Assembly (NCBI GenBank): GCA_002780005.1
Contig: PEWV01000075.1
Span: 14,133-78,132 of the forward strand
Source: Candidatus Aquitaenariimonas noxiae
GTDB taxonomy: Bacteria > Omnitrophota > Gorgyraeia > Aquitaenariimonadales > Aquitaenariimonadaceae
DNA length: 64,000 bases
Direction of reading: 5' to 3'
Made by a program: the position numbers and the translations under genes. This document shows, piece by piece, positions 1-64,000 of the stretch. Positions within the stretch are counted from its first letter, which is position 1. Each line of letters opens with the position of its first letter. The notes under the pieces were generated by a model. That model saw only the letters and a program-made list of their open reading frames with translations, did not search any database and was not told the DNA's origin.

Positions 1-448
1 CTTCTTTAGCGAGCGCTATATTTAAAAATTCTGCGTGCTCGCGCCAGAAATCACGGAGGCGCGTAGCGCTGGGAAGCTTGAAATCCATGGCTATTATATC
101 TACATAATCTATAATCTCTCTAAGCGCACCCGGCATGGTCCCATTGGTTTCTAAGTAAACTTTTTTGCCGATAACCTTCAGCGCCAGCAAAAATTCTTTT
201 AAGAATTTTTTTTGAACCAAGGGCTCTCCGCCTGTAATTGAAATCGAATGATAATCGTCATTAAAGTGCACTATTTCATCCAGCAGATCTTTTGCGTAAT
301 ACTCTTTGTATGACGATATCCTGGTATCGCAGAAACGGCATGATCCTAAATTGCATCCGTAGAATCTCACAAAAACTTGTTTGATCCCTGCGTACACACC
401 TTCGCCCTGAATCGAATAAAAAACTTCAGATATTTTTGCTTTTTCCAT
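1..448 (-). CDS. queE: 7-carboxy-7-deazaguanine synthase QueE (radical SAM), C-terminal end beyond window edge
   Basis: Own translation from ATG at 448: MEKAKISEVFYSIQGEGVYAGIKQVFVRFYGCNLGSCRFCDT, with CxxxCxxC radical-SAM motif. Not in ORF track because it runs off the window. Adjacent to queC and queD. Confidence 0.8.
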   Translation of the reverse strand, partial: MEKAKISEVFYSIQGEGVYAGIKQVFVRFYGCNLGSCRFCDTRISSYKEYYAKDLLDEIVHFNDDYHSISITGGEPLVQKKFLKEFLLALKVIGKKVYLETNGTMPGALREIIDYVDIIAMDFKLPSATRLRDFWREHAEFLNIALAKE

Positions 449-1106
449 ATATTATGGGATCCTCAATGCCTGCCTTTTTAAAACCATTTATCCTAAAAAG
501 GCAGCTATCACATTTTCCGCAAGGTCTACTGCCGCCCTTGTAGCAAGACCACGTTAGATCATAAGGAACCTTGAGCGCTAATCCTATTTTTATAATATCG
601 GTTTTATCCTTTTGTAAAAGAGGCGTGAATATTTTTATTGAATTACCTTTTATTCCGGCCTTTGTTCCGCTATCGGCCACCTTCTTAAAGGCCTTGAAAT
701 AAACCGGCCTGCAGTCCGGATATCCCGAATAATCCTGGGTATGCGCCCCTATAAAAATCGCTTCCGCCCTACTTGCTTCAGCGAATGAAAGGGCAAAGCT
801 TAAGAAGATCGTGTTCCTGGCAGGAACGTAAGTCGAGGGTATCTCTTTTATGATTGGTTTTTTATGCTGCGGGATATCTATATTCCTATCCAACAAAGAA
901 CTGCCACCCCATGGAAGCTTAAAACTTAAGACCTGAAAATCGCATCCGGCTCTTTTTGCGACTTTCCGAGCCGAAACTATCTCTCTTTTATTCCTCTGCC
1001 CATAATCAAAAATAAGGCAACTACACTTATAACCAAAACTTTTGGCAATATACAAAGTGGTGGATGAATCTATCCCGCCAGAAAGAAGCACTATCGCGTT
1101 TTTCAT
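426..1106 (-). CDS. queC: 7-cyano-7-deazaguanine synthase QueC
   Basis: LLSGGIDSS PP-loop motif; C-terminal Cys cluster (CGKCDSC) for Zn. Confidence 0.9.
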   Translation of the reverse strand: MKNAIVLLSGGIDSSTTLYIAKSFGYKCSCLIFDYGQRNKREIVSARKVAKRAGCDFQVLSFKLPWGGSSLLDRNIDIPQHKKPIIKEIPSTYVPARNTIFLSFALSFAEASRAEAIFIGAHTQDYSGYPDCRPVYFKAFKKVADSGTKAGIKGNSIKIFTPLLQKDKTDIIKIGLALKVPYDLTWSCYKGGSRPCGKCDSCLFRINGFKKAGIEDPIIYGKSKNI

Positions 1107-1136
1107 CTCTCACGATCTCGGTTAAGCTATTATTCC

Positions 1137-1505
1137 TTATAAATAAGAAGCGGCGGACGTATCTGTTTCCCAAACAGTAACCTTAGCTACCTTTAAACTT
1201 TCAGCCTTTTTAAGCTTCAAGCTCAAATTATAGTGAATGAATTTGGCAATATTCTCTGAGGTAGGATTTACTTTTTTGAAATACGGCACGTTATTTAAAT
1301 ATTTATGGTCCAGGACCGTCAATATTTTTTTTAAGCAGTGTTTCAGTTCTTTAAAATCCATGACCATGCCAAGGTCATCTAAACCATCCGAGCGCACAAT
1401 AGCTTTCACTTTCCAGTTGTGGCCGTGAAGCGCTTCGCATTTACCTTTGTAATGACGCAGGCGATGGGCGCTGTTAAATTCTGAAATTATTTCTACCTCA
1501 TACAT
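1137..1505 (-). CDS. queD: 6-carboxy-5,6,7,8-tetrahydropterin synthase QueD
   Basis: CEALHGHNW motif typical of QueD/PTPS; 122 aa. Confidence 0.88.
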   Translation of the reverse strand: MYEVEIISEFNSAHRLRHYKGKCEALHGHNWKVKAIVRSDGLDDLGMVMDFKELKHCLKKILTVLDHKYLNNVPYFKKVNPTSENIAKFIHYNLSLKLKKAESLKVAKVTVWETDTSAASYL

Positions 1506-1510
1506 ATATA

Positions 1511-1693
1511 TTATTTAACCGATATAGCCTCGACCGGACAGCTTTCAGCTGCATCTTTTAGATCGCAACTCGTGGATTTAAAATCTTTCACGCGAGCTAC
1601 GCTATCGTCGCCCATTTCGAAAACATCCGGGCACGTATCCACGCACAAGCCACAACCCGTACATAAGCTTTTGTCTACTGTAACCTTTGCCAT
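1511..1693 (-). CDS. small 4Fe-4S ferredoxin
   Basis: 60 aa with CTGCGLCVDTCP and a distal CP cysteine. Confidence 0.75.
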   Translation of the reverse strand: MAKVTVDKSLCTGCGLCVDTCPDVFEMGDDSVARVKDFKSTSCDLKDAAESCPVEAISVK

Positions 1694-1738
1694 ATTAATA
1701 CCTCCTGTTTTAAAAATCGCATTAACTCTTTATTCTGA

Positions 1739-2242
1739 CTATTCGTTTATCAATGTCTTAAGCAAAGACTCATCCGGAATATTAGAACCCTTTTCTCTTA
1801 CATTACCTTTTTTATCTATGGCGAAGAGCGAAGGGACCCCAAAGACGCCGTATTTCTGGGATACCGCGCCGTCCGTATCCATCAATATGGGATATGGCAT
1901 GCTATTTTTGCCTATAAAACTCGCTATCTTGTCTTTTCCTTCTTGTATATAAACAGCCAACACCTGCAAACCTTTTCCGTTATACTCGCTGTATAGTTTT
2001 TTCAAACCCGGAATTTTCTCTTTGCAATAAGGGCACCACGTAGTACTAAAAACCAATAGCACCGCATCCTTGCCTATAAAATCATTTAAACTAATATTCT
2101 TGCCGTTTATATCCGCAAGCGTGAAATCTGGAGCTGGACCAGACGACGCATTTCCGCCTTTACCATCCGCGCAGCCTGTTTGATATAGAAACGCGAAAGC
2201 TATAAAAGTAGCCAGAATATAGGAAATGATTTTCTTTTTCAT
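1739..2242 (-). CDS. TlpA/ResA-like thiol:disulfide oxidoreductase lipoprotein
   Basis: Lipoprotein-type signal peptide (LYQTGC); thioredoxin-fold WCPYC active site. Confidence 0.8.
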   Translation of the reverse strand: MKKKIISYILATFIAFAFLYQTGCADGKGGNASSGPAPDFTLADINGKNISLNDFIGKDAVLLVFSTTWCPYCKEKIPGLKKLYSEYNGKGLQVLAVYIQEGKDKIASFIGKNSMPYPILMDTDGAVSQKYGVFGVPSLFAIDKKGNVREKGSNIPDESLLKTLINE

Positions 2243-2255
2243 TTTACCTTCTCGT

Positions 2256-2966
2256 TCAAACCATTAATTTTCCCGTTGCAATTAAAAAATATTCGCCTAT
2301 AAGTATAAGGATCCAGCCAAATACCTTCTTTATCCGTTCAAGCCATAAGCCGGCCTTTGGCATCGACGCTATTAAACCCGTAAATGTGCCTAGAACTACT
2401 AGAAGAAAGCCCATGCCAAGAGCAAATACGAACATAAGCGTCATGCCGAATAGAACATTCTGTTTCGTAGCCACATACCCTAATATAACAGCTAAAGGCG
2501 GAGCCGTGCATGGCCCGACTACGAGACCTGAGGCCGCGCCGACAAGAAAGCTCGGCACAATACCTTTGCCTTTTGAAAGGAATTTGCCTTGGGTCAAAAA
2601 TTTTGGTATTGGTATCTCAAATACGCCAAGCATGGATAACCCCAGCAAAGCGCAAAGGTTCCCTACAAAAAAATTGGTCAAAGGGTTAGTCGCTATTCGG
2701 CCGAACAGGCTCCCCGTCAATGCGGCAATGCCGCCTAATACGGAATAAGCGAAAGCCATTCCAAAAACATAGAATAGGGATAATAAAAAAGCTTTGCCTT
2801 TTGATTTTACTCCGGAGGCGCCTATGTAGGAAATAGTTATGGGAATAATAGGATAAACGCAAGGGGTAAAACTTACTGCTACTCCTCCCGCAAAAGCTGC
2901 CAAATAGGCTAAAAGCGGAGCTCCTTCTATATACACTTCAAAGTTAGACAAGAGACCTTGTATCAC
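2256..2966 (-). CDS. ccdA: cytochrome c-type biogenesis/thiol-disulfide transporter CcdA (DsbD transmembrane domain)
   Basis: Polytopic membrane protein with conserved Cys in TM1 (FTPCVYP) and later TM (GPCTAPPL). Confidence 0.85.
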   Translation of the reverse strand: MIQGLLSNFEVYIEGAPLLAYLAAFAGGVAVSFTPCVYPIIPITISYIGASGVKSKGKAFLLSLFYVFGMAFAYSVLGGIAALTGSLFGRIATNPLTNFFVGNLCALLGLSMLGVFEIPIPKFLTQGKFLSKGKGIVPSFLVGAASGLVVGPCTAPPLAVILGYVATKQNVLFGMTLMFVFALGMGFLLVVLGTFTGLIASMPKAGLWLERIKKVFGWILILIGEYFLIATGKLMV

Positions 2967-3286
2967 AAAACACTCTCTATCTCAGATCTGAACTTTTCCT
3001 TTTGCGTAATGCCCATTATTCTTTTTACCTCTTCCTTGCCCTTGAATATTATAAAGGTAGGTATGGACATTACCCCGTAATTTGACGGCACTTGAGTATT
3101 GGCGCTTATATCGATCTTGCCAAAATCAGCCTTTCCGTTCAAATCTTCCGCTATATCTTTCAGAACAGGTTCCATCCTTTTGCACGGTTGGCACCAATCC
3201 GAGAAAAAATCAAGCACAAAAACTTTACCTGACCCTAAAACTAAATTTTCAAAATTTTCATCTGTAATGTTTTTTATATTTTCCAT
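2963..3286 (-). CDS. trx: thioredoxin
   Basis: 107 aa with WCQPC active-site motif; overlaps ccdA by 4 nt, suggesting translational coupling. Confidence 0.85.
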   Translation of the reverse strand: MENIKNITDENFENLVLGSGKVFVLDFFSDWCQPCKRMEPVLKDIAEDLNGKADFGKIDISANTQVPSNYGVMSIPTFIIFKGKEEVKRIMGITQKEKFRSEIESVL

Positions 3287-3305
3287 GCTTAGCCTATGGT
3301 TAAAG

Positions 3306-3360
3306 AAAAAGGGTGAGAATGTTTTTTCTCATATCTTTCGCATATCTCACCCTTTTTTAT
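3306..3360 (-). terminator. Rho-independent terminator-like hairpin downstream of the glycine-zipper gene
   Basis: Stem AAGGGTGAGA (3309-3318) pairs with TCTCACCCTT (3345-3354). T/A runs on both sides, so it could terminate in either direction. Confidence 0.5.
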
Positions 3361-3381
3361 TTTTATATCCCTACGGGATTA

Positions 3382-3762
3382 TTACCTCGGGGTTCCTGAT
3401 TTCAAACCTTCTTGATAACCATCTTTAAAACCTGATGCGTAGCCTTCTTGATATGCCTCTTGATACAAGTCGACCGTCTGTGATGTTCTTTGCACCTGTC
3501 GCGGGGTCGGTTCAACCGGAGGATTGTTTCCTTCCGTCATCACATCCAGAAGAACGTTACCGAGAATACCCGTTCCTGCCCCTATCAAAGCGCCCTTACC
3601 TGCTTTTCCGCCGCTAGCCCCAGCTGCTATCGCGCCTGTGCCGGCGCCGAGAAGCCCCTCTCTTAGAATCTTTGACGAATTCTGATCTGCGGCGAGTGCT
3701 TGCACGGTAAAATAGACAAGGCCGAAAGCTAGGACAAATACGACTACTATAAACCTCTTCAT
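3382..3762 (-). CDS. secreted glycine-zipper (Gly-rich) membrane-associated protein, hypothetical
   Basis: N-terminal signal/TM; GAGTGAIAAGASGGKAGKGALIGAGTGILG glycine-zipper stretch. Extended -10 (TGTGTTATAAT) and GGAGG SD upstream. Confidence 0.5.
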   Translation of the reverse strand: MKRFIVVVFVLAFGLVYFTVQALAADQNSSKILREGLLGAGTGAIAAGASGGKAGKGALIGAGTGILGNVLLDVMTEGNNPPVEPTPRQVQRTSQTVDLYQEAYQEGYASGFKDGYQEGLKSGTPR

Positions 3763-3822
3763 TTTAACACCTCCTTAATTTTCAGTTGTATATTATAACA
3801 CAAAAAGGGACAAAAAACTATC

Positions 3823-4971
3823 TTATTTATGCACCACTTTATTGTGTTTTTTGGTTTGACTGATTTTTGATTCTACGGAGCTAATAAGCTTATCAAATGA
3901 AACCTGAAATGCCTTAACGCCTTCGTCCTGGATCTCCTGGCAGGTCTTTTCTACGTTTATCCCAAAAGACGCCAAATCTTCTAAAACGTTTCTCGACCCT
4001 TCTAGATCATTTTCAATCCTAACACCCGGTTTACCATGATCCCTGAACGCTGCCAAGGTCGAATCCGGAATAGTGTTTATGCTCTGGGGCGCCACTAGTT
4101 CTTCAACGTACTTGACATCGCTGTATGATGGATTTTTCGTGCTCGTACTGGCCCATAAAACTTTCTGTATGCGCGCGTCGTTTTCCTGCAATTCGCCGAA
4201 ATTCTCATCAGAGAACAAGTCTTTAAAACGCTGATATATCATTTTAGTATGCGCAACGGCTGAGCGGCCTATCAAGGACTTGATTTTTAGGGATCTTGCT
4301 TTATCTTTTTCGATAACCAGTATTTTCTCCAGCATATTATCTATTTTTGTATCGAGGCGGCTTATAAATACGCTTGCCACGGAATTAACTCTGTCCAGGT
4401 CCTCGTCCCTCTTTAACCTATCTTTAAGGCCGTCAATATAAGCGTTAACGATAGCCTCATAATGCTGCATTGAAAAAAGCAGCGTCACATTCACGTTTAT
4501 GCCTTCGCTTATCAAAGTCTTGATAGCTTCCGGTGATTCTTTTGTGCCCGGGACTTTTATCATTATATTTTCTTTTCCTATGCGCTTAAATATCCTTTTA
4601 GCATCATTTATAGTCTTAGATACATCGTGCGCGTATTCCGGAAGCACCTCGATACTGACATAGCCGTCTTCACCTTTTGACCTCCTGAAAACGTCGTCCA
4701 AAATATCTGCAGCCATAGAAACATCACGAATGGTCAGTTCATCATAAATTTCTCTGGCACTTTTGCCGGATTTGATCAGTTCATAAATCTCTTCGTCGTA
4801 TTCCGTAGAGGAATTGATGGCGTTCTCGAATATAGACGGATTTGAGGTAACGCCGCGTATGCCGTCATCGCGTATCAATTTTTTAAGCCCGTCTCCGATC
4901 AAGAGAGACCTTTTGATATTGTCGTACCATGGGCTCTGTCCGAACTCTAACAATTTCTTTACAGGATTCAT
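3823..4971 (-). CDS. tal: transaldolase (long family-3 type)
   Basis: GVTSNPSIF motif and Schiff-base Lys context (IMIKVPGT); 382 aa. Confidence 0.85.
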   Translation of the reverse strand: MNPVKKLLEFGQSPWYDNIKRSLLIGDGLKKLIRDDGIRGVTSNPSIFENAINSSTEYDEEIYELIKSGKSAREIYDELTIRDVSMAADILDDVFRRSKGEDGYVSIEVLPEYAHDVSKTINDAKRIFKRIGKENIMIKVPGTKESPEAIKTLISEGINVNVTLLFSMQHYEAIVNAYIDGLKDRLKRDEDLDRVNSVASVFISRLDTKIDNMLEKILVIEKDKARSLKIKSLIGRSAVAHTKMIYQRFKDLFSDENFGELQENDARIQKVLWASTSTKNPSYSDVKYVEELVAPQSINTIPDSTLAAFRDHGKPGVRIENDLEGSRNVLEDLASFGINVEKTCQEIQDEGVKAFQVSFDKLISSVESKISQTKKHNKVVHK

Positions 4972-4989
4972 ACGCTTCCCTTCCCCTGC

Positions 4990-5700
4990 TTAACCCTTTA
5001 GTCTTTTTAAGCTCTTTATGGTTTCTTTAGGGTCTTTTGATTTGAAGAAAAAACTTGCGGTCGCTAAAATATTGGCGCCTGCCTGCACGGCTTTCTTGGC
5101 GGTCTCGTTATTTATGCCGCCGTCTACCGCTATATCACCTTTATAGATTTTTCGTAAAGCTTCTATCTTGGGTAGAACAGAGTCCATGAAAGCCTGGCCT
5201 GCAAATCCGGGATTTACAGACATGATTAAAACCATATCCACGTCATTCAAAACGTCTTGAATGCATAAAGGCGTACCGGGATTCAAAGCAATGGCCGCTT
5301 TTGCGCCTGATTTCTTTATTTTATTTAGATCTTTTCTTACCTTTTCCGGATTGATCTTTTCTATTTCTTTCGGGAACTTATTTCTGCCTTTCGAAAACGG
5401 TTTTAACTCGCCATAGCATTCGGCATGCACGGTAATTATATCAGCCCCTGACTTGGTAAAGGTTTCTATATACATATCCGGATTTTCTATCATGAGGTGG
5501 GCGTCCAGCGGAATTTTTGTATACGGTTTTACCGATTCTATAATTACGGGCCCTATGGTTATGTTGGGAACAAAATGGCCGTCCATAACGTCTATGTGAA
5601 TAATGTCAACTCCCGCATCTTCGCATTTTTTGATTTCATCCCCTAACCGAGCAAAATCTGCGGATAATATACTTACTGAAACTTTTATATCTTTATTCAA
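4990..5700 (-). CDS. rpe: ribulose-phosphate 3-epimerase
   Basis: SILSADFARLGDE...HIDVMDGHFVPN motifs; 236 aa. Confidence 0.9.
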   Translation of the reverse strand: MNKDIKVSVSILSADFARLGDEIKKCEDAGVDIIHIDVMDGHFVPNITIGPVIIESVKPYTKIPLDAHLMIENPDMYIETFTKSGADIITVHAECYGELKPFSKGRNKFPKEIEKINPEKVRKDLNKIKKSGAKAAIALNPGTPLCIQDVLNDVDMVLIMSVNPGFAGQAFMDSVLPKIEALRKIYKGDIAVDGGINNETAKKAVQAGANILATASFFFKSKDPKETIKSLKRLKG

Positions 5701-5754
5701 CCTTATCTCCTTTTTCCAGGTGTTATTTTACATTAATCACTCATTCTTATCAAG

Positions 5755-5815
5755 AAAAAAACAAAACCCGCCAGAATATCGAGCAATGCTTATTATCCCG
5801 GTGGGAATCTCTACA
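5755..5815 (-). terminator. possible Rho-independent terminator after the PilP-like gene
   Basis: On the minus strand, CCCACCGG...CTGGCGGG stem (one mismatch) followed by UUUUGUUUUUUU. Confidence 0.35.
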
Positions 5816-5824
5816 AAACGAAAT

Positions 5825-6259
5825 CTATATTTTCAGCTCTATTTCCTTTATGCCGTCTGAAAGAATTACGCTGTCGGGTGTTATATCTACAATCGTATAC
5901 TCCCCGACCTTTTCGCCTACACCTACTATCATTCCGCTTACAATAGCCTTTGGGCTTTGCTTATCCCACACGACACCATCCAGTTTAAAATCTCCTACCG
6001 CGTCGATAGGATGTAACGGCCTATACGTAAATGGATCAGCACCCCAAGCCAATGCTTTTGAGCACGCTTCCAAATCTTTAAAATCGGGAGTTGCCGGGGC
6101 GATGTTCGCTTTTTGGTCGTTCTGCTTTGAAATGTTGGGTTTAGTAATTTTTGTTTTATCTACAGCTTTCTTTTGTCTTTCAAAAAGACTTGCAACGGCA
6201 AGCAGTAATATCATGACTAAAGCTATAGTTACAACTGTCTCAACCGTATTTTTCTTCAT
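5825..6259 (-). CDS. PilP-like type IV pilus assembly lipoprotein/periplasmic protein
   Basis: N-terminal TM; C-terminal beta-rich segment (LKLDGVVW...IVDITPDSVIL...KEIELKI) resembling the PilP/GspC HR domain. Position directly after the PilO-like gene. Confidence 0.5.
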   Translation of the reverse strand: MKKNTVETVVTIALVMILLLAVASLFERQKKAVDKTKITKPNISKQNDQKANIAPATPDFKDLEACSKALAWGADPFTYRPLHPIDAVGDFKLDGVVWDKQSPKAIVSGMIVGVGEKVGEYTIVDITPDSVILSDGIKEIELKI

Positions 6260-6265
6260 AGAATT

Positions 6266-6841
6266 TTATTTTTCTTCTGTTAAAAGATACATCGTCATAT
6301 TTATATCTGCCCTGAGTTCCTTTTTTCCTGATTCTTTAAGCATTTTTAGATATTCAACCGTTATAAGCTGCGGCAGATTTTCTTTCAAGGCCAAAAAAAA
6401 CTTACCCAATCCTTTATAGCTGCTGTAGGCGGTTACAAAAACTTGGCTCTTTTGGCAGTATTTTCCTTCTATCATTATTGGTTTCCCGTTTTTACTCAAA
6501 AACGGAATTTTAACTTCGGGCTTCATCGATACAACATTCAATCCGTATTTATGCGCTATATCCGAAATGGAACGAAGCGCGCCTTTTTCATCCGAAGGAA
6601 ATTTGGCATCCAGTTCATCGAGTTTAGTTTTCAGAATAGAAAATCCTTCGTCTATGCTTCTCCCTTTCCCTGTCATGGATTCAACTGCATTAATCTCACC
6701 TTCTGTTTCTTTAAATTCAGTCATAAGTACCTCAACCGAATTTTTTGCCGGCAGATATACAAAAACCAGAAATACTATAAACAAGGTCGCGCTTATTGAA
6801 ATGACAATTAATATTTTTTTCTGTCCTAAGGTGATATACAT
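6266..6841 (-). CDS. PilO-like type IV pilus inner-membrane assembly protein
   Basis: Single N-terminal TM, coiled-coil, then periplasmic domain; located between the pilMN fusion and PilP-like genes. Confidence 0.55.
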   Translation of the reverse strand: MYITLGQKKILIVISISATLFIVFLVFVYLPAKNSVEVLMTEFKETEGEINAVESMTGKGRSIDEGFSILKTKLDELDAKFPSDEKGALRSISDIAHKYGLNVVSMKPEVKIPFLSKNGKPIMIEGKYCQKSQVFVTAYSSYKGLGKFFLALKENLPQLITVEYLKMLKESGKKELRADINMTMYLLTEEK

Positions 6842-6843
6842 TT

Positions 6844-8598
6844 TTACCTCGCCAAAACTGAGCGTATTTCAAATTTCAGAACATCTTTTCCATCGTAACT
6901 TGCCTTACTCGATGAAGAGAGGCTCGTTGCATTAAAAAACGGGGATGCTTCTAATTTTTCCATAAATCCCATCAGATCGCCTTCCAAGTTTTGCGGCGCC
7001 GTAACAACATATCCGTTTAAAATCAATAAATTCTTTTCCTGATTGATCTCTAATGATTCCAATAAGCAGCTCGGAGGCGTAATATTGCTGAGCTCCTTCA
7101 ACACCCAGTCGGGCGGCATCTTATCGCGTTCTATTTGTTCAACAAGAGTTAGTTTTGAAGCAACTTTATTATTTAAATCGCTTATCGCGCCTATAGCTTC
7201 TAAATGAAGTCTCGCATTTTTAAGCCTATTTTTATAGTCATTCACTTCCGACCTAACTACTACTAGGGAGAACAGAAATACAACACCGAGCACCACGCCT
7301 ATGACCCTTAGGGACATTTTTTGCAGGGCTTCCGCTTTCTCGGTCTTGTATTCTTTAGGCAAGAAGCTCGGGCTTTTGCCAGCGCCTATCGCTGCGCCTG
7401 TGAGGTTGTTCAGTTGCGCCATACCTTTATTTCGCGCATCTTTATCTATATTTTGTTTCGTGGCAATAATATTCGTCAAGGATAGTTTTCTCACATTGCA
7501 TTTTAATTCGTTTTGCAAATATACATCCAGGCCTTTTAAATTTGAGCCTCCGCCTGTAAGAAATAAATTTTGCGGAAATTCGTCTTCGAATTTTGAAACA
7601 TAGTAATTTATGGATCTATTTATTTCCGATATTAGCCTCTCAAGGGCGGGCCTCATCAAAGATATGATCTGGCTTCCTTTAATACCGTCTTTCAGTACCT
7701 CTTCCGGGTCTCGGGGGATGCCGAACTCTATTTTCATTTCTTCGGCCTTCTGGGTTGTTAATTCTATTTTGCCGGCGTCCGATACTAGCGTCCCGCTCAT
7801 ACCCATAGTAAGCTGATCTGAACTGAAAGGCAGGTTTCGCAGGAAACTCAATTTGCACTCTTTGTAAATCAAAAATGTAGAGAATGTTGCTCCTATATCA
7901 AGGACCGAGGCTGTACCGCTTTTCGGAATTTCGAGCTTCTCTAAAACATACGAGAAGATATACGAGAAATTAAAAGGCATTAACTTTATGTCTACCACGT
8001 TTAGGCCTGCTTCTTTTATAGGCTTGGCGTACTTGTCTATAAAATCATTTTTTACGCACCCCACCATTATATCTTTTCTTTTCGCTCCGTCTTTATCGGT
8101 GTATTCACCTATGATTTGCCAATCGATTTGAGCCTGCTCTAAATCAAACGGCGCATCACCCTTAATTTCCCATTTGATGGCCTCTTCCATCTCTCTCTGG
8201 GGCATATTCGGCAAAGATATCCTCTTCATTATCACCGAATCTAAATCCTGTGCGTTGATTATAATATCTTTATCTAATATGGAATTAACAGTTATAAAAT
8301 TATTTATAAAATCGAGAATGGCTTTATTATTATCCTCTGAATCGGATGAGCCCAACTCTTTTATATCATACTGCAGAAGTTCAGGCATGTCTTTTGACAG
8401 GCAAAAGAGAGCGATTTTAAGGGTGCGACTTCCTATGTCTAAGGATAAAATTTTACCTTTTTCTTTAGAAAAGATGCCTGTCAGCTCAGGGTTTTTACGT
8501 TTACACAAATTACCGTAGCTTTTAATAAACTGGTCATACAACTTAGTGATTATCTGCACAGGATCATTTGGCAATTGGAATCTTTTACTTGAGATCAT
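6844..8598 (-). CDS. pilMN: PilM-PilN fusion protein (actin-like ATPase domain plus bitopic PilN domain)
   Basis: LSLDIGSRTLKIALF sugar-kinase/actin-like N-terminal domain. Internal TM (LRVIGVVLGVVFLFSLVVV) followed by a PilN-like region. Confidence 0.8.
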   Translation of the reverse strand: MISSKRFQLPNDPVQIITKLYDQFIKSYGNLCKRKNPELTGIFSKEKGKILSLDIGSRTLKIALFCLSKDMPELLQYDIKELGSSDSEDNNKAILDFINNFITVNSILDKDIIINAQDLDSVIMKRISLPNMPQREMEEAIKWEIKGDAPFDLEQAQIDWQIIGEYTDKDGAKRKDIMVGCVKNDFIDKYAKPIKEAGLNVVDIKLMPFNFSYIFSYVLEKLEIPKSGTASVLDIGATFSTFLIYKECKLSFLRNLPFSSDQLTMGMSGTLVSDAGKIELTTQKAEEMKIEFGIPRDPEEVLKDGIKGSQIISLMRPALERLISEINRSINYYVSKFEDEFPQNLFLTGGGSNLKGLDVYLQNELKCNVRKLSLTNIIATKQNIDKDARNKGMAQLNNLTGAAIGAGKSPSFLPKEYKTEKAEALQKMSLRVIGVVLGVVFLFSLVVVRSEVNDYKNRLKNARLHLEAIGAISDLNNKVASKLTLVEQIERDKMPPDWVLKELSNITPPSCLLESLEINQEKNLLILNGYVVTAPQNLEGDLMGFMEKLEASPFFNATSLSSSSKASYDGKDVLKFEIRSVLAR

Positions 8599-8698
8599 TT
8601 TTATATTTTAATATTTTTAGCCTTTCTCACATTATAAAACTTTTCCCCGATATTAACAACGACTTTATTATATTTTCCGTTTAAGACCCGGACCGTTT

Positions 8699-10390
8699 TT
8701 AATTATCGTTCCAGGAATTCTCTTCTACAGAAACACCGTTTAAACCCTGTGGTATGGAAGAATCCACTGCTGAAGCATCATAAGTTATTGTCGCAGGGCC
8801 TAGTGAATCGGAGAAGAATTGGCGTACCAAAAGAGAGCCGGTAACGCTCGAGTTTCCGTTAACTTGGGCCAGCCCCTCGGTTGAGTTTCCATATTGATAA
8901 ACTATGCCTGAAACAGACGCGCCGGAATTTATCTGCAGAGATTGGTTATTTCTGCCCCTGCTTATGACAGCCCCGCTTACCGTTGTGCCGGAATCTTTTA
9001 TCTGCAGCAGATTATTAGAAGCCGAACTTGCATAGTCTACATATAAGGTGCTACTTGTTACATAAGCCCCATCTTGAACGATAAGGCACCGCTGCGCGAT
9101 GATCACGGCACCGTTAATATTGGTAGTTGAATTTCTTATCGTTAACGCATCGCCTGTCCCGCTAGGGCTCCTGGAATATAAATAGCAGTTTCGATTTAAA
9201 GTTACGGATGTGTCAGCTTGACTTGAGTTTAAATTCATATCGCCACCCGACAGGAAATAAATATTCCCTCCGGACGGCGCAGCCGTAAAGGTCCCGGCAT
9301 CGGCGTTCGCATTGTGAATCAATATCTTTCCTTTGACAGAAGTAACTATATAGCCGTAACCGCCCACGTTAACCGTCCCATTTGTGTCAAAATCAGTATG
9401 TATATAGATCTCAAAATTATTTGAATTAATAGCTGCTGTTCCTTCCAGATTAAATGTGCGGGAGCAATTTATTCGATAATCGCGCGCGGTTATCTGGGCA
9501 TTCCCAGTCATATTGAAATCAGTGCTGGTGTTAATAGTGAAATTTGAGGCGTTCGAATCTATGCTCGAGCCGTTTTGAAGGTTAAAAGCCCTGCAGTTTA
9601 CAGTAAAATTGGTACCGGTGATGGAAAACCCATTGGTGTTTATATCTCTTCGGCTTATATTCTGGTTTGTCCAGTTTACGTTGCCGGTCAAGGTAAGATC
9701 GCCTGCGCCGGGGCTGGTATTAATATTTGCATCGTTAATGCGGGTGTTCCAACCCGACATCAAATTATCATAGTAAGCCGTATCCAGAGAGGGCATATCC
9801 GGGAATGACGGCTGAATTGCTTCGGTTGAATATGTACCTGTGCCGTCTATTGTCTCGCCTGAGCCATAATACACTTTACCTCCCGTTACAGAACACGGGG
9901 TATTTATACGCGAGCTGCCCACAGACCAATAGTCGCCTACTATTTGTGTCCCGCTGCCTGTTGTCGAAAAATCGAGTCTCGCGCTCGGACCGTCAAGCTG
10001 CCAAAACACGGCAAACAGGCATGCCTTCGGAGTCTTTTTGGCTGTCGAGCTTATCTGTCTTTGGATGATCTGGCCTGAATAACCCGATACTTTTCCGGTC
10101 ACAGTAAACGAAACATTGTTTGCGCTGGCGCTATTAATTGTTATGTCAAAAGTTCCTGAGCCAAGCTCTATCCCGGTTTGATCGGTTTCATCGGTCCAAT
10201 CGCTGTCGCTGGCTAATTTCTCCAAATACCAATCCCTTCCGCCTTCTACTGCAGCAAATGCCTCGACTCCTCCTGAAAAACCCAGACTGCTTTCCGTGCC
10301 TTGAGTCAAAAGGGAAAAGGCAACTAACGCCACGAGTGAACACGCCAATACCAAAAAAATCATCAGAATTAACGCTACACCTTTTTCCAT
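8699..10390 (-). CDS. PilX-like / pilus tip-associated large secreted protein (Asn/Thr/Ser/Gly-rich, beta-helix-like repeats)
   Basis: N-terminus MEKGVALILMIFLVLACSLVALVAF matches the PilX_N-type hydrophobic segment. 563 aa rich in N/T/S/G. Translationally coupled to the upstream minor pilin (1-nt gap). Confidence 0.5.
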   Translation of the reverse strand: MEKGVALILMIFLVLACSLVALVAFSLLTQGTESSLGFSGGVEAFAAVEGGRDWYLEKLASDSDWTDETDQTGIELGSGTFDITINSASANNVSFTVTGKVSGYSGQIIQRQISSTAKKTPKACLFAVFWQLDGPSARLDFSTTGSGTQIVGDYWSVGSSRINTPCSVTGGKVYYGSGETIDGTGTYSTEAIQPSFPDMPSLDTAYYDNLMSGWNTRINDANINTSPGAGDLTLTGNVNWTNQNISRRDINTNGFSITGTNFTVNCRAFNLQNGSSIDSNASNFTINTSTDFNMTGNAQITARDYRINCSRTFNLEGTAAINSNNFEIYIHTDFDTNGTVNVGGYGYIVTSVKGKILIHNANADAGTFTAAPSGGNIYFLSGGDMNLNSSQADTSVTLNRNCYLYSRSPSGTGDALTIRNSTTNINGAVIIAQRCLIVQDGAYVTSSTLYVDYASSASNNLLQIKDSGTTVSGAVISRGRNNQSLQINSGASVSGIVYQYGNSTEGLAQVNGNSSVTGSLLVRQFFSDSLGPATITYDASAVDSSIPQGLNGVSVEENSWNDN

Positions 10391-10391
10391 A

Positions 10392-10991
10392 TTAAGAAAA
10401 TAGGTCCGAGACCTGTAGAATATTACGAAGCCTTATTTTTGTCCTGAAATAAACGGTATTGTTATTGGATGAGAGCGACATGTCAATTTGCACAAATCTT
10501 ATGTCAGTCGCCTGCGGGCTTACTAAAGGAGCTGGGATAACGTCTCCGTTCCCATCCAGGTATGAGAAGGTAAACGAGGAAACGTTTGAAACAAGCGTGT
10601 CGGCTGTGCCGTTATAGCTTCTTTCCAGATTTGATCCGTTAAGCTGGAATTGCATAGTATTATTATCTATGTCGACGAAACTATAGGAGGTAGCATTAGC
10701 TGTGATTACGCTTGTATTGTTTTTCAGACGACGTATCTCACGGCTCATTCTTCTAAAAGCTGTCTCGGCGCTTTGTGATAAATCTTTCCTATGTATGCTG
10801 TACTTATATGAGTCAACCAATTTAATAGCAACAGGGCCGCCGATACCTACTAATAGGCCTATGATAACTATGACCATTATTAGCTCGATCAGAGTAAACC
10901 CCGTTAGAGATGGGTTGTGTTCACCCATCGGACCTTTAATAGTGCTACGTTTAATGAAAAATTTACTTTTATCAATAATTATCTTGACCAT
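10392..10991 (-). CDS. minor (pseudo)pilin with prepilin-type N-terminal cleavage/methylation domain; 30-aa leader
   Basis: Leader ...EHNPSLTG then FTLIELIMVIVIIGLLVG (G-1, F+1, E+5). Confidence 0.8.
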   Translation of the reverse strand: MVKIIIDKSKFFIKRSTIKGPMGEHNPSLTGFTLIELIMVIVIIGLLVGIGGPVAIKLVDSYKYSIHRKDLSQSAETAFRRMSREIRRLKNNTSVITANATSYSFVDIDNNTMQFQLNGSNLERSYNGTADTLVSNVSSFTFSYLDGNGDVIPAPLVSPQATDIRFVQIDMSLSSNNNTVYFRTKIRLRNILQVSDLFS

Positions 10992-11091
10992 TTTTAGTAA
11001 GATATATTTTTATCTCTAACGGGGTAAACCCGTGCTTAGGTTTTAGGTGATAGGTTATAGGTGATAGGTGTTTTAACATTTTTAAATAGAA

Positions 11092-11568
11092 TCAGTTATT
11101 GGTTGCCAGCGTTACTGCCTCAACACTGGGAAATCCCGGGCGCGAAACTGTTATTTGGATTCTTTTATAGTTTGTAGAAGGGCTAGCGCTCAGCGTATTT
11201 AAATTTCCGCTGTCTACATAATAATAACTCACTTGATGTGAATAATCGCTGAAATTACCCGTGTACTCGGTCGGGCCCTCATTAACAACGTTAGAAAATC
11301 TCAAGTTCGTCACGCGTTCCAATTCGCTTTCTAATAGCGAAGACACTGCTATAAAATGTTCCGGTAAAAATGCGTTTTGCACTGATTCTATAATTACAAC
11401 CGAGACGGGAATTAATATAACAGAAGCAATAACGATCGTCATTATTAATTCTATAAGAGTAAGCCCTTTATCGGAGTTTCGATATTTCCCGCTTTTGCGG
11501 GATCCCGCACATGTATGTCCAAGGCTTGGTATAGGCGGGACGTATTTCGAATTTCGTATTTTTCTCAC
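11092..11568 (-). CDS. minor (pseudo)pilin; 34-aa leader
   Basis: ...NSDKG then LTLIELIMTIVIASVILIP. ATG overlaps the stop of the upstream pilin (ATGA), supporting this start. Confidence 0.75.
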   Translation of the reverse strand: MRKIRNSKYVPPIPSLGHTCAGSRKSGKYRNSDKGLTLIELIMTIVIASVILIPVSVVIIESVQNAFLPEHFIAVSSLLESELERVTNLRFSNVVNEGPTEYTGNFSDYSHQVSYYYVDSGNLNTLSASPSTNYKRIQITVSRPGFPSVEAVTLATNN

Positions 11569-12119
11569 TGTATATACACCCTGCCTGTTCCTCTCTCAAC
11601 CATTATATTTTTAGGACCTGTGATCGTTACGTTAGCCGGATTATTAAGCGCGGTACCACTGCCAGAACCGGCATCATAGCTATAGGGGTCCCCCCATTTG
11701 TCAAATGCCAGATCCTTATTGTTGTCATTAAAATAGACCTCTGTTATGTCAATGCCTTGGAATTCGCTCTCGTTAAACTGAACGGTGTAGTTATTTTTCG
11801 TTAATGGGTTGATCACTAAACTCCAATTTCCCGGGGTATCTTCTATGTAGACTGAGTAGCGATGTTGTGACGTGCTAAATGAGATCCGAGTCCTTTTTTG
11901 AATACTTACGGCTAGCGATTGCGCGTATCTTATGTCCGATTGAATTTTTTGCGCTGCCATATCCGAGCGCATAGCCGGCATATCGACCATCCTTGCGCTT
12001 GCCAGAACAGCCAAAATGCCGATAATGGCCATTACCATTATAAGCTCGAGAAGGGTAAACCCCGTTAGAAAGGCCCTACCCTTTTCATCAGGAATTGAAA
12101 TTCTGTTTGTTTCATCCAT
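11565..12119 (-). CDS. minor (pseudo)pilin (GspH/FimT-like); 19-aa leader
   Basis: ...GRAFLTG then FTLLELIMVMAIIGILA. Confidence 0.8.
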   Translation of the reverse strand: MDETNRISIPDEKGRAFLTGFTLLELIMVMAIIGILAVLASARMVDMPAMRSDMAAQKIQSDIRYAQSLAVSIQKRTRISFSTSQHRYSVYIEDTPGNWSLVINPLTKNNYTVQFNESEFQGIDITEVYFNDNNKDLAFDKWGDPYSYDAGSGSGTALNNPANVTITGPKNIMVERGTGRVYIQ

Positions 12120-12234
12120 ACTATCTATAAATCGCGCACCCCATTAAAAAGCATCTTTGTAATGAGATAAAGCTTTCTAACGGGGTAAACCCTCGTTTCA
12201 TATATAACATTTTCGGATGCTTCCCAATTACAGA

Positions 12235-12608
12235 TTACTGCTCGACAAATGAACCGTCGACATTGGAGTACGCATAAATGCCTCCGGCCGGACCAACGTA
12301 TTGGCTTGAGGCGTTTTTGGTCCACTCGCTTGTTATGCCGCCCTGGGAAAGAACCACAGTGAAAAACGCATTCGCCTTTGAGGCTGTCGAACTAGCAGCG
12401 GCAGCATCTAAATTGGCCGGCCATGCCTTATTTTGAGCGTAATAGGTATGGATACCTGCCCTGACGCCTCCTACCACACCCTTCTCGGCGGCTGATTTGG
12501 CATCGTTTTGCAGATCATAATATTTTGGGATCGCAACTGCTGCCAAAATACCCAATATAACAATAACCATGACTAATTCTATGAGCGTAAAACCCTTTTT
12601 CCGAACAT
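12235..12608 (-). CDS. pilA: major type IVa pilin (PilA-like), apparent +1 frameshift between SD-led ATG and the pilin frame
   Basis: GGAGGTAAAAATG at 12608 is 1 nt out of frame with the pilin body (KKGFTLIELVMVIVILGILAAVAIP...). One extra A in the A5 run (T5 at 12596-12600 on the plus strand) would give the classic leader MFGKKG/FTLIEL. ORF-track ORF 12235..12570 starts only at the internal Met. Confidence 0.6.
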
Positions 12609-12734
12609 TTTTACCTCCGTCAGGATTAATTTCAGCTCTTCATATTCTCTTTTTCTTTAACCGATCACCCCCCTAGCAAACCGTAATAAAAGTTATTTTC
12701 GGATCCAAAAATCGTTAAACCGCGTTTCGCCCTC

Positions 12735-12760
12735 ATATATTATCACTATATATTATCACT
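12735..12760. repeat. perfect tandem 13-mer ATATATTATCACT x2 spanning the pilC stop codon, about 125 nt upstream of the pilA ATG
   Basis: 12735-12747 and 12748-12760 are identical. Confidence 0.8.
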
Positions 12761-13967
12761 TAAACAATGACATCATATTCCACATCGGCAAAAATATGCC
12801 CAATGCCATGAATAGCACGCCGCAACCTAAGGCAAGTATGAGCACGGGTTCGATCAATGTCGTAAGATTTTTTACGGTATGGTCCGTTTGTGAGTCATAG
12901 TAATCAGATACGTATAAAAGCAACTCATCTACTTTACCCGTCGCCTCTCCGGAAGCGACCATTTGCACTACGATCGGAGGGAACATGCCGCACATTTTCA
13001 TGGGCTCAGACATACCCTTACCTTCATTCACGCTTACTTTTATAATATTAATGGCGCGGGCGATAACAACATTCCCTATGCTTCTTGAGACGAGATCCAA
13101 GATCTGCAATATGGGCACGCCGCTTTTTGTGAGGGTCCCTGTGATACGCGCAAACCTGGACATCGTGATCTTTGTAAAAAGCGGCCCGAAAACCGGAATT
13201 TTTAATTTCAGGCCGTCCCACCAGAACCTGCCGATCTCGGTTTTTACAAACCTGCTGAAACCGAATACAAAAGCTCCTATAACAGTAAGAATAAGCCACC
13301 AAAAATTGATAATAGCATAATGTATGCCTATAAGAACGCGCGTCGGCAAAGGCAGCTCTACATTAAACTGGCTGAATAAGCTCGCAAACCTGGGTATTAT
13401 AAACGTGGTCAAGATCATGAACGCTACTAAGAGCGCCGTTACTACCATAAGAGGATAGCGCGTAGCGGTCATTATCTTTGCCCTTGTCTCTTCTTCGTGC
13501 TCGCCAAGTATAGCGAGCCTGCTCAAGATCTCATCAAGCGTCCCGCTGACCTCTCCGGCCTTCACCATGCTGACATACAGACCATTAAAAACTCTCGGGT
13601 GCTTAGCCAAGGCATCCGAGAAATGCGAACCGGCTTCGATATCTTTTATTATACTCTCGATGGTTGCCTTTAAGATATCGCTACTACTCTGATCCCTGAT
13701 GGCGCTAAGGCTTGTCAAGAGCGGAAGGCCTGATTTCTGCAAAGTCACCAACTGCATCGTGAACATATTCAAGTCAGAAAATCTGACCCTTTTAAATCTC
13801 ATAATAAATTTATCTAAGCCGATCTCTCTTATTTTTTCTTTGATCGAAATAGGCACATAATTCATTTGCTTCAATTTGGAGCCGGCTAATTCTGCGTTAT
13901 CGGCTTCTATAATACCGATCGCCTGTTTTCCGAATTTGTCCCTGGCCTTATACTCAAAAATAGCCAT
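12756..13967 (-). CDS. pilC: type IV pilus platform protein PilC (GspF family)
   Basis: 403 aa; duplicated GspF domains; three TM segments. Confidence 0.9.
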   Translation of the reverse strand: MAIFEYKARDKFGKQAIGIIEADNAELAGSKLKQMNYVPISIKEKIREIGLDKFIMRFKRVRFSDLNMFTMQLVTLQKSGLPLLTSLSAIRDQSSSDILKATIESIIKDIEAGSHFSDALAKHPRVFNGLYVSMVKAGEVSGTLDEILSRLAILGEHEEETRAKIMTATRYPLMVVTALLVAFMILTTFIIPRFASLFSQFNVELPLPTRVLIGIHYAIINFWWLILTVIGAFVFGFSRFVKTEIGRFWWDGLKLKIPVFGPLFTKITMSRFARITGTLTKSGVPILQILDLVSRSIGNVVIARAINIIKVSVNEGKGMSEPMKMCGMFPPIVVQMVASGEATGKVDELLLYVSDYYDSQTDHTVKNLTTLIEPVLILALGCGVLFMALGIFLPMWNMMSLFK

Positions 13968-13968
13968 C

Positions 13969-15654
13969 TTATTCCTCTTCTGTCTTAGTTACCCTTAAAA
14001 CCTCTTCTACGGTCGTAATCCCTTCTTTTGCCTTTGATATGCCGTCGGAAAATAATGTGCCCATGCCTTTAGAGATCGCTATTTTTCTTATTTCGTCAGC
14101 CGAGGCCTTGGCGACTATAAGCTTTCTTATATCTTCGTCCATGATCAATAATTCAAATATGCCTATCCTGCCTGCAAAGCCTGTCCCCCTGCAAGACGCG
14201 CAGCCCTTTCCTCTATAAAATATCATTTTACCTTTAAGGCCCAGGTCTTTCAGCACTTCATCTGAAGGCGTGTGGTTTTCTTTGCATTTGGGACAAACGG
14301 CTCTTACAAGCCTTTGGCCCAGGATCCCCATAACAGAACTTGAAATCAAGAACGGTTCCACGCCCATATCTAAGAGCCTGGCAAGTGCGCTTGGGGCGTC
14401 GTTTGTATGTAGGGTAGAAAACACGAGATGCCCCGTAAGCGCCGCCTGGATCGAGATATCCGCAGTCTCCTTATCCCTTATTTCGCCGACCATAACAACA
14501 TCCGGGTCCTGCCTCAATATACTTCTAAGCCCTGCGGCGAACGTTAATCCGGCCTTTGGATTAACCTGCGTTTGCCTTATAAGAGGCAGCTCGTATTCTA
14601 CCGGGTCCTCAATAGTAATTATATTTTTTTCCATCGAATTGATCGTTGATAACGCGCCGTATAGAGTTGTCGTCTTGCCGCTGCCGGTAGGGCCTGTAAC
14701 CAATATTATCCCGTTTGGTTGATGAATAAGCTTCTCGAACTTTTTTAGGTCGCCTTTTGAGAGGCCAAGTTCGGGCAATCCCAATAGCGCCGTTGATTTA
14801 TCCAACAATCTCATAACGACATTTTCGCCGTGTATCGTCGGAAAACTTGAAACTCTTATATCGATATCGCGGTCTTCTTTCTTTAATTTGATCCGCCCGT
14901 CCTGCGGTTTTCTCTGTTCCGCTATATCCATCTTGGCTAAAATTTTTATCCTGGAAATAACCGCGCTCTGCAGGTGTTTCGGTATAACGTTTATCTCGTG
15001 CAAAATGCCGTCTATGCGATACCGTATCCTCACAGCCGTATCATCCGGTTCAATATGTATATCGCTAGCCCTATCCTTTACTGCCTGGGTGATCATCAAA
15101 TTAACCAATTTTATTATAGGCGGCTCGCCGGCCACCTCGCTTATATCTTTCAAGCCGCCCTTTGCCTTCGTTTCAAATTTCGCCTTATCGATATCTTTTA
15201 TTAATTCATCCACAGTTCCTATTACCCCGTAGTATGAATCCAAAACTTTCTGGATCCCCCGCTCACTCACCAATACGGTATCTACGGAATCTATTTTCGC
15301 CTTTAATCGTATTTCGTCAATCGCGATAATATCCTGAGGGTCAACCATTGCTAATGTAAGAGCATTGCCGATCTTAAATAACGGGACGGCCTTATGTTTT
15401 TTTGCCAGGGTTTCCGGAACAAGCTTTATCACCTCTTGATCTATTATGTAATCGGTCAGATCTATATAAGGAATGTCTAAGGTATCGGCAATGGTGCTCG
15501 CTATCTCTTCCTCGGTAATATAGCCTAATTTCTCGAGCGCCTTTTCCAGGGGAAGGCCCGTCTTTTTCACTTCCTCTCTGGCGCGTTCGATCTGGTCCCT
15601 AGTAATCAGGCCTTTTTTTATAAGTAATTCCATAGCTTCTTGGGTTTTTGCCAT
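13969..15654 (-). CDS. pilB: type IV pilus assembly ATPase PilB (GspE family) with GSPII_E_N/MshEN-like N-terminal domain
   Basis: Walker A GPTGSGKTTT; Asp/His boxes; C-terminal tetracysteine (CPKCK...CASCRGTG). N-terminus LLIKKGLITRDQIERAREE / LEKLGYITEEEIASTIADTL resembles MshEN repeats. Confidence 0.9.
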   Translation of the reverse strand: MAKTQEAMELLIKKGLITRDQIERAREEVKKTGLPLEKALEKLGYITEEEIASTIADTLDIPYIDLTDYIIDQEVIKLVPETLAKKHKAVPLFKIGNALTLAMVDPQDIIAIDEIRLKAKIDSVDTVLVSERGIQKVLDSYYGVIGTVDELIKDIDKAKFETKAKGGLKDISEVAGEPPIIKLVNLMITQAVKDRASDIHIEPDDTAVRIRYRIDGILHEINVIPKHLQSAVISRIKILAKMDIAEQRKPQDGRIKLKKEDRDIDIRVSSFPTIHGENVVMRLLDKSTALLGLPELGLSKGDLKKFEKLIHQPNGIILVTGPTGSGKTTTLYGALSTINSMEKNIITIEDPVEYELPLIRQTQVNPKAGLTFAAGLRSILRQDPDVVMVGEIRDKETADISIQAALTGHLVFSTLHTNDAPSALARLLDMGVEPFLISSSVMGILGQRLVRAVCPKCKENHTPSDEVLKDLGLKGKMIFYRGKGCASCRGTGFAGRIGIFELLIMDEDIRKLIVAKASADEIRKIAISKGMGTLFSDGISKAKEGITTVEEVLRVTKTEEE

Positions 15655-15696
15655 TTTGGTCTCCCAATAACATTTGATGCTTCGATGTTTCCCGGA

Positions 15697-16623
15697 TCAC
15701 ATGTTTTTCGGAAGCGTGAAAATAAAATTCGAGAATTTTCCTTTTTCCGATAAAACCCAGATTTTCCCCTTGTGGGCGTCAATAATGTTTTTCGCGATAG
15801 CCAGACCAAGCCCTATACCTGAAGATTTGAACTCTATATTGCCCGATGAATGTTTATCTATGTCGCCGATACCGTAGAAACTCTCAAATATGCTCCCCAA
15901 TTCATCTTTTGGTATACCTATACCGTTATCCTCTACCTCAACGCGTATATTATCTTCCTCATCTTTCGCCCGTATGGTTATTCTGCCCTTGTCCGGAGTA
16001 AATCTTATCGCATTAAGCAGAAGGTTTACCAACACTTGCCGCATACTGTTCCTGTCCATCATAACATGCGGTATGTCCCTTTCAATATCGACAATTATTT
16101 CCTGATTTCTTTTCTTAATAAAAGACATGATATCGCCGGCTGTCGATCTGATAATCACTTCTATAGATGAGGGCTGCAATCTTTTATCAAATCCGCTTGG
16201 AATGTCCAGATATATTTTCGAGAGATCGCTTTTTATTTCTTCCAATCTATTGCAATACTTAACCATTACATCCAGAGCGGTTTTCTGTTCTTCTGTCAGA
16301 GGCCCCAGCGATTTATCCGTGATTAAATTAACATAACCTTTTATAATAGTAATCGGTGTAGCGAGTTCATTTGAAATTGTAAAAGCTGCTTTGGACTTTA
16401 TTTCATGCAGCTTTTCTTTCTCGCCGTAAAGCCGCAGAATATTATATTTTTCTTCCATACTATCAAGCCAAAACAAAAAGAGTAACACGATCGCAAGCGC
16501 GACAAATAAATCCGCAGGCATGATTTGTACCTTTTGATAAACGAATATACTCGTAAGCCGAACCGTTAAAAGCAGGACGCCAACGGCAACTAACGCTACC
16601 TTACGTCTGGATTTTATATGCAT
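15697..16623 (-). CDS. membrane histidine kinase without extracytoplasmic sensor domain (2 TM, HisKA, HATPase_c)
   Basis: H-box ELATPITIIKGY; G-boxes DNGIGIP and GIGLGLAIAK. Confidence 0.8.
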   Translation of the reverse strand: MHIKSRRKVALVAVGVLLLTVRLTSIFVYQKVQIMPADLFVALAIVLLFLFWLDSMEEKYNILRLYGEKEKLHEIKSKAAFTISNELATPITIIKGYVNLITDKSLGPLTEEQKTALDVMVKYCNRLEEIKSDLSKIYLDIPSGFDKRLQPSSIEVIIRSTAGDIMSFIKKRNQEIIVDIERDIPHVMMDRNSMRQVLVNLLLNAIRFTPDKGRITIRAKDEEDNIRVEVEDNGIGIPKDELGSIFESFYGIGDIDKHSSGNIEFKSSGIGLGLAIAKNIIDAHKGKIWVLSEKGKFSNFIFTLPKNM

Positions 16624-16637
16624 TTTATCATCTCTGG

Positions 16638-17006
16638 CTATTTTCCTATTAATTCATGTATCTTAGAGATCAATACCGAAGGCTCAAAGGGCTTCGTTAT
16701 ATACCCATCGGCCCCGACCTCTTCACCAAGTTTCTTATCCGATTCCTGCGCCCTGGCCGTAAACATAAGTATGGGTATTTTCTTATATTTTTCATCAAAT
16801 TTAAGCATGCGGCAAACCTTGTATCCGTCAATTTTAGGTAACATCAAATCCAGTATAATCAGATCGGGCTTCTCTTTACGCGCCTTTTCAAGTGCCTCTT
16901 GGCCGTCGCCGGCTGTCAGCACAATATAGCCATTAGCCTGGAGCCTTAACTTAACCATTTCAACTAATTGAATTTCATCGTCCACTACCAAGATTTTTTT
17001 ACCCAT
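16638..17006 (-). CDS. stand-alone CheY-like response regulator receiver
   Basis: 122 aa; ILVVDDE ... LDLMLPKIDG ... T/K motifs; no output domain. Confidence 0.85.
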   Translation of the reverse strand: MGKKILVVDDEIQLVEMVKLRLQANGYIVLTAGDGQEALEKARKEKPDLIILDLMLPKIDGYKVCRMLKFDEKYKKIPILMFTARAQESDKKLGEEVGADGYITKPFEPSVLISKIHELIGK

Positions 17007-17410
17007 TATTTGTCTCGTTTTTTGGCCCCTTTATACTTATCGGCCATCCTTGAAGCACTAAATATATTAGCAAGTTCTTCTTTCAGGTCATTTGTCTTAA
17101 CAATGAAACCTGAGGCATCCAGCTTTTCGGCCAGATTAAATCTTTCCTCGTTGGAAAATGCCGTTACTATAAACACCGGCAAATTTTTGTCGCGCTTTCT
17201 TATCTTTTTTAACACCTGCAACCCGTTAAGGCCCGGCATCATTATATCAAGCAGCACGGCATCCGGTTTTTCATCTTTGATCTTTTCCAAAGCGCCTTTC
17301 CCGTCGCTAGCCGTAATCACATCATACCCGCTAGATTCTAATCTTAACTTTATCATTTCTACAAAATCAGGCTCGTCATCCACTACTAATATTTTTTTTC
17401 CCATGTTCAC
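17006..17410 (-). CDS. stand-alone CheY-like response regulator receiver
   Basis: 134 aa receiver only; start overlaps the upstream kinase stop. Confidence 0.85.
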   Translation of the reverse strand: MNMGKKILVVDDEPDFVEMIKLRLESSGYDVITASDGKGALEKIKDEKPDAVLLDIMMPGLNGLQVLKKIRKRDKNLPVFIVTAFSNEERFNLAEKLDASGFIVKTNDLKEELANIFSASRMADKYKGAKKRDK

Positions 17411-19161
17411 CTGCTTTTTTTATTTTTTAATTCCCGTTTACCTTTTCCCGGAATTCCCGTTCTGGCCTTATGCAATAACGCCTCATCCGTTATGGCGTCA
17501 TCCGGATAAGTGGCATTACCGAGCAGGACACGAATTTTCCCAAACCATTCTTTTTTGTTCTCCGATAAATAAGCATTGATCGCTTTTTCGATCCTATCCC
17601 TCACGACTTTAACGTTCTCTTTTGAGGTATCAACTAAAAAAACCATCAACTCGCCCGTATCTCTTAAGACGGTATCCGCCTGCCGCCTAAGCGAGCCGGC
17701 AACAACCTTTTCTATGCCCTTAAGTAAACTATGAAACTTATCGCAACCTAATCCTTTTTGCAACTTATCAAAATCTTTTATTCTAATAATTACTACCGAC
17801 AGAGGAATGTTCTTTTCGGATGTTTCCTTTATTTTATTATTAAGATACTCCCTGAACACGGACTCTACTTCCATTTTTGGAAGGTTAAAAGTAAATTCAG
17901 AGCCTTTATTAACTTCGCTCTCAACCATCACTGTTCCTTTATGCAGCTCGACGAGCTGTTTGACAATGCTAAGGCCGAGGCCCGTTCCTTTGGCCCCGGC
18001 GCCGGCAGCTCTATTAAACTGCTGAAACTTATTAAACACCCTCGGCAGGTCTTCTTTGGCAATACCTACGCCCGTGTCCGAAACCGAGATCTCCACTTCA
18101 TCCTTCTTGTCTTTCAGCTCGATTATAATCTTGCCTTTTTCAGGGGTGTATTTTATGGCATTCGAGATCAAATTATTCATAACCTGCGCTATTTTATCAG
18201 CGTCAATATACATGTTCACCTGTTCGTCGGGCACTAAAACTTTGAGCTCTTGGCCTTTCTTGTCAAACTCGGATTTCCATCTAATACACATATCCCTCAT
18301 CATAGCTGCAAAATCCACAAGGGCCCTTTTCAACTCGATCTTACCAGTCTCTATTTTTGATATGTCCAATAAATCATTTATAATACGCGCCAGTCTGTCA
18401 ACATTCTCTTTACTCATTGAAAGGACGTTTTTTTGTTTTTCGTTTATTTTTCCCAGCACCTCATCAAGGGTAAGCGCTAGGCCTTCTTTTATAATAGACA
18501 AGGGTGTACGCAACTCGTGAGAAACCGTAGAAACAAAATCGGACTTCAATTTATCTATTTTTTGGAGCTCTTTATTCTTTTGTTCCAGTTCTTTATAGAG
18601 AAGCTTTATGCCTTCGTTTGCCTTTTTAAGGCCCCATGCCTGCACTTCTAATTCATCCTTAGCGTCTTTAAGCGCCGTCATAGCATTTTTTCGTTCGGTT
18701 ATATCTTCGGCAACTTCAACGAAATGGGTAATTTCTCCTTTTGAATTTGTAATAGGCGAAATTGAGGCCATTTCCCAATATAATCCGCCGTTCTTCATCT
18801 TATTATGAAATTCTCCGCGCCATTCTTTACCCGAGATAATAACTTCCCATAATTCTTTATATACTTCGGGAGGCTGGTCGCCTGCTTTTAGAACACGCAG
18901 GTTTTTCCCCTTAACCTCCTTAAGCGCATAACCTGTCAGTTCGGTAAATTTAGGGTTCACGTATTCAAGATTGCCGTTTTTGTCTGTAATAACAACGGTG
19001 CTCGGGCTGTGCTGAACGGCGCGGGAGAGGATATAAACCTCTTCATTGAACTTATTCTTTTTAGAAAGGGCTGCTTCGAGCTTCCTTACCAGTTTTTGAA
19101 GAGTTTCTATTCTTTTGATAGGTTTTTTGTCTGGCTCTTTTTTATTTTTACTTTTTACCAT
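17407..19161 (-). CDS. PAS-sensor histidine kinase with C-terminal degenerate GGDEF-like domain
   Basis: Coiled-coil, PAS, HisKA (H-box SHELRTPLS), HATPase_c. C-terminal roughly 150 aa follow the GGDEF fold pattern, with RQAD (I-site-like RxxD) then DTGEL in place of GGDEF. Confidence 0.7.
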   Translation of the reverse strand: MVKSKNKKEPDKKPIKRIETLQKLVRKLEAALSKKNKFNEEVYILSRAVQHSPSTVVITDKNGNLEYVNPKFTELTGYALKEVKGKNLRVLKAGDQPPEVYKELWEVIISGKEWRGEFHNKMKNGGLYWEMASISPITNSKGEITHFVEVAEDITERKNAMTALKDAKDELEVQAWGLKKANEGIKLLYKELEQKNKELQKIDKLKSDFVSTVSHELRTPLSIIKEGLALTLDEVLGKINEKQKNVLSMSKENVDRLARIINDLLDISKIETGKIELKRALVDFAAMMRDMCIRWKSEFDKKGQELKVLVPDEQVNMYIDADKIAQVMNNLISNAIKYTPEKGKIIIELKDKKDEVEISVSDTGVGIAKEDLPRVFNKFQQFNRAAGAGAKGTGLGLSIVKQLVELHKGTVMVESEVNKGSEFTFNLPKMEVESVFREYLNNKIKETSEKNIPLSVVIIRIKDFDKLQKGLGCDKFHSLLKGIEKVVAGSLRRQADTVLRDTGELMVFLVDTSKENVKVVRDRIEKAINAYLSENKKEWFGKIRVLLGNATYPDDAITDEALLHKARTGIPGKGKRELKNKKSR

Positions 19162-19164
19162 TTT

Positions 19165-19530
19165 TTAAATAAATTTCTTGGCCGCCTTAAGCAGGCACGA
19201 ACAATCGCTTGTTTTGACGCAATAATCGTCTGCGCCTGCCTTCCGGGCTTTTACAGCATCTATAGCGTCTATAGAACCGGTCGTCACTATGATCTTGGGC
19301 TTAGCGCTGCCGTATTTTTCCCTGATCTTGCGGCAGACATCAAAACCTTCTCCGTCGGGAAGCATCGTGTCTATTATTACCAAATCCGGATTTACCGATT
19401 CCGCTCTCTCGATACCCTCTTTACAGCTCTCTGCTGTAAAAATCTCTCCGTAATTGGCTTTGGTGAAAAATCTTGTTATAATTTTCCTATCCTGCTCATT
19501 ATCGTCTATAACCAAAATCTTAACTTTCAT
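19165..19530 (-). CDS. stand-alone CheY-like response regulator receiver
   Basis: 121 aa receiver only. Confidence 0.85.
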   Translation of the reverse strand: MKVKILVIDDNEQDRKIITRFFTKANYGEIFTAESCKEGIERAESVNPDLVIIDTMLPDGEGFDVCRKIREKYGSAKPKIIVTTGSIDAIDAVKARKAGADDYCVKTSDCSCLLKAAKKFI

Positions 19531-19533
19531 ATA

Positions 19534-20004
19534 TTACGCTCCGCTTGGCAATCTATTTATATGGCACCAGTAGAAACTAAAACCGTCGACAATTTTGGCG
19601 AATTCTTTATAGTCCAGCGGCTTTTGGATAAAACTATTAGCGCCGCTTTTGTAGCTTCTCAATACGTCATTTTCATCCTTGGACGAGGTTAGCATGATTA
19701 TAGGTATAAAATTATACTTAGGGTCTTTTTTAAGCTTTTCTAAAACTCCGAAACCGTCCACCCCAGGCATATTAATATCTAAAATCACAAGGTGCGGCGC
19801 GGGAAACCTATATCTGTCCTGATACTTTCCGCAATTATAAATAAAATCCAGGACTTCCTGGCCGTTTTTAACCACATAAATATTATTTTTAAACTTCGAT
19901 CCGCTAAATGCCCTTAGGGTTATTTTAACATCGGCCTCATTGTCTTCGGCCAGAAGAATATTCATAGGTTTGCTCGTTACTTTTATATCTGAGTTTTTGT
20001 CCAT
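19534..20004 (-). CDS. stand-alone response regulator receiver (Rcp-like)
   Basis: 156 aa; ILLAEDNEAD ... ILDINMPGVDG. Confidence 0.85.
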   Translation of the reverse strand: MDKNSDIKVTSKPMNILLAEDNEADVKITLRAFSGSKFKNNIYVVKNGQEVLDFIYNCGKYQDRYRFPAPHLVILDINMPGVDGFGVLEKLKKDPKYNFIPIIMLTSSKDENDVLRSYKSGANSFIQKPLDYKEFAKIVDGFSFYWCHINRLPSGA

Positions 20005-20018
20005 GATTATTATCTGCT

Positions 20019-22070
20019 CTAAACTTCTATCTTATCTGGCGGAGTGCCTGTTTCTTTTGCCTTTTGTTTTTTAAGCTTCTCCTCGAGCTCCGCTTCGGTG
20101 ATAAGGCCGTCTTCGACAAGTATTTCTCCGATCTTTTTCTTTTCGACCAGGTCTTTCGGTATCGTAAAGTAAAAAGCGGCACCCTTGCCGACTTCCGAGT
20201 CGATCCAAATATTGCCACCATGATCGTCAATTACCTTTTTCACAATGCTCAAACCCGCACCTGTTCCCTCGTACTCATCCGAGGAATGCAGGCGTTTAAA
20301 AAGGCCAAATATCTGCGAGTGGTACTTGGGGTCAATACCTATACCGTTATCTTTGACGTAAAACTTGTGGAATTCGCCGCCATCCAAATACCCGACTTCA
20401 ACTTTAGGATTTTCTTTGTTATTTTTAGATGAAAATTTTATCGCGTTATTTATCAGATTCAAAAATACCTCGCCAAGTTTAATACGGTCGCAATGCACTA
20501 TCGGTATATTTTCATGAATTTTTAAATCTACCTTATTATGGGTGATGTCAAATTTGATGCGCTCCGTAATGGAGCTTATCAGTTCATTTATATCAACATC
20601 TTCGTAAGGGTTTTTAATTCTTGAAACGCGTGAAAGTTTAAGCAAATCTTCGATAAGTCTGTTCATCCTGTCGGCGCCTTTGCGTATCTCATTCAAATAA
20701 TCCTTGCCTTGCTCGTCCAGTTTGCTCTTATAATCCTCCTCCAGAAAACTAGCGAAAGATGAAATACCCCTTAAAGGAGCGCGGAGGTCATGGCTAGCTG
20801 TATACACGAAGGCGTCGAGTTCTTTATTTACCTTTTCTAAAAGTACTTTTTGCTCCTCCACCTTTTCCTTCTCTAATTCGACATTGGCCTTTGCTTGAAC
20901 AAGGGCATCTGTCATCTTATTGAAAGAATTAGCTAATTCTCCGATCTCATCTTTTGTATTTGATTTCACGCGAGCAGAAAAATCGCCTCCGCTTATTACG
21001 CCGGCAACCGCCGTCAAGTCTTTGATCGGTCTTGATACCGAATTTGCTATAATTGCGGCAAGCAACGTAATAAGCGCTAAAAGCGCAAGCCCTATTTTTA
21101 ATAAGGTATTTCTTAGCTCTCTTGCCGAAGTAATGACTTCTTCTGTGTCCATTTTAACAACCATGCCGAGGCGAAAAGAAGGTATATTACGCCATACGCC
21201 CAGGGTTTCTTTACCCATGCAATCAATAGTGGTACCAGAGCCTTCTTCTCCCTGGACGGCTTTTTGTATGCCTAAACCCTCTTTAGATCCAATAGTAATT
21301 TTTCTTGTGAAAGCGGCATTAGGATCGAACCGTGTAGGCGCGATGAATACAGCATCATTGCCGATCTTTGAAGCGATTATCGTTTCCCCTGTTTTACCCA
21401 AACCCGCATAGTCCTTTACAAGCTCGCAAATGCCATCGTTATTCATCTGCAATATAACAACTCCGACAAGGTCTGCGCCCCTAAAGACAGGGGCAGCAAT
21501 AAAAGCCGACGCCTTTTGCGTTTGGGGGTTATATTCAAAATCGGATATTTCCGTCTTTGAGCTCTCTTTGGCCCTCATGAATACTTTTGCCAGTTCAGAA
21601 TTTTTATTAAACAATACTATCTCATAAAGCGATTTCTGTTCTTCTTTTTTCTTTACGGAGAAAATAGCTTCGCCGTTAGGACGGATAAGAACGAGGTCTT
21701 CATAGCCATATGCCTTTTGATAGTACGCCAGAAACGGCCTGAATTCCTGGTCAACGGCTGTATATTCCGGGGAATTCATTCCTCCGGCGTAAAATGCTTT
21801 ATCAAATTTCTCTATAGCTATCACTATATCCGACATATAAGATAGCGTGGTTACATTTTTCTCTTTTTCATGCAGGTATGATTCAACCCGATTGGCCTTA
21901 TCGTCGGCAACAGCCAGAAGGCTATTAGCCACTTCTTTTTCAAGTACCTTTTTAGAAGTGCTATAGCTTATATAAGTAGCTATAATTAATGGTACTAATG
22001 CGATAAATAAAAACCACAGGATGAACTTGGCGGTTATCCTAAGATTATTAAAATATGCTAATTGGCGCAT
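20019..22070 (-). CDS. sensor histidine kinase (dCache-like periplasmic domain, HAMP, HisKA, HATPase_c) with C-terminal 24-aa MshEN-type motif
   Basis: Two TMs flank a roughly 280-aa extracytoplasmic domain; H-box SHDLRAPL. Tail KIGEILVEDGLITEAELEEKLKKQ matches RLGxxLLxxGLIxxxxLxxxLxxQ at all conserved positions. Confidence 0.8.
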   Translation of the reverse strand: MRQLAYFNNLRITAKFILWFLFIALVPLIIATYISYSTSKKVLEKEVANSLLAVADDKANRVESYLHEKEKNVTTLSYMSDIVIAIEKFDKAFYAGGMNSPEYTAVDQEFRPFLAYYQKAYGYEDLVLIRPNGEAIFSVKKKEEQKSLYEIVLFNKNSELAKVFMRAKESSKTEISDFEYNPQTQKASAFIAAPVFRGADLVGVVILQMNNDGICELVKDYAGLGKTGETIIASKIGNDAVFIAPTRFDPNAAFTRKITIGSKEGLGIQKAVQGEEGSGTTIDCMGKETLGVWRNIPSFRLGMVVKMDTEEVITSARELRNTLLKIGLALLALITLLAAIIANSVSRPIKDLTAVAGVISGGDFSARVKSNTKDEIGELANSFNKMTDALVQAKANVELEKEKVEEQKVLLEKVNKELDAFVYTASHDLRAPLRGISSFASFLEEDYKSKLDEQGKDYLNEIRKGADRMNRLIEDLLKLSRVSRIKNPYEDVDINELISSITERIKFDITHNKVDLKIHENIPIVHCDRIKLGEVFLNLINNAIKFSSKNNKENPKVEVGYLDGGEFHKFYVKDNGIGIDPKYHSQIFGLFKRLHSSDEYEGTGAGLSIVKKVIDDHGGNIWIDSEVGKGAAFYFTIPKDLVEKKKIGEILVEDGLITEAELEEKLKKQKAKETGTPPDKIEV

Positions 22071-22120
22071 GTCGTACCCTTTAAATTAAATAAAAAACCC
22101 AGGTGCCTATGTCCCGGGTG

Positions 22121-22312
22121 TTAATTATTTTGTGTATTACCGTTCACATGGCTGCTTCTAAACCATTCGTCAATTTCAGTCTTTTTAAATCTCCATAAAT
22201 GCCCAACCTTCGAAGCTGGGATCTTTCTGTTTTTGGCAAGACGATACACCGTCATTATGTCGACCTTTAGGTAGCTTGCCAACTCTTCTGCGGTAAGAAA
22301 ATCTGAAACCAA
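22121..22312 (-). CDS. small helix-turn-helix (excisionase/MerR-type) DNA-binding protein
   Basis: 63 aa; LTAEELASYLKVDIMTVYRLAKNRKIPASKVGHLWRFKKTEIDEW; TTG start with AGGAG SD. Confidence 0.6.
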   Translation of the reverse strand: MVSDFLTAEELASYLKVDIMTVYRLAKNRKIPASKVGHLWRFKKTEIDEWFRSSHVNGNTQNN

Positions 22313-22475
22313 CCTGCAACTCCTTTATATGCGGTATTATACGCTAATAATATGCAACTTACTTTATTTAACAGAAGTTTACATTAGTTTCTGCTATTTG
22401 TCAAGTTAGGAGTTTAAAAAAGTTAACCTTTTCTAAGCGGATTTTCTATTGGTCAAAAAATCTTGTAATGGCGCG

Positions 22476-23522
22476 TTATACTTTATTAATTATATGGATC
22501 ATGTCGCAAAGTCGGCCAAATTTGGATTTATTGAATTTCATGATAAGCCTGGGAAGGTAGGGGTATTCGTTTCTTTTAAGCTCTTCTTCCAGAGGGCCGG
22601 AATTCTTTATATAGCCGCGTATCAGAATATCGCTAAAGTCTTTTTTTATTTTCCGCAGCAGCCATTTGGGTAACGGGTGCTTTAATCTCATCACTGTAAG
22701 ACCTCTTACATAACGGATCGAATGATAGACCCTATAAAAATTTTCTACGTAGTCTGCCGCCTCTTTAACATCATTAATGTAAGTAAAAAGCTTCAGATCA
22801 TCCTCGGATATGTAGCCTCTCTTTAATAACTGCCCTTTAATAAAGCTCATCCAGCTCTTCCAGTAAATTCCGCCCTTTGGTTCCATAAGCACAATAGGCC
22901 TGGGGCGGCATTTGCCTGTCTGGATAAGCGTTAGATTTTCAAAACCTTCGTCATGCGTTCCGAATCCGCCAGGAAAAAGGACGGTTGCGTCAGATTCTTT
23001 TATAAAAATGAGTTTTCGCGTAAAGAAATGTTTAAAGCCAATAAGATAAGGACTATTTTTTATGAACTTATTTTCTCTCTGCTCGAACGGAAGCCGGATA
23101 TTTACCCCAAAACTTTTTCCTGGCCCTGCACCTTTGTTTGCCGCCTCCATTATCCCTGGGCCCGCTCCGGTGATAACCATGAACTTGCGTTTAACGATCT
23201 CTCTGGAAAAATTTTCGGCAAGCTTATAGTCCGGGCTCTCTTTTTTAGTCTTTGCCGAACCAAAGACTATTACTTTTCTAACATCGCGAAAAGGGGAAAA
23301 TACCCTGAAGGCGTATCTTAATTCTTTCAAGGATAAATTTATTAGCTTCAGATCACCGTTATCCCCGCCCTCCCTGCCGAGCTTGATAGCGGTTGTTATG
23401 ATTTCCCTCAACAGTTGGGCAGCTTCTCCGGACCCGTAGCCATTTGCAAGTTGAGTTATAATTCTGTCGATCTTTTCATCGCCGACTATATACGGTCTTC
23501 TCGTTTTAGTTTTTGACTTCAT
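22476..23522 (-). CDS. LOG-family (TIGR00730) protein, long PpnN-like form (putative nucleotide 5'-monophosphate nucleosidase)
   Basis: Core KVIVFGSA...ITGAGPGIMEAANKGA...PGGFGTHDE with N- and C-terminal extensions. Confidence 0.65.
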   Translation of the reverse strand: MKSKTKTRRPYIVGDEKIDRIITQLANGYGSGEAAQLLREIITTAIKLGREGGDNGDLKLINLSLKELRYAFRVFSPFRDVRKVIVFGSAKTKKESPDYKLAENFSREIVKRKFMVITGAGPGIMEAANKGAGPGKSFGVNIRLPFEQRENKFIKNSPYLIGFKHFFTRKLIFIKESDATVLFPGGFGTHDEGFENLTLIQTGKCRPRPIVLMEPKGGIYWKSWMSFIKGQLLKRGYISEDDLKLFTYINDVKEAADYVENFYRVYHSIRYVRGLTVMRLKHPLPKWLLRKIKKDFSDILIRGYIKNSGPLEEELKRNEYPYLPRLIMKFNKSKFGRLCDMIHIINKV

Positions 23523-23817
23523 TTTTTAACCACTCAAAAAAAATTTTATTCGGCTCTGTGTAAAACTTTAAAATACACGGAACCTTGTAAGGATGGACAC
23601 GTTCTACTTCTTTTTTCACCTTTTTAAAATTAGTTAAAGTCGTTTTCGCGATCAGAACGAATTCGTCTTCATCCGCTATTTTCCCTTCCCACCAGTATAC
23701 ACTATTTATCGGAAAAATGTTGGCGCACGCTATTAATTTTCGTTTGAGCAAGCGCCGCGCTATTTCCTTTGCGACCTTTTTCGTAGGATTTGTTATGTAG
23801 ATAAACTCAATTTTCAT
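23506..23817 (-). CDS. cutA: divalent-cation tolerance protein CutA
   Basis: 103 aa; ferredoxin-like CutA1 pattern (IACANIFP...SVYWWEGKI). Confidence 0.8.
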   Translation of the reverse strand: MKIEFIYITNPTKKVAKEIARRLLKRKLIACANIFPINSVYWWEGKIADEDEFVLIAKTTLTNFKKVKKEVERVHPYKVPCILKFYTEPNKIFFEWLKNEVKN

Positions 23818-23819
23818 CC

Positions 23820-24035
23820 TTATTTTTCAAATACCTCAACTGTCTTGTTCGGGCGCTTCCCGCCTGATACGATAATGACCCTAGATGAAAAATATTTCGA
23901 AACGAGTTTTATGCATGCCTTATTTGCCAATCCCCTGGAGGCGGGTTCCTTTACTTTTACTATCAAGGGCCTACCCTGAACGATCTCTTCTTTTTTTGAA
24001 TCCGGTACAACCCTTATTTTTAAAAGCCTGCCCAT
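23820..24035 (-). CDS. DUF167/YggU family protein
   Basis: 71 aa; LKIRVVP...EPASRGLANKA...VSG pattern. Confidence 0.55.
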   Translation of the reverse strand: MGRLLKIRVVPDSKKEEIVQGRPLIVKVKEPASRGLANKACIKLVSKYFSSRVIIVSGGKRPNKTVEVFEK

Positions 24036-24038
24036 TTT

Positions 24039-25439
24039 TTAGCTCTTAAGAAAAACTATATCGTTCTTAGCCGGAACCTGTACTTTTATATCCAGCTTCT
24101 TGATGTTCTTCCTTAAAATATTCGATTGCTCTTCCTCGCCGTGCACTATAAAAACCTGCTTTAATCTGTCGCCGCAACTTTTAACGTAATCTACCAATCC
24201 GTTCGCATCGGCATGCGAGCTAAAAGAATTTATAGCGACTACATTTGCCTGCACTTCATGCTGCTGCCCGAATATTTTTATCTTTTTCACTTTTTCAACC
24301 AGACGCCTCCCCAGCGTGTCTTTCGCCATGAACCCGACTATGAGGATAGTATTATTCGGGTTTTCGATATTATTCCTAAGATGGTGCAGAATGCGGCCGT
24401 TTTCACACATCCCTGACGCAGATATGATTATCATCGGCTTTGTTTCAGTATTCAACTTTTTTGAATCTTCCACATCTGTTATATAAGTGATATTATCGCA
24501 CCCGAACGGGTCTTCGCCGGTTAAAAAAATCTTTCTTGTCACATCGTCAAAGTATTCCCAATTTTCCCTGAACACCTTTGTAATATTAACGGCTAGAGGG
24601 CTGTCAACGAATATCGGGATTTTTTTGATCTTTTTCTTTCTCATCAGCTCGCTTATGCAAAATATGACCAGCTGAGTTCTTTCAAGGGCAAATGAGGGAA
24701 TAATTATTTTCCCTCTGCGCTTTATTGTCTCGTTTATAACGGTAGCTAATTCTTTTTCTGCTTTTTCCATGCTTCCATGCGTTCTGCCGCCATAAGTGCT
24801 CTCAATGATCAGATAATCTATATCTTTAGGCACTTCGGGGTCCCTTAAGAGCGGTATGTCATACCTGCCGAGATCTACAGCGTAGGCTATCCTCATACTG
24901 CCCTTCGATGTTTTTAAGTCAAGGATCGGTATTGCGGAACCAAGAATATGCCCCGGGTCAAAAAAGGTCAAATCGACGTCATCGCTAAGAGAAAATCTTT
25001 TATGGTACTCAACGGTCCTAAAATATTTGAGGCATACCTCAGCTTCGTCTTTGGTGTAAAGAGGAAAACGGGGCGGTAATCCTTTACGTTTGTTTATCTT
25101 ATTTACATACTTTATATCTTCCTCTTGAATGTGCCCGCTATCAGGCAGCATATACCGGCATAGGTCCCGCGTAACGGATGTAGAATATATCTTTGCCCTA
25201 TACCCTTTTTTTATCAGGGTGGGGAGGTTTCCGCAATGGTCTATGTGGGCGTGGGAAAGAACGCAGGCGTCCAGATTTTGCGGGTCAAACGAGAAATTTG
25301 AATTGACAGCATAAAATTCGTCCCTGTGGCCTTGAAAAAGCCCGCAGTCCAGCAGTATATTAGCTTTGTTGGTAGATACTAGGTGCATCGAACCCGTAAC
25401 GGTTCTGGCCCCTCCGCAAAATTTGATTGTTACTGTCAA
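24039..25439 (-). CDS. MBL-fold beta-CASP ribonuclease (RNA-metabolising metallo-beta-lactamase)
   Basis: HAHIDHCG motif and beta-CASP region; 466 aa. Confidence 0.75.
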   Translation of the reverse strand: MTVTIKFCGGARTVTGSMHLVSTNKANILLDCGLFQGHRDEFYAVNSNFSFDPQNLDACVLSHAHIDHCGNLPTLIKKGYRAKIYSTSVTRDLCRYMLPDSGHIQEEDIKYVNKINKRKGLPPRFPLYTKDEAEVCLKYFRTVEYHKRFSLSDDVDLTFFDPGHILGSAIPILDLKTSKGSMRIAYAVDLGRYDIPLLRDPEVPKDIDYLIIESTYGGRTHGSMEKAEKELATVINETIKRRGKIIIPSFALERTQLVIFCISELMRKKKIKKIPIFVDSPLAVNITKVFRENWEYFDDVTRKIFLTGEDPFGCDNITYITDVEDSKKLNTETKPMIIISASGMCENGRILHHLRNNIENPNNTILIVGFMAKDTLGRRLVEKVKKIKIFGQQHEVQANVVAINSFSSHADANGLVDYVKSCGDRLKQVFIVHGEEEQSNILRKNIKKLDIKVQVPAKNDIVFLKS

Positions 25440-25532
25440 AACTTTCCTCCTGTCTAAAAATATATTGTTCTAGATTATACTACTAGAAGAAGAAAAATAA
25501 AATAAATTTCACCTGCTATATAAATTCGATAC

Positions 25533-26216
25533 TTACTTAAAAATAAAGCCTGTCTGGTTAGACCAGAATAAAAGATCGAGTTCTTCGACCGGAATATTTA
25601 AAGAATCGGAGAATTTTCGCATTTTGCTTTCGATTTCGAGATAGGTTTTTTTCGTTATGGCGCGCGGTATTTCTTTTATAACTTTATATCGCTTTAAATT
25701 CTTCAATATATGTACGTCCAGTATGGACATATTTCTGCCAAGGCCTATATTCCTCAAAAAATGGCTCGCTTCTTTATATCCGAGGCCCTTTACGTTCTTA
25801 ACAAGCCATTCCCTAACTCTAAAAGTATCATTTATATCTAATATTTTCTTTATCTCTATCCTTTTCCCGTGTTTGAAAATATTACGCGCGCCTATCAGGT
25901 AACCTGTCTTATTATTAGGGAACCTGACTTTTTGCAGCTTAGACCTCACGGCGCGCTTGCCGCCATTAAAAAGCAGTCTTGATCTTTTCAGTTCTTTAAT
26001 AGCCTGGCCGCAATAAACTGCTTTTGATTGAGGGGTCAATAAACAAAAACATAGTTCTGAAAAAACATTTTCATCGTCGGATTTGTGAATATTTTCAAAC
26101 TCTTTTAGCCTTTGTTTTATGTGATGCTTTTTATCCTTGTAAACCTTGATCAGGTCTTTCGCCCCGTTAGAAATACAAATTTCTTTACAATTATTATAAT
26201 TATAGCGTTCTGCCAT
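25533..26216 (-). CDS. N-glycosylase/DNA lyase (Ogg2-type 8-oxoguanine DNA glycosylase, HhH-GPD)
   Basis: 227 aa; GYKEASHFLRNIGLG...ILDVHIL HhH region. Start overlaps trxB stop (TAATG). Confidence 0.5.
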   Translation of the reverse strand: MAERYNYNNCKEICISNGAKDLIKVYKDKKHHIKQRLKEFENIHKSDDENVFSELCFCLLTPQSKAVYCGQAIKELKRSRLLFNGGKRAVRSKLQKVRFPNNKTGYLIGARNIFKHGKRIEIKKILDINDTFRVREWLVKNVKGLGYKEASHFLRNIGLGRNMSILDVHILKNLKRYKVIKEIPRAITKKTYLEIESKMRKFSDSLNIPVEELDLLFWSNQTGFIFK

Positions 26217-27145
26217 TATCTACTCTGATTTAAGTATCTAAATGCCGAAAGAGCGGCCTTCGACCCTTCTCCGGCTGCTATTACAATTTGTTTTTCGGGC
26301 ACGTTTGTGACGTCGCCTGCGGCGAATATACCAGGCACATTAGTGCTGTTATGGCAATCTACTTTAATTTCACCCAACTCGTTCCTATCCACTTCCTTTG
26401 CAAATCCTGAATTTGGTATAAGGCCGATTTCCACAAAAATACCCTGGACAGGCAGGGTTTCTTCTTTCCCTTCTCTTTTTACCCTTATGCTCCTAACCGC
26501 CTTATCGCCGGTTATGGCCGTAACCTCGGCGCTGTTCAAAATAGTTACCTTATCGCTTTCTCTTATCTTTTCCTGCATTATCGGATCACCTGTGATGTTG
26601 GGCGTGATATTAATAAGGTATAAGCGCTTGGCTATTTTGATCAATTGAAGGGCGGCATCTAGGGCAGAATTCCCGCCGCCTATGATCGCCACATCCTTAC
26701 CTGAAAATAACGGACCGTCGCATGTAGCGCAGTAGGTAACGCCTCTATTTTTAAATTCTTTCTCTCCCGGAACGCCCAATTCTTTTGATTTTTTGCCTGA
26801 TGCTATAACTAAAGTCTTTGCCTCGTAGAGGCCCCTATTGGTTTTAACCGAAATAATATTATCTTTCCTTTTAACTTCTATAGCTTCTTCGCCTTCCCTT
26901 ACATTGTTTCCATATTTTTTCATATGCTCTTCAAATTTACTAGCCAGTTCCGGGCCTGTTATAAACTGATACCCTGTATAATTTTCTATATCCCCGCTCC
27001 ATGCCGCCTGGCCGCCTATATCCTTCGTGACAACTAAAAAAATTATTCTTTTACGGGCCGCGTATACGCTGGCAGTTATGCCGGCAGGGCCGGCGCCTAT
27101 TATTATAAGATCGTATATGTTTGACATGTTATGATAAAATTCCAA
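26216..27145 (-). CDS. trxB: thioredoxin-disulfide reductase
   Basis: IIGAGPAGITASVYAARK FAD motif; CATCDG redox centre; second GGGNSALD NADPH motif. Confidence 0.9.
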   Translation of the reverse strand: MEFYHNMSNIYDLIIIGAGPAGITASVYAARKRIIFLVVTKDIGGQAAWSGDIENYTGYQFITGPELASKFEEHMKKYGNNVREGEEAIEVKRKDNIISVKTNRGLYEAKTLVIASGKKSKELGVPGEKEFKNRGVTYCATCDGPLFSGKDVAIIGGGNSALDAALQLIKIAKRLYLINITPNITGDPIMQEKIRESDKVTILNSAEVTAITGDKAVRSIRVKREGKEETLPVQGIFVEIGLIPNSGFAKEVDRNELGEIKVDCHNSTNVPGIFAAGDVTNVPEKQIVIAAGEGSKAALSAFRYLNQSR

Positions 27146-27149
27146 AACA

Positions 27150-27330
27150 CAAATTCCAAATTACAATCTGAATTCGAAATCCGAATATCGAATATCGAAA
27201 CAATATCAAATGACAAAAATTCAAATGATCAAAACTATTGTTTTGGTAATTTGAACATTCTAGTTTCGAATTTGTTTCGGATTTCGTGCTTCGAATTTCG
27301 TATTTTATAACTTTGGTCATTGTTTATTGT
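27150..27330. promoter_or_regulatory. long AT-rich imperfect palindrome with TTCGAA-containing 10-bp-phased repeats, centred on CAAAAC-TATT-GTTTTG (27230-27245)
   Basis: Arms GAATTCGAAATCCGAATATCGAATATCGAAACAA and TTTCGAATTTGTTTCGGATTTCGTGCTTCGAATT are near reverse complements. Lies between the grx stop and trxB start. Confidence 0.5.
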
Positions 27331-27347
27331 ATATTGTAATTTTTTCA

Positions 27348-27587
27348 CTATATTCCCAACGCTTTCCTTATACTTTCTTTATCAAAGCCTACTATGATTT
27401 TACCGTCTATAATCAAAACAGGGACACCCATCTGGCCCGAAACATCTATCATCTCTTGGCCCTTTTCCGGGTTCAGGGATACGTCTATATCCTCAAATTC
27501 TACATTGTTGTCCTTTAAAAACTGTTTTGCTCTGATGCAGTAGGGACAGCTTGGAGTGCTATAAACTCTAACTTTTCTATCCATCAA
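27348..27587 (-). CDS. glutaredoxin-like protein
   Basis: 79 aa with CPYC active site. Confidence 0.8.
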   Translation of the reverse strand: MMDRKVRVYSTPSCPYCIRAKQFLKDNNVEFEDIDVSLNPEKGQEMIDVSGQMGVPVLIIDGKIIVGFDKESIRKALGI

Positions 27588-27603
27588 AACCTCCGTCAGT
27601 AAA

Positions 27604-28086
27604 CTAAAAATCCTTTTTTAAATCCAGCAATTGGCGCAAGTGGCATTGTTCCTGTATAATTAAAGCTTCTAGCACTTTGTGCTCATCCTCCGGCACGGAC
27701 CTCTTTATGCCTTCATAAAAAATAATGGAATCTTTTTCAAATCCTACGCCGGCTTCAATAGCCTCTTTATCGCTTTCCATCTTTTTTGCCATTTCGGCAC
27801 CTTTATTTTTCTTAGTAAAAACATAATCTCCGGCCAATGTATTCATATATGCAGCATATTCGCCGGGATACGATTCGGAAGGTTCATATTTTTCGAGCGA
27901 TTCCAATATTTTCTTAAATACGGCTATATGCTTTTCCTCCTCGCCTGCCAGATACCTAAACACATCGCGAGCCTTTTCGTTTTTCGATCGCTTGGCCAGC
28001 GCATTATAGAAGTCTCCTCCGTTTTTCTCTATCTGGATACCTATTTTGACAACCTCGCTACCGGAAAATAAATTTCCCATACCCAT
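27604..28086 (-). CDS. rubrerythrin-family ferritin-like diiron protein (no rubredoxin domain)
   Basis: Two ExxH motifs (EEEKH, QEQCH) in a four-helix-bundle-like sequence. Confidence 0.55.
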   Translation of the reverse strand: MGMGNLFSGSEVVKIGIQIEKNGGDFYNALAKRSKNEKARDVFRYLAGEEEKHIAVFKKILESLEKYEPSESYPGEYAAYMNTLAGDYVFTKKNKGAEMAKKMESDKEAIEAGVGFEKDSIIFYEGIKRSVPEDEHKVLEALIIQEQCHLRQLLDLKKDF

Positions 28087-28128
28087 AACCCCTCTTTTTC
28101 TCTATAAATCCCGGATGATATTTTAACC

Positions 28129-28248
28129 TTATAACTTTTCCATGGGCTCGCCGCAACAAACAAGCTCGCCGCCGCCTACCTTTGTTACCGTAACCTCGTT
28201 ACCGCAAATATTGCATTTATATTTTTCTCCCACTCTTTCTACTGCCAT
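28129..28248 (-). CDS. dsr: desulforedoxin (39 aa), not in ORF track
   Basis: Own translation [39 protein letters not shown]; GGAGG SD 7 nt upstream. Matches the Desulfovibrio gigas desulforedoxin pattern YKCxxCGxxVxV...GGGxLVCCGExM. Confidence 0.75.
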
Positions 28249-28267
28249 TTTACGCCTCCTTTCAAAA

Positions 28268-29005
28268 TCATTCCATTATAAATTTTGTCAATGCCATAAA
28301 AACAAGGCCCAGAACAAAAGCTACAAAGGCTGCGCCTGATCTCTTAATATTTTTTTGTTTGTGAAGCTCGGGTATTAAATCGGACGCGGCGATATATATA
28401 AAACCCCCTGCTGTGAAAGAAATAAGAAATAGAGAGGTATCTTTCATCAAGCTCGAGACGATGTAGCCTATTATGGCTCCCAATATCGCTGTCAATGAGC
28501 ATATGAAGTTGCATAAAAGCGCTTTGCGCTTACTGAAACCGCCATATACTAAAATTCCAAAATCCCCCATTTCCTGGGGAATTTCATGAAAAATAACCGC
28601 AAGCGTCGTTACTACGCCCAATCTCAAATCTGTTACAAAACTGGCCGCTATAACCAGGCCATCGACAAAATTATGCATGCCATCACCGATTAAACTAAGA
28701 TAGGTAAAGGTGTGTATTTCACATTTGCCTTCGTGACAGTGCCGCCAATGAAGATATTTTTCCATCAAGAAAAATATGCTAAAACCTACTATAACATAAC
28801 AGAAGACATGGTTGCTTCCCCCTTCCGCTATAGCCTCAGGCAGAATATGCAGGAACGCGCCACCTATTAAAGCGCCTGCCGCAAATCCTATAAATGAAAA
28901 TACTACTTTATCAAAAATATTTGATTTAATTACAAGGGTAAGCGCCCCTACCAGCGAAATAAGGCTGACGATAAAAGTAGCCAGCAAAATCCATATAAAA
29001 ACCAT
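28268..29005 (-). CDS. ZIP-family zinc/iron transporter (ZupT-like)
   Basis: [13 protein letters not shown] and [13 protein letters not shown] signature motifs; 8 TM. Confidence 0.85.
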
Positions 29006-29019
29006 TTTAGCTCCTTAAA

Positions 29020-29205
29020 CTATTTATTTTTCTTTTTCATTTGGTCTTTGTAATACAAATAGCACTTTTTGCACACCCCATCCGATTCGGCCCATTCCGG
29101 ATGTTTCTTTTTAATAGCACCCACTACGTGCCCCTCCGTATGGGAGATCATCATGAGTAGATCTCTTGGCATCGCCTTACCGCATGTAGGACAGATATAG
29201 TCCAT
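29020..29205 (-). CDS. small zinc-ribbon protein, hypothetical
   Basis: CPTCG ... CKKC cysteine pairs; 61 aa. Confidence 0.4.
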   Translation of the reverse strand: MDYICPTCGKAMPRDLLMMISHTEGHVVGAIKKKHPEWAESDGVCKKCYLYYKDQMKKKNK

Positions 29206-29217
29206 AATGATTTCCTT

Positions 29218-30174
29218 TTATAATTTTATTTTTCTGATTATATCTTTTAAAGTCTCTACCGAATGCTTAAGCTGTTTTTGTTCTATATCGGAAAGTTCCA
29301 GGTTCAGGAACCTCTCAGCCCCGCGAGCGTTGACAACCGAAGGAATGCTGAGGCAAACATCGTTTATGCCGTAGTAACCGTTTATTAAAGTCGAAACAGG
29401 AAGGACGGAATTTTCGTCCCGTAATATGGATTCTACGATCTTTACAAGAGCTAAACCTACAGCGTAATAGGTAGAGCCTTTTGCTTCTATGATTTTATAT
29501 GCCGCATTCTTGACTTCCTTAAAAATTTTATCAAACTCCATTTTGTAATCGCAATGTTTGCCGCAGGCCAGGCAATACTTATCTAAAGCGATCCCGCCTA
29601 TATTTGCGCGGCTCCAGACCGGAAGTTCGGTATCACCGTGCTCCCCTAAGATGTAGGCGTGGACATTTCTCGGGTCCACGCGGCAGTGCTCGCTTATTAA
29701 ATATCTCAACCTTGAACTATCCAAAACTGTGCCTGAACCTATGACGCGGCTTACAGGAAAATCTGATATTTTCAATGTTGCATAGGTAAGGATATCTACC
29801 GGATTTGTAACAATTAAAAAGATGGCGTCTTTAGCGTACTTCGAGATCTTGGGTATTATACTTTTAAAAATTTCGGTATTTCTCTGGACCAGATCTATCC
29901 TTGTCTCGCCGGGAGCCTGCTTAGCGCCGGCCGTTATGACTACGATACTGGCACCCTCGCATTCCTCATATCCGCCTGAAGCCACTTTAACAGGTTGAAC
30001 AAAACTTGCGCCGTGGTTTAAGTCCATCGATTCGCCTTTAGCGCGTTTTGCATCCATATCTATCATGGATATTTCCCTGGCTGATCCGCTTATCATCAAA
30101 GCGTACGCGAAACTGCTGCCCACGCTTCCGGTGCCGATTATAGCGACTTTAGACCGTACATTTTGCATTTTCAC
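29218..30174 (-). CDS. ldh: L-lactate dehydrogenase
   Basis: KVAIIGTGSVGSS; VVITAGAKQ (Gln at the substrate-specificity position); GEHGDT. Confidence 0.85.
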   Translation of the reverse strand: MKMQNVRSKVAIIGTGSVGSSFAYALMISGSAREISMIDMDAKRAKGESMDLNHGASFVQPVKVASGGYEECEGASIVVITAGAKQAPGETRIDLVQRNTEIFKSIIPKISKYAKDAIFLIVTNPVDILTYATLKISDFPVSRVIGSGTVLDSSRLRYLISEHCRVDPRNVHAYILGEHGDTELPVWSRANIGGIALDKYCLACGKHCDYKMEFDKIFKEVKNAAYKIIEAKGSTYYAVGLALVKIVESILRDENSVLPVSTLINGYYGINDVCLSIPSVVNARGAERFLNLELSDIEQKQLKHSVETLKDIIRKIKL

Positions 30175-30179
30175 TGCTC

Positions 30180-30827
30180 CTATTTCACTATATTTTTTAA
30201 TTGCGCCAGATCATCGATAATATAATCCGGCTTGGCTTTGACTATGTCCTCTTTTTTGCCGATACCGTATGTAACGGCGCAGGTAAAAACGCCGGCGCCT
30301 TTTCCGGCAAGCACATCTATATCCATATCGCCTACCATTATAGTCTTTTTTCTGTCAGCTATCTTAAACAAATCTATGACCTTATCCAAAGGGCATGAAG
30401 AAGGCTTCTTGCACCATAGATCGTCCCCGCCAAAAACGCCTTCAAAATAATCATATATCCCTAATTCCTTCATAGTGATCGCCGCGAATTCGTAATTCCT
30501 GTTCGTAGCTACGGCCTTCCGTTTATTTTTGAAATACTCAAGCACCTCCTTGACGCTCGGATACAGGTAAGAAGCGTCTGCGGCGTGCTTTCTATAATAT
30601 TGTTCGAATATTAAAAGCGCCTTTTCTAAAAGATGGTTATTTTTCATCTCGAGGGATTTTTCTACCAGATCCTGGACCCCGTTCCCTATATACGAAGAGA
30701 TCTCGGATCCTTTTTTTTCTTTAAGACCCAGTTCTCTAAGCGTAAAATTGACAGCGTTCGATATGTCTTCCCGGGAATCTACAAGGGTGCCGTCAAGATC
30801 AAATATAATAAGCTCTGTGTCTATCAT
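30180..30827 (-). CDS. HAD-family hydrolase (phosphoglycolate phosphatase-like)
   Basis: IIFDLDGTLVDS motif I; later K and GDxxxD motifs. Confidence 0.8.
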   Translation of the reverse strand: MIDTELIIFDLDGTLVDSREDISNAVNFTLRELGLKEKKGSEISSYIGNGVQDLVEKSLEMKNNHLLEKALLIFEQYYRKHAADASYLYPSVKEVLEYFKNKRKAVATNRNYEFAAITMKELGIYDYFEGVFGGDDLWCKKPSSCPLDKVIDLFKIADRKKTIMVGDMDIDVLAGKGAGVFTCAVTYGIGKKEDIVKAKPDYIIDDLAQLKNIVK

Positions 30828-30831
30828 GGCT

Positions 30832-31545
30832 TCAATATCCTATAAAATTTTCTGTCTTTATCATATTTTTCTGAATGTTCAACTTATCTTTTAAGATCTG
30901 CGCTAAGCCCTCAACCATCTTTGTCGGGCCGCAAATATAAAATACCCTTTCGGAAAAGTCGGGAATCTCTTCTTTTATCATTTGATCGTTTATATAGCCT
31001 ACCCTCCCGCGGTATACTTTTTTATCTATACCCTGCGCGGTTAATGTATGGACCACTTTAATGTTCTTATGGGCAGCACACATCTCGTCTAAATCTTCCT
31101 TGAACACTATATCAGACTCGGTATTGTTGCCATAGAGCAATACTATATCCGTGGGCAATTTTGTATCTGCGACAAATTTACACATGCTCCTTATGGGGGT
31201 TATTCCTATTCCGCCGGAAAGAAACGCTATTTTTTTATATTCTCCTTCGAATGTCATGGAGCCGTAGGGCATTTTCATATGCGCCGGATATCCGATTTTC
31301 ACTTTATTCAAAGTCTGCGAAAACGGGCTTTGCGTTATTCTTTTGGTGAATTCCAAATATCCTTTTTCTGTGGGGGAGTTGGAAAAAGAAAAATACTTTG
31401 ATTCGTCTTTCCCTTCAACTTTTATTGTAAAAAGAAAGAACTGCCCGGCCTTAAAATTAACGTCTGATGTAACTTTAAGCCTGAAACTTTTCACGTTGAA
31501 GGTTCTTTGTATTATATCTATTATTTCGGTATCGAATTCGATCAT
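30832..31545 (-). CDS. FAD/NAD(P)-binding oxidoreductase (ferredoxin-NADP reductase-like)
   Basis: GGIGITPIRSM NAD-binding motif; C-terminal YICGPTKM. Confidence 0.7.
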   Translation of the reverse strand: MIEFDTEIIDIIQRTFNVKSFRLKVTSDVNFKAGQFFLFTIKVEGKDESKYFSFSNSPTEKGYLEFTKRITQSPFSQTLNKVKIGYPAHMKMPYGSMTFEGEYKKIAFLSGGIGITPIRSMCKFVADTKLPTDIVLLYGNNTESDIVFKEDLDEMCAAHKNIKVVHTLTAQGIDKKVYRGRVGYINDQMIKEEIPDFSERVFYICGPTKMVEGLAQILKDKLNIQKNMIKTENFIGY

Positions 31546-31546
31546 A

Positions 31547-32713
31547 TCAGAATATTTTGTTTGCCAATATACCCAAGGCGACTACTTGCGGTACGGTAAC
31601 TAAGGGAAGGAAGATTGCCACTCTTTTCCCGACATTGAACCACAAAAGCCCTATCTCCGTATAATCCGTTACCACACCTGCCATCAAGAATACAAATGCG
31701 TTTCCGAGCGCTAACGTTTGTCTATATATCTCAAAAGCAAGCGGGGCTGTACCCTCCGAGCAAACTTCAAGCACGGTAGCGAGCGCAAGCGTTACAAAAA
31801 GCCCCATTGCAGTAGGCCCCATATATTTGTGAAATATATCGTGCGGAATATACGCTCCGGCTAAGCTCGCCAACCCTATGCCTATCAGTATCCACCATAA
31901 TACCATATTGGCCAGTGAAATTGAACCAGAAAATACACCTTTTACATCTTTTTTTATTGTTTCCATATTAAATTTATATGCTGCGAAATTCTTTTTAATC
32001 TCTTCAAATATGAAAAAATCTTCTCTTGTTGTTTTGATATTTTTGTTGCGCTCGATAAGGTCTTTCGAATCCAGGAATTGATATATAAACCCTGTTGTAA
32101 GCGCGATAATTAATGCGGAGATCACGATATAAAGCCCTTTCCAACCAAAAAGACTTACAAGCATTATGGTAAGCGGAAGGTTTGCCCATGGGCTTGCTAA
32201 AAGAAAGGCTACCACGGCAGGATTCGAAGCCCCCTTTTTGTGTAACTCAATAGAAAGCGCCAGGATACCATGGCTGCACGCGCTCATAAAGAACCCCAAT
32301 ATTACGGAATAAAATATTGTTCTCTTCTTTGGCCTGGAAAGAACATGGGATACGTACTCTCTGGCTACAAAATGGTCTATAACACCTCCCAAAATTAAAC
32401 CTAATAGTACTGCGAACCATATTTTTTGAAAATACATTACAAGCGTTTGTCTAAACGGAGTCAAAATCGAAAATTGGTATGAAAAAATAACGAGCATCGC
32501 TAACGCCGACACTGTTATTAATAGCTTATTTTGATACCATTTGGTATTTGGCTTAACTAAACAGATGGACAGCTCTTTATTATCGATGTGAGCATCTTTT
32601 GCGAATTTAAGAAGGCAATGTTTGCTGCAAAAATAGTAAGTCTCACTACCTCTGGTAAGCCTCAAGGCCTTGGCCTCATCTACGTTCATCCCGCATACAG
32701 GATCTTTTGCCAT
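31547..32713 (-). CDS. predicted permease with N-terminal YHS/TRASH metal-binding domain
   Basis: MAKDPVCGMNVDEAKAL...YYFCSKHC YHS domain followed by roughly 9 TM. Confidence 0.6.
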   Translation of the reverse strand: MAKDPVCGMNVDEAKALRLTRGSETYYFCSKHCLLKFAKDAHIDNKELSICLVKPNTKWYQNKLLITVSALAMLVIFSYQFSILTPFRQTLVMYFQKIWFAVLLGLILGGVIDHFVAREYVSHVLSRPKKRTIFYSVILGFFMSACSHGILALSIELHKKGASNPAVVAFLLASPWANLPLTIMLVSLFGWKGLYIVISALIIALTTGFIYQFLDSKDLIERNKNIKTTREDFFIFEEIKKNFAAYKFNMETIKKDVKGVFSGSISLANMVLWWILIGIGLASLAGAYIPHDIFHKYMGPTAMGLFVTLALATVLEVCSEGTAPLAFEIYRQTLALGNAFVFLMAGVVTDYTEIGLLWFNVGKRVAIFLPLVTVPQVVALGILANKIF

Positions 32714-32728
32714 TTAAACCCCTACAAA

Positions 32729-32790
32729 CAAAACCCCCTTTTAGAATAATTACCGGGCAATTTTTTCATAAAGGGGGTTTTGTCTTTTTT
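32729..32790 (-). terminator. terminator-like hairpin downstream of rubrerythrin
   Basis: AAACCCCCTT (32731-32740) pairs with AAGGGGGTTT (32771-32780); 30-nt loop; U-rich tracts flank both sides. Confidence 0.45.
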
Positions 32791-33380
32791 TAATAATTTT
32801 CGCAAAGTAACTCGTAATAACTCTGAGGGTGCGCGCACGCCGGGCATTCGGCAGGAGCCTCTTTACCTTCATGCACATATCCGCAGTTACGGCATTTCCA
32901 CTTAACTACCGTATCTTTTTTGAATACCTTGCCGTCTTTTATATTCTTCGCTAACTTTCTATATCTTTTTTCATGCTGCTCTTCTACTTCTGCTATTTCT
33001 TTAAATTGCTTGGCTATTTCTTCAAAACCTTCCTTGCAGGCTGTTTCTTCGGCTTCTTTATATAGCTTTGTCCACTCAAGGTTTTCTCCTGACGCCGCGG
33101 CTCCGAGATTTGACATCGTATCCTTTATGATCCCGGCAGGATATGAAGCGATGATCTCTACTTCTCCGCCTTCTAAATACTTAAAAAATCTTTTCGCATG
33201 CTCCTTTTCGTTCTCGGCTGTCTCAAGAAATATCGCTGATATCTGTTCATAGCCCTCCTTCTTCGCGGCAGACGCGAAATAGGTATAACGATTCCTCGCT
33301 TGAGACTCCCCTGCAAACGAAGCCAGAAGGTTCTTTTCTGTCTTTGTCCCCTTCAATCCCTTTGTTTTTGTCAATGCCAT
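32790..33380 (-). CDS. rbr: rubrerythrin (N-terminal diiron ferritin-like domain, C-terminal rubredoxin-like CxxC...CxxC)
   Basis: ExxH pairs plus C-terminal CRNCGY...CPACAHP. Confidence 0.9.
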   Translation of the reverse strand: MALTKTKGLKGTKTEKNLLASFAGESQARNRYTYFASAAKKEGYEQISAIFLETAENEKEHAKRFFKYLEGGEVEIIASYPAGIIKDTMSNLGAAASGENLEWTKLYKEAEETACKEGFEEIAKQFKEIAEVEEQHEKRYRKLAKNIKDGKVFKKDTVVKWKCRNCGYVHEGKEAPAECPACAHPQSYYELLCENY

Positions 33381-33397
33381 TTTACCATCCTCCTTTT

Positions 33398-33556
33398 TTA
33401 GATTTTTTCAAACATATCTTTTGCAACATTGCAAATAGGGCAAACCCAGCCATCCGGCAGATCCGAAAATGCCGTGCCTGGCTTTATCCCATTATCCGGG
33501 TCACCTTTTTCCGGATCATACACATAATCGCACACTGTGCAGCGATATTTATCCAT
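33398..33556 (-). CDS. rd: rubredoxin (52 aa), not in ORF track
   Basis: Own translation [52 protein letters not shown]; classic CxxC...CPxC rubredoxin. Confidence 0.85.
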
Positions 33557-33560
33557 GATC

Positions 33561-34757
33561 TTACCCTTTCTTTTTTACAATATCCGCAAAACTTTTTCCG
33601 TATTCATAGCACTTTTTTAATTCATCCTTATCAGGCGCGAATCTGGCCACAATAGCCTGTTGCGCTATTTCTACACCTGCTTTCTTAAGATATCCCTCGA
33701 TAGACCCTGTAGCACCGCCTGCCCAGCCATAGGATCCGAAACTGCAGCCGATCCTGTTCTTAGGCCTTAAGCCTTTTAAGAACTCCAAAAAGCCAGCGAT
33801 ATTTATAAGAAGGTCATTGTCATGCGTTGACGAGCCTATGATATAACCTTTGGCATCGAGCATCTCTTTGATCACCGTTGTGCGGTCAGTTTGATTGACA
33901 TCAAAAAGTTTTACGCTCACGCCTGAATCCGCCACACCTTCCGCTATTTTCTTTGCCATCTTCTCCGTAGAGCCCCACATTGTCTCATAGACAATAACAA
34001 TCTTTGGCTTTACTTCATTCTTTGCCCAGGAAACGTATGCATTCACGATTTTCATCGGGTCCTTCCGCCATATTATGCCGTGACTGGGCGCTATTATTTT
34101 TATAGGAATACCCATCTTTTGAACTTCTTCTATTTTTCTCAGAACAAGAGCGCTTAAAGGCCATAAGATATTACCGTAATACTTCGCCGATTCCTCCATA
34201 AGTGAAGGCGCGTCAACCTCATCGTCAAACCTCTCGGATGACGCGTAATGTTGGCCAAAGGCATCATTAGGTAAAAGTAAGGCGTCTTCGGCGATATAAG
34301 TAAACATACTGTCAGGCCAATGAAGCATTGGCGCCTCCAAAAAAGTAAGCGTTCTCCTGCCCAATTTTAATTTGTCGCCCGTTTTAACAACCTGGAAATC
34401 CCAGTCACCGTAGTAATACCTATAAAGGCCTTCTTTACACTTAGATGTCCCTATAACCTTAGCCTTCGGGCAAAGTTTCATTATTTCAGGAAGCGCTCCG
34501 GAATGGTCCATTTCCACGTGATTGGCAACAATGTAGTCTATTTTTTCCGGAGGGACGATTTGCCTGATATTTTCTATCATCTCCTGAGCAAAGGGACCGT
34601 AAACGGTATCTATGAGGGTGATCTTCTCGTCTACAATAAGATAGGCATTATATGTAGTTCCTCTGCTGGTCGTATATGTGTGCCCGTGAAAATTCCTTAT
34701 GTTCCAATCGACTGCTCCAACCCAATAAATGCCTTCTAATATCTTTACGGCGGACAT
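33561..34757 (-). CDS. fprA: flavodiiron protein (FprA / rubredoxin:oxygen oxidoreductase type)
   Basis: N-terminal MBL-like diiron domain (HxExDH: HVEMDHSG) and C-terminal flavodoxin domain; 398 aa. Confidence 0.9.
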
Positions 34758-34785
34758 TGTAGCCTTCTTTTCAGTTAAACTATTA

Positions 34786-35172
34786 TTAGCCTTCCACTTC
34801 GATGTCTTTGGTGCCTTGCCACAAACCGTGCATATTGCACTTTGCTATTGCTTTTAAAGGACCGTGGGCATGGCTAAGCTTTACTTTAAACAAAGCAACG
34901 GGATAGCTTGTCCCACCGCTATATTGCGCCCTTCCCAAGAAGGTATTTCCGCAATATAGCTCGACCCATTCTATAGAATGAGCAGGCTCATTAGGATGCG
35001 CCAACAAAGTCCCAACTTCAACTTTAACGTCAAAAGGCTGGTCCTTATTAACAGCGCTCGGCGCGCTTATAGTGGGAATGTGCTTCTTTTCTAAATCCGA
35101 CAAATTATTTTTGTCCTTAGGCAACTTTACTCCGCAAAGTATATCGTCGTCACAAGTCCATTTATTTTCCAT
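34786..35172 (-). CDS. sor: superoxide reductase (desulfoferrodoxin/neelaredoxin family; N-terminal domain lacking full Cys4 centre I)
   Basis: Centre II ligands HxxxH...CNxHGLW present. N-terminal domain has only 2 Cys (class III-like). Confidence 0.8.
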   Translation of the reverse strand: MENKWTCDDDILCGVKLPKDKNNLSDLEKKHIPTISAPSAVNKDQPFDVKVEVGTLLAHPNEPAHSIEWVELYCGNTFLGRAQYSGGTSYPVALFKVKLSHAHGPLKAIAKCNMHGLWQGTKDIEVEG

Positions 35173-35214
35173 TTCATACCTCCTTTTCTAAATATTACAT
35201 TCTACTATATATAG

Positions 35215-35739
35215 TTAAATTCCAGTTTTTTGCTCGGTCAATATTATGTGGTCTGACTCTATTTCCGTAAGGGCCTTGAAAAACTCCTTAATTTCTTCCT
35301 CAGACACTTGCCGCATCGCCTCTGTGTAGAATTTAACCGCCCTTTTCTCTCTTTTGTTAGATTCTTCTATGTTCTCCTTATCCGAGTCAAGGGCTTTGTC
35401 GCTTCCGACATTAGAATCGGGTTTTTCTATTTTTAAGTGCTTACATATCGTCGAAGCATGCTCTCTCTCGATTTTTGAGAGGCCCTTAAACATGCTTGAC
35501 ACGTAAACATCTTTGCTTTTTTCCGATACAGCCTTATAAAAATTAGTATTATCTATTTCAAGCTCGAGGGCCTTTTGCAGATGCTCTTTCGATGCGCCTG
35601 ATAAGGTTTTGCTTTCTAAGAGCTTCCAATCTTTTGCCAGAACAAAATACTTTTCATGCGCCCCGCAAAAAGGGCATGTATTGGGTCTTTCTCGTCCTAT
35701 ATAAACCTCGCCGCATATTCTGCAACGATATACTTTCAT
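35215..35739 (-). CDS. reverse rubrerythrin (N-terminal rubredoxin-like domain, C-terminal diiron domain)
   Basis: N-terminal YRCRICGEVY...CPFCGA followed by ferritin-like ExxH motifs. Confidence 0.8.
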   Translation of the reverse strand: MKVYRCRICGEVYIGRERPNTCPFCGAHEKYFVLAKDWKLLESKTLSGASKEHLQKALELEIDNTNFYKAVSEKSKDVYVSSMFKGLSKIEREHASTICKHLKIEKPDSNVGSDKALDSDKENIEESNKREKRAVKFYTEAMRQVSEEEIKEFFKALTEIESDHIILTEQKTGI

Positions 35740-35749
35740 AAAATTCTCC

Positions 35750-36256
35750 TTATTTTTTCTTTAAAAAATTTATGATCTCTTTGCAGAATGCGGGTAAGTC
35801 ATATGGGTTACGTGAAGTAATGAGATTACCGTCTACGACAACCTCACTATCTACAAATTTCGTCCCTGCATTTATTAAATCGTCTTTTATGGCAAAAAAC
35901 GATGTCGCCTTTTTGCCTTTTAAAATTCCGGCAGAAGCAAGCACCCATCCCGCATGGCATATGGCGGCAACCAGCTTATCTTTTTGGTACATACTTTTTA
36001 CAAATTCATTAACTTCTTTATATCTTCGTAAAATGTCAGGCGCGTACCCGCCGGGGATAACCACGCCTTGGAAATCGTCTACTTTTATCTTCTGGATAGC
36101 TTGCTCCTCTTTGGCTGGATAACCTTCTTTACTTTTATACTCACCTTTTCCCGTCCCAACAAGAACTGTTTCCACGCCTTCTTCTCGTAAACGCAAATAA
36201 GGATACCAGACTTCCAATACCTGATAATTATCTTCCACCAAAATCGCTATTTTCAT
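35750..36256 (-). CDS. DJ-1/PfpI family protein
   Basis: AAICHAGWVL nucleophile-elbow Cys; 168 aa. Confidence 0.8.
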   Translation of the reverse strand: MKIAILVEDNYQVLEVWYPYLRLREEGVETVLVGTGKGEYKSKEGYPAKEEQAIQKIKVDDFQGVVIPGGYAPDILRRYKEVNEFVKSMYQKDKLVAAICHAGWVLASAGILKGKKATSFFAIKDDLINAGTKFVDSEVVVDGNLITSRNPYDLPAFCKEIINFLKKK

Positions 36257-36275
36257 AATAGCCTCTCTTTAATGT

Positions 36276-37019
36276 TTAGTGAAAATACTCTGCGGCCAAT
36301 CTGCCAAGGAAGAAACCCGCGCCGCATGAAATCGCCCCTGTAATTAAAGTTTCCAATCCGCTCATGAGCCAGTGCGCTTTTGTGATTTTGGTCTTTATTA
36401 TACCTAAAAAAAAGAGAAACGTCAAAACCGATATCACGGAAGCGCTTAAGGCCCTATTTGTATTATCGAAAATAAAAAATGGCAACAGGGCAGGAAGTGT
36501 CCCGACGAAAAACGAAACCGCTGATATAAAACCTATTTACAAGGGATTATCAATAGACCCCGGGGTTATTCCTATTTCCTCCTGTGCCATAAATTCAAGC
36601 CATCTTTCTTTATTTGCCGTAATACGTTTTACAGCTATTTCTTGTTCGTCTTTCGCGAAACCCATTTCGTTAAAAATATATCTTATTTCCTGCCTTTCTT
36701 TTTCCGGGTCTTCTTCTATTTCTTTTCTCTCGCGTTCGATTTGACTTTCAAAAAAATGCTTTTGCGCCCTGGTCGAAACATATGCCCCGAAGAATATGGC
36801 CAGGGTACCCGCCGTTACCTGGATCATACCTGCTAATATCACTTTATTTATCGCTATCAAAGAAACAGAAACGCCGGCAAGAAAGGAAACCGTGGTCACC
36901 AGGCCCGTATCAATCGAATAAACAACGTCTCTTATAAGCCTTCCTTTTTCGGTATGCCATTCCTCGCCGTGCCAGGCCTTAAGCCTTTTTTCTAGCGGGC
37001 TTTTTATCATTCGCCTCAT
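36276..37019 (-). pseudogene. VIT1/CCC1-family iron/manganese transporter interrupted by a single in-frame TAA
   Basis: ORFs 36537..37019 (N-terminal part with cytoplasmic loop RERKEIEEDPEKERQEIRYIF) and 36276..36485 (C-terminal TMs) are in the same frame, separated by one TAA after ...GSIDNPL. Confidence 0.55.
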
Positions 37020-37245
37020 CTTTCTTCATTTTTTTAGTCTTATAAAAATCTCCGCCTATGCATTGCGGCGCGTATTTACACCAGTCAATGCAGGAAGGCA
37101 TATTTTTTCTATAAACGTAATTCTTGCATTTGGGGCATTTGGTTTTAACTTCATCGGAAAAAATCTCTACCTTGTACCCGCAATTCCCGCATTTTACGAG
37201 GCTAACCTTGAGGTAACGAGAATCTGTGCCGGGGCATTTGATCAT
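36979..37245 (-). CDS. Cys-rich small protein (zinc-ribbon-like), hypothetical
   Basis: 88 aa with CxxC pairs (CGNCGY, CPKCK) and DWCKYAPQC. Confidence 0.4.
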   Translation of the reverse strand: MIKCPGTDSRYLKVSLVKCGNCGYKVEIFSDEVKTKCPKCKNYVYRKNMPSCIDWCKYAPQCIGGDFYKTKKMKKDEANDKKPARKKA

Positions 37246-38084
37246 AGCAATTCACCTCTTATGCTAACGGTTACTTCTTTAAACGGTATCTTTTTCCCCG
37301 ATCCTGAAATAGCTGTTTTGATAACACCTACTAAACCGAAACAGCAGGGAACTTCCATATGAGCGTAGGTTGCGGATCTTATATTATTACTTTTTAAGAT
37401 TTGTGTTATTTTTTCTTGGTAGGCTCCGGTATCGTCAAGCTTTGGACATCCTACCAAAAGAATCTTTCCTTTTAATAACTCATCATGAAAGTCCGGATAC
37501 GCAAAAGGAACGCAGTCTGCCGCGATTAATAAATCAGCTTCCTTAAAATAGGGCGCATTTACAGGAACTAAAGAGATCTGAACAGGCCATTGTCTTAGCC
37601 TGGATATTCCCTTATGGGAAGATTTTTCCTTTTTAAACGTGCCTTCTTTTTCTCCTAGATCCATGACCCTTGAATCAGGGCAGCCGGAAAAACCATGCGA
37701 ATGGCCCGGGGCTTCGGCGCTTTCTTCAAGAGACGGGACCTTTATGCCCTTATTCTTTAAAACATCAACAGCTTGCTTCAGATACGCCTCTTCATTATGA
37801 TCTTTCAGGTGCTTGAGATGGGCTTTTATAACGTTTTTGCCCTGTTTTATTATATTTTCCATAACTTTTCGCTCATCATACTTCTCCGCTTCTCTTTCTT
37901 CTATATTAATAGCGCCCTCGGGGCAATGCCCTATGCAGGCTCCTAACCCGTCGCAAAAAAGATCGCTGATAAGTCTGGCCTTATTATCTATTATTTGCAG
38001 AGCGCCCTCAGGGCAATTCGGTATGCATAATCCGCACCCCGTGCATTTTTCTTCATCTATTTTTATTATTTTTCTTTTCGCCAT
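37242..38084 (-). CDS. 4Fe-4S dicluster domain protein with Cys-containing C-terminal domain of unknown function
   Basis: CTGCGLCIPNCP and CDGLGACIGHCP ferredoxin motifs. Probably co-transcribed with rrf2 (13-nt gap). Confidence 0.6.
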   Translation of the reverse strand: MAKRKIIKIDEEKCTGCGLCIPNCPEGALQIIDNKARLISDLFCDGLGACIGHCPEGAINIEEREAEKYDERKVMENIIKQGKNVIKAHLKHLKDHNEEAYLKQAVDVLKNKGIKVPSLEESAEAPGHSHGFSGCPDSRVMDLGEKEGTFKKEKSSHKGISRLRQWPVQISLVPVNAPYFKEADLLIAADCVPFAYPDFHDELLKGKILLVGCPKLDDTGAYQEKITQILKSNNIRSATYAHMEVPCCFGLVGVIKTAISGSGKKIPFKEVTVSIRGELL

Positions 38085-38096
38085 ATTATTTACCCC

Positions 38097-38492
38097 TCAT
38101 AATAAACATTCAAGCGTAATATCGCTTAGTTGCGAGAGAAGACCTTTCTCTATGTTGTCCAATTTTTTCTTAAGTTTACATTTACCCGTATCAGGACATA
38201 GCCTAGATTTAAACAAATGATCGCTGACTTTAAGCGAACCCTGGCATGCCGTTATCAGGTCCACTAATAATATCTGAGCAGGCCTTTTACTTAATTTAAA
38301 ACCGCCGCCTTTACCCTTGTAAGATTTAAGCAGCCCCTTCTTGCTCAAGACCTGGAGTATCTTTCTTAAGAACGGTTTCGGGATCTTTAATTCTTTCACC
38401 AGCTCCGATACAGAGGTCAGCTCTTTATCATTTTTCGCTATAAAACGCAGGGCCCTCACCGCATAATCCGTATCCCTTGTGATCAATTTCAT
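38097..38492 (-). CDS. Rrf2-family transcriptional regulator (probable Fe-S cluster-binding)
   Basis: N-terminal wHTH (TDYAVRALRFIA); three Cys (CQGS...C...C) typical of IscR/NsrR-like members. Confidence 0.8.
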   Translation of the reverse strand: MKLITRDTDYAVRALRFIAKNDKELTSVSELVKELKIPKPFLRKILQVLSKKGLLKSYKGKGGGFKLSKRPAQILLVDLITACQGSLKVSDHLFKSRLCPDTGKCKLKKKLDNIEKGLLSQLSDITLECLL

Positions 38493-38510
38493 ACTGTCTC
38501 CGGTTAATAT

Positions 38511-38540
38511 AATGATACTGTATTAGTATCTTTTTGTCAA
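38511..38540 (-). promoter_or_regulatory. sigma70-like promoter (TTGACA-17-TATCAT) overlapped by palindrome AATGATACTGTATTAGTATC, upstream of rrf2
   Basis: On the gene strand: TTGACAAAAAGATACTAATACAGTATCATTATATT. Near-identical module upstream of the YHS lipoprotein gene at 42164-42194. Confidence 0.5.
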
Positions 38541-38567
38541 GGAAAAAATTTCCACAAAAATCAGTTT

Positions 38568-40304
38568 TTATCTGAAAAATATTCTGTCGACGTCCTCTTT
38601 ACTGACGGCCTTATGTAATCGTTTGGATATTGTCTTATCGGGCCTCTTGTGATTCAACAGTTCGCACTTTATACTTGATAATTTAGAGGCCGCTACGCTG
38701 AAACTGCGCAGCCCAACGCTCAGCAGTAAAGGATAAAATTCTTCGAAACTGGCAACTTCGCCGCACAGGCAAACCTCTTTCTTGTGGGTTTTTCCCGATT
38801 TAACGACAAGTTCTATAAGTTTCACTAGAGAAGAATGTAAGATGTGATATCTTTTTTCTATTAGCGGATTGCCGCGGGAAGCGGCAAGCGTGTATTGCAA
38901 AAGGTCATTTGAGCCTATATTGACAAAATCAACATTCTTTATAAGCGAATCCAATAAGAGGGCCGCTGACGGAGTTTCCACCATAATGCCTTCTTTAATA
39001 CTTTTCTTGAATTTTTTACCCTCTTTTTTAAGGCTGGTTTTCGCGGACACGATCAATTTCTTGAATAAGTCTATATCGCTCATATCCGATATCATAGGAT
39101 ACAGGACTCTTAGGTCTCCAAAAACAGCTGCCCTAAGGATCGCCTTGACTTGCACCAGATATATGTCATAAAAGAAATCCAGCGCCCTTACACCCCTTAT
39201 GCCCAGATCAGGATTTTCCTGCGGCGGAAGATTTAAGTAAGGCGGCAACTTGTCAGGACTAATGTCCAAAAGTCTTACAGTAACGGGGAGGCCTTTGGCT
39301 TCTTCCAATATATGTTTATACATATTAAATTGCTCTTCTTCTGACGGAGGTGTTTCTTTGTTTAAAAAAAGAAATTCTGTCCTAAGCAAGCCTACCCCAT
39401 CGTATTGAAGTCCTCTCAATAGCTCTATTTCACCCGGCGTGCTAATATTGGCTTTTAACTTAATTCTAAGGCCTTTTTGAGTCTTGGAAGGCGCGTCTTT
39501 TACTGAAACACACACGGCTTTCCTTTTTTGAATATCCGATATCTTATTCGAATAGCGATCAAGCGTGGCCTGATCCGGAGAAACAAATACTTTACCGTCA
39601 AATCCGTCAACTATAATCTTATCACCGCATTTAATATTGACCTCTACGCTAACGCCAAAAACTACAGGCACATTGTAACCTCTTGCCAGAATAGTCGCAT
39701 GAGTAGTGAAGCCGCCTTCTTCGGTTACAAATGATAAAACATGTTCCTTAGGGATATTCAGCACCATTGAAGTGGTTAATCTTTTAGACACCACGATAAC
39801 AGGCTGCCTCTCGCCCACCGGGCATTCGAAATGACCTGCGAGATTGCCAAAAGATACCAAAAGCCTATTTCTAACATCTCTTACATCATGGGATAACTCT
39901 GAAAAATGAAGCTCACTTTTTTCATATGTTTTTACATATTCTTCAAAGGCATCACTTACCGCGTGTTCGGCATTAACCAATTTGGTGTTTATTAGATCCT
40001 TCATTCTTTCAAGTAGTACAGGGTCATCTAATATTAAGACGTGAGCGCTAAAGATTTCGCTCGCGCGTTTATCGAATAATTTTTCCGCAGCACGAGCCAT
40101 GCTTCCCATTGTTTCTTTGGCCTTCTTAATAGCTTCTTCCAGGCGAAGGATCTCCCCCTTAGTCCTATCTTTTTCTATTACATAGTGGGGGATCTCTTCT
40201 TCGACCTTTTCGGCATACAAACAGGCCGTTCCTATCACTACGCCGGAAGATGCCACCACACCTTTTAATATCTTCATAAAAATACGCTCCTTAGATTCAA
40301 GCAA
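38568..40304 (-). CDS. ptsI: phosphoenolpyruvate-protein phosphotransferase (PTS enzyme I-like); no HPr or EII genes in window
   Basis: EIN region, phosphohistidine domain (GGFTTHATILARGYNVPVV), C-terminal PEP-binding barrel (GLLRTEFLF ... MVETPSAA ... NDLLQYTLA). Confidence 0.8.
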   Translation of the reverse strand: MLESKERIFMKILKGVVASSGVVIGTACLYAEKVEEEIPHYVIEKDRTKGEILRLEEAIKKAKETMGSMARAAEKLFDKRASEIFSAHVLILDDPVLLERMKDLINTKLVNAEHAVSDAFEEYVKTYEKSELHFSELSHDVRDVRNRLLVSFGNLAGHFECPVGERQPVIVVSKRLTTSMVLNIPKEHVLSFVTEEGGFTTHATILARGYNVPVVFGVSVEVNIKCGDKIIVDGFDGKVFVSPDQATLDRYSNKISDIQKRKAVCVSVKDAPSKTQKGLRIKLKANISTPGEIELLRGLQYDGVGLLRTEFLFLNKETPPSEEEQFNMYKHILEEAKGLPVTVRLLDISPDKLPPYLNLPPQENPDLGIRGVRALDFFYDIYLVQVKAILRAAVFGDLRVLYPMISDMSDIDLFKKLIVSAKTSLKKEGKKFKKSIKEGIMVETPSAALLLDSLIKNVDFVNIGSNDLLQYTLAASRGNPLIEKRYHILHSSLVKLIELVVKSGKTHKKEVCLCGEVASFEEFYPLLLSVGLRSFSVAASKLSSIKCELLNHKRPDKTISKRLHKAVSKEDVDRIFFR

Positions 40305-40812
40305 TGACTTTCTTTAAAGCCGAAAGTGCGGCCTCATAATTCGGATGGGAAGACAGCTCAGGCACATATTCGACATACCTGGCTATATTATTTTTATCTA
40401 ATATAAAAATTGCCCTTGCCAGGAGCCTTAATTCCTTTATTAAAACTCCGTATTTGGATCCGAAATCAGCGTCTCTATGGTCAGAAAATGTTTTCACCTT
40501 TTTGATATCATTATCATGGCAAAATCTTTTTTGCGCGAAAGGCAGATCCATAGAGATAAAAATAATGACCAGGTCTTTTGATAATTTGCTCGCTTCATCG
40601 TTGAAGCGTTTTATTTCCAGATCGCAGACAGGCGTATCCAGGGAAGGCGCCGATGCGATTAATTTTATCTTGCCGGCAAACTTATCCAGGGAGACTTCGG
40701 CCAGTTCATTGTCTAAAACGGTGAAGCCTGGCGCCTTTGTCCCAAGTTTTATTTCTTCCCCGATCAATGTCAACGGTTTCCCTTTCACGGTTACCGCGTT
40801 TTGTCTTTCCAT
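40297..40812 (-). CDS. tpx: thiol peroxidase (Tpx, atypical 2-Cys peroxiredoxin)
   Basis: SLDTPVCDLE peroxidatic Cys context; resolving Cys near FAQKRFC. Confidence 0.85.
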   Translation of the reverse strand: MERQNAVTVKGKPLTLIGEEIKLGTKAPGFTVLDNELAEVSLDKFAGKIKLIASAPSLDTPVCDLEIKRFNDEASKLSKDLVIIFISMDLPFAQKRFCHDNDIKKVKTFSDHRDADFGSKYGVLIKELRLLARAIFILDKNNIARYVEYVPELSSHPNYEAALSALKKVIA

Positions 40813-40823
40813 AAAACCCCCTT

Positions 40824-41375
40824 CTATACTACCCTGCTGATAATATCCGATAAAACCACTATATCCTCCGTGCAGAAGATTTCTTTTACGCTTTGATCAA
40901 AGAGTATGTTCGCTTCGGCTGAAAACTCGTCATCCTGGCCCCATACGGTAACAAGCACGGGCACGAAATCAAAAGCTTCCAATACTATTCCGCCGTCTCC
41001 GTATTGAATGGCTTTTCCCGGTAATCTTTCCAGGCAAGAAACAATACCTTGAGGCATTTTGCCGTATTTACGGCCGATCAACTCAAGGGATCTTTTTTTA
41101 AATGCATCATAATAACCCTGGCCGCCAGGCAACTCCTGGAAAGATATCCACTTTCCGGTAACTTCGGGTAAACCCTGTATTTTTTTAGCCAAATAATGCA
41201 GTATCAAAATAGAAACGTGTTCATGCGGAGGAATGTTGCAGGATAATGAAACAACCTGATGGGAGGATAAATCAATACTATAATTGTCAGCTAAAAATTT
41301 AATATCAGAAATATTATCTGCTTTAAATTCTTTAAGCTTGACCCACGCCTTTTCCAGCGCATCCTTGTAGCTCAT
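40824..41375 (-). CDS. hypothetical protein
   Basis: 183-aa ORF with no motif I can assign; well-formed ORF in operon context. Confidence 0.4.
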   Translation of the reverse strand: MSYKDALEKAWVKLKEFKADNISDIKFLADNYSIDLSSHQVVSLSCNIPPHEHVSILILHYLAKKIQGLPEVTGKWISFQELPGGQGYYDAFKKRSLELIGRKYGKMPQGIVSCLERLPGKAIQYGDGGIVLEAFDFVPVLVTVWGQDDEFSAEANILFDQSVKEIFCTEDIVVLSDIISRVV

Positions 41376-41615
41376 GTTAACTTCTTTTAGACCATCCCGG
41401 CTATTGCCTGTTCCAAGGAAATGGCCGGTATCGCATCTGGTTATTTAGGCTTTGGCTTCTTCTTATCCTGGCAACCGCAGGTTTTGCACATACTTTCCTC
41501 CTTTTTCATTTAATCGGGCTATCTTATTCTACCAATAATTCTTATATATATTTTAGCATACAGCAAGAAGCTTGGAAACTTATTTTTGAAACATAATTAA
41601 TAAAAATAGTGGGCA

Positions 41616-41677
41616 GTTTACCCCGTTAGAGATTTATTCTCCAACGGGATAAACCCCAATCTCTAACGGGGTTTAAC
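41616..41677. repeat. hairpin built from two inverted copies of the ATCTCTAACGGGGT motif (14-bp perfect stem, 25-nt loop containing a third degenerate copy)
   Basis: ACCCCGTTAGAGAT 41620-41633 and ATCTCTAACGGGGT 41659-41672. Confidence 0.8.
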
Positions 41678-41815
41678 GTCGTGCCCGGGACTTAATACCG
41701 CAGCCCTCTTTACAATGGGCGACTGGACGTAGCATGTATCTAACATTTACCCACATATATCCTCCTTATTTTCTTAATTTGTTTTATCTTCAAAAGTGGA
41801 AAACTCTACTTTTCC

Positions 41816-42135
41816 TTAATTGGATGCTGCCTTCAGTTTTGTCGAATATTTCTCAGGATCGGCTTTAAAAACATCTGCACATGACGGGCAACAGAAACCC
41901 ACTGTCTTACCTTTATACTCAGTCGTATAAGGAGTATCTCCCGAAACCTTTCCTCCCAAAACCGGGCATTCGGTATTATAAACCTTGCCTTTCTCTACCG
42001 TACTAGCCGCGCCTGCGGCGCAACTAACTCCGGTTGCTCCTTGGGGGCCGCTTGATCCGCATCCTGCGTAGGCCCCTGCGGCAAAAAATGTCAACGTTAT
42101 GATCGCTATCAGAGCTATTAGTATAGTCTTATTCA
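41816..42135 (-). CDS. YHS-domain lipoprotein (putative metal-binding)
   Basis: Start revised to MNKTILIALIAI... (GGAGG SD). The longer ORF-track start would overlap purF. Lipobox-like AGAYAGCG; C-terminal YHS/TRASH (GFCCPSCADVF). Confidence 0.6.
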
Positions 42136-42163
42136 TATTGTTCACCTCCTCTTTACTTACTAT

Positions 42164-42194
42164 GTAATGATACCATATTAGTATCATTATGTCA
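42164..42194 (-). promoter_or_regulatory. sigma70-like promoter (TTGACA-17-TATCAT) overlapped by perfect palindrome TAATGATAC-CATATTA-GTATCATTA, upstream of the YHS lipoprotein gene
   Basis: Same architecture and near-identical half-sites as the rrf2 upstream module at 38511-38540. Confidence 0.5.
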
Positions 42195-42203
42195 AGAAGA
42201 AAA

Positions 42204-43577
42204 TTATTTTTTTTCCAGGATGCATTTTGACATTCTACCGCAGGGTTTGGCCGGGTAATTCCCATCAAAACAGGCCGTGCAGAATTCCTCTTTCGGGATC
42301 GGCATGGATTTGAGCATACCTTCTTTGCTTAAATACTCAAGGCTATCCAGACCGATAAAATCTTTTATCCATTTTATGCTGTGATTCGACGCTATTAATT
42401 CCTTTTTAGTCGGGAAATCTATACCGTAAAAACACGGGAACCTAAGCGGCGGACAGCTTACCCGCATATGGACTTCTTTAGCTCCAGCTTCCCGCAGTGT
42501 CTTTACCCTGACCCTGCTCGTTGTCCCGCGGACTATAGAATCTTCTATAATAACTGTGCGCTTATTTCTTAGGACATCTTTTATCGGATTAAGTTTTACC
42601 CTGACTCTGAAATCCCTTATAAACTGTGACGGCTGAATAAATGTCCTCCCAACATAATGGTTCCTTATCAAGGCTGCTTCATATGGGATCCCGGATTCTT
42701 CTGAAAAACCTAAAGCGGCGTAATTCCCCGAATCGGGCACAGGCATCACGAAATCGCCTTTAGCGGGAAATTCTTTTGCCAGCTGCTTGCCCAAACGCTT
42801 CCGGGTTAAATAAACATTCTGGCCAAAAATATTGCTATCGGGCCTGGCAAAATATATATATTCAAATATGCAAAACGAATGTTTCTTTCCAGAAAAAGGT
42901 TTTTGAGACTCTATGCCTTTCTTGCTTATAAAAACTATCTCACCTGGCTCAACTTCCCTGATATATTCCGCATTTATCAAGTCTAGCGCGCAGGTTTCGC
43001 TCGCCAATACATAGGCATCGTCCAATTTACCGATACAAAGCGGCCTCCATCCGCCCGGATCCCTTGCTCCGGCCAAGTATCCGTTAAGCATGAGTACAAG
43101 CGAATACGCCCCTTCAAGCCCGGATAAGGCGTCAACAAGATTTTGCCTGTGGTCCGGGCTTTGTGATTTAGCTAAAAGATGAACTATTGTTTCGGAATCC
43201 ATTGTAGTCTGAAAGATAGAACCCCTACCTTCCATATCATGTCGCAGCTTGAAAGCATTTGTAAGGTTACCGTTATGAGCGATAGCTATATGCCCCTTAC
43301 TATGGTTTACAGAGAACGGCTGGATGTTTTTGGAAATGCTTGAACCTGTCGTTGAATAGCGAACATGTCCTATCGCTACGTCGCCGCGCAGCGACTTTAT
43401 GCTTTTTTCATCAAATACATCTCCGACCAGGCCCATACCCTTATGGGACATGATCTTTTTTTCGCTTGAGACAACTATGCCTGCGCTTTCTTCGCCGCGA
43501 TGCTGGAGCGCGTAAAGGCCCAGATAAGTAAGCCGCGCCGCGTCTTTATGCCCATATATACCGAATATCCCGCACAT
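42204..43577 (-). CDS. purF: amidophosphoribosyltransferase
   Basis: MCGIFGIYGH Ntn-Cys start; PRT domain; C-terminal Fe-S Cys. Confidence 0.9.
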   Translation of the reverse strand: MCGIFGIYGHKDAARLTYLGLYALQHRGEESAGIVVSSEKKIMSHKGMGLVGDVFDEKSIKSLRGDVAIGHVRYSTTGSSISKNIQPFSVNHSKGHIAIAHNGNLTNAFKLRHDMEGRGSIFQTTMDSETIVHLLAKSQSPDHRQNLVDALSGLEGAYSLVLMLNGYLAGARDPGGWRPLCIGKLDDAYVLASETCALDLINAEYIREVEPGEIVFISKKGIESQKPFSGKKHSFCIFEYIYFARPDSNIFGQNVYLTRKRLGKQLAKEFPAKGDFVMPVPDSGNYAALGFSEESGIPYEAALIRNHYVGRTFIQPSQFIRDFRVRVKLNPIKDVLRNKRTVIIEDSIVRGTTSRVRVKTLREAGAKEVHMRVSCPPLRFPCFYGIDFPTKKELIASNHSIKWIKDFIGLDSLEYLSKEGMLKSMPIPKEEFCTACFDGNYPAKPCGRMSKCILEKK

Positions 43578-43581
43578 ACAC

Positions 43582-44394
43582 TTATATCCTCACAGGAATG
43601 CCTCTATCCTTAAGGTATTCCTTTGCCTCTCTGATCGAATATTTCCCGTAATGAAAAATAGATGCCGCAAGAACGGCATCAGCCCTGCCTGTTGTTAGCG
43701 CCTCATAAAGATGTTCTAAATCCCCTGCGCCGCCCGATGCTATAACCGGGATATTTACGGTTTCTGATATAGCCTTTGTCAGCTTCAGGTCATAACCCGC
43801 TGTCGTTCCGTCCATATCCATGCTGGTAAGCAGGATCTCGCCGGCCCCTGATCGTTCTGCCTTTTTTGCCCATTCGACCGCGTCAAGGCCGACCGGTTTT
43901 CTACCGCCGTAGGCATATACTTCCCATTTCTTTTTTTTGCTATGGACTATGGACTGTGGGCTGTGGACTAACTTCGCGTCTATGGCAACCACTATGCACT
44001 GGCTGCCAAATTCCTCGGATGCTTCTTTAATCAATGTAGGGTTTTCTATTGCCGCTGTATTTATAGAAACCTTATCGGCCCCAGATTTCAAGAGCTGTCT
44101 TATATCGCTTATATTTCGAATGCCGCCTCCAACCGTCAAAGGTATAAAGACCTGCTCTGCTGTTTTTATGACCACATCTAAAAATGCCTGGCGTTTTTCA
44201 ACGCTTGCTGTTATGTCTAAGAATACTACTTCGTCCGCGCCTTCTTTGGAATAGAAGGCTGCTGTCTTGACAGGGTCTCCCGTGTCTTTAAGGTCCAGGA
44301 AATTAATACCCTTCACAACTCTTCCGTCTTTTACATCCAGGCATGGTATTATTCTTTTAGTCAGCCCCGTTAGAAACTTAGCTCTTTCTACCAT
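43582..44394 (-). CDS. hisF: imidazole glycerol phosphate synthase cyclase subunit HisF
   Basis: [16 protein letters not shown] ... full HisF barrel. Carries the N-terminal extension [13 protein letters not shown] and an internal [14 protein letters not shown] segment encoded by heptamer repeats. Confidence 0.9.
43941..43968. repeat. 4 x 7-nt tandem repeat T(A/G)TGG(A/G)C inside hisF, next to a T8 run (43931-43938)
   Basis: TATGGAC TATGGAC TGTGGGC TGTGGAC. Confidence 0.8.
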
Positions 44395-44466
44395 AATATT
44401 TATTCTCCATCCCCATTAAGAAAACATAAGCCATATTCAGCAAACCAAAACGTTTCTAACGGGGTT
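44365..44466. repeat. inverted pair of the CCCCGTTAGAAAC / GTTTCTAACGGGG motif bracketing the hisF start codon
   Basis: 13-bp perfect inverted repeat: 44366-44378 (inside hisF codons 6-10) and 44452-44464 (5' UTR). Confidence 0.8.
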
Positions 44467-45085
44467 AGCATAGTTTGCAAAAATTCTCCAAAAATTTAAG
44501 GCCCAATTCTGAGCTTTTTTCTGGGTGAAACTGTACGCCCCAAATATTATCCTTATTTACTGCAGAGGCGAAATCTTTCCCATACTTGGTCGTGCCGATT
44601 ATAATTCCTTTATCATCCGGATCAACATAATAGGTGTGAACGAAGTAGAAATATGAATTATCAGCTATGTCTTCAAACAGCTGTGGACTGTGGACTGTGG
44701 ACTGTGGACTTTTTATTTTAACCTCGTTCCATCCCATATGCGGCGTCTTCAATTGCAGATCAAATCTCTTAACTTTTCCTTTTAATATATCGAGGCCTCT
44801 ATGAGTGCCATGCTCCTCGCTTTCCGTAAATAATAATTGCAAACCAAGGCATATGCCTAAAAAAGGTTTGCCGTCTTTAATGATCCTGGTTATAGCAGGC
44901 AGGATATCTAATTCCGTAAGGTTAGCCATGGCCCTGGCAAAGGCGCCTACCCCGGGCAGAACAACGGCTTTAGCGTCGCTCAAATCATTAGGATTATCCG
45001 TAACCTTTGCCTGGGCGCCTACCATCTGGAAAGCTTTACTGACGCTTTTCAGGTTTCCCATGCCATAGTCGATTATCGCTATCAT
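44465..45085 (-). CDS. hisH: imidazole glycerol phosphate synthase glutaminase subunit HisH
   Basis: Class I GATase with GICLGLQLL catalytic Cys and HPEKS. Confidence 0.9.
   Translation of the reverse strand: MIAIIDYGMGNLKSVSKAFQMVGAQAKVTDNPNDLSDAKAVVLPGVGAFARAMANLTELDILPAITRIIKDGKPFLGICLGLQLLFTESEEHGTHRGLDILKGKVKRFDLQLKTPHMGWNEVKIKSPQSTVHSPQLFEDIADNSYFYFVHTYYVDPDDKGIIIGTTKYGKDFASAVNKDNIWGVQFHPEKSSELGLKFLENFCKLC
44682..44709. repeat. perfect 4 x 7-nt tandem repeat TGTGGAC inside hisH (encodes SPQSTVHSPQ)
   Basis: 44682-44709 is TGTGGAC x4 exactly. Confidence 0.9.
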
Positions 45086-45088
45086 ATA

Positions 45089-46629
45089 TTACTCCCACTC
45101 TATCGTAGAAGGCGGCTTGGATGAAATATCATAAACAACCCTGTTGATGCCTTTGACTTCATTTATAATACGGCTCGATATGGTTTCAAGCAACTCGTAG
45201 GGAAGCTTGGCCCAGTGAGCGGTCATTGCGTCTTCGCTCGTCACAGCCCTTACCGCAACCACATTCTCGTAAGTCCTCTCATCACCCATAACCCCTACTG
45301 TTTTTATAGGTAACAATACGCAGAATGACTGCCATAATTTTCTATAAAGGCCACTTCGTTTTATTTCATCTATCAATATCCAGTCGGCTTCCCGTAAAAG
45401 GTCAAGCCTATTCTTAGTGATCTTGTCTATTACGCGAACCGCAAGGCCCGGCCCCGGGAAAGGCTGTCTATAAATAGCTTCTTCCGGCATACCTAGTTCT
45501 TTTCCGAGTAGCCTTACCTCATCTTTAAATAAATCCTTAAGAGGCTCTATCAGTTCAAAATCCATGCGGGAAGGAAGTCCTCCTACATTGTGATGTGTCT
45601 TAATGGTCGCCGAAGGCCCGCCTATCGGGGATTTTGATTCTATTACATCAGGGTATAACGTGCCCTGGGCTAAAAATTTTATTTTCCCCATTTTTTTTGC
45701 TTCTTTCTCAAAAATTCTTATAAATAACTTGCCTATGATCTTGCGTTTTTTCTCAGGGTCCGTGACCCCTTTTAAACCGTTCAAAAAAACTTTACTCGCG
45801 TCGATTACTTTCAGGTTTATACGAAAGTTTTTTCTGAATCTTTTCTCGACAAGCTCGGACTCATGTTTGCGCAACAGCCCGTTATCGATAAAGATGGCGA
45901 CAAGATTTTTACCTATAGCCTTATGAAGAAGCACTGCCAACACCGAAGAATCCACGCCGCCGCTTAACCCGCATAGAACTTTTTCACCGTTTATCCGGTT
46001 TCTTAATTCTTTAATCGTGTTTTGCGCAAAAGAATACATATCCCACGATGGCTTGCATCCTGCTATATTAAATAGAAAATTTTTCAATATGATCTTCCCT
46101 TTTGGCGTGTGAACGACCTCGGGATGGAACTGAACCCCGAAAAAGTTTTTTTCAGGATGTTCCATAGCGGCGACCGGAGAATTTGAGGTGGAGCCTATTA
46201 CCCTAAAGCCCTTTGGCAATTTTGTTATCCTGTCTCCGTGGCTCATCCAGATCGTCTCTTTCGAAAGTAAATCTTTAAACAATGTCTTTTTTGATCTAAT
46301 GCTAAGGGTCGCCTTTCCATATTCCCGTGTCTTAGCCTTAGCAACATTCCCTTCCAATAATTTGGCCATAAGCTGCGCGCCGTAGCATATGCCGAGAACG
46401 GGTATGCCCATATTAAAAATATCCTTATCACATACGGGAGATTTTGCTGCGGTAACGCTGGCAGGGCCGCCTGACAAAATAACCGCTTTTGGTTTGCGAG
46501 CCGAAAGTTCATCCGCCCCTATATTGTAAGGCACTATTCCAGAGTAAACCTTATGCTCGCGTATCCTGCGGGTAATAAGATGGGTGTATTGAGAGCCAAA
46601 ATCTAAAATCGCTATCCAGTCTCTATCCA
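45089..46629 (-). CDS. guaA: GMP synthase (glutamine-hydrolysing)
   Basis: GATase domain (ILDFGSQYT, catalytic GICYG) plus ATP-PPase SGGVDSSV and C-terminal dimerisation domain. Start revised to GTG at 46629 (GGAGGA SD). The ORF-track N-terminal extension overlaps carB. Confidence 0.88.
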
Positions 46630-48287
46630 CGGGACTCGTCCTCCATTTCGTAAGTAGAGTAAAAATACGGCGTATAAGCTTCGAACTCGGCGCCGCAGGT
46701 ATCAACCAGCTTATATGTTGTTTTTATGCCAAATTTGTTGCGCAACTTTCGAATATTATCTTCTTTTGTGCTGACTAAATTTGCGATCTGCTTATCGCTA
46801 AAACCAAACTGTTTTGCTTCGAAAAGCAAGCTCTTAAACATATTGGTATTATATTTACTTTTTGCTTTTTTGATCTTCTTCTCAAGGTCCACTATCTCTT
46901 CAATGTTATGAAGGAACCATCTGTCTATTTTTGTATGCTCGTAGATTTCATCTATATTCATCTTATTTTTTATGGCATATTTTATATAAAAAATCCTCTC
47001 CGCATTCGGGGTTTTTAATCTATCTATAAGTTGTTCGCGTGATACATCAAATTTTAAATCTTCCAAACCGGACACGCCTATCTCAAGTGACCTTAACCCC
47101 TTTTGCAGCGACTCTTTAAAAGTCCTTCCGATAGACATAGCCTCGCCTACGGATTTCATAGATATCGTGAGCGTTGAATCCGCCTGGGAGAATTTTTCAA
47201 ACGTAAAACGAGGAATTTTAACGACACAATAATCGATAGTAGGCTCAAAACATGCCGGCGTTTCCTTCGTAATATCATTCGGGATCTCATCAAGCGTATA
47301 CCCCACGGCCAGTTTCGCTGCTATCTTTGCAATAGGAAACCCCGTTGCCTTGGAAGCCAGGGCCGAACTCCTAGAGACCCTGGGATTCATTTCTATGACT
47401 ACCATTCTACCACTATCGGGGTGAACGGCAAACTGAATATTTGAACCTCCGGTCTCTACGCCGATCTCTCTAATGCAGGCTATCGCGGCATCGCGCATCT
47501 TTTGATATTCCCTATCCGTGAGGGTCTGCACCGGGGCAACTGTAATTGAATCGCCGGTATGGACCCCCATTGGATCAAAGTTTTCTATTGAACATATGAT
47601 AACAACATTATCTCTTTTATCTCTCATCACTTCAAGCTCGAATTCTTTCCAGCCGATAACCGATTCCTCTATTAATATCTCGCTTATCATGCTCGACTCA
47701 AGGCCTCGTTGGGCAATTTTCTTAAACTCCTCTATATTATATGCCACGCCGCCGCCTGTACCGCCCAGTGTGAAGCTCGGACGCACAATTACGGGGAAAC
47801 TGATCCTGCTTATTATCTCGTATGCTTCTTTTAACGTATGGGCTTCTCCGCTTTGGGGCAGATCAAGTCCGATCTTCTGCATTGCTTCTTTAAAAAGCTG
47901 CCTATTTTCGGCCTTTTTAATAGCTTTAATGTTTGCGCCTATAACCTCTACGCCATATTTATCAAAAATTCCGTTTTCGGCCACTTTCACGGTGACATTC
48001 AAGGCCGTCTGGCCTCCGAGCGTAGGCAAAATAGCGTCCGGTTTTTCTTTTTCTATTATTCTTTCAACTATTTCCGGAGTAATAGGCTCAATATATGTTT
48101 TATCCGCCATAACCGGGTCCGTCATTATGGTAGCCGGGTTACTATTCAATAAAACCACTTCAAATCCTTCCGACCTTAATACCTTGCACGCCTGGGTGCC
48201 GGAATAGTCAAATTCGCACGCCTGGCCTATTATGATAGGACCGGAACCGATTATGAGAATCTTTTTTATGTCTGTACGTTTTGGCAT
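46623..48287 (-). CDS. carB: carbamoyl-phosphate synthase large subunit, N-terminal half only (split carB)
   Basis: 554 aa starting [24 protein letters not shown]. Ends ...[20 protein letters not shown], just before the second synthetase domain would begin. guaA follows immediately. Confidence 0.85.
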
Positions 48288-48289
48288 TT

Positions 48290-48366
48290 ATTTTAGCGTT
48301 TAGGGGTTAGCGTCTAGCGTTTAGTACTTTTACTAATCGCTAGCCGCTAATCGCTAGTCGCTGATC
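48290..48366. repeat. compound palindrome of TAGCG-containing repeats in the carA-carB intergenic region
   Basis: TTAGCGTTTAG / TTAGCGTCTAG direct repeats, a CTAGCGTTTAGTA-CTTT-TACTAATCGCTAG inverted core (48314-48343), then TAATCGCTAG(C/T)CGC x2. Confidence 0.7.
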
Positions 48367-48369
48367 CTT

Positions 48370-49458
48370 TCACTTACGCTTTCTTGTTTTCTCCATCAAT
48401 TTGACAAACTCATCAAACAAATACTCCGCGTCATGGGGGCCGGGCGAGGCCTCGGGGTGAAATTGCACGGAGAAAATCGGAAGCTTCTTATGCCTCATCC
48501 CTTCCGATGTTTTATCATTCAAATTTATATGCGTAGTTTCCATCTCTTTTTTATTTAAAGAATCTATATCAACACAAAAACCGTGGTTTTGTGCCGTAAT
48601 AGCTATTTTGCCTGTCTTTAGATCCTTTACCGGATGATTGGCGCCATGATGCCCGAATTTTAACTTGTATGTTTTTCCGCCAAAGGCCAATCCCAGTATC
48701 TGATGTCCGAGACAGATACCGAATATCGGACATTTCCCTACCAAGTTTTTCACGGTTTCAACTACGTAAGGAACTCCTTCCGGGTCCCCGGGGCCGTTTG
48801 AAAGCAGGATCCCGTCAGGCTTAAAAGCCATGATATCTCCTGCGCCTGTCTTTGCCGGGACAACTGTGACCCGGCAATTTCTTCCAGCCAGCTCCCTTAA
48901 TATATTAAATTTAACTCCACAATCTATTACCACAACTTTATATTTTCCTTTGTTGCTCCATTCCCTTACTTTATTAAGGCTGACTTCTTTAACCAGATCC
49001 CTGCCGATAAGACCTTTGGAGGATCTCGCCTTCTGTATCAAACTTTTATCATCCAAGTCTTCGGTGGATAAGACCGCTTTCATCGCACCTTTTAACCTTA
49101 TATGCCTTGTAAGCGCGCGGGTGTCTATGCCTTCAATGCCTATTATGTCGTTTTGTTGAAGGTATTCCTCCAGATCCAACTGGGAGCGCCAATTGCTTGA
49201 AATGCGGCTACGCTCTCTTACTACAAATCCTTCCACAAACGGTTTGCGCGATTCCATATCATCGCTGTTAATGCCGTAATTACCTATCAACGGATATGCC
49301 ATTGTAACAATCTGGCCCTTGTAGGAGGGGTCCGTCAGGATCTCCTGATAACCGGTCATTGAGGTATTAAAAACCACTTCTCCGTATGTGGTTCCTTCGG
49401 CCGCGAACGACTTGCCTTTGAATATCTTGCCATCTTCTAAAACCAATATAGCATTCAT
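48370..49458 (-). CDS. carA: carbamoyl-phosphate synthase small (glutaminase) subunit
   Basis: 362 aa; GICLGHQ catalytic Cys; class I GATase. Confidence 0.9.
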
Positions 49459-49459
49459 A

Positions 49460-53318
<3,859 letters not shown>

Positions 53319-53319
53319 A

Positions 53320-54015
53320 TTATTTACCTTTCAGCCATTTCAGTGTAGATTTAAAAATTAAGGAGCCGTGATCGGACCCAAGTAGTTTCTCAGCGCTTCT
53401 TTCCGGATGAGGCATCATCCCTAATACATTACCCTGTTTATTTATAATACCGGCAACATTGCCTATGGCTCCATTTGGGTTAAATCTATCGCCAACCTCT
53501 CCTTGTTCGCTGCAGTAACGAAAAACAATCTGCTTATTTTCTGTAAGGTTTTTAAGCCCTTTTGTATCGATATAGTAGTTACCCTCATTATGGGCTATTG
53601 GGATCTTTAAAATTTGATCCCTTTTGCCCAAATTTGTAAATGGCGTAGCATTGTTTTCTAACTTTATATGTACATGCTTACAAATAAAATGAAGGTTTTT
53701 GTTTCTTAGCATCGCGCCGGGTAGCAGGCCGGCTTCCAGTAATATTTGAAAACCGTTACAAATTCCAATAACCAACCCTCCTCTATGGGCAAATCTAGTC
53801 ACCGATTTCATCACAGGAGAAAATCGAGCCACCGCGCCAGTTCTCAGATAGTCGCCATAACTGAACCCCCCCGGTAATACCAAACAATCATATGCATCCA
53901 CTTTGGTATTTTTGTGCCAGATATATTCCGCAGGCTGCTTTAAAATATCTCTGATCGCATAGAAGCAATCTTGTTCGCAATTAGAACCTGGAAAAACTAT
54001 AACACCGAATTTCAT
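53320..54015 (-). CDS. purQ: phosphoribosylformylglycinamidine synthase glutaminase subunit PurQ
   Basis: GICNGFQ catalytic Cys; HPER. Confidence 0.9.
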
Positions 54016-54263
54016 TTATCACCTTTCATCTTAACGTTATAATCTTCTGTTATTGGATTAGCTAATAATTTCCTGCACATATTATCGATTTTCTTTTTAG
54101 CCTTCTCTTTATTTTGGCAATCTATTTTAATAGTAATAAATTTACCGATTCGGACTTCGTCTAAACCTTTATACCCCATTGACTCTAATGCGTGTTTAAT
54201 GGTTAAACCTTGCGGATCAACTATTTTTTTCTTCAAAGTAATGTAAATTTCTGACTTTAACAT
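54012..54263 (-). CDS. purS: phosphoribosylformylglycinamidine synthase subunit PurS
   Basis: 83 aa; overlaps the purQ start. Confidence 0.85.
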
Positions 54264-54356
54264 ATTCTACTCCTCCCTATGTGTACTAAAAGAACAACCC
54301 TTAAAAAATTTTTCTGTCTTCAAAGGCTGTTTTTGCCTTCATATGGATATTCTCTT

Positions 54357-55931
54357 CTAACCTGAAAAACATACAATTTTTTGCGATACTACATCCGATA
54401 CTATTTTTAAGTCCCTGCCTTCTGCATCGTAGACGCTGACAACGTCGTTATATGCGGCTGCCTTAGGCATTAGTTTCATAAATAAATTTTTAGACTTTGA
54501 GAACCATTTATTATTCAATGCGACTTTTTCTTTTTGAGGAAATAACGCAACATAGAATATGTTCGTCTCCACAAGGTCCTGGAAAAAATGCGTTCCGAAG
54601 GATAATTCAGGCATGAGATTTCCGCCGGAAAAAGCGACTTCCACAAGCACGGCTATATTGTTTATCTCGGCAAACTTGACCGGTACGCCCAGGGACGGGG
54701 TTGTCGTGCCCCATCTCCCCGGCCCCATAAGAAGTGTTGGTAATTTTTCTCTGTCTTCTATATTTTTATTCAGCGTTCCTACTATGCGCGCGACTTCATA
54801 CTGGTCGGACAATACAAGCTTACCGTACTTCTCCGGATCGACACATATAATTCTTTTGATTTCCTGAGATATATTGCCGCCTAAAAAATATCCGTGCGAT
54901 TCAAAAAGTATCTTTTCCCTGCTTATGCTGCCAGGTATATCAACCTTACAGCCGATCCTTCTTGTCTGCAGGGGGCGGCATTGCAGCAGGTTTATCTTGA
55001 AGGCGTTGTTCTTTGTAAAGTTTACGGTAAATTCTATTTCAATAGGATAGCGGTAATTCTTTTCGATCGTCACAAGTATTTTCCTGAAGGAATCTGCCAA
55101 CGTATTATAGTCGAATACCTTGTCGAGTGTCAATATCCAATATTCCTTATCTCCCGCGCCTCGATCGTTCATCATGCGCATGGATTCATAATCTTTTACC
55201 GCCACGCGGCTTGTATCTCTGTAAGTCTTCTCGCTTACAAGTCTTTCGAACGGAACAGTTTGGAAAACATTTTCTTTTGTATTTATGAGATCTACTTCGT
55301 GCTGTGAGAATTTCCTTAAATCATCCTTCTCCGCGTACGGCCTTCTTAAAGGATCGTCAAGCGCAACCATTCTCGGGTAATCACCCTCTACGCGATTGAC
55401 CGCCCTTGTGCCTAACCCGAACACCAGTCTAAGCATACCTGCCTTCGGGTCCATATTTTCATTCCAGACATATGTATTATGGGACACGCCGACGCCGGCA
55501 AGGTCCGGAAAAAAATAATTTTTATGATGGGCCCCGGAAACGCGCTGCACCAGGAGCGCCATCTGTTCATCTAATTTATCCAAACCCCTCTGTTTTCTGT
55601 ATACGAGGGCATCTTCGCTCATCGTGCTTGCATAAATTCTTTTTACGGCCTCTGCAAACTGTATATATCTCTGCTCCGGCGTGCCCTGATTTGCCAAAAA
55701 TATGCTTTCGTATTTACCGGCAAATGCGTTCCCGAAGCCATCCTCCAGAAGAGAGCTCGAGCGTATTATAATAGGAGATGAGCCGAAATACTCCACGATC
55801 TGCTGAAAGCTTTCCATTATATCATCGGAAAATACGCCGTAAAGCATCTTTTCTTTTAAGATCTTTGCGATATTAAAATATCCATCCTCGGTCTTCTGCT
55901 GCATACGCAGTTTCCACCATCGATTTTGCAC
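54357..55931 (-). CDS. PEP/pyruvate-binding (PPDK_N, ATP-grasp-like) domain protein, C-terminal portion; likely continuous with the upstream ORF via frameshift
   Basis: IIIRSSSLLEDGFGNAFAGKYES matches the VRSSATAED..SFAGQ signature of the PEP synthase/PPDK N-terminal domain. GTG start overlaps the upstream ORF by 59 nt in another frame. Confidence 0.6.
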   Translation of the reverse strand: MQNRWWKLRMQQKTEDGYFNIAKILKEKMLYGVFSDDIMESFQQIVEYFGSSPIIIRSSSLLEDGFGNAFAGKYESIFLANQGTPEQRYIQFAEAVKRIYASTMSEDALVYRKQRGLDKLDEQMALLVQRVSGAHHKNYFFPDLAGVGVSHNTYVWNENMDPKAGMLRLVFGLGTRAVNRVEGDYPRMVALDDPLRRPYAEKDDLRKFSQHEVDLINTKENVFQTVPFERLVSEKTYRDTSRVAVKDYESMRMMNDRGAGDKEYWILTLDKVFDYNTLADSFRKILVTIEKNYRYPIEIEFTVNFTKNNAFKINLLQCRPLQTRRIGCKVDIPGSISREKILFESHGYFLGGNISQEIKRIICVDPEKYGKLVLSDQYEVARIVGTLNKNIEDREKLPTLLMGPGRWGTTTPSLGVPVKFAEINNIAVLVEVAFSGGNLMPELSFGTHFFQDLVETNIFYVALFPQKEKVALNNKWFSKSKNLFMKLMPKAAAYNDVVSVYDAEGRDLKIVSDVVSQKIVCFSG

Positions 55932-56967
55932 TATATAAGAATAAAATATATCCGAACCTATCTATATAGAACGAGTCGTGCAGTTCCGAGAGTTTTTTCC
56001 AATCAAGAGATTTATCTTTCGATAGTATTTTTCTGGCCAAAAGCATGCCTACGCTTTTCCCTCCGATAAAACCCGTTCCTATCAGCCTGTATTTTATATC
56101 TACGAGCTCCTCAAGCGAAAAATTTTGTATCGCCAAGGATAAGATCTTCTTATTCTTGGTCACCATTATGCTCGATAGCTTCTTTATCATATCTTTTATC
56201 TTCTCTTTTTTCGCAGGACTTTTTACAAGCTCCTCCGCATCAATGAATAAGCGGTCCCAGTAATCGTGATTTCTCTTGGCGTTCTCCGCTCCTTTTTCGC
56301 GAATATAAGAGAGTATTTTTACGGCGTTAACGCTGTCGGTAATGGGTATAAACCTTTCGTTCTTCTTTTGGTGCGGAAGGAACATTGTCGGCGAATACCG
56401 GTTCCATACTTTAAGCGGGTGTATATACAAGCTACCCTCGCAATGGTACACATCCATCAAGAGCTGAGTAGTTTCGCGTATGCTGGCTATGGACTTGAAG
56501 GAATGGTTATTGCGCAATATAGAAAAATATGTAATAGTCTTAAGTTCGTAAAGGTACGGGCATGTAACCATAAAAAAGTTTCCTGTCATAAGATCGGTAG
56601 CCCACGCCGAAAGGAGTTCTGACAGGCAATCAAACACATAATACGCCCCTTCGCCTTCCTGGGTAATAATATTATTTACCCTTGTGGTAAAATATTCGAA
56701 TCCGGCATTGGCATTAAGTTCGTATCGTTTTATCTTTTTTGAGGGCTTAAGCAGTTCCTTGTGTGATGCAAACCGCATGTATATAACTTTCTTATTCTCG
56801 CCAAGCGCCTGACGCACAAACGGCGTTACAAGGTCAATATAATCTTTTATATCGTCTATCTGCCAGACTACATTGTCCCCGGTCCTCAAGCCCGTGATCA
56901 CGCTATCCAAACCTTTTATGCCTGTACTTATCATATCAATAACCCTTCGCCCTTCGATTCCGCACAA
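55873..56967 (-). CDS. N-terminal portion: degenerate RecA/KaiC-like domain followed by the start of the PPDK_N domain (GGKSVGMLLARKIL)
   Basis: TGIKGLDSVITGLRTGDNVVWQ resembles KaiC/RadA N-terminus but lacks Walker A. C-terminal FIGGKSVGMLLARKI matches the LVGGKNASLGEM start of PPDK_N, which continues in the downstream ORF. Confidence 0.5.
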   Translation of the reverse strand: MCGIEGRRVIDMISTGIKGLDSVITGLRTGDNVVWQIDDIKDYIDLVTPFVRQALGENKKVIYMRFASHKELLKPSKKIKRYELNANAGFEYFTTRVNNIITQEGEGAYYVFDCLSELLSAWATDLMTGNFFMVTCPYLYELKTITYFSILRNNHSFKSIASIRETTQLLMDVYHCEGSLYIHPLKVWNRYSPTMFLPHQKKNERFIPITDSVNAVKILSYIREKGAENAKRNHDYWDRLFIDAEELVKSPAKKEKIKDMIKKLSSIMVTKNKKILSLAIQNFSLEELVDIKYRLIGTGFIGGKSVGMLLARKILSKDKSLDWKKLSELHDSFYIDRFGYILFLYSAKSMVETAYAAEDRGWIF

Positions 56968-56972
56968 TAGTT

Positions 56973-58439
56973 TTACATAGACGGCAAATTGCTTTCGCCT
57001 ATCAGATATTTATCAATACAATAGGCCGAACGCCTGCCTTCGGATATGGCCCAAACTATTAGCGATTGTCCTCTTCTGGCGTCACCTGCCGAAAATATAT
57101 TCTTAATAGAAGTTATATATTTTTCATCTGTTTTGATGTTGCCGCGATTGTCTAATTCCAGACCCAGATCATTCAGAAGACCTCCGCGCTCGGGATGCAT
57201 GAATCCTATCGCGAGGATCACCAGATCAGCCTCTATTTCAAACTCTGTGCCCGGGATCTCTTTCATGACCTGACAGTTTTTCCCATTTTCTTTAGAAAAT
57301 TCAATTTTAACGCACGATACTTTTTTTACGCAGCCTTTTTCTCCGATAAATCGTTTTGTCAACACCGCCCAATGGCGCTCGCCGCCCTCTTCGTGGCTGG
57401 TGGAAGTTTTCAAAATAAAAGGATACCTTGGCCAGGGATCGCTAGCGGTCCTGCATTCGGAAGGCTTAGGAAGCACTTCTATCTGCACAACGCAGCTCGC
57501 CCCCTGCCTGTGCGCAGTCCCGACGCAATCCGCCCCGGTATCTCCGCCTCCTATCACAAGAACTTTCTTACCCTTGGCGTCTATGGGTTCGCCCCCAGAA
57601 CGCTTTTCACCAGACACTCTGCAATTGGACTGCATTAAATAATCCATGGCAAAATATATTCCCTTTAGTTCCCTGCCTTCAATAGTCAAATCCCTGGGAA
57701 TGCGTGAACCTATGGCGATACAAATAGCATCAAACTCCTCTTTTAATTTTGAAATCGGGTAATCAGGCCCCACATTAAGGCCTGTTTTAAATTTAATTCC
57801 TTCTTTTTCTAAAATCTTGACCCTTCTCTCGATTATCTTTTTTTCCAGTTTAAAATCAGGTATACCGTAACGTAAAATACCTCCGACCTTATCATCTTTT
57901 TCAAACACCGTTACCGAATGGCCTGCCTTATTAAGCTGGCCTGCGCACGATAATCCTGCAGGGCCGGAACCTATGACAGCTATTTTCTTTCCCGTGCGGA
58001 TTTTTGGAGCCTTTGGCTTGATAAGACTTTCCTTAAAGGCATATTCTATTATAGACAGCTCGTTTTCTCTTATAGTTACAGGATCATCTGTTAAGCCCAG
58101 CACGCAGGCGTATTCACAAAGCGCTGGGCATAATCTGCCAGTTATCTCAGGCAGGTTATTTGTAGCTTGAAGGAGGTCAAGCGCGGCTTCCCATTTACCT
58201 TTAAACATATAATCGTTCCATTCAGGAATGTAGTTCCCTACCGGGCAACCCCAATGGCAAAACGGCGTCGCGCAGTCCATGCAGCGCGAAGCTTGTTCCT
58301 GCGACTGCTTCTCAGGGCACATTTTTGAAACATCCTTAAAGTCTTTGACGCGCTCGCAGACTTCTCTGTAAAGAGTTTTTTCTCTTCCCAATTTTAAGAA
58401 TCCTCGCGGATCACCCATCTGATGCCTCCACCAAATCAA
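56973..58439 (-). CDS. gltD: glutamate synthase (NADPH) small subunit
   Basis: N-terminal Fe-S Cys cluster; FAD/NAD(P) Rossmann motifs (IAVIGSGPAGL, VLVIGGGDTG). Confidence 0.85.
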   Translation of the reverse strand: MIWWRHQMGDPRGFLKLGREKTLYREVCERVKDFKDVSKMCPEKQSQEQASRCMDCATPFCHWGCPVGNYIPEWNDYMFKGKWEAALDLLQATNNLPEITGRLCPALCEYACVLGLTDDPVTIRENELSIIEYAFKESLIKPKAPKIRTGKKIAVIGSGPAGLSCAGQLNKAGHSVTVFEKDDKVGGILRYGIPDFKLEKKIIERRVKILEKEGIKFKTGLNVGPDYPISKLKEEFDAICIAIGSRIPRDLTIEGRELKGIYFAMDYLMQSNCRVSGEKRSGGEPIDAKGKKVLVIGGGDTGADCVGTAHRQGASCVVQIEVLPKPSECRTASDPWPRYPFILKTSTSHEEGGERHWAVLTKRFIGEKGCVKKVSCVKIEFSKENGKNCQVMKEIPGTEFEIEADLVILAIGFMHPERGGLLNDLGLELDNRGNIKTDEKYITSIKNIFSAGDARRGQSLIVWAISEGRRSAYCIDKYLIGESNLPSM

Positions 58440-61400
58440 GCTTTTCCTCTACCTTTATACCTTCCAGGATGCGTTTATATTCTATCGGTATAACTTTGAC
58501 AAATTTTTTGAGTTCTTCCCGCATGTTGCCCGTAATTTTTTTTGCTTTCTCACTTTTTGTATATTTAAAGTGATTATGAAGCAAGTGATATATCACATCT
58601 TTATCTCCTTCCTTCATTCCTTCGAGCTTTATCATATCCATGTTGCACTTGTCTTTGAACGTTCCATCTTCATCGTATACATACGCTATTCCGCCTGACA
58701 TGCCTGCGGCAAAATTCCTGCCCGTCTTGCCAAGGATAATTATTCTTCCGCCTGTCATATATTCGCAACCATGGTCGCCGACACCTTCCACAACAGCATG
58801 GAGCCCTGAATTCCTCACGCAAAATCTTTCTCCGGCAACGCCGCATATATAAGCCTCTCCGGAAATGGCCCCATAGAAGGTCGTATTGCCTATAATAATA
58901 TTCTCGTCCGGTTTATATTGCGCCGTTCTATCCTGATAAATGATGATCTTTCCGCCCGATATCCCTTTTCCAACATAGTCATTGGCCATTCCTTCCAGTT
59001 CAAGCGTAATACCTTTTGCCAGAAACGCGCCGAAACTTTGCCCTGCAATACCCCTGAATTTGCACATTATGGTATCTTCTAAAAGGATACCGTCGCCGCA
59101 TTTTCTCGTAACTTCACCGCTCAGCATTGTGCCGGTAGCCCTGTTAGTATTGTTAATTTCGAGTGAAAGTTTGACCGGTTTATTTTTCTCAAATGCGTCT
59201 TTGCACAATTTAATCAGTTCTTTATCGAGAACTGTATCAAGCCCACTTTCTTGTTTGGACTTGCAATACCGTCCTACGCTTTCAGGCAGGTCCGGTTTAT
59301 AAAGGATCTTGGAGTAATCTATTTCCTTAACTTTTAAAGGAATAAGGTTTTTGTTCACATGAAGAAGGTCCGTTCTCCCTATCATCTCGTCGATGGTCCG
59401 CACCCCTAAGCTTGCCATTATCTCCCGAAGTTCCTGCGCTACAAATCTAAAATAATTCACTATATATTCCGGCCTTCCGCTGAAATGCTTCTGTAAAATA
59501 TCATCCTGCGTAGCCACGCCGACCGAACAGTTGTTTAAATGGCAGTGCCTCAGCATGACGCATCCCATCACAATAAGCACGGCCGTGCAAAAACCGTACT
59601 CTTCGGCCCCCAGCAAAGCCGCGATAGCGACATCACGACCCGTGCGCATCTGCCCATCAGTTTGTATCCTGGTCCTTGAACGCAGATTATTAAGGACAAG
59701 CGTCTGGTGCGTCTCGGAAAGGCCCAGTTCCCAAGGAAGTCCGGCATATCTTATAGAGCTCAAAGGAGATGCCCCGGTCCCTCCGTCTCCGCCTGAAATC
59801 AGGATCATATCTGCCCGGCCTTTTGCCACACCGGCCGCAACGGTCCCAACGCCTATTTCTGATACGAGCTTCACGCTTATCCGCGCCGTTGGGTTAACAT
59901 TTTTTAGATCAAAGATCAGCTGTGCGAGGTCTTCTATAGAATATATATCGTGATGGGGCGGAGGCGATATTAAAGTAACGCCCGGAGTCGTATATCTGGT
60001 TCGCGCAATTATTTCACTAACCTTGTGTCCGGGCAGCTGGCCACCCTCTCCGGGTTTTGCGCCTTGAGCAATCTTTATTTGTATCTCATCCGCATTAACA
60101 AGATAATTCGTCGTAACTCCGAACCTTCCCGAAGCGACCTGCTTTATGGCGCTCCGCCTGGAATCGCCGTTAGGCAGGGTTATAAATCTATTAGGGTCCT
60201 CACCGCCTTCTCCTGTATTAGACTTGCCGCCTATTCTGTTCATAGCGATAGCTATTGTTTCATGCGCCAATCTGCTTATCGAGCCGAAGCTCATAGCCCC
60301 TGTCGCGAATCTTCTCATAATATTCTCGATAGGCTCAACCTCATTGATAGGGATCGCTTTTGTTTTTTCGGAAGAAAATTTAAACAAGCTCCTTAATGTC
60401 GTGGGATTTGCCGACTGATCGTTTATGATATTGGCGAATTCTCTATATCGATCATAGCTATTCTCGAGTGTAGCGTCCTGCAAGGCATGGATCGTCTCCG
60501 GGTTCCAAAGGTGGGATTCGCCGTCCTTTTTCCATTGGTAGATCCCGCCGCTTGACAAATAAGGACTGTCTATGTCTCTTTCGTAATAAGCGCTCATGTG
60601 TCTCGATATGTACTCATCCGCAATACCGCTAAGGCCAACTCCTCCGATCCGCGACACAGTCCCCGTAAAATATTTATCTATAAATTCATTATCTAGGCCC
60701 AAAGCTTCAAATATTTGGGCGCCGCGATAACTTCTAAGAGTGGATATTCCCATCTTTGATAATATTTTTAATATACCGTCCGTTAAGGCTTTATTGTAAT
60801 TCTTAAGCGCGCTTTTAAGTTCTAGGCGGATCTCTTTTTGCGTTATAAGATATTCTATTCCTTCATACGCAAGATACGGATTAACGCAATCGGCTCCGTA
60901 ACCAAAAAGCAAGGCAAAATGATGCACCTCTCTTGGTTCGGCACTTTCAATTATTATCGCGACTTGTGAGCGTATTGTCTTCCTTACAAGATGCTGATGG
61001 ACAGCGCTTGTAGCCAAAAGTGAAGGCAGGGCAATATTATCTTTACCCGAACCCCGGTCGCTCAATATTATAAAAGAATATCCCTTTTCGATAGCATATT
61101 CGGCTTCAAACGAGATCCTCTCCAATGCCCGCACAAAGCCTTCCCTGCCGCTTGCCGCATCAAAAAAGGTGTATATTGTTTTTGTTTTAAAACCGTTTAT
61201 GCTTATATCGCGTATTCTTTCAAGCTCATCATCCGTTAATATAGGGTTTTTTACCATAAGTTTATGACTATGCTTCGGAGTCTCCTCTAATATATTCTTT
61301 TCAGGGCCTATGAAACTTTCAAGACTCATGACAAGCTTCTCCCTTATGGGATCTATGGGGGGATTGGTCACTTGCGCAAATAATTGTTTAAAATAATTAT

Positions 61401-62952
61401 ATAAAGCTTGAGGCTTCTTCGATAAGAAGGCATGAGGCGTGTCATTACCCATGGAGCCTACGGGTTCTTTTCCGTCTTCAGCCATAGGCTTTATGATCAC
61501 TTTGACATCTTCCCGGGAATAACCAAAGGCCTTGAGATAGGATACTATATCTTCGGATTTTTGACTTTTCACACTACTACTGGTAAGTTTTCCAAGATCA
61601 ACCATGTTCTCGGCATTCCATTCTTCATACGGACAACGGGCGGATACGCTCTTTTTTATCTCAGAATCATGCACAATAGAGCCCAATTCTGTATCTATAA
61701 AAAAGATCTTACCCGGCTCAAGTCTCCCGGAAACCTTAATGCTAGAGGGCTCTATGTCGAGAACGCCGACTTCGGACGCCATAACCACAAAATCGTTTTT
61801 GGTTACGATGTAACGGGCAGGGCGCAAACCATTCCTGTCAAGCACGGCCCCAATACATCTTCCGTCGGTAAAGGCTACTGCCGCCGGGCCGTCCCACGGT
61901 TCCATAAAACAGGCGTGATATTTGTAAAACTCTTTGAGTTCTTTGTTCATAAATTTATTGTGCTCCCAGGCCTCCGGGATCAGCATCATCATAGCGTGTT
62001 CAAGGGGCCTGCCGGATAACACTAAAAGTTCAAAGAAGTTATCGATCGTGGCCGAATCGCTTCCGCCTTCAACGATAACAGGCTTCGCCTTCTCTATATC
62101 CGTGCCGAATAATTCGCTTGCGATCAACCTCTCTCTCGCGCTCACCCAATTTATATTGCCGCGCAGGGTGTTTATTTCCCCGTTATGAGCTAAAAACCTA
62201 AAGGGCTGCGCCAGATCCCAGGTCGGAAACGTATTGGTGCTGTAACGGGAATGTACTAACGAAATAGCGCTTTCAATATTTTCATTTTTCAGATCAATGA
62301 AAAAATCTCCAAGCTGACTCGGCGTCAATAACCCTTTATAACTCAACGTCCTGGATGAAAGGTTGGTAATATAAAAAAATAATTTCTGCTTTAGCTCTGA
62401 TGCGCGGATAGTTTTTTCTATTTGCCTGCGAATAACATATAGCTTGCGCTCAAAGGAAAGCGCATCCTTGGCATTTTTACCCTGCGCTATAAAGATCTGG
62501 CGGATCACGGGTTTTGTCTCTTTTGCGGTTGTGCCTATTATAGAATCATTTACAGGCACATCCCTCCATCCGAGTATTTTTTGCCCTTCTTCCTCTACGA
62601 TTTTATCAAATATGCCTATGCAAAAATTCAGTTCCTGCTTATCCGTAGGCAGAAAGATGAGCCCCGTACCGTAAGTGCCGGGATCGGGCAGGGAAACCCC
62701 TGCCCGACGGCATTCTTCCGACAAAAACTTATGAGGGATCTGGATAAGGATACCAGCGCCGTCCCCTGTATTAGGATCGGCGCCAACGGCTCCGCGGTGG
62801 CTCAAACGGTTTAGGACCTTAAGCCCCTGCCTTATAATTTCGTGGGATCTCCTACCTTTAATATCACAGACAAATCCCACGCCGCAGCTGTCATGTTCGA
62901 ACTGCGGGTCATAAAGCCCCTGTTTATGAGGAAACCGGTTATGCATCGTCAT
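58411..62952 (-). CDS. gltB: glutamate synthase large subunit
   Basis: 1513 aa; Ntn Cys (HDSCGVGFV), central, FMN and C-terminal GXGXG domains. Confidence 0.9.
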   Translation of the reverse strand: MTMHNRFPHKQGLYDPQFEHDSCGVGFVCDIKGRRSHEIIRQGLKVLNRLSHRGAVGADPNTGDGAGILIQIPHKFLSEECRRAGVSLPDPGTYGTGLIFLPTDKQELNFCIGIFDKIVEEEGQKILGWRDVPVNDSIIGTTAKETKPVIRQIFIAQGKNAKDALSFERKLYVIRRQIEKTIRASELKQKLFFYITNLSSRTLSYKGLLTPSQLGDFFIDLKNENIESAISLVHSRYSTNTFPTWDLAQPFRFLAHNGEINTLRGNINWVSARERLIASELFGTDIEKAKPVIVEGGSDSATIDNFFELLVLSGRPLEHAMMMLIPEAWEHNKFMNKELKEFYKYHACFMEPWDGPAAVAFTDGRCIGAVLDRNGLRPARYIVTKNDFVVMASEVGVLDIEPSSIKVSGRLEPGKIFFIDTELGSIVHDSEIKKSVSARCPYEEWNAENMVDLGKLTSSSVKSQKSEDIVSYLKAFGYSREDVKVIIKPMAEDGKEPVGSMGNDTPHAFLSKKPQALYNYFKQLFAQVTNPPIDPIREKLVMSLESFIGPEKNILEETPKHSHKLMVKNPILTDDELERIRDISINGFKTKTIYTFFDAASGREGFVRALERISFEAEYAIEKGYSFIILSDRGSGKDNIALPSLLATSAVHQHLVRKTIRSQVAIIIESAEPREVHHFALLFGYGADCVNPYLAYEGIEYLITQKEIRLELKSALKNYNKALTDGILKILSKMGISTLRSYRGAQIFEALGLDNEFIDKYFTGTVSRIGGVGLSGIADEYISRHMSAYYERDIDSPYLSSGGIYQWKKDGESHLWNPETIHALQDATLENSYDRYREFANIINDQSANPTTLRSLFKFSSEKTKAIPINEVEPIENIMRRFATGAMSFGSISRLAHETIAIAMNRIGGKSNTGEGGEDPNRFITLPNGDSRRSAIKQVASGRFGVTTNYLVNADEIQIKIAQGAKPGEGGQLPGHKVSEIIARTRYTTPGVTLISPPPHHDIYSIEDLAQLIFDLKNVNPTARISVKLVSEIGVGTVAAGVAKGRADMILISGGDGGTGASPLSSIRYAGLPWELGLSETHQTLVLNNLRSRTRIQTDGQMRTGRDVAIAALLGAEEYGFCTAVLIVMGCVMLRHCHLNNCSVGVATQDDILQKHFSGRPEYIVNYFRFVAQELREIMASLGVRTIDEMIGRTDLLHVNKNLIPLKVKEIDYSKILYKPDLPESVGRYCKSKQESGLDTVLDKELIKLCKDAFEKNKPVKLSLEINNTNRATGTMLSGEVTRKCGDGILLEDTIMCKFRGIAGQSFGAFLAKGITLELEGMANDYVGKGISGGKIIIYQDRTAQYKPDENIIIGNTTFYGAISGEAYICGVAGERFCVRNSGLHAVVEGVGDHGCEYMTGGRIIILGKTGRNFAAGMSGGIAYVYDEDGTFKDKCNMDMIKLEGMKEGDKDVIYHLLHNHFKYTKSEKAKKITGNMREELKKFVKVIPIEYKRILEGIKVEEKLDLVEASDG

Positions 62953-62963
62953 TAAAACTCTCC

Positions 62964-64000
62964 CTACAGAATCGGTAGATACTTTTCAAGCTCATACTGT
63001 GAAACCTGGATCCTGTAATCATCCCATTCTTTCTTTTTTAACTCAACAAACCTTGGGAATATGTGGTCTCCCAATATTTTTTTAACAAGTTTACTTTCTT
63101 CGGTTATTGCTATTGCCGCGCCAAGACTGTCAGGCAATGTTTCTATGCCTTTTTCTTTTCTTTCGATATCTGTCAAATGGTACAGGTTCTTATCCATAGG
63201 GGCCGGCGCTTTATACCTTTTTTCTATACCCTCAAGGCCTGCGTGAAGCATTGCCGCAAAGGTAAGATATGGGTTGCAAGCCGGGTCGCAGGCCCTGAAC
63301 TCACATCTTGTTGCCTTTTCTTTTCCCGGATAGTAAAGCGGTACCCTTATAAGCGCGCTCCTGTTCCTCCTGCTCCAGGCTATATAGACTGGCGCTTCAT
63401 AACCAGGCACAAGCCTCTTGTAGGAGTTTACCGTCTGGGCAAATATTGAACATATCTCTTTTGAATGTTTCAGGAGGCCCGCTATATAGTAATGGGCTGT
63501 CTCGGAAAGGCCATCTTTTGCCTTAGGGTCAAAAAACGTATTCTTCTCGCCCTTAAACAGGGACTGGTGCGTATGCATACCGGAACCGTTCTGACCGAAG
63601 ATAGGCTTTGGCATAAAAGTAGCGTATACGCCGAATTTATTGGCTATTTCTTTAACGGCCACCCTGTATGATATAACATTATCGGCCATCTTTAGGGCAT
63701 CGTCATATCTCATGTCAACCTCATGCTGGGAAGGGGCAACTTCATGGTGCGAGTACTCTATACGCACGCCCATCTTCTCAAGAGCCAGTACCGTTTCTCT
63801 TCTGAGATCGCTTGCCACATCGAGAGTCGTCAGATCGAAATACCCGCCTTTATCCAAGATACCTGTCCCCTGATCGTTCTTGAAATAGAAGAACTCCAGT
63901 TCCGGCCCGACATAATAATGGTCATAACCCATTTTCTTTGCCCGCTCAATGGCTCTTTTCAAAACGTAACGCGGATCGCCTTCATAAGGCGTTTTGTCCG
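62964..64000 (-). CDS. glnA: glutamine synthetase type I (5' end beyond window)
   Basis: Frame stays open upstream of the ORF-track TTG to the window edge (..DKTPYEGDPRYV..). Catalytic-domain motifs follow: GPELEFFYF, NGSGMHTHQSLF, adenylylation-loop region. Confidence 0.85.
   Translation of the reverse strand, partial: DKTPYEGDPRYVLKRAIERAKKMGYDHYYVGPELEFFYFKNDQGTGILDKGGYFDLTTLDVASDLRRETVLALEKMGVRIEYSHHEVAPSQHEVDMRYDDALKMADNVISYRVAVKEIANKFGVYATFMPKPIFGQNGSGMHTHQSLFKGEKNTFFDPKAKDGLSETAHYYIAGLLKHSKEICSIFAQTVNSYKRLVPGYEAPVYIAWSRRNRSALIRVPLYYPGKEKATRCEFRACDPACNPYLTFAAMLHAGLEGIEKRYKAPAPMDKNLYHLTDIERKEKGIETLPDSLGAAIAITEESKLVKKILGDHIFPRFVELKKKEWDDYRIQVSQYELEKYLPIL

Follow-up and report, generated by a model that had tools for sequence, protein, structure and literature searches.

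A tandem ATAG duplication, probably a real allele, splits an ATP-grasp gene next to gltD in a groundwater Omnitrophota contig

Two overlapping open-reading frames (ORFs), which follow the glutamate synthase gene gltD in a groundwater Omnitrophota lineage, raise the question of whether they are two genes or a single broken one, and what their product might do. They lie on the minus strand of the window, i.e., the whole stretch of 64,000 nucleotides that was analysed, at positions 55873–56967 and 54357–55931, and overlap by 59 nucleotides (55873–55931), exactly as a sequence-only reading of this DNA had placed them. That reading proposed one gene of about 870 amino acids, here called X, which combines a degenerate KaiC/RecA-like domain with an ATP-grasp domain of the PEP synthase type (PPDK_N) and is broken by a frameshift inside the latter. 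The peptide GFIGGKSVGMLLARKI sits in the upstream ORF, some 70 residues ahead of its stop, and IIIRSSSLLED...FAGKYES is found in the downstream ORF.

Both ORFs belong to one gene, whose frame is shifted after codon 324 by a tandem duplication of four nucleotides (ATAG to ATAGATAG). On the gene strand the window reads ATAGATAG at 55965..55958 where contig L001 has ATAG; this contig is 99.9% identical to the window over 5.5 kb, and within gene X the two differ by a single substitution and a 4-nt indel. The codon of I324 (ATA) occupies 55965–55963 and that of G325 (GGT) picks up at 55958–55956 in the +1 frame. The extra copy can be placed at 55958–55961 or at 55962–55965, the choice being arbitrary within the repeat. 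The lesion is located at the upper edge of the bracket proposed earlier for the indel (55875–55961). When the four nucleotides are removed, the gene becomes an ORF of 857 codons from the ATG at 56934, or 868 from an upstream TTG, as opposed to the approximately 870 estimated before; the only difference of the 857-codon ORF from the database protein P0001 is F615Y.

Nine independent near-identical contigs from other assemblies contain ATAG only once, with the 857-aa ORF intact, and the frame is uninterrupted in 74 of 74 complete orthologous loci, so that the proposal of a single gene disrupted by a +1-type frameshift is upheld and no locus with two genes was found in this set. Judging from these sequences, the single 857-aa protein is the ancestral, functional state. 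The cut falls within the ATP-grasp domain, just past its GGK motif. In an annotation the two ORFs belong together as one disrupted gene, and it is for annotation only that the frameshift matters.

Table 1. Coordinates of gene X, its domains, the lesion and the flanking genes in the window
Feature	Position	Strand	Remarks
gltD (glutamate synthase small subunit), directly upstream of X	56973..58439	-	Conserved upstream neighbour in Omnitrophota
Gene X (whole, interrupted)	54357..56934	-	ATG at 56934, stop 54359-54357; with 4 nt removed, matches P0001 except F615Y
N-terminal KaiC/RecA-fold domain, aa 1-215, without Walker A	56290..56934	-	
Helical linker from KaiC-like to ATP-grasp domain, aa 216-289	56068..56289	-	Secondary structure from model; low conservation (alignment A1)
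PPDK_N ATP-grasp, first 35 residues, aa 290-324	55963..56067	-	Invariant G-x-G-x-x-G-G-K293
Codon of K293	56058-56056	-	
ATAG ATAG tandem duplication (gene strand)	55958..55965	-	Single ATAG in nine near-identical contigs
Out-of-frame tail of upstream frame, 29 codons (DRFGYILFLYSAKSMVETAYAAEDRGWIF), and premature TAA 55875-55873	55873..55962	-	
PPDK_N ATP-grasp, remainder, aa 325-658	54957..55958	-	PF01326, E 4e-42 to 3e-45
C-terminal domain, aa 659-857, candidate divergent swivel/carrier	54360..54956	-	Conserved motifs
purS	54012..54263	-	Downstream neighbour in the window lineage

The evidence on whether the duplication exists in the organism consists of assembled contigs. In JGI samples 3300004212 and 3300004239, upstream contigs break off precisely at ...TATATAG, and samples 3300004212, 3300004238 and 3300004239 have downstream contigs that begin precisely at ATAGGTTCGG. 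In window coordinates, L094 and L095 stop at 55962, and L090/L100, L101 and L102 start at 55961. Since contigs on both sides end at the exact tetranucleotide, a second allele containing ATAG twice is required, which makes the lesion probably a real variant. These contig ends favour a duplicated allele that coexists with the intact one in the groundwater Omnitrophota population. Such an allele is probably null, as the ATP-binding Lys293 segment would be cut off from the other part of the catalytic domain, and if the duplication is real, the population provides a natural comparison with and without gene X.

A less probable but weighty alternative is an artefact of assembly or scaffolding, in which two unitigs overlapping by four nucleotides (ATAG) were joined end to end and the gene of the organism is intact. 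In line with this, the junction in the window is an exact blunt abutment of L095 and L090, and ATAG occurs only once in every contig that spans the site. The duplication is present in no second assembly: look-ups of the frameshifted products did not find it read through in any assembly besides the window, the exact upstream (353 aa) and downstream (524 aa) products are not on record, and a 515-aa product is known only from contigs starting at the duplication site. Scans of the metagenome_contigs collection with the junction or with the upstream flank gave no match, not even to the wild-type allele of the JGI samples, which are therefore missing from this collection. However, breaks at exact nucleotides in three samples need a duplicated-ATAG variant in the reads, and scaffolders usually put in Ns, of which there are none. 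The window is one SNP away from the sampled part of L090 and of L094, while identical to L095, so it is not merely those contigs glued together; moreover, no other broken gene was seen across its 64 kb. Identical unitig boundaries are also expected from an inserted sequence, e.g., an IS element with a 4-bp ATAG target-site duplication, as from any ATAG-insert-ATAG allele; the window would then show what the element left behind on excision, or its two flanks joined where the element itself had not been assembled. This is unlikely: the insert is seen in no contig, a short-insert scaffolder bridging an IS element would leave Ns, and a plain duplication, i.e., an empty insert, is the simpler reading and the one visible in the window. 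Hardly credible is the idea that the split is intended, be it for two subunits or for expression by programmed +1 frameshifting, in spite of the overlap of the two ORFs and an SD-like GGTGGA 8 nt upstream of an ATG at 55904. The split lies inside a single folded domain, strains with 1–5 differing positions over 5–14 kb have one ORF each, and the frameshift is not conserved, which led us to reject this arrangement.

The intact X protein contains three domains: a KaiC/RecA fold devoid of the P-loop, the PPDK_N ATP-grasp domain and a conserved C-terminal domain. With the downstream ORF alone, the Pfam PPDK_N profile (PF01326) aligns at its positions 66–313 (E 4e-42), and with the joined frames at positions 4–313 across the junction (E 2.5e-45), which confirms the earlier assignment, and the domain is present in 47 of 47 homologues. 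Invariant among the 47 are the motifs R390-S-S-S..E396-D397, G405-K406, [DE]631-x-E633-F-T and Q650-C-R652-P; GGK, RSS..ED, [DE]-x-E-F-T and Q-x-R are the ATP/Mg-site motifs of PPDK.

KaiC and KaiC-like ATPases require the Walker A P-loop, GxxxxGK[ST], for ATP binding. Their single-domain relatives in the RecA superfamily include the archaeal proteins FlaH, SSO2452 and PH0284, and P-loop-less relatives are represented by Elp4/5/6 and the MEDS domains. The N-terminal domain of X has the RecA/KaiC core, and the suggestion of a KaiC-like domain is thus correct at the level of the fold, although no Pfam KaiC/ATPase model matches it. Unlike in KaiC, FlaH, SSO2452 or PH0284, the Walker A GK[ST] is missing from the N-terminal ~70 residues in 46 of 47 homologues (consensus GDNVVWQ-x-D-D-I-x-D-Y), its position being taken by the strand G19-D-N-V-V-W followed by an acidic DDIxDY, while a Walker-B-like YVFD102CLS is retained. 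X also differs from the KaiC-like proteins in that its single KaiC-like domain is fused to an ATP-grasp enzyme, and from KaiC and the P-loop-less relatives in that its Pfam matches, MEDS (E 0.05–0.18) and PAXNEB (E 0.03, in five of 47 homologues), all remain below the gathering threshold.

The C-terminal domain weakly resembles phosphohistidine swivel domains. Its conserved motifs are G-P-G738-R739-W-G-T-[TS]-[TS]-P..L-G748-V-P (54725–54696) and S777-x-G779-[TS]-H781-F-F-x-D-L-V-E, together with E764; the invariant H781 is encoded at 54590–54588. Alignment of this domain by hhalign with the swivel domains of PpsA was non-significant and favoured the GPGRWGT motif over H781; the same weak match pairs GPGRWGT..LGVPV with GGRTCH..LGIPAV, which leaves no His at the canonical position. 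A Foldseek search of the PDB for the assignment of a catalytic His returned no match.

X shares with PEP synthase and PPDK a homologous PPDK_N ATP-grasp domain with its motifs invariant, and the PPDK phosphoryl-carrier domain is among the best structural matches of the modelled domain that follows. In contrast to these enzymes, X has no TIM barrel and no recognisable PF00391 domain, possesses the extra KaiC-like domain, and occurs in the genomic context of nitrogen assimilation rather than gluconeogenesis. Some sources call its homologues “phosphoenolpyruvate synthase”, and PPDK_N is indeed present, but the idea that X truly is a PEP synthase or a pyruvate phosphate dikinase of carbon metabolism is very improbable and was rejected. 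PEP-utilizers_C (PF02896), the TIM barrel that binds PEP and pyruvate, is absent from X and from all 47 homologues, X ending ~200 residues past the ATP-grasp domain, and it is this absence that upholds the earlier view of X as more likely something other than a PEP synthase. The PEP-utilizers domain (PF00391) likewise gave no match in any of the 47, with no recognisable GG-x-T-S-H motif. The NCBIfam PEP-synthase/PPDK models score 10–62 bits, well under their cut-offs of 456–1063, and in a profile search of the PDB the structures of PEP synthase and of rifampin phosphotransferase (Rph) match the ATP-grasp domain of X only.

Rph and the L-glutamine kinase Cj1418 are kinases of the PPDK superfamily in which an ATP-grasp domain is combined with one for substrate binding and with a His carrier domain at the C-terminus. 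X may well work as these smaller members of the superfamily do: its C-terminal carrier domain would be phosphorylated by the ATP-grasp domain at the expense of ATP, with His781 or the Thr/Ser cluster of GPGRWGT[TS][TS]P as the putative acceptor, and from the carrier the phosphoryl group would move on to a target. Oligomerisation, or the binding of a ligand or partner, could be the task of the P-loop-less KaiC-like domain. X departs from both kinases in its highly divergent carrier domain (Cj1418 being compared by description only), and its extra domain is the N-terminal KaiC-like pseudo-ATPase, not a central substrate-binding domain. Its scores with the Rph equivalog models NF041857 / NF000283 are far under the family cut-offs (28.7 bits vs. 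999 and 17 bits vs. 1700).

The target of the phosphotransfer might instead be a small molecule, i.e., X could be a kinase of the Cj1418 or rifampin-phosphotransferase type whose substrate is glutamine, glutamate, 2-oxoglutarate or some related metabolite instead of a protein; it would then belong to the pathway as an enzyme rather than regulate it. This is a possible, if rather unlikely, reading; it overlaps with the preferred one and differs solely in the kind of target. It agrees with the invariant motifs of the ATP site and with the location of X within operons of enzymes, where it is as strongly conserved as a core enzyme, and a precedent is found in Cj1418, a PPDK-like enzyme that acts on glutamine according to PMC10971088 and PMC6429109. 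Against it, the sole identifiable candidate for substrate binding is the P-loop-less KaiC-like domain, and X scores far under the cut-offs of the NCBIfam models for Rph, PigC and PRK05849. We know of no product of such a kinase reaction in central nitrogen metabolism.

Whichever the kind of target, the gene neighbourhood in at least 10 phyla suggests that it lies within the glutamate-synthesis/ammonium-assimilation node, i.e., GOGAT, GDH or the substrates Gln, Glu and 2-oxoglutarate, and X would then tune or assist glutamate synthesis. The order gltB-gltD-X is found in 11 of 11 close Omnitrophota loci; in the window 38 nt separate the stop of gltD from the ATG of X. Within Omnitrophota, X is 77–82% identical, as compared to 77–81% for GltB, and the place of purS is taken by pyrG or carA in other members of the phylum. 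Outside Omnitrophota, X adjoins gdhA, amtB-glnK, nrpR or sigma-54 activators of the NtrC type. The neighbours within 3 kb at 84 loci include gdhA (29), gltD (11), amtB (9), nrpR (7) and a sigma-54 activator (6); a core nitrogen-assimilation gene is held by 52 of the loci and a nitrogen-assimilation neighbour is absent in 32, the association being correlative. The earlier link to a glutamine-utilisation operon has to be corrected: what is conserved next to X is the node of gltBD, gdhA, amtB-glnK and nrpR, and neither purS nor the amidotransferases as such. The role of regulator assigned to X is a reasonable guess with support no better than that for an enzyme.

Taken as a whole, the best explanation is a gene that was split by a duplication, present as a real allele, and that encodes an ATP-grasp phosphotransfer protein tied to glutamate synthesis, to which we give a probability of roughly 0.6. 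Glutamate synthesis may involve factors that have escaped recognition, and for one of these the X family is a good candidate. More tentatively, ammonium assimilation may include X as a component that is widespread but has been overlooked; X would be a phosphotransferase with a KaiC fold, an ATP-grasp domain and an atypical carrier domain that controls or assists GOGAT or GDH, the window representing a natural null allele that segregates in the groundwater population. How anaerobes regulate GDH and GOGAT is poorly understood, and a dedicated ATP-dependent partner of these enzymes would be a concrete, testable addition. A literature search on the X family and its context returned nothing relevant and no experimental paper.

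The family matters more than the frameshift, being large (835 clusters at 50% identity, E <= 1e-30), strongly conserved and, from its motifs, apparently intact in the catalytic ATP-grasp domain next to the P-loop-less KaiC-like one. It is found mostly in anaerobes, namely Omnitrophota, Planctomycetota, Syntrophales, Desulfobacterota, Bacillota, Spirochaetota and a methanogen. Cultured hosts of the gdhA-X pair include Marinobacter sp. ATCH36 (L083), and in Ectothiorhodospira magna (L063) gdhA lies 2.5 kb from X on the opposite strand. A doubled homologue of X in Geobacter sp. OR-1 is located between an alpha-amylase-family gene and pgi, which speaks against the link to nitrogen. Elsewhere in the window, a split carB was considered as a second frameshift and rejected, ORF 45089–46705 being guaA; all near-identical contigs share the 554-aa carB half.

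The two overlapping ORFs between 54357 and 56967, called gene X here, are a single gene, as the sequence-only reading had proposed; its coordinates are exact, and both ORFs are on the minus strand. They share 59 nt in different frames, with GFIGGKSVGMLLARKI in the upstream ORF, about 70 residues ahead of its stop, and IIIRSSSLLEDGFGNAFAGKYES in the downstream ORF. The downstream ORF alone matches Pfam PPDK_N at profile positions 66–313 (E 4.4e-42); when the frames are spliced between ...HDSFYI and GSDIFY..., the match grows to positions 4–313 and crosses the junction (E 2.5e-45). The split gene is real, not a chance pattern. Protein searching retrieved P0001, an uninterrupted protein of 857 aa encoded by ENA contig L001 and 100% identical to spliced X by BLASTP, together with hundreds of orthologues of 855–868 aa with 77–82% identity, mostly named Candidatus Omnitrophota. 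X is complete in 74 of 80 loci of species-representative genomes and its frame is uninterrupted (at least 800 codons) in every one of the 74, rather than divided into two genuinely separate genes. These orthologues, and the near-identical contigs with one ATAG described below, establish X as one unit; their uninterrupted frames also exclude programmed frameshifting.

Coordinates of gene X, of contigs breaking at its lesion and of other features in the window
Feature	Position	Strand	Remarks
Upstream ORF of X	55873-56967	minus	364 codons from TTG; 353 from ATG at 56934
Downstream ORF of X	54357-55931	minus	524 codons from GTG
PPDK_N middle domain of X	aa 290-658		Pfam match
C-terminal domain of X	aa 659-857		conserved as strongly as rest of protein
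Ga0066650_10002614 (L095), contig end	55962		...TATATAG; sample 3300004239
Ga0066631_10002320 (L094), contig end	55962		...TATATAG; sample 3300004212
Ga0066650_10000060 (L090/L100), contig start	55961		ATAGGTTCGG...
Ga0066631_10000590 (L101), contig start	55961		ATAGGTTCGG...
Ga0066635_10021648 (L102), contig start	55961		ATAGGTTCGG...; sample 3300004238
Gene string	42204-63962	minus	glnA, gltB, gltD, X, purS, purQ, purL, pyrG, carA, half-size carB, guaA, hisH, hisF, class-II amidotransferase
carB	46623-48287	minus	554 aa
PTS Enzyme I	38568-40304	minus	canonical phosphohistidine mobile domain (GGFTTHATILARG)
Type IV pilus / T2SS cluster	6844-15654		PilM-PilN fusion, T2SSE ATPase, T2SSF
ORF inside pilus/T2SS cluster	8699-10390	minus	563 aa; no Pfam match

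Across 5,533 aligned bases, two substitutions and one 4-nt indel separate the window from L001. At 55965..55958 the gene strand of the window is TTCTAT ATAG ATAG GTTCGG, against one ATAG in L001. The lesion is thus a tandem duplication of 4 nt, with the effect of a +1 shift, directly after codon 324. With these 4 nt removed, all codons from 56934 to 54360 agree with P0001 apart from F615Y, which is the SNP at 55087. Exact-product look-ups with the window purL and gltD retrieved further near-identical contigs, and a single ATAG is present in all nine distinct contigs that read through the site (L001, L085/L093, L086, L087, L088, L089, L092, L096 and L097), from nine ENA, Logan and JGI assemblies, one record being labelled groundwater metagenome. 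SNPs among the near-identical contigs (window 57879, 56736, 56526, 55087, 54767, 53338, 51441, 50877, 50763, 49317 and 60711) show that several close haplotypes coexist across samples.

Three JGI assemblies of sibling samples (3300004212, 3300004238 and 3300004239) break exactly at the duplicated tetranucleotide. Unitigs shared by two alleles in a de Bruijn graph stop, on the upstream side, at the first allele difference and start, on the downstream side, where the alleles re-converge. Contig ends at both of these nucleotides require that the sample reads hold a second allele of the form ATAG-insert-ATAG, with any insert. With an empty insert this is exactly the window sequence, and the simplest reading, to which we assign a probability of about 0.6, is that the duplication is a genuine allele present alongside the intact one. 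An insertion flanked by an ATAG target-site duplication could also lie behind the breaks, which we regard as very improbable.

The window junction is a blunt abutment of the upstream and downstream unitigs, which overlap by 4 nt in the intact allele, and the duplication might have been created by such a join. Indeed, neither the exact-product look-ups nor the near-identical contigs yielded another assembly in which it is read through. This origin is nevertheless less likely than a real allele, given the second allele implied by the breaks; moreover, the window carries one SNP each against L090 and L094 over the sampled part, the join is free of Ns, and X is the only broken gene seen in the window. 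L095 is identical to the window over 6,457 nt. The frameshift is an ordinary lesion or an artefact confined to one sequence. If real, the duplication is probably a null allele, because it cuts the G-x-G-x-x-G-G-K293 segment from the remaining ATP-grasp domain and appends 29 out-of-frame residues. A 515-aa C-terminal fragment could be translated from an ATG at 55904, which is preceded by an SD-like GGTGGA.

The intact protein contains an N-terminal KaiC/RecA-fold domain lacking the P-loop, the PPDK_N domain and a C-terminal domain. G-G-K293, R390-S-S-S..E-D, G-K406, [DE]631-x-E633-F-T and Q650-C-R652 show no variation among 47 sequences, the most distant at 31% identity. We take these motifs to be the counterparts of the ATP- and Mg-binding residues of PPDK, in line with a PPDK_N domain that is probably catalytically competent. 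The C-terminal domain (predicted model pLDDT 92) matched neither a Pfam family nor, by Foldseek, any PDB structure. Its invariant residues are grouped in two motifs, G-P-G738-R739-W-G-T-[TS]-[TS]-P..L-G748-V-P and S777-x-G779-[TS]-H781-F-F-x-D-L-V-E, with H781 at the N-terminal end of a helix predicted after a strand and loop. In canonical swivel domains the catalytic His is located at a helix N-terminus after a strand and loop; the window PTS Enzyme I served as swivel-motif reference. Profile-profile alignment with PpsA swivel domains was not significant (probability about 1.5%) and paired GGRTCH...LGIPAV with the first motif, not with H781. We conclude that this is a candidate divergent carrier-like domain, in which H781 or the Thr/Ser cluster may be the phospho-acceptor; the earlier statement that no phosphohistidine swivel domain is present was too strong. 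Its doubt about a PEP synthase was well placed, and that function is rejected: X has no PEP/pyruvate-binding domain and scores far below the cut-offs of the NCBIfam PEP-synthase, PPDK, Rph and PigC models.

In databases the family appears solely as “PEP/pyruvate-binding domain-containing protein” or, in error, as “phosphoenolpyruvate synthase”. It lies outside every curated NCBIfam model, and full-text literature searching found nothing on it. The family is a new architecture within a known enzyme superfamily, and its association with ammonium assimilation is consistent and apparently unreported.

This association emerged when three genes on each side of X were clustered at 84 loci, from Omnitrophota, Planctomycetota, Syntrophorhabdus, Syntrophales, Desulfobacterota, Bacillota, Actinomycetales, Spirochaetota, Gammaproteobacteria and a Methanoregula. 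Among the neighbours, NADP-type glutamate dehydrogenase is found most often, within 3 kb in 29 of 84 loci and frequently 40–320 nt upstream in the same orientation, followed by gltD (11), amtB or amtB-glnK (9), NrpR (7), sigma-54 NtrC-type activators (6, of which four lie 57–67 nt upstream in the orientation of X), carAB and glnA. One or more core ammonium-assimilation genes flank X in 52 of the 84; an exception is the Geobacter sp. OR-1 homologue of 1,472 aa, between an alpha-amylase-family gene and pgi. In close Omnitrophota loci gltB-gltD-X is constant (gltD-X gap 3–88 nt), while purS, pyrG or carA follows. The conserved partner of X is therefore the glutamate-synthesis node (GOGAT or GDH) with its regulators, rather than purS or the amidotransferases in themselves. 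The proposal of a regulator of the glutamine-utilisation operon thus holds for the functional tie to nitrogen metabolism, sharpened to this node, while the context does not show a regulatory role. In the Syntrophorhabdus-type loci L011, L015, L016 and L017, a gene for a nitrogen repressor of the NrpR family is convergent with X, its tblastn match running 18–49 nt into the 3' end of the X match, with gdhA just beyond. In Bryobacterales L079 (6190-10562) and L081 (4174-8590) the X match, next to gdhA, extends over ~4.4 kb, suggesting either a pair of tandem paralogues or a single enlarged gene.

By analogy with smaller members of the PPDK superfamily, the ATP-grasp domain would phosphorylate the C-terminal carrier domain, which would pass the phosphoryl group to a target; a small molecule of the Gln/Glu/2-OG node is as plausible as a protein. 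The KaiC-like domain may serve in oligomerisation or in ligand or partner binding.

The Geobacter sp. OR-1 homologue (P0056, L004 8001-12419) is doubled, with linker, PPDK_N and C-domain followed by KaiC-like domain, linker, PPDK_N and C-domain, the second copy having RLSS in place of RSSS; several more proteins of ~1,460–1,513 aa among the matches resemble it. The KaiC-like domain is missing from the relatives P0233 and P0239 (~1,060 aa), which contain a Pol-beta-type nucleotidyltransferase domain C-terminal to the conserved C-terminal domain. This fold is used by GlnD and GlnE, which is suggestive only.

In the window, X belongs to an unbroken run of genes on one strand, ~22 kb long, almost all of which encode enzymes that make or use glutamine, the last being a purF/asnB-like class-II amidotransferase. 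Related Omnitrophota keep the glnA-gltBD-X core, with the amidotransferases after it shuffled. The window carB encodes only the N-terminal half (CPSase_L_D1/D2/D3), directly followed by guaA, as compared to 1,074–1,082 aa in related Omnitrophota (L002, L003); it is identical in all near-identical contigs and hence not an assembly error, and its second half was not found within the window. Beyond the pilus/T2SS cluster are two sensor kinases, one with a GGDEF domain, a flavodiiron protein and two YHS-domain proteins.
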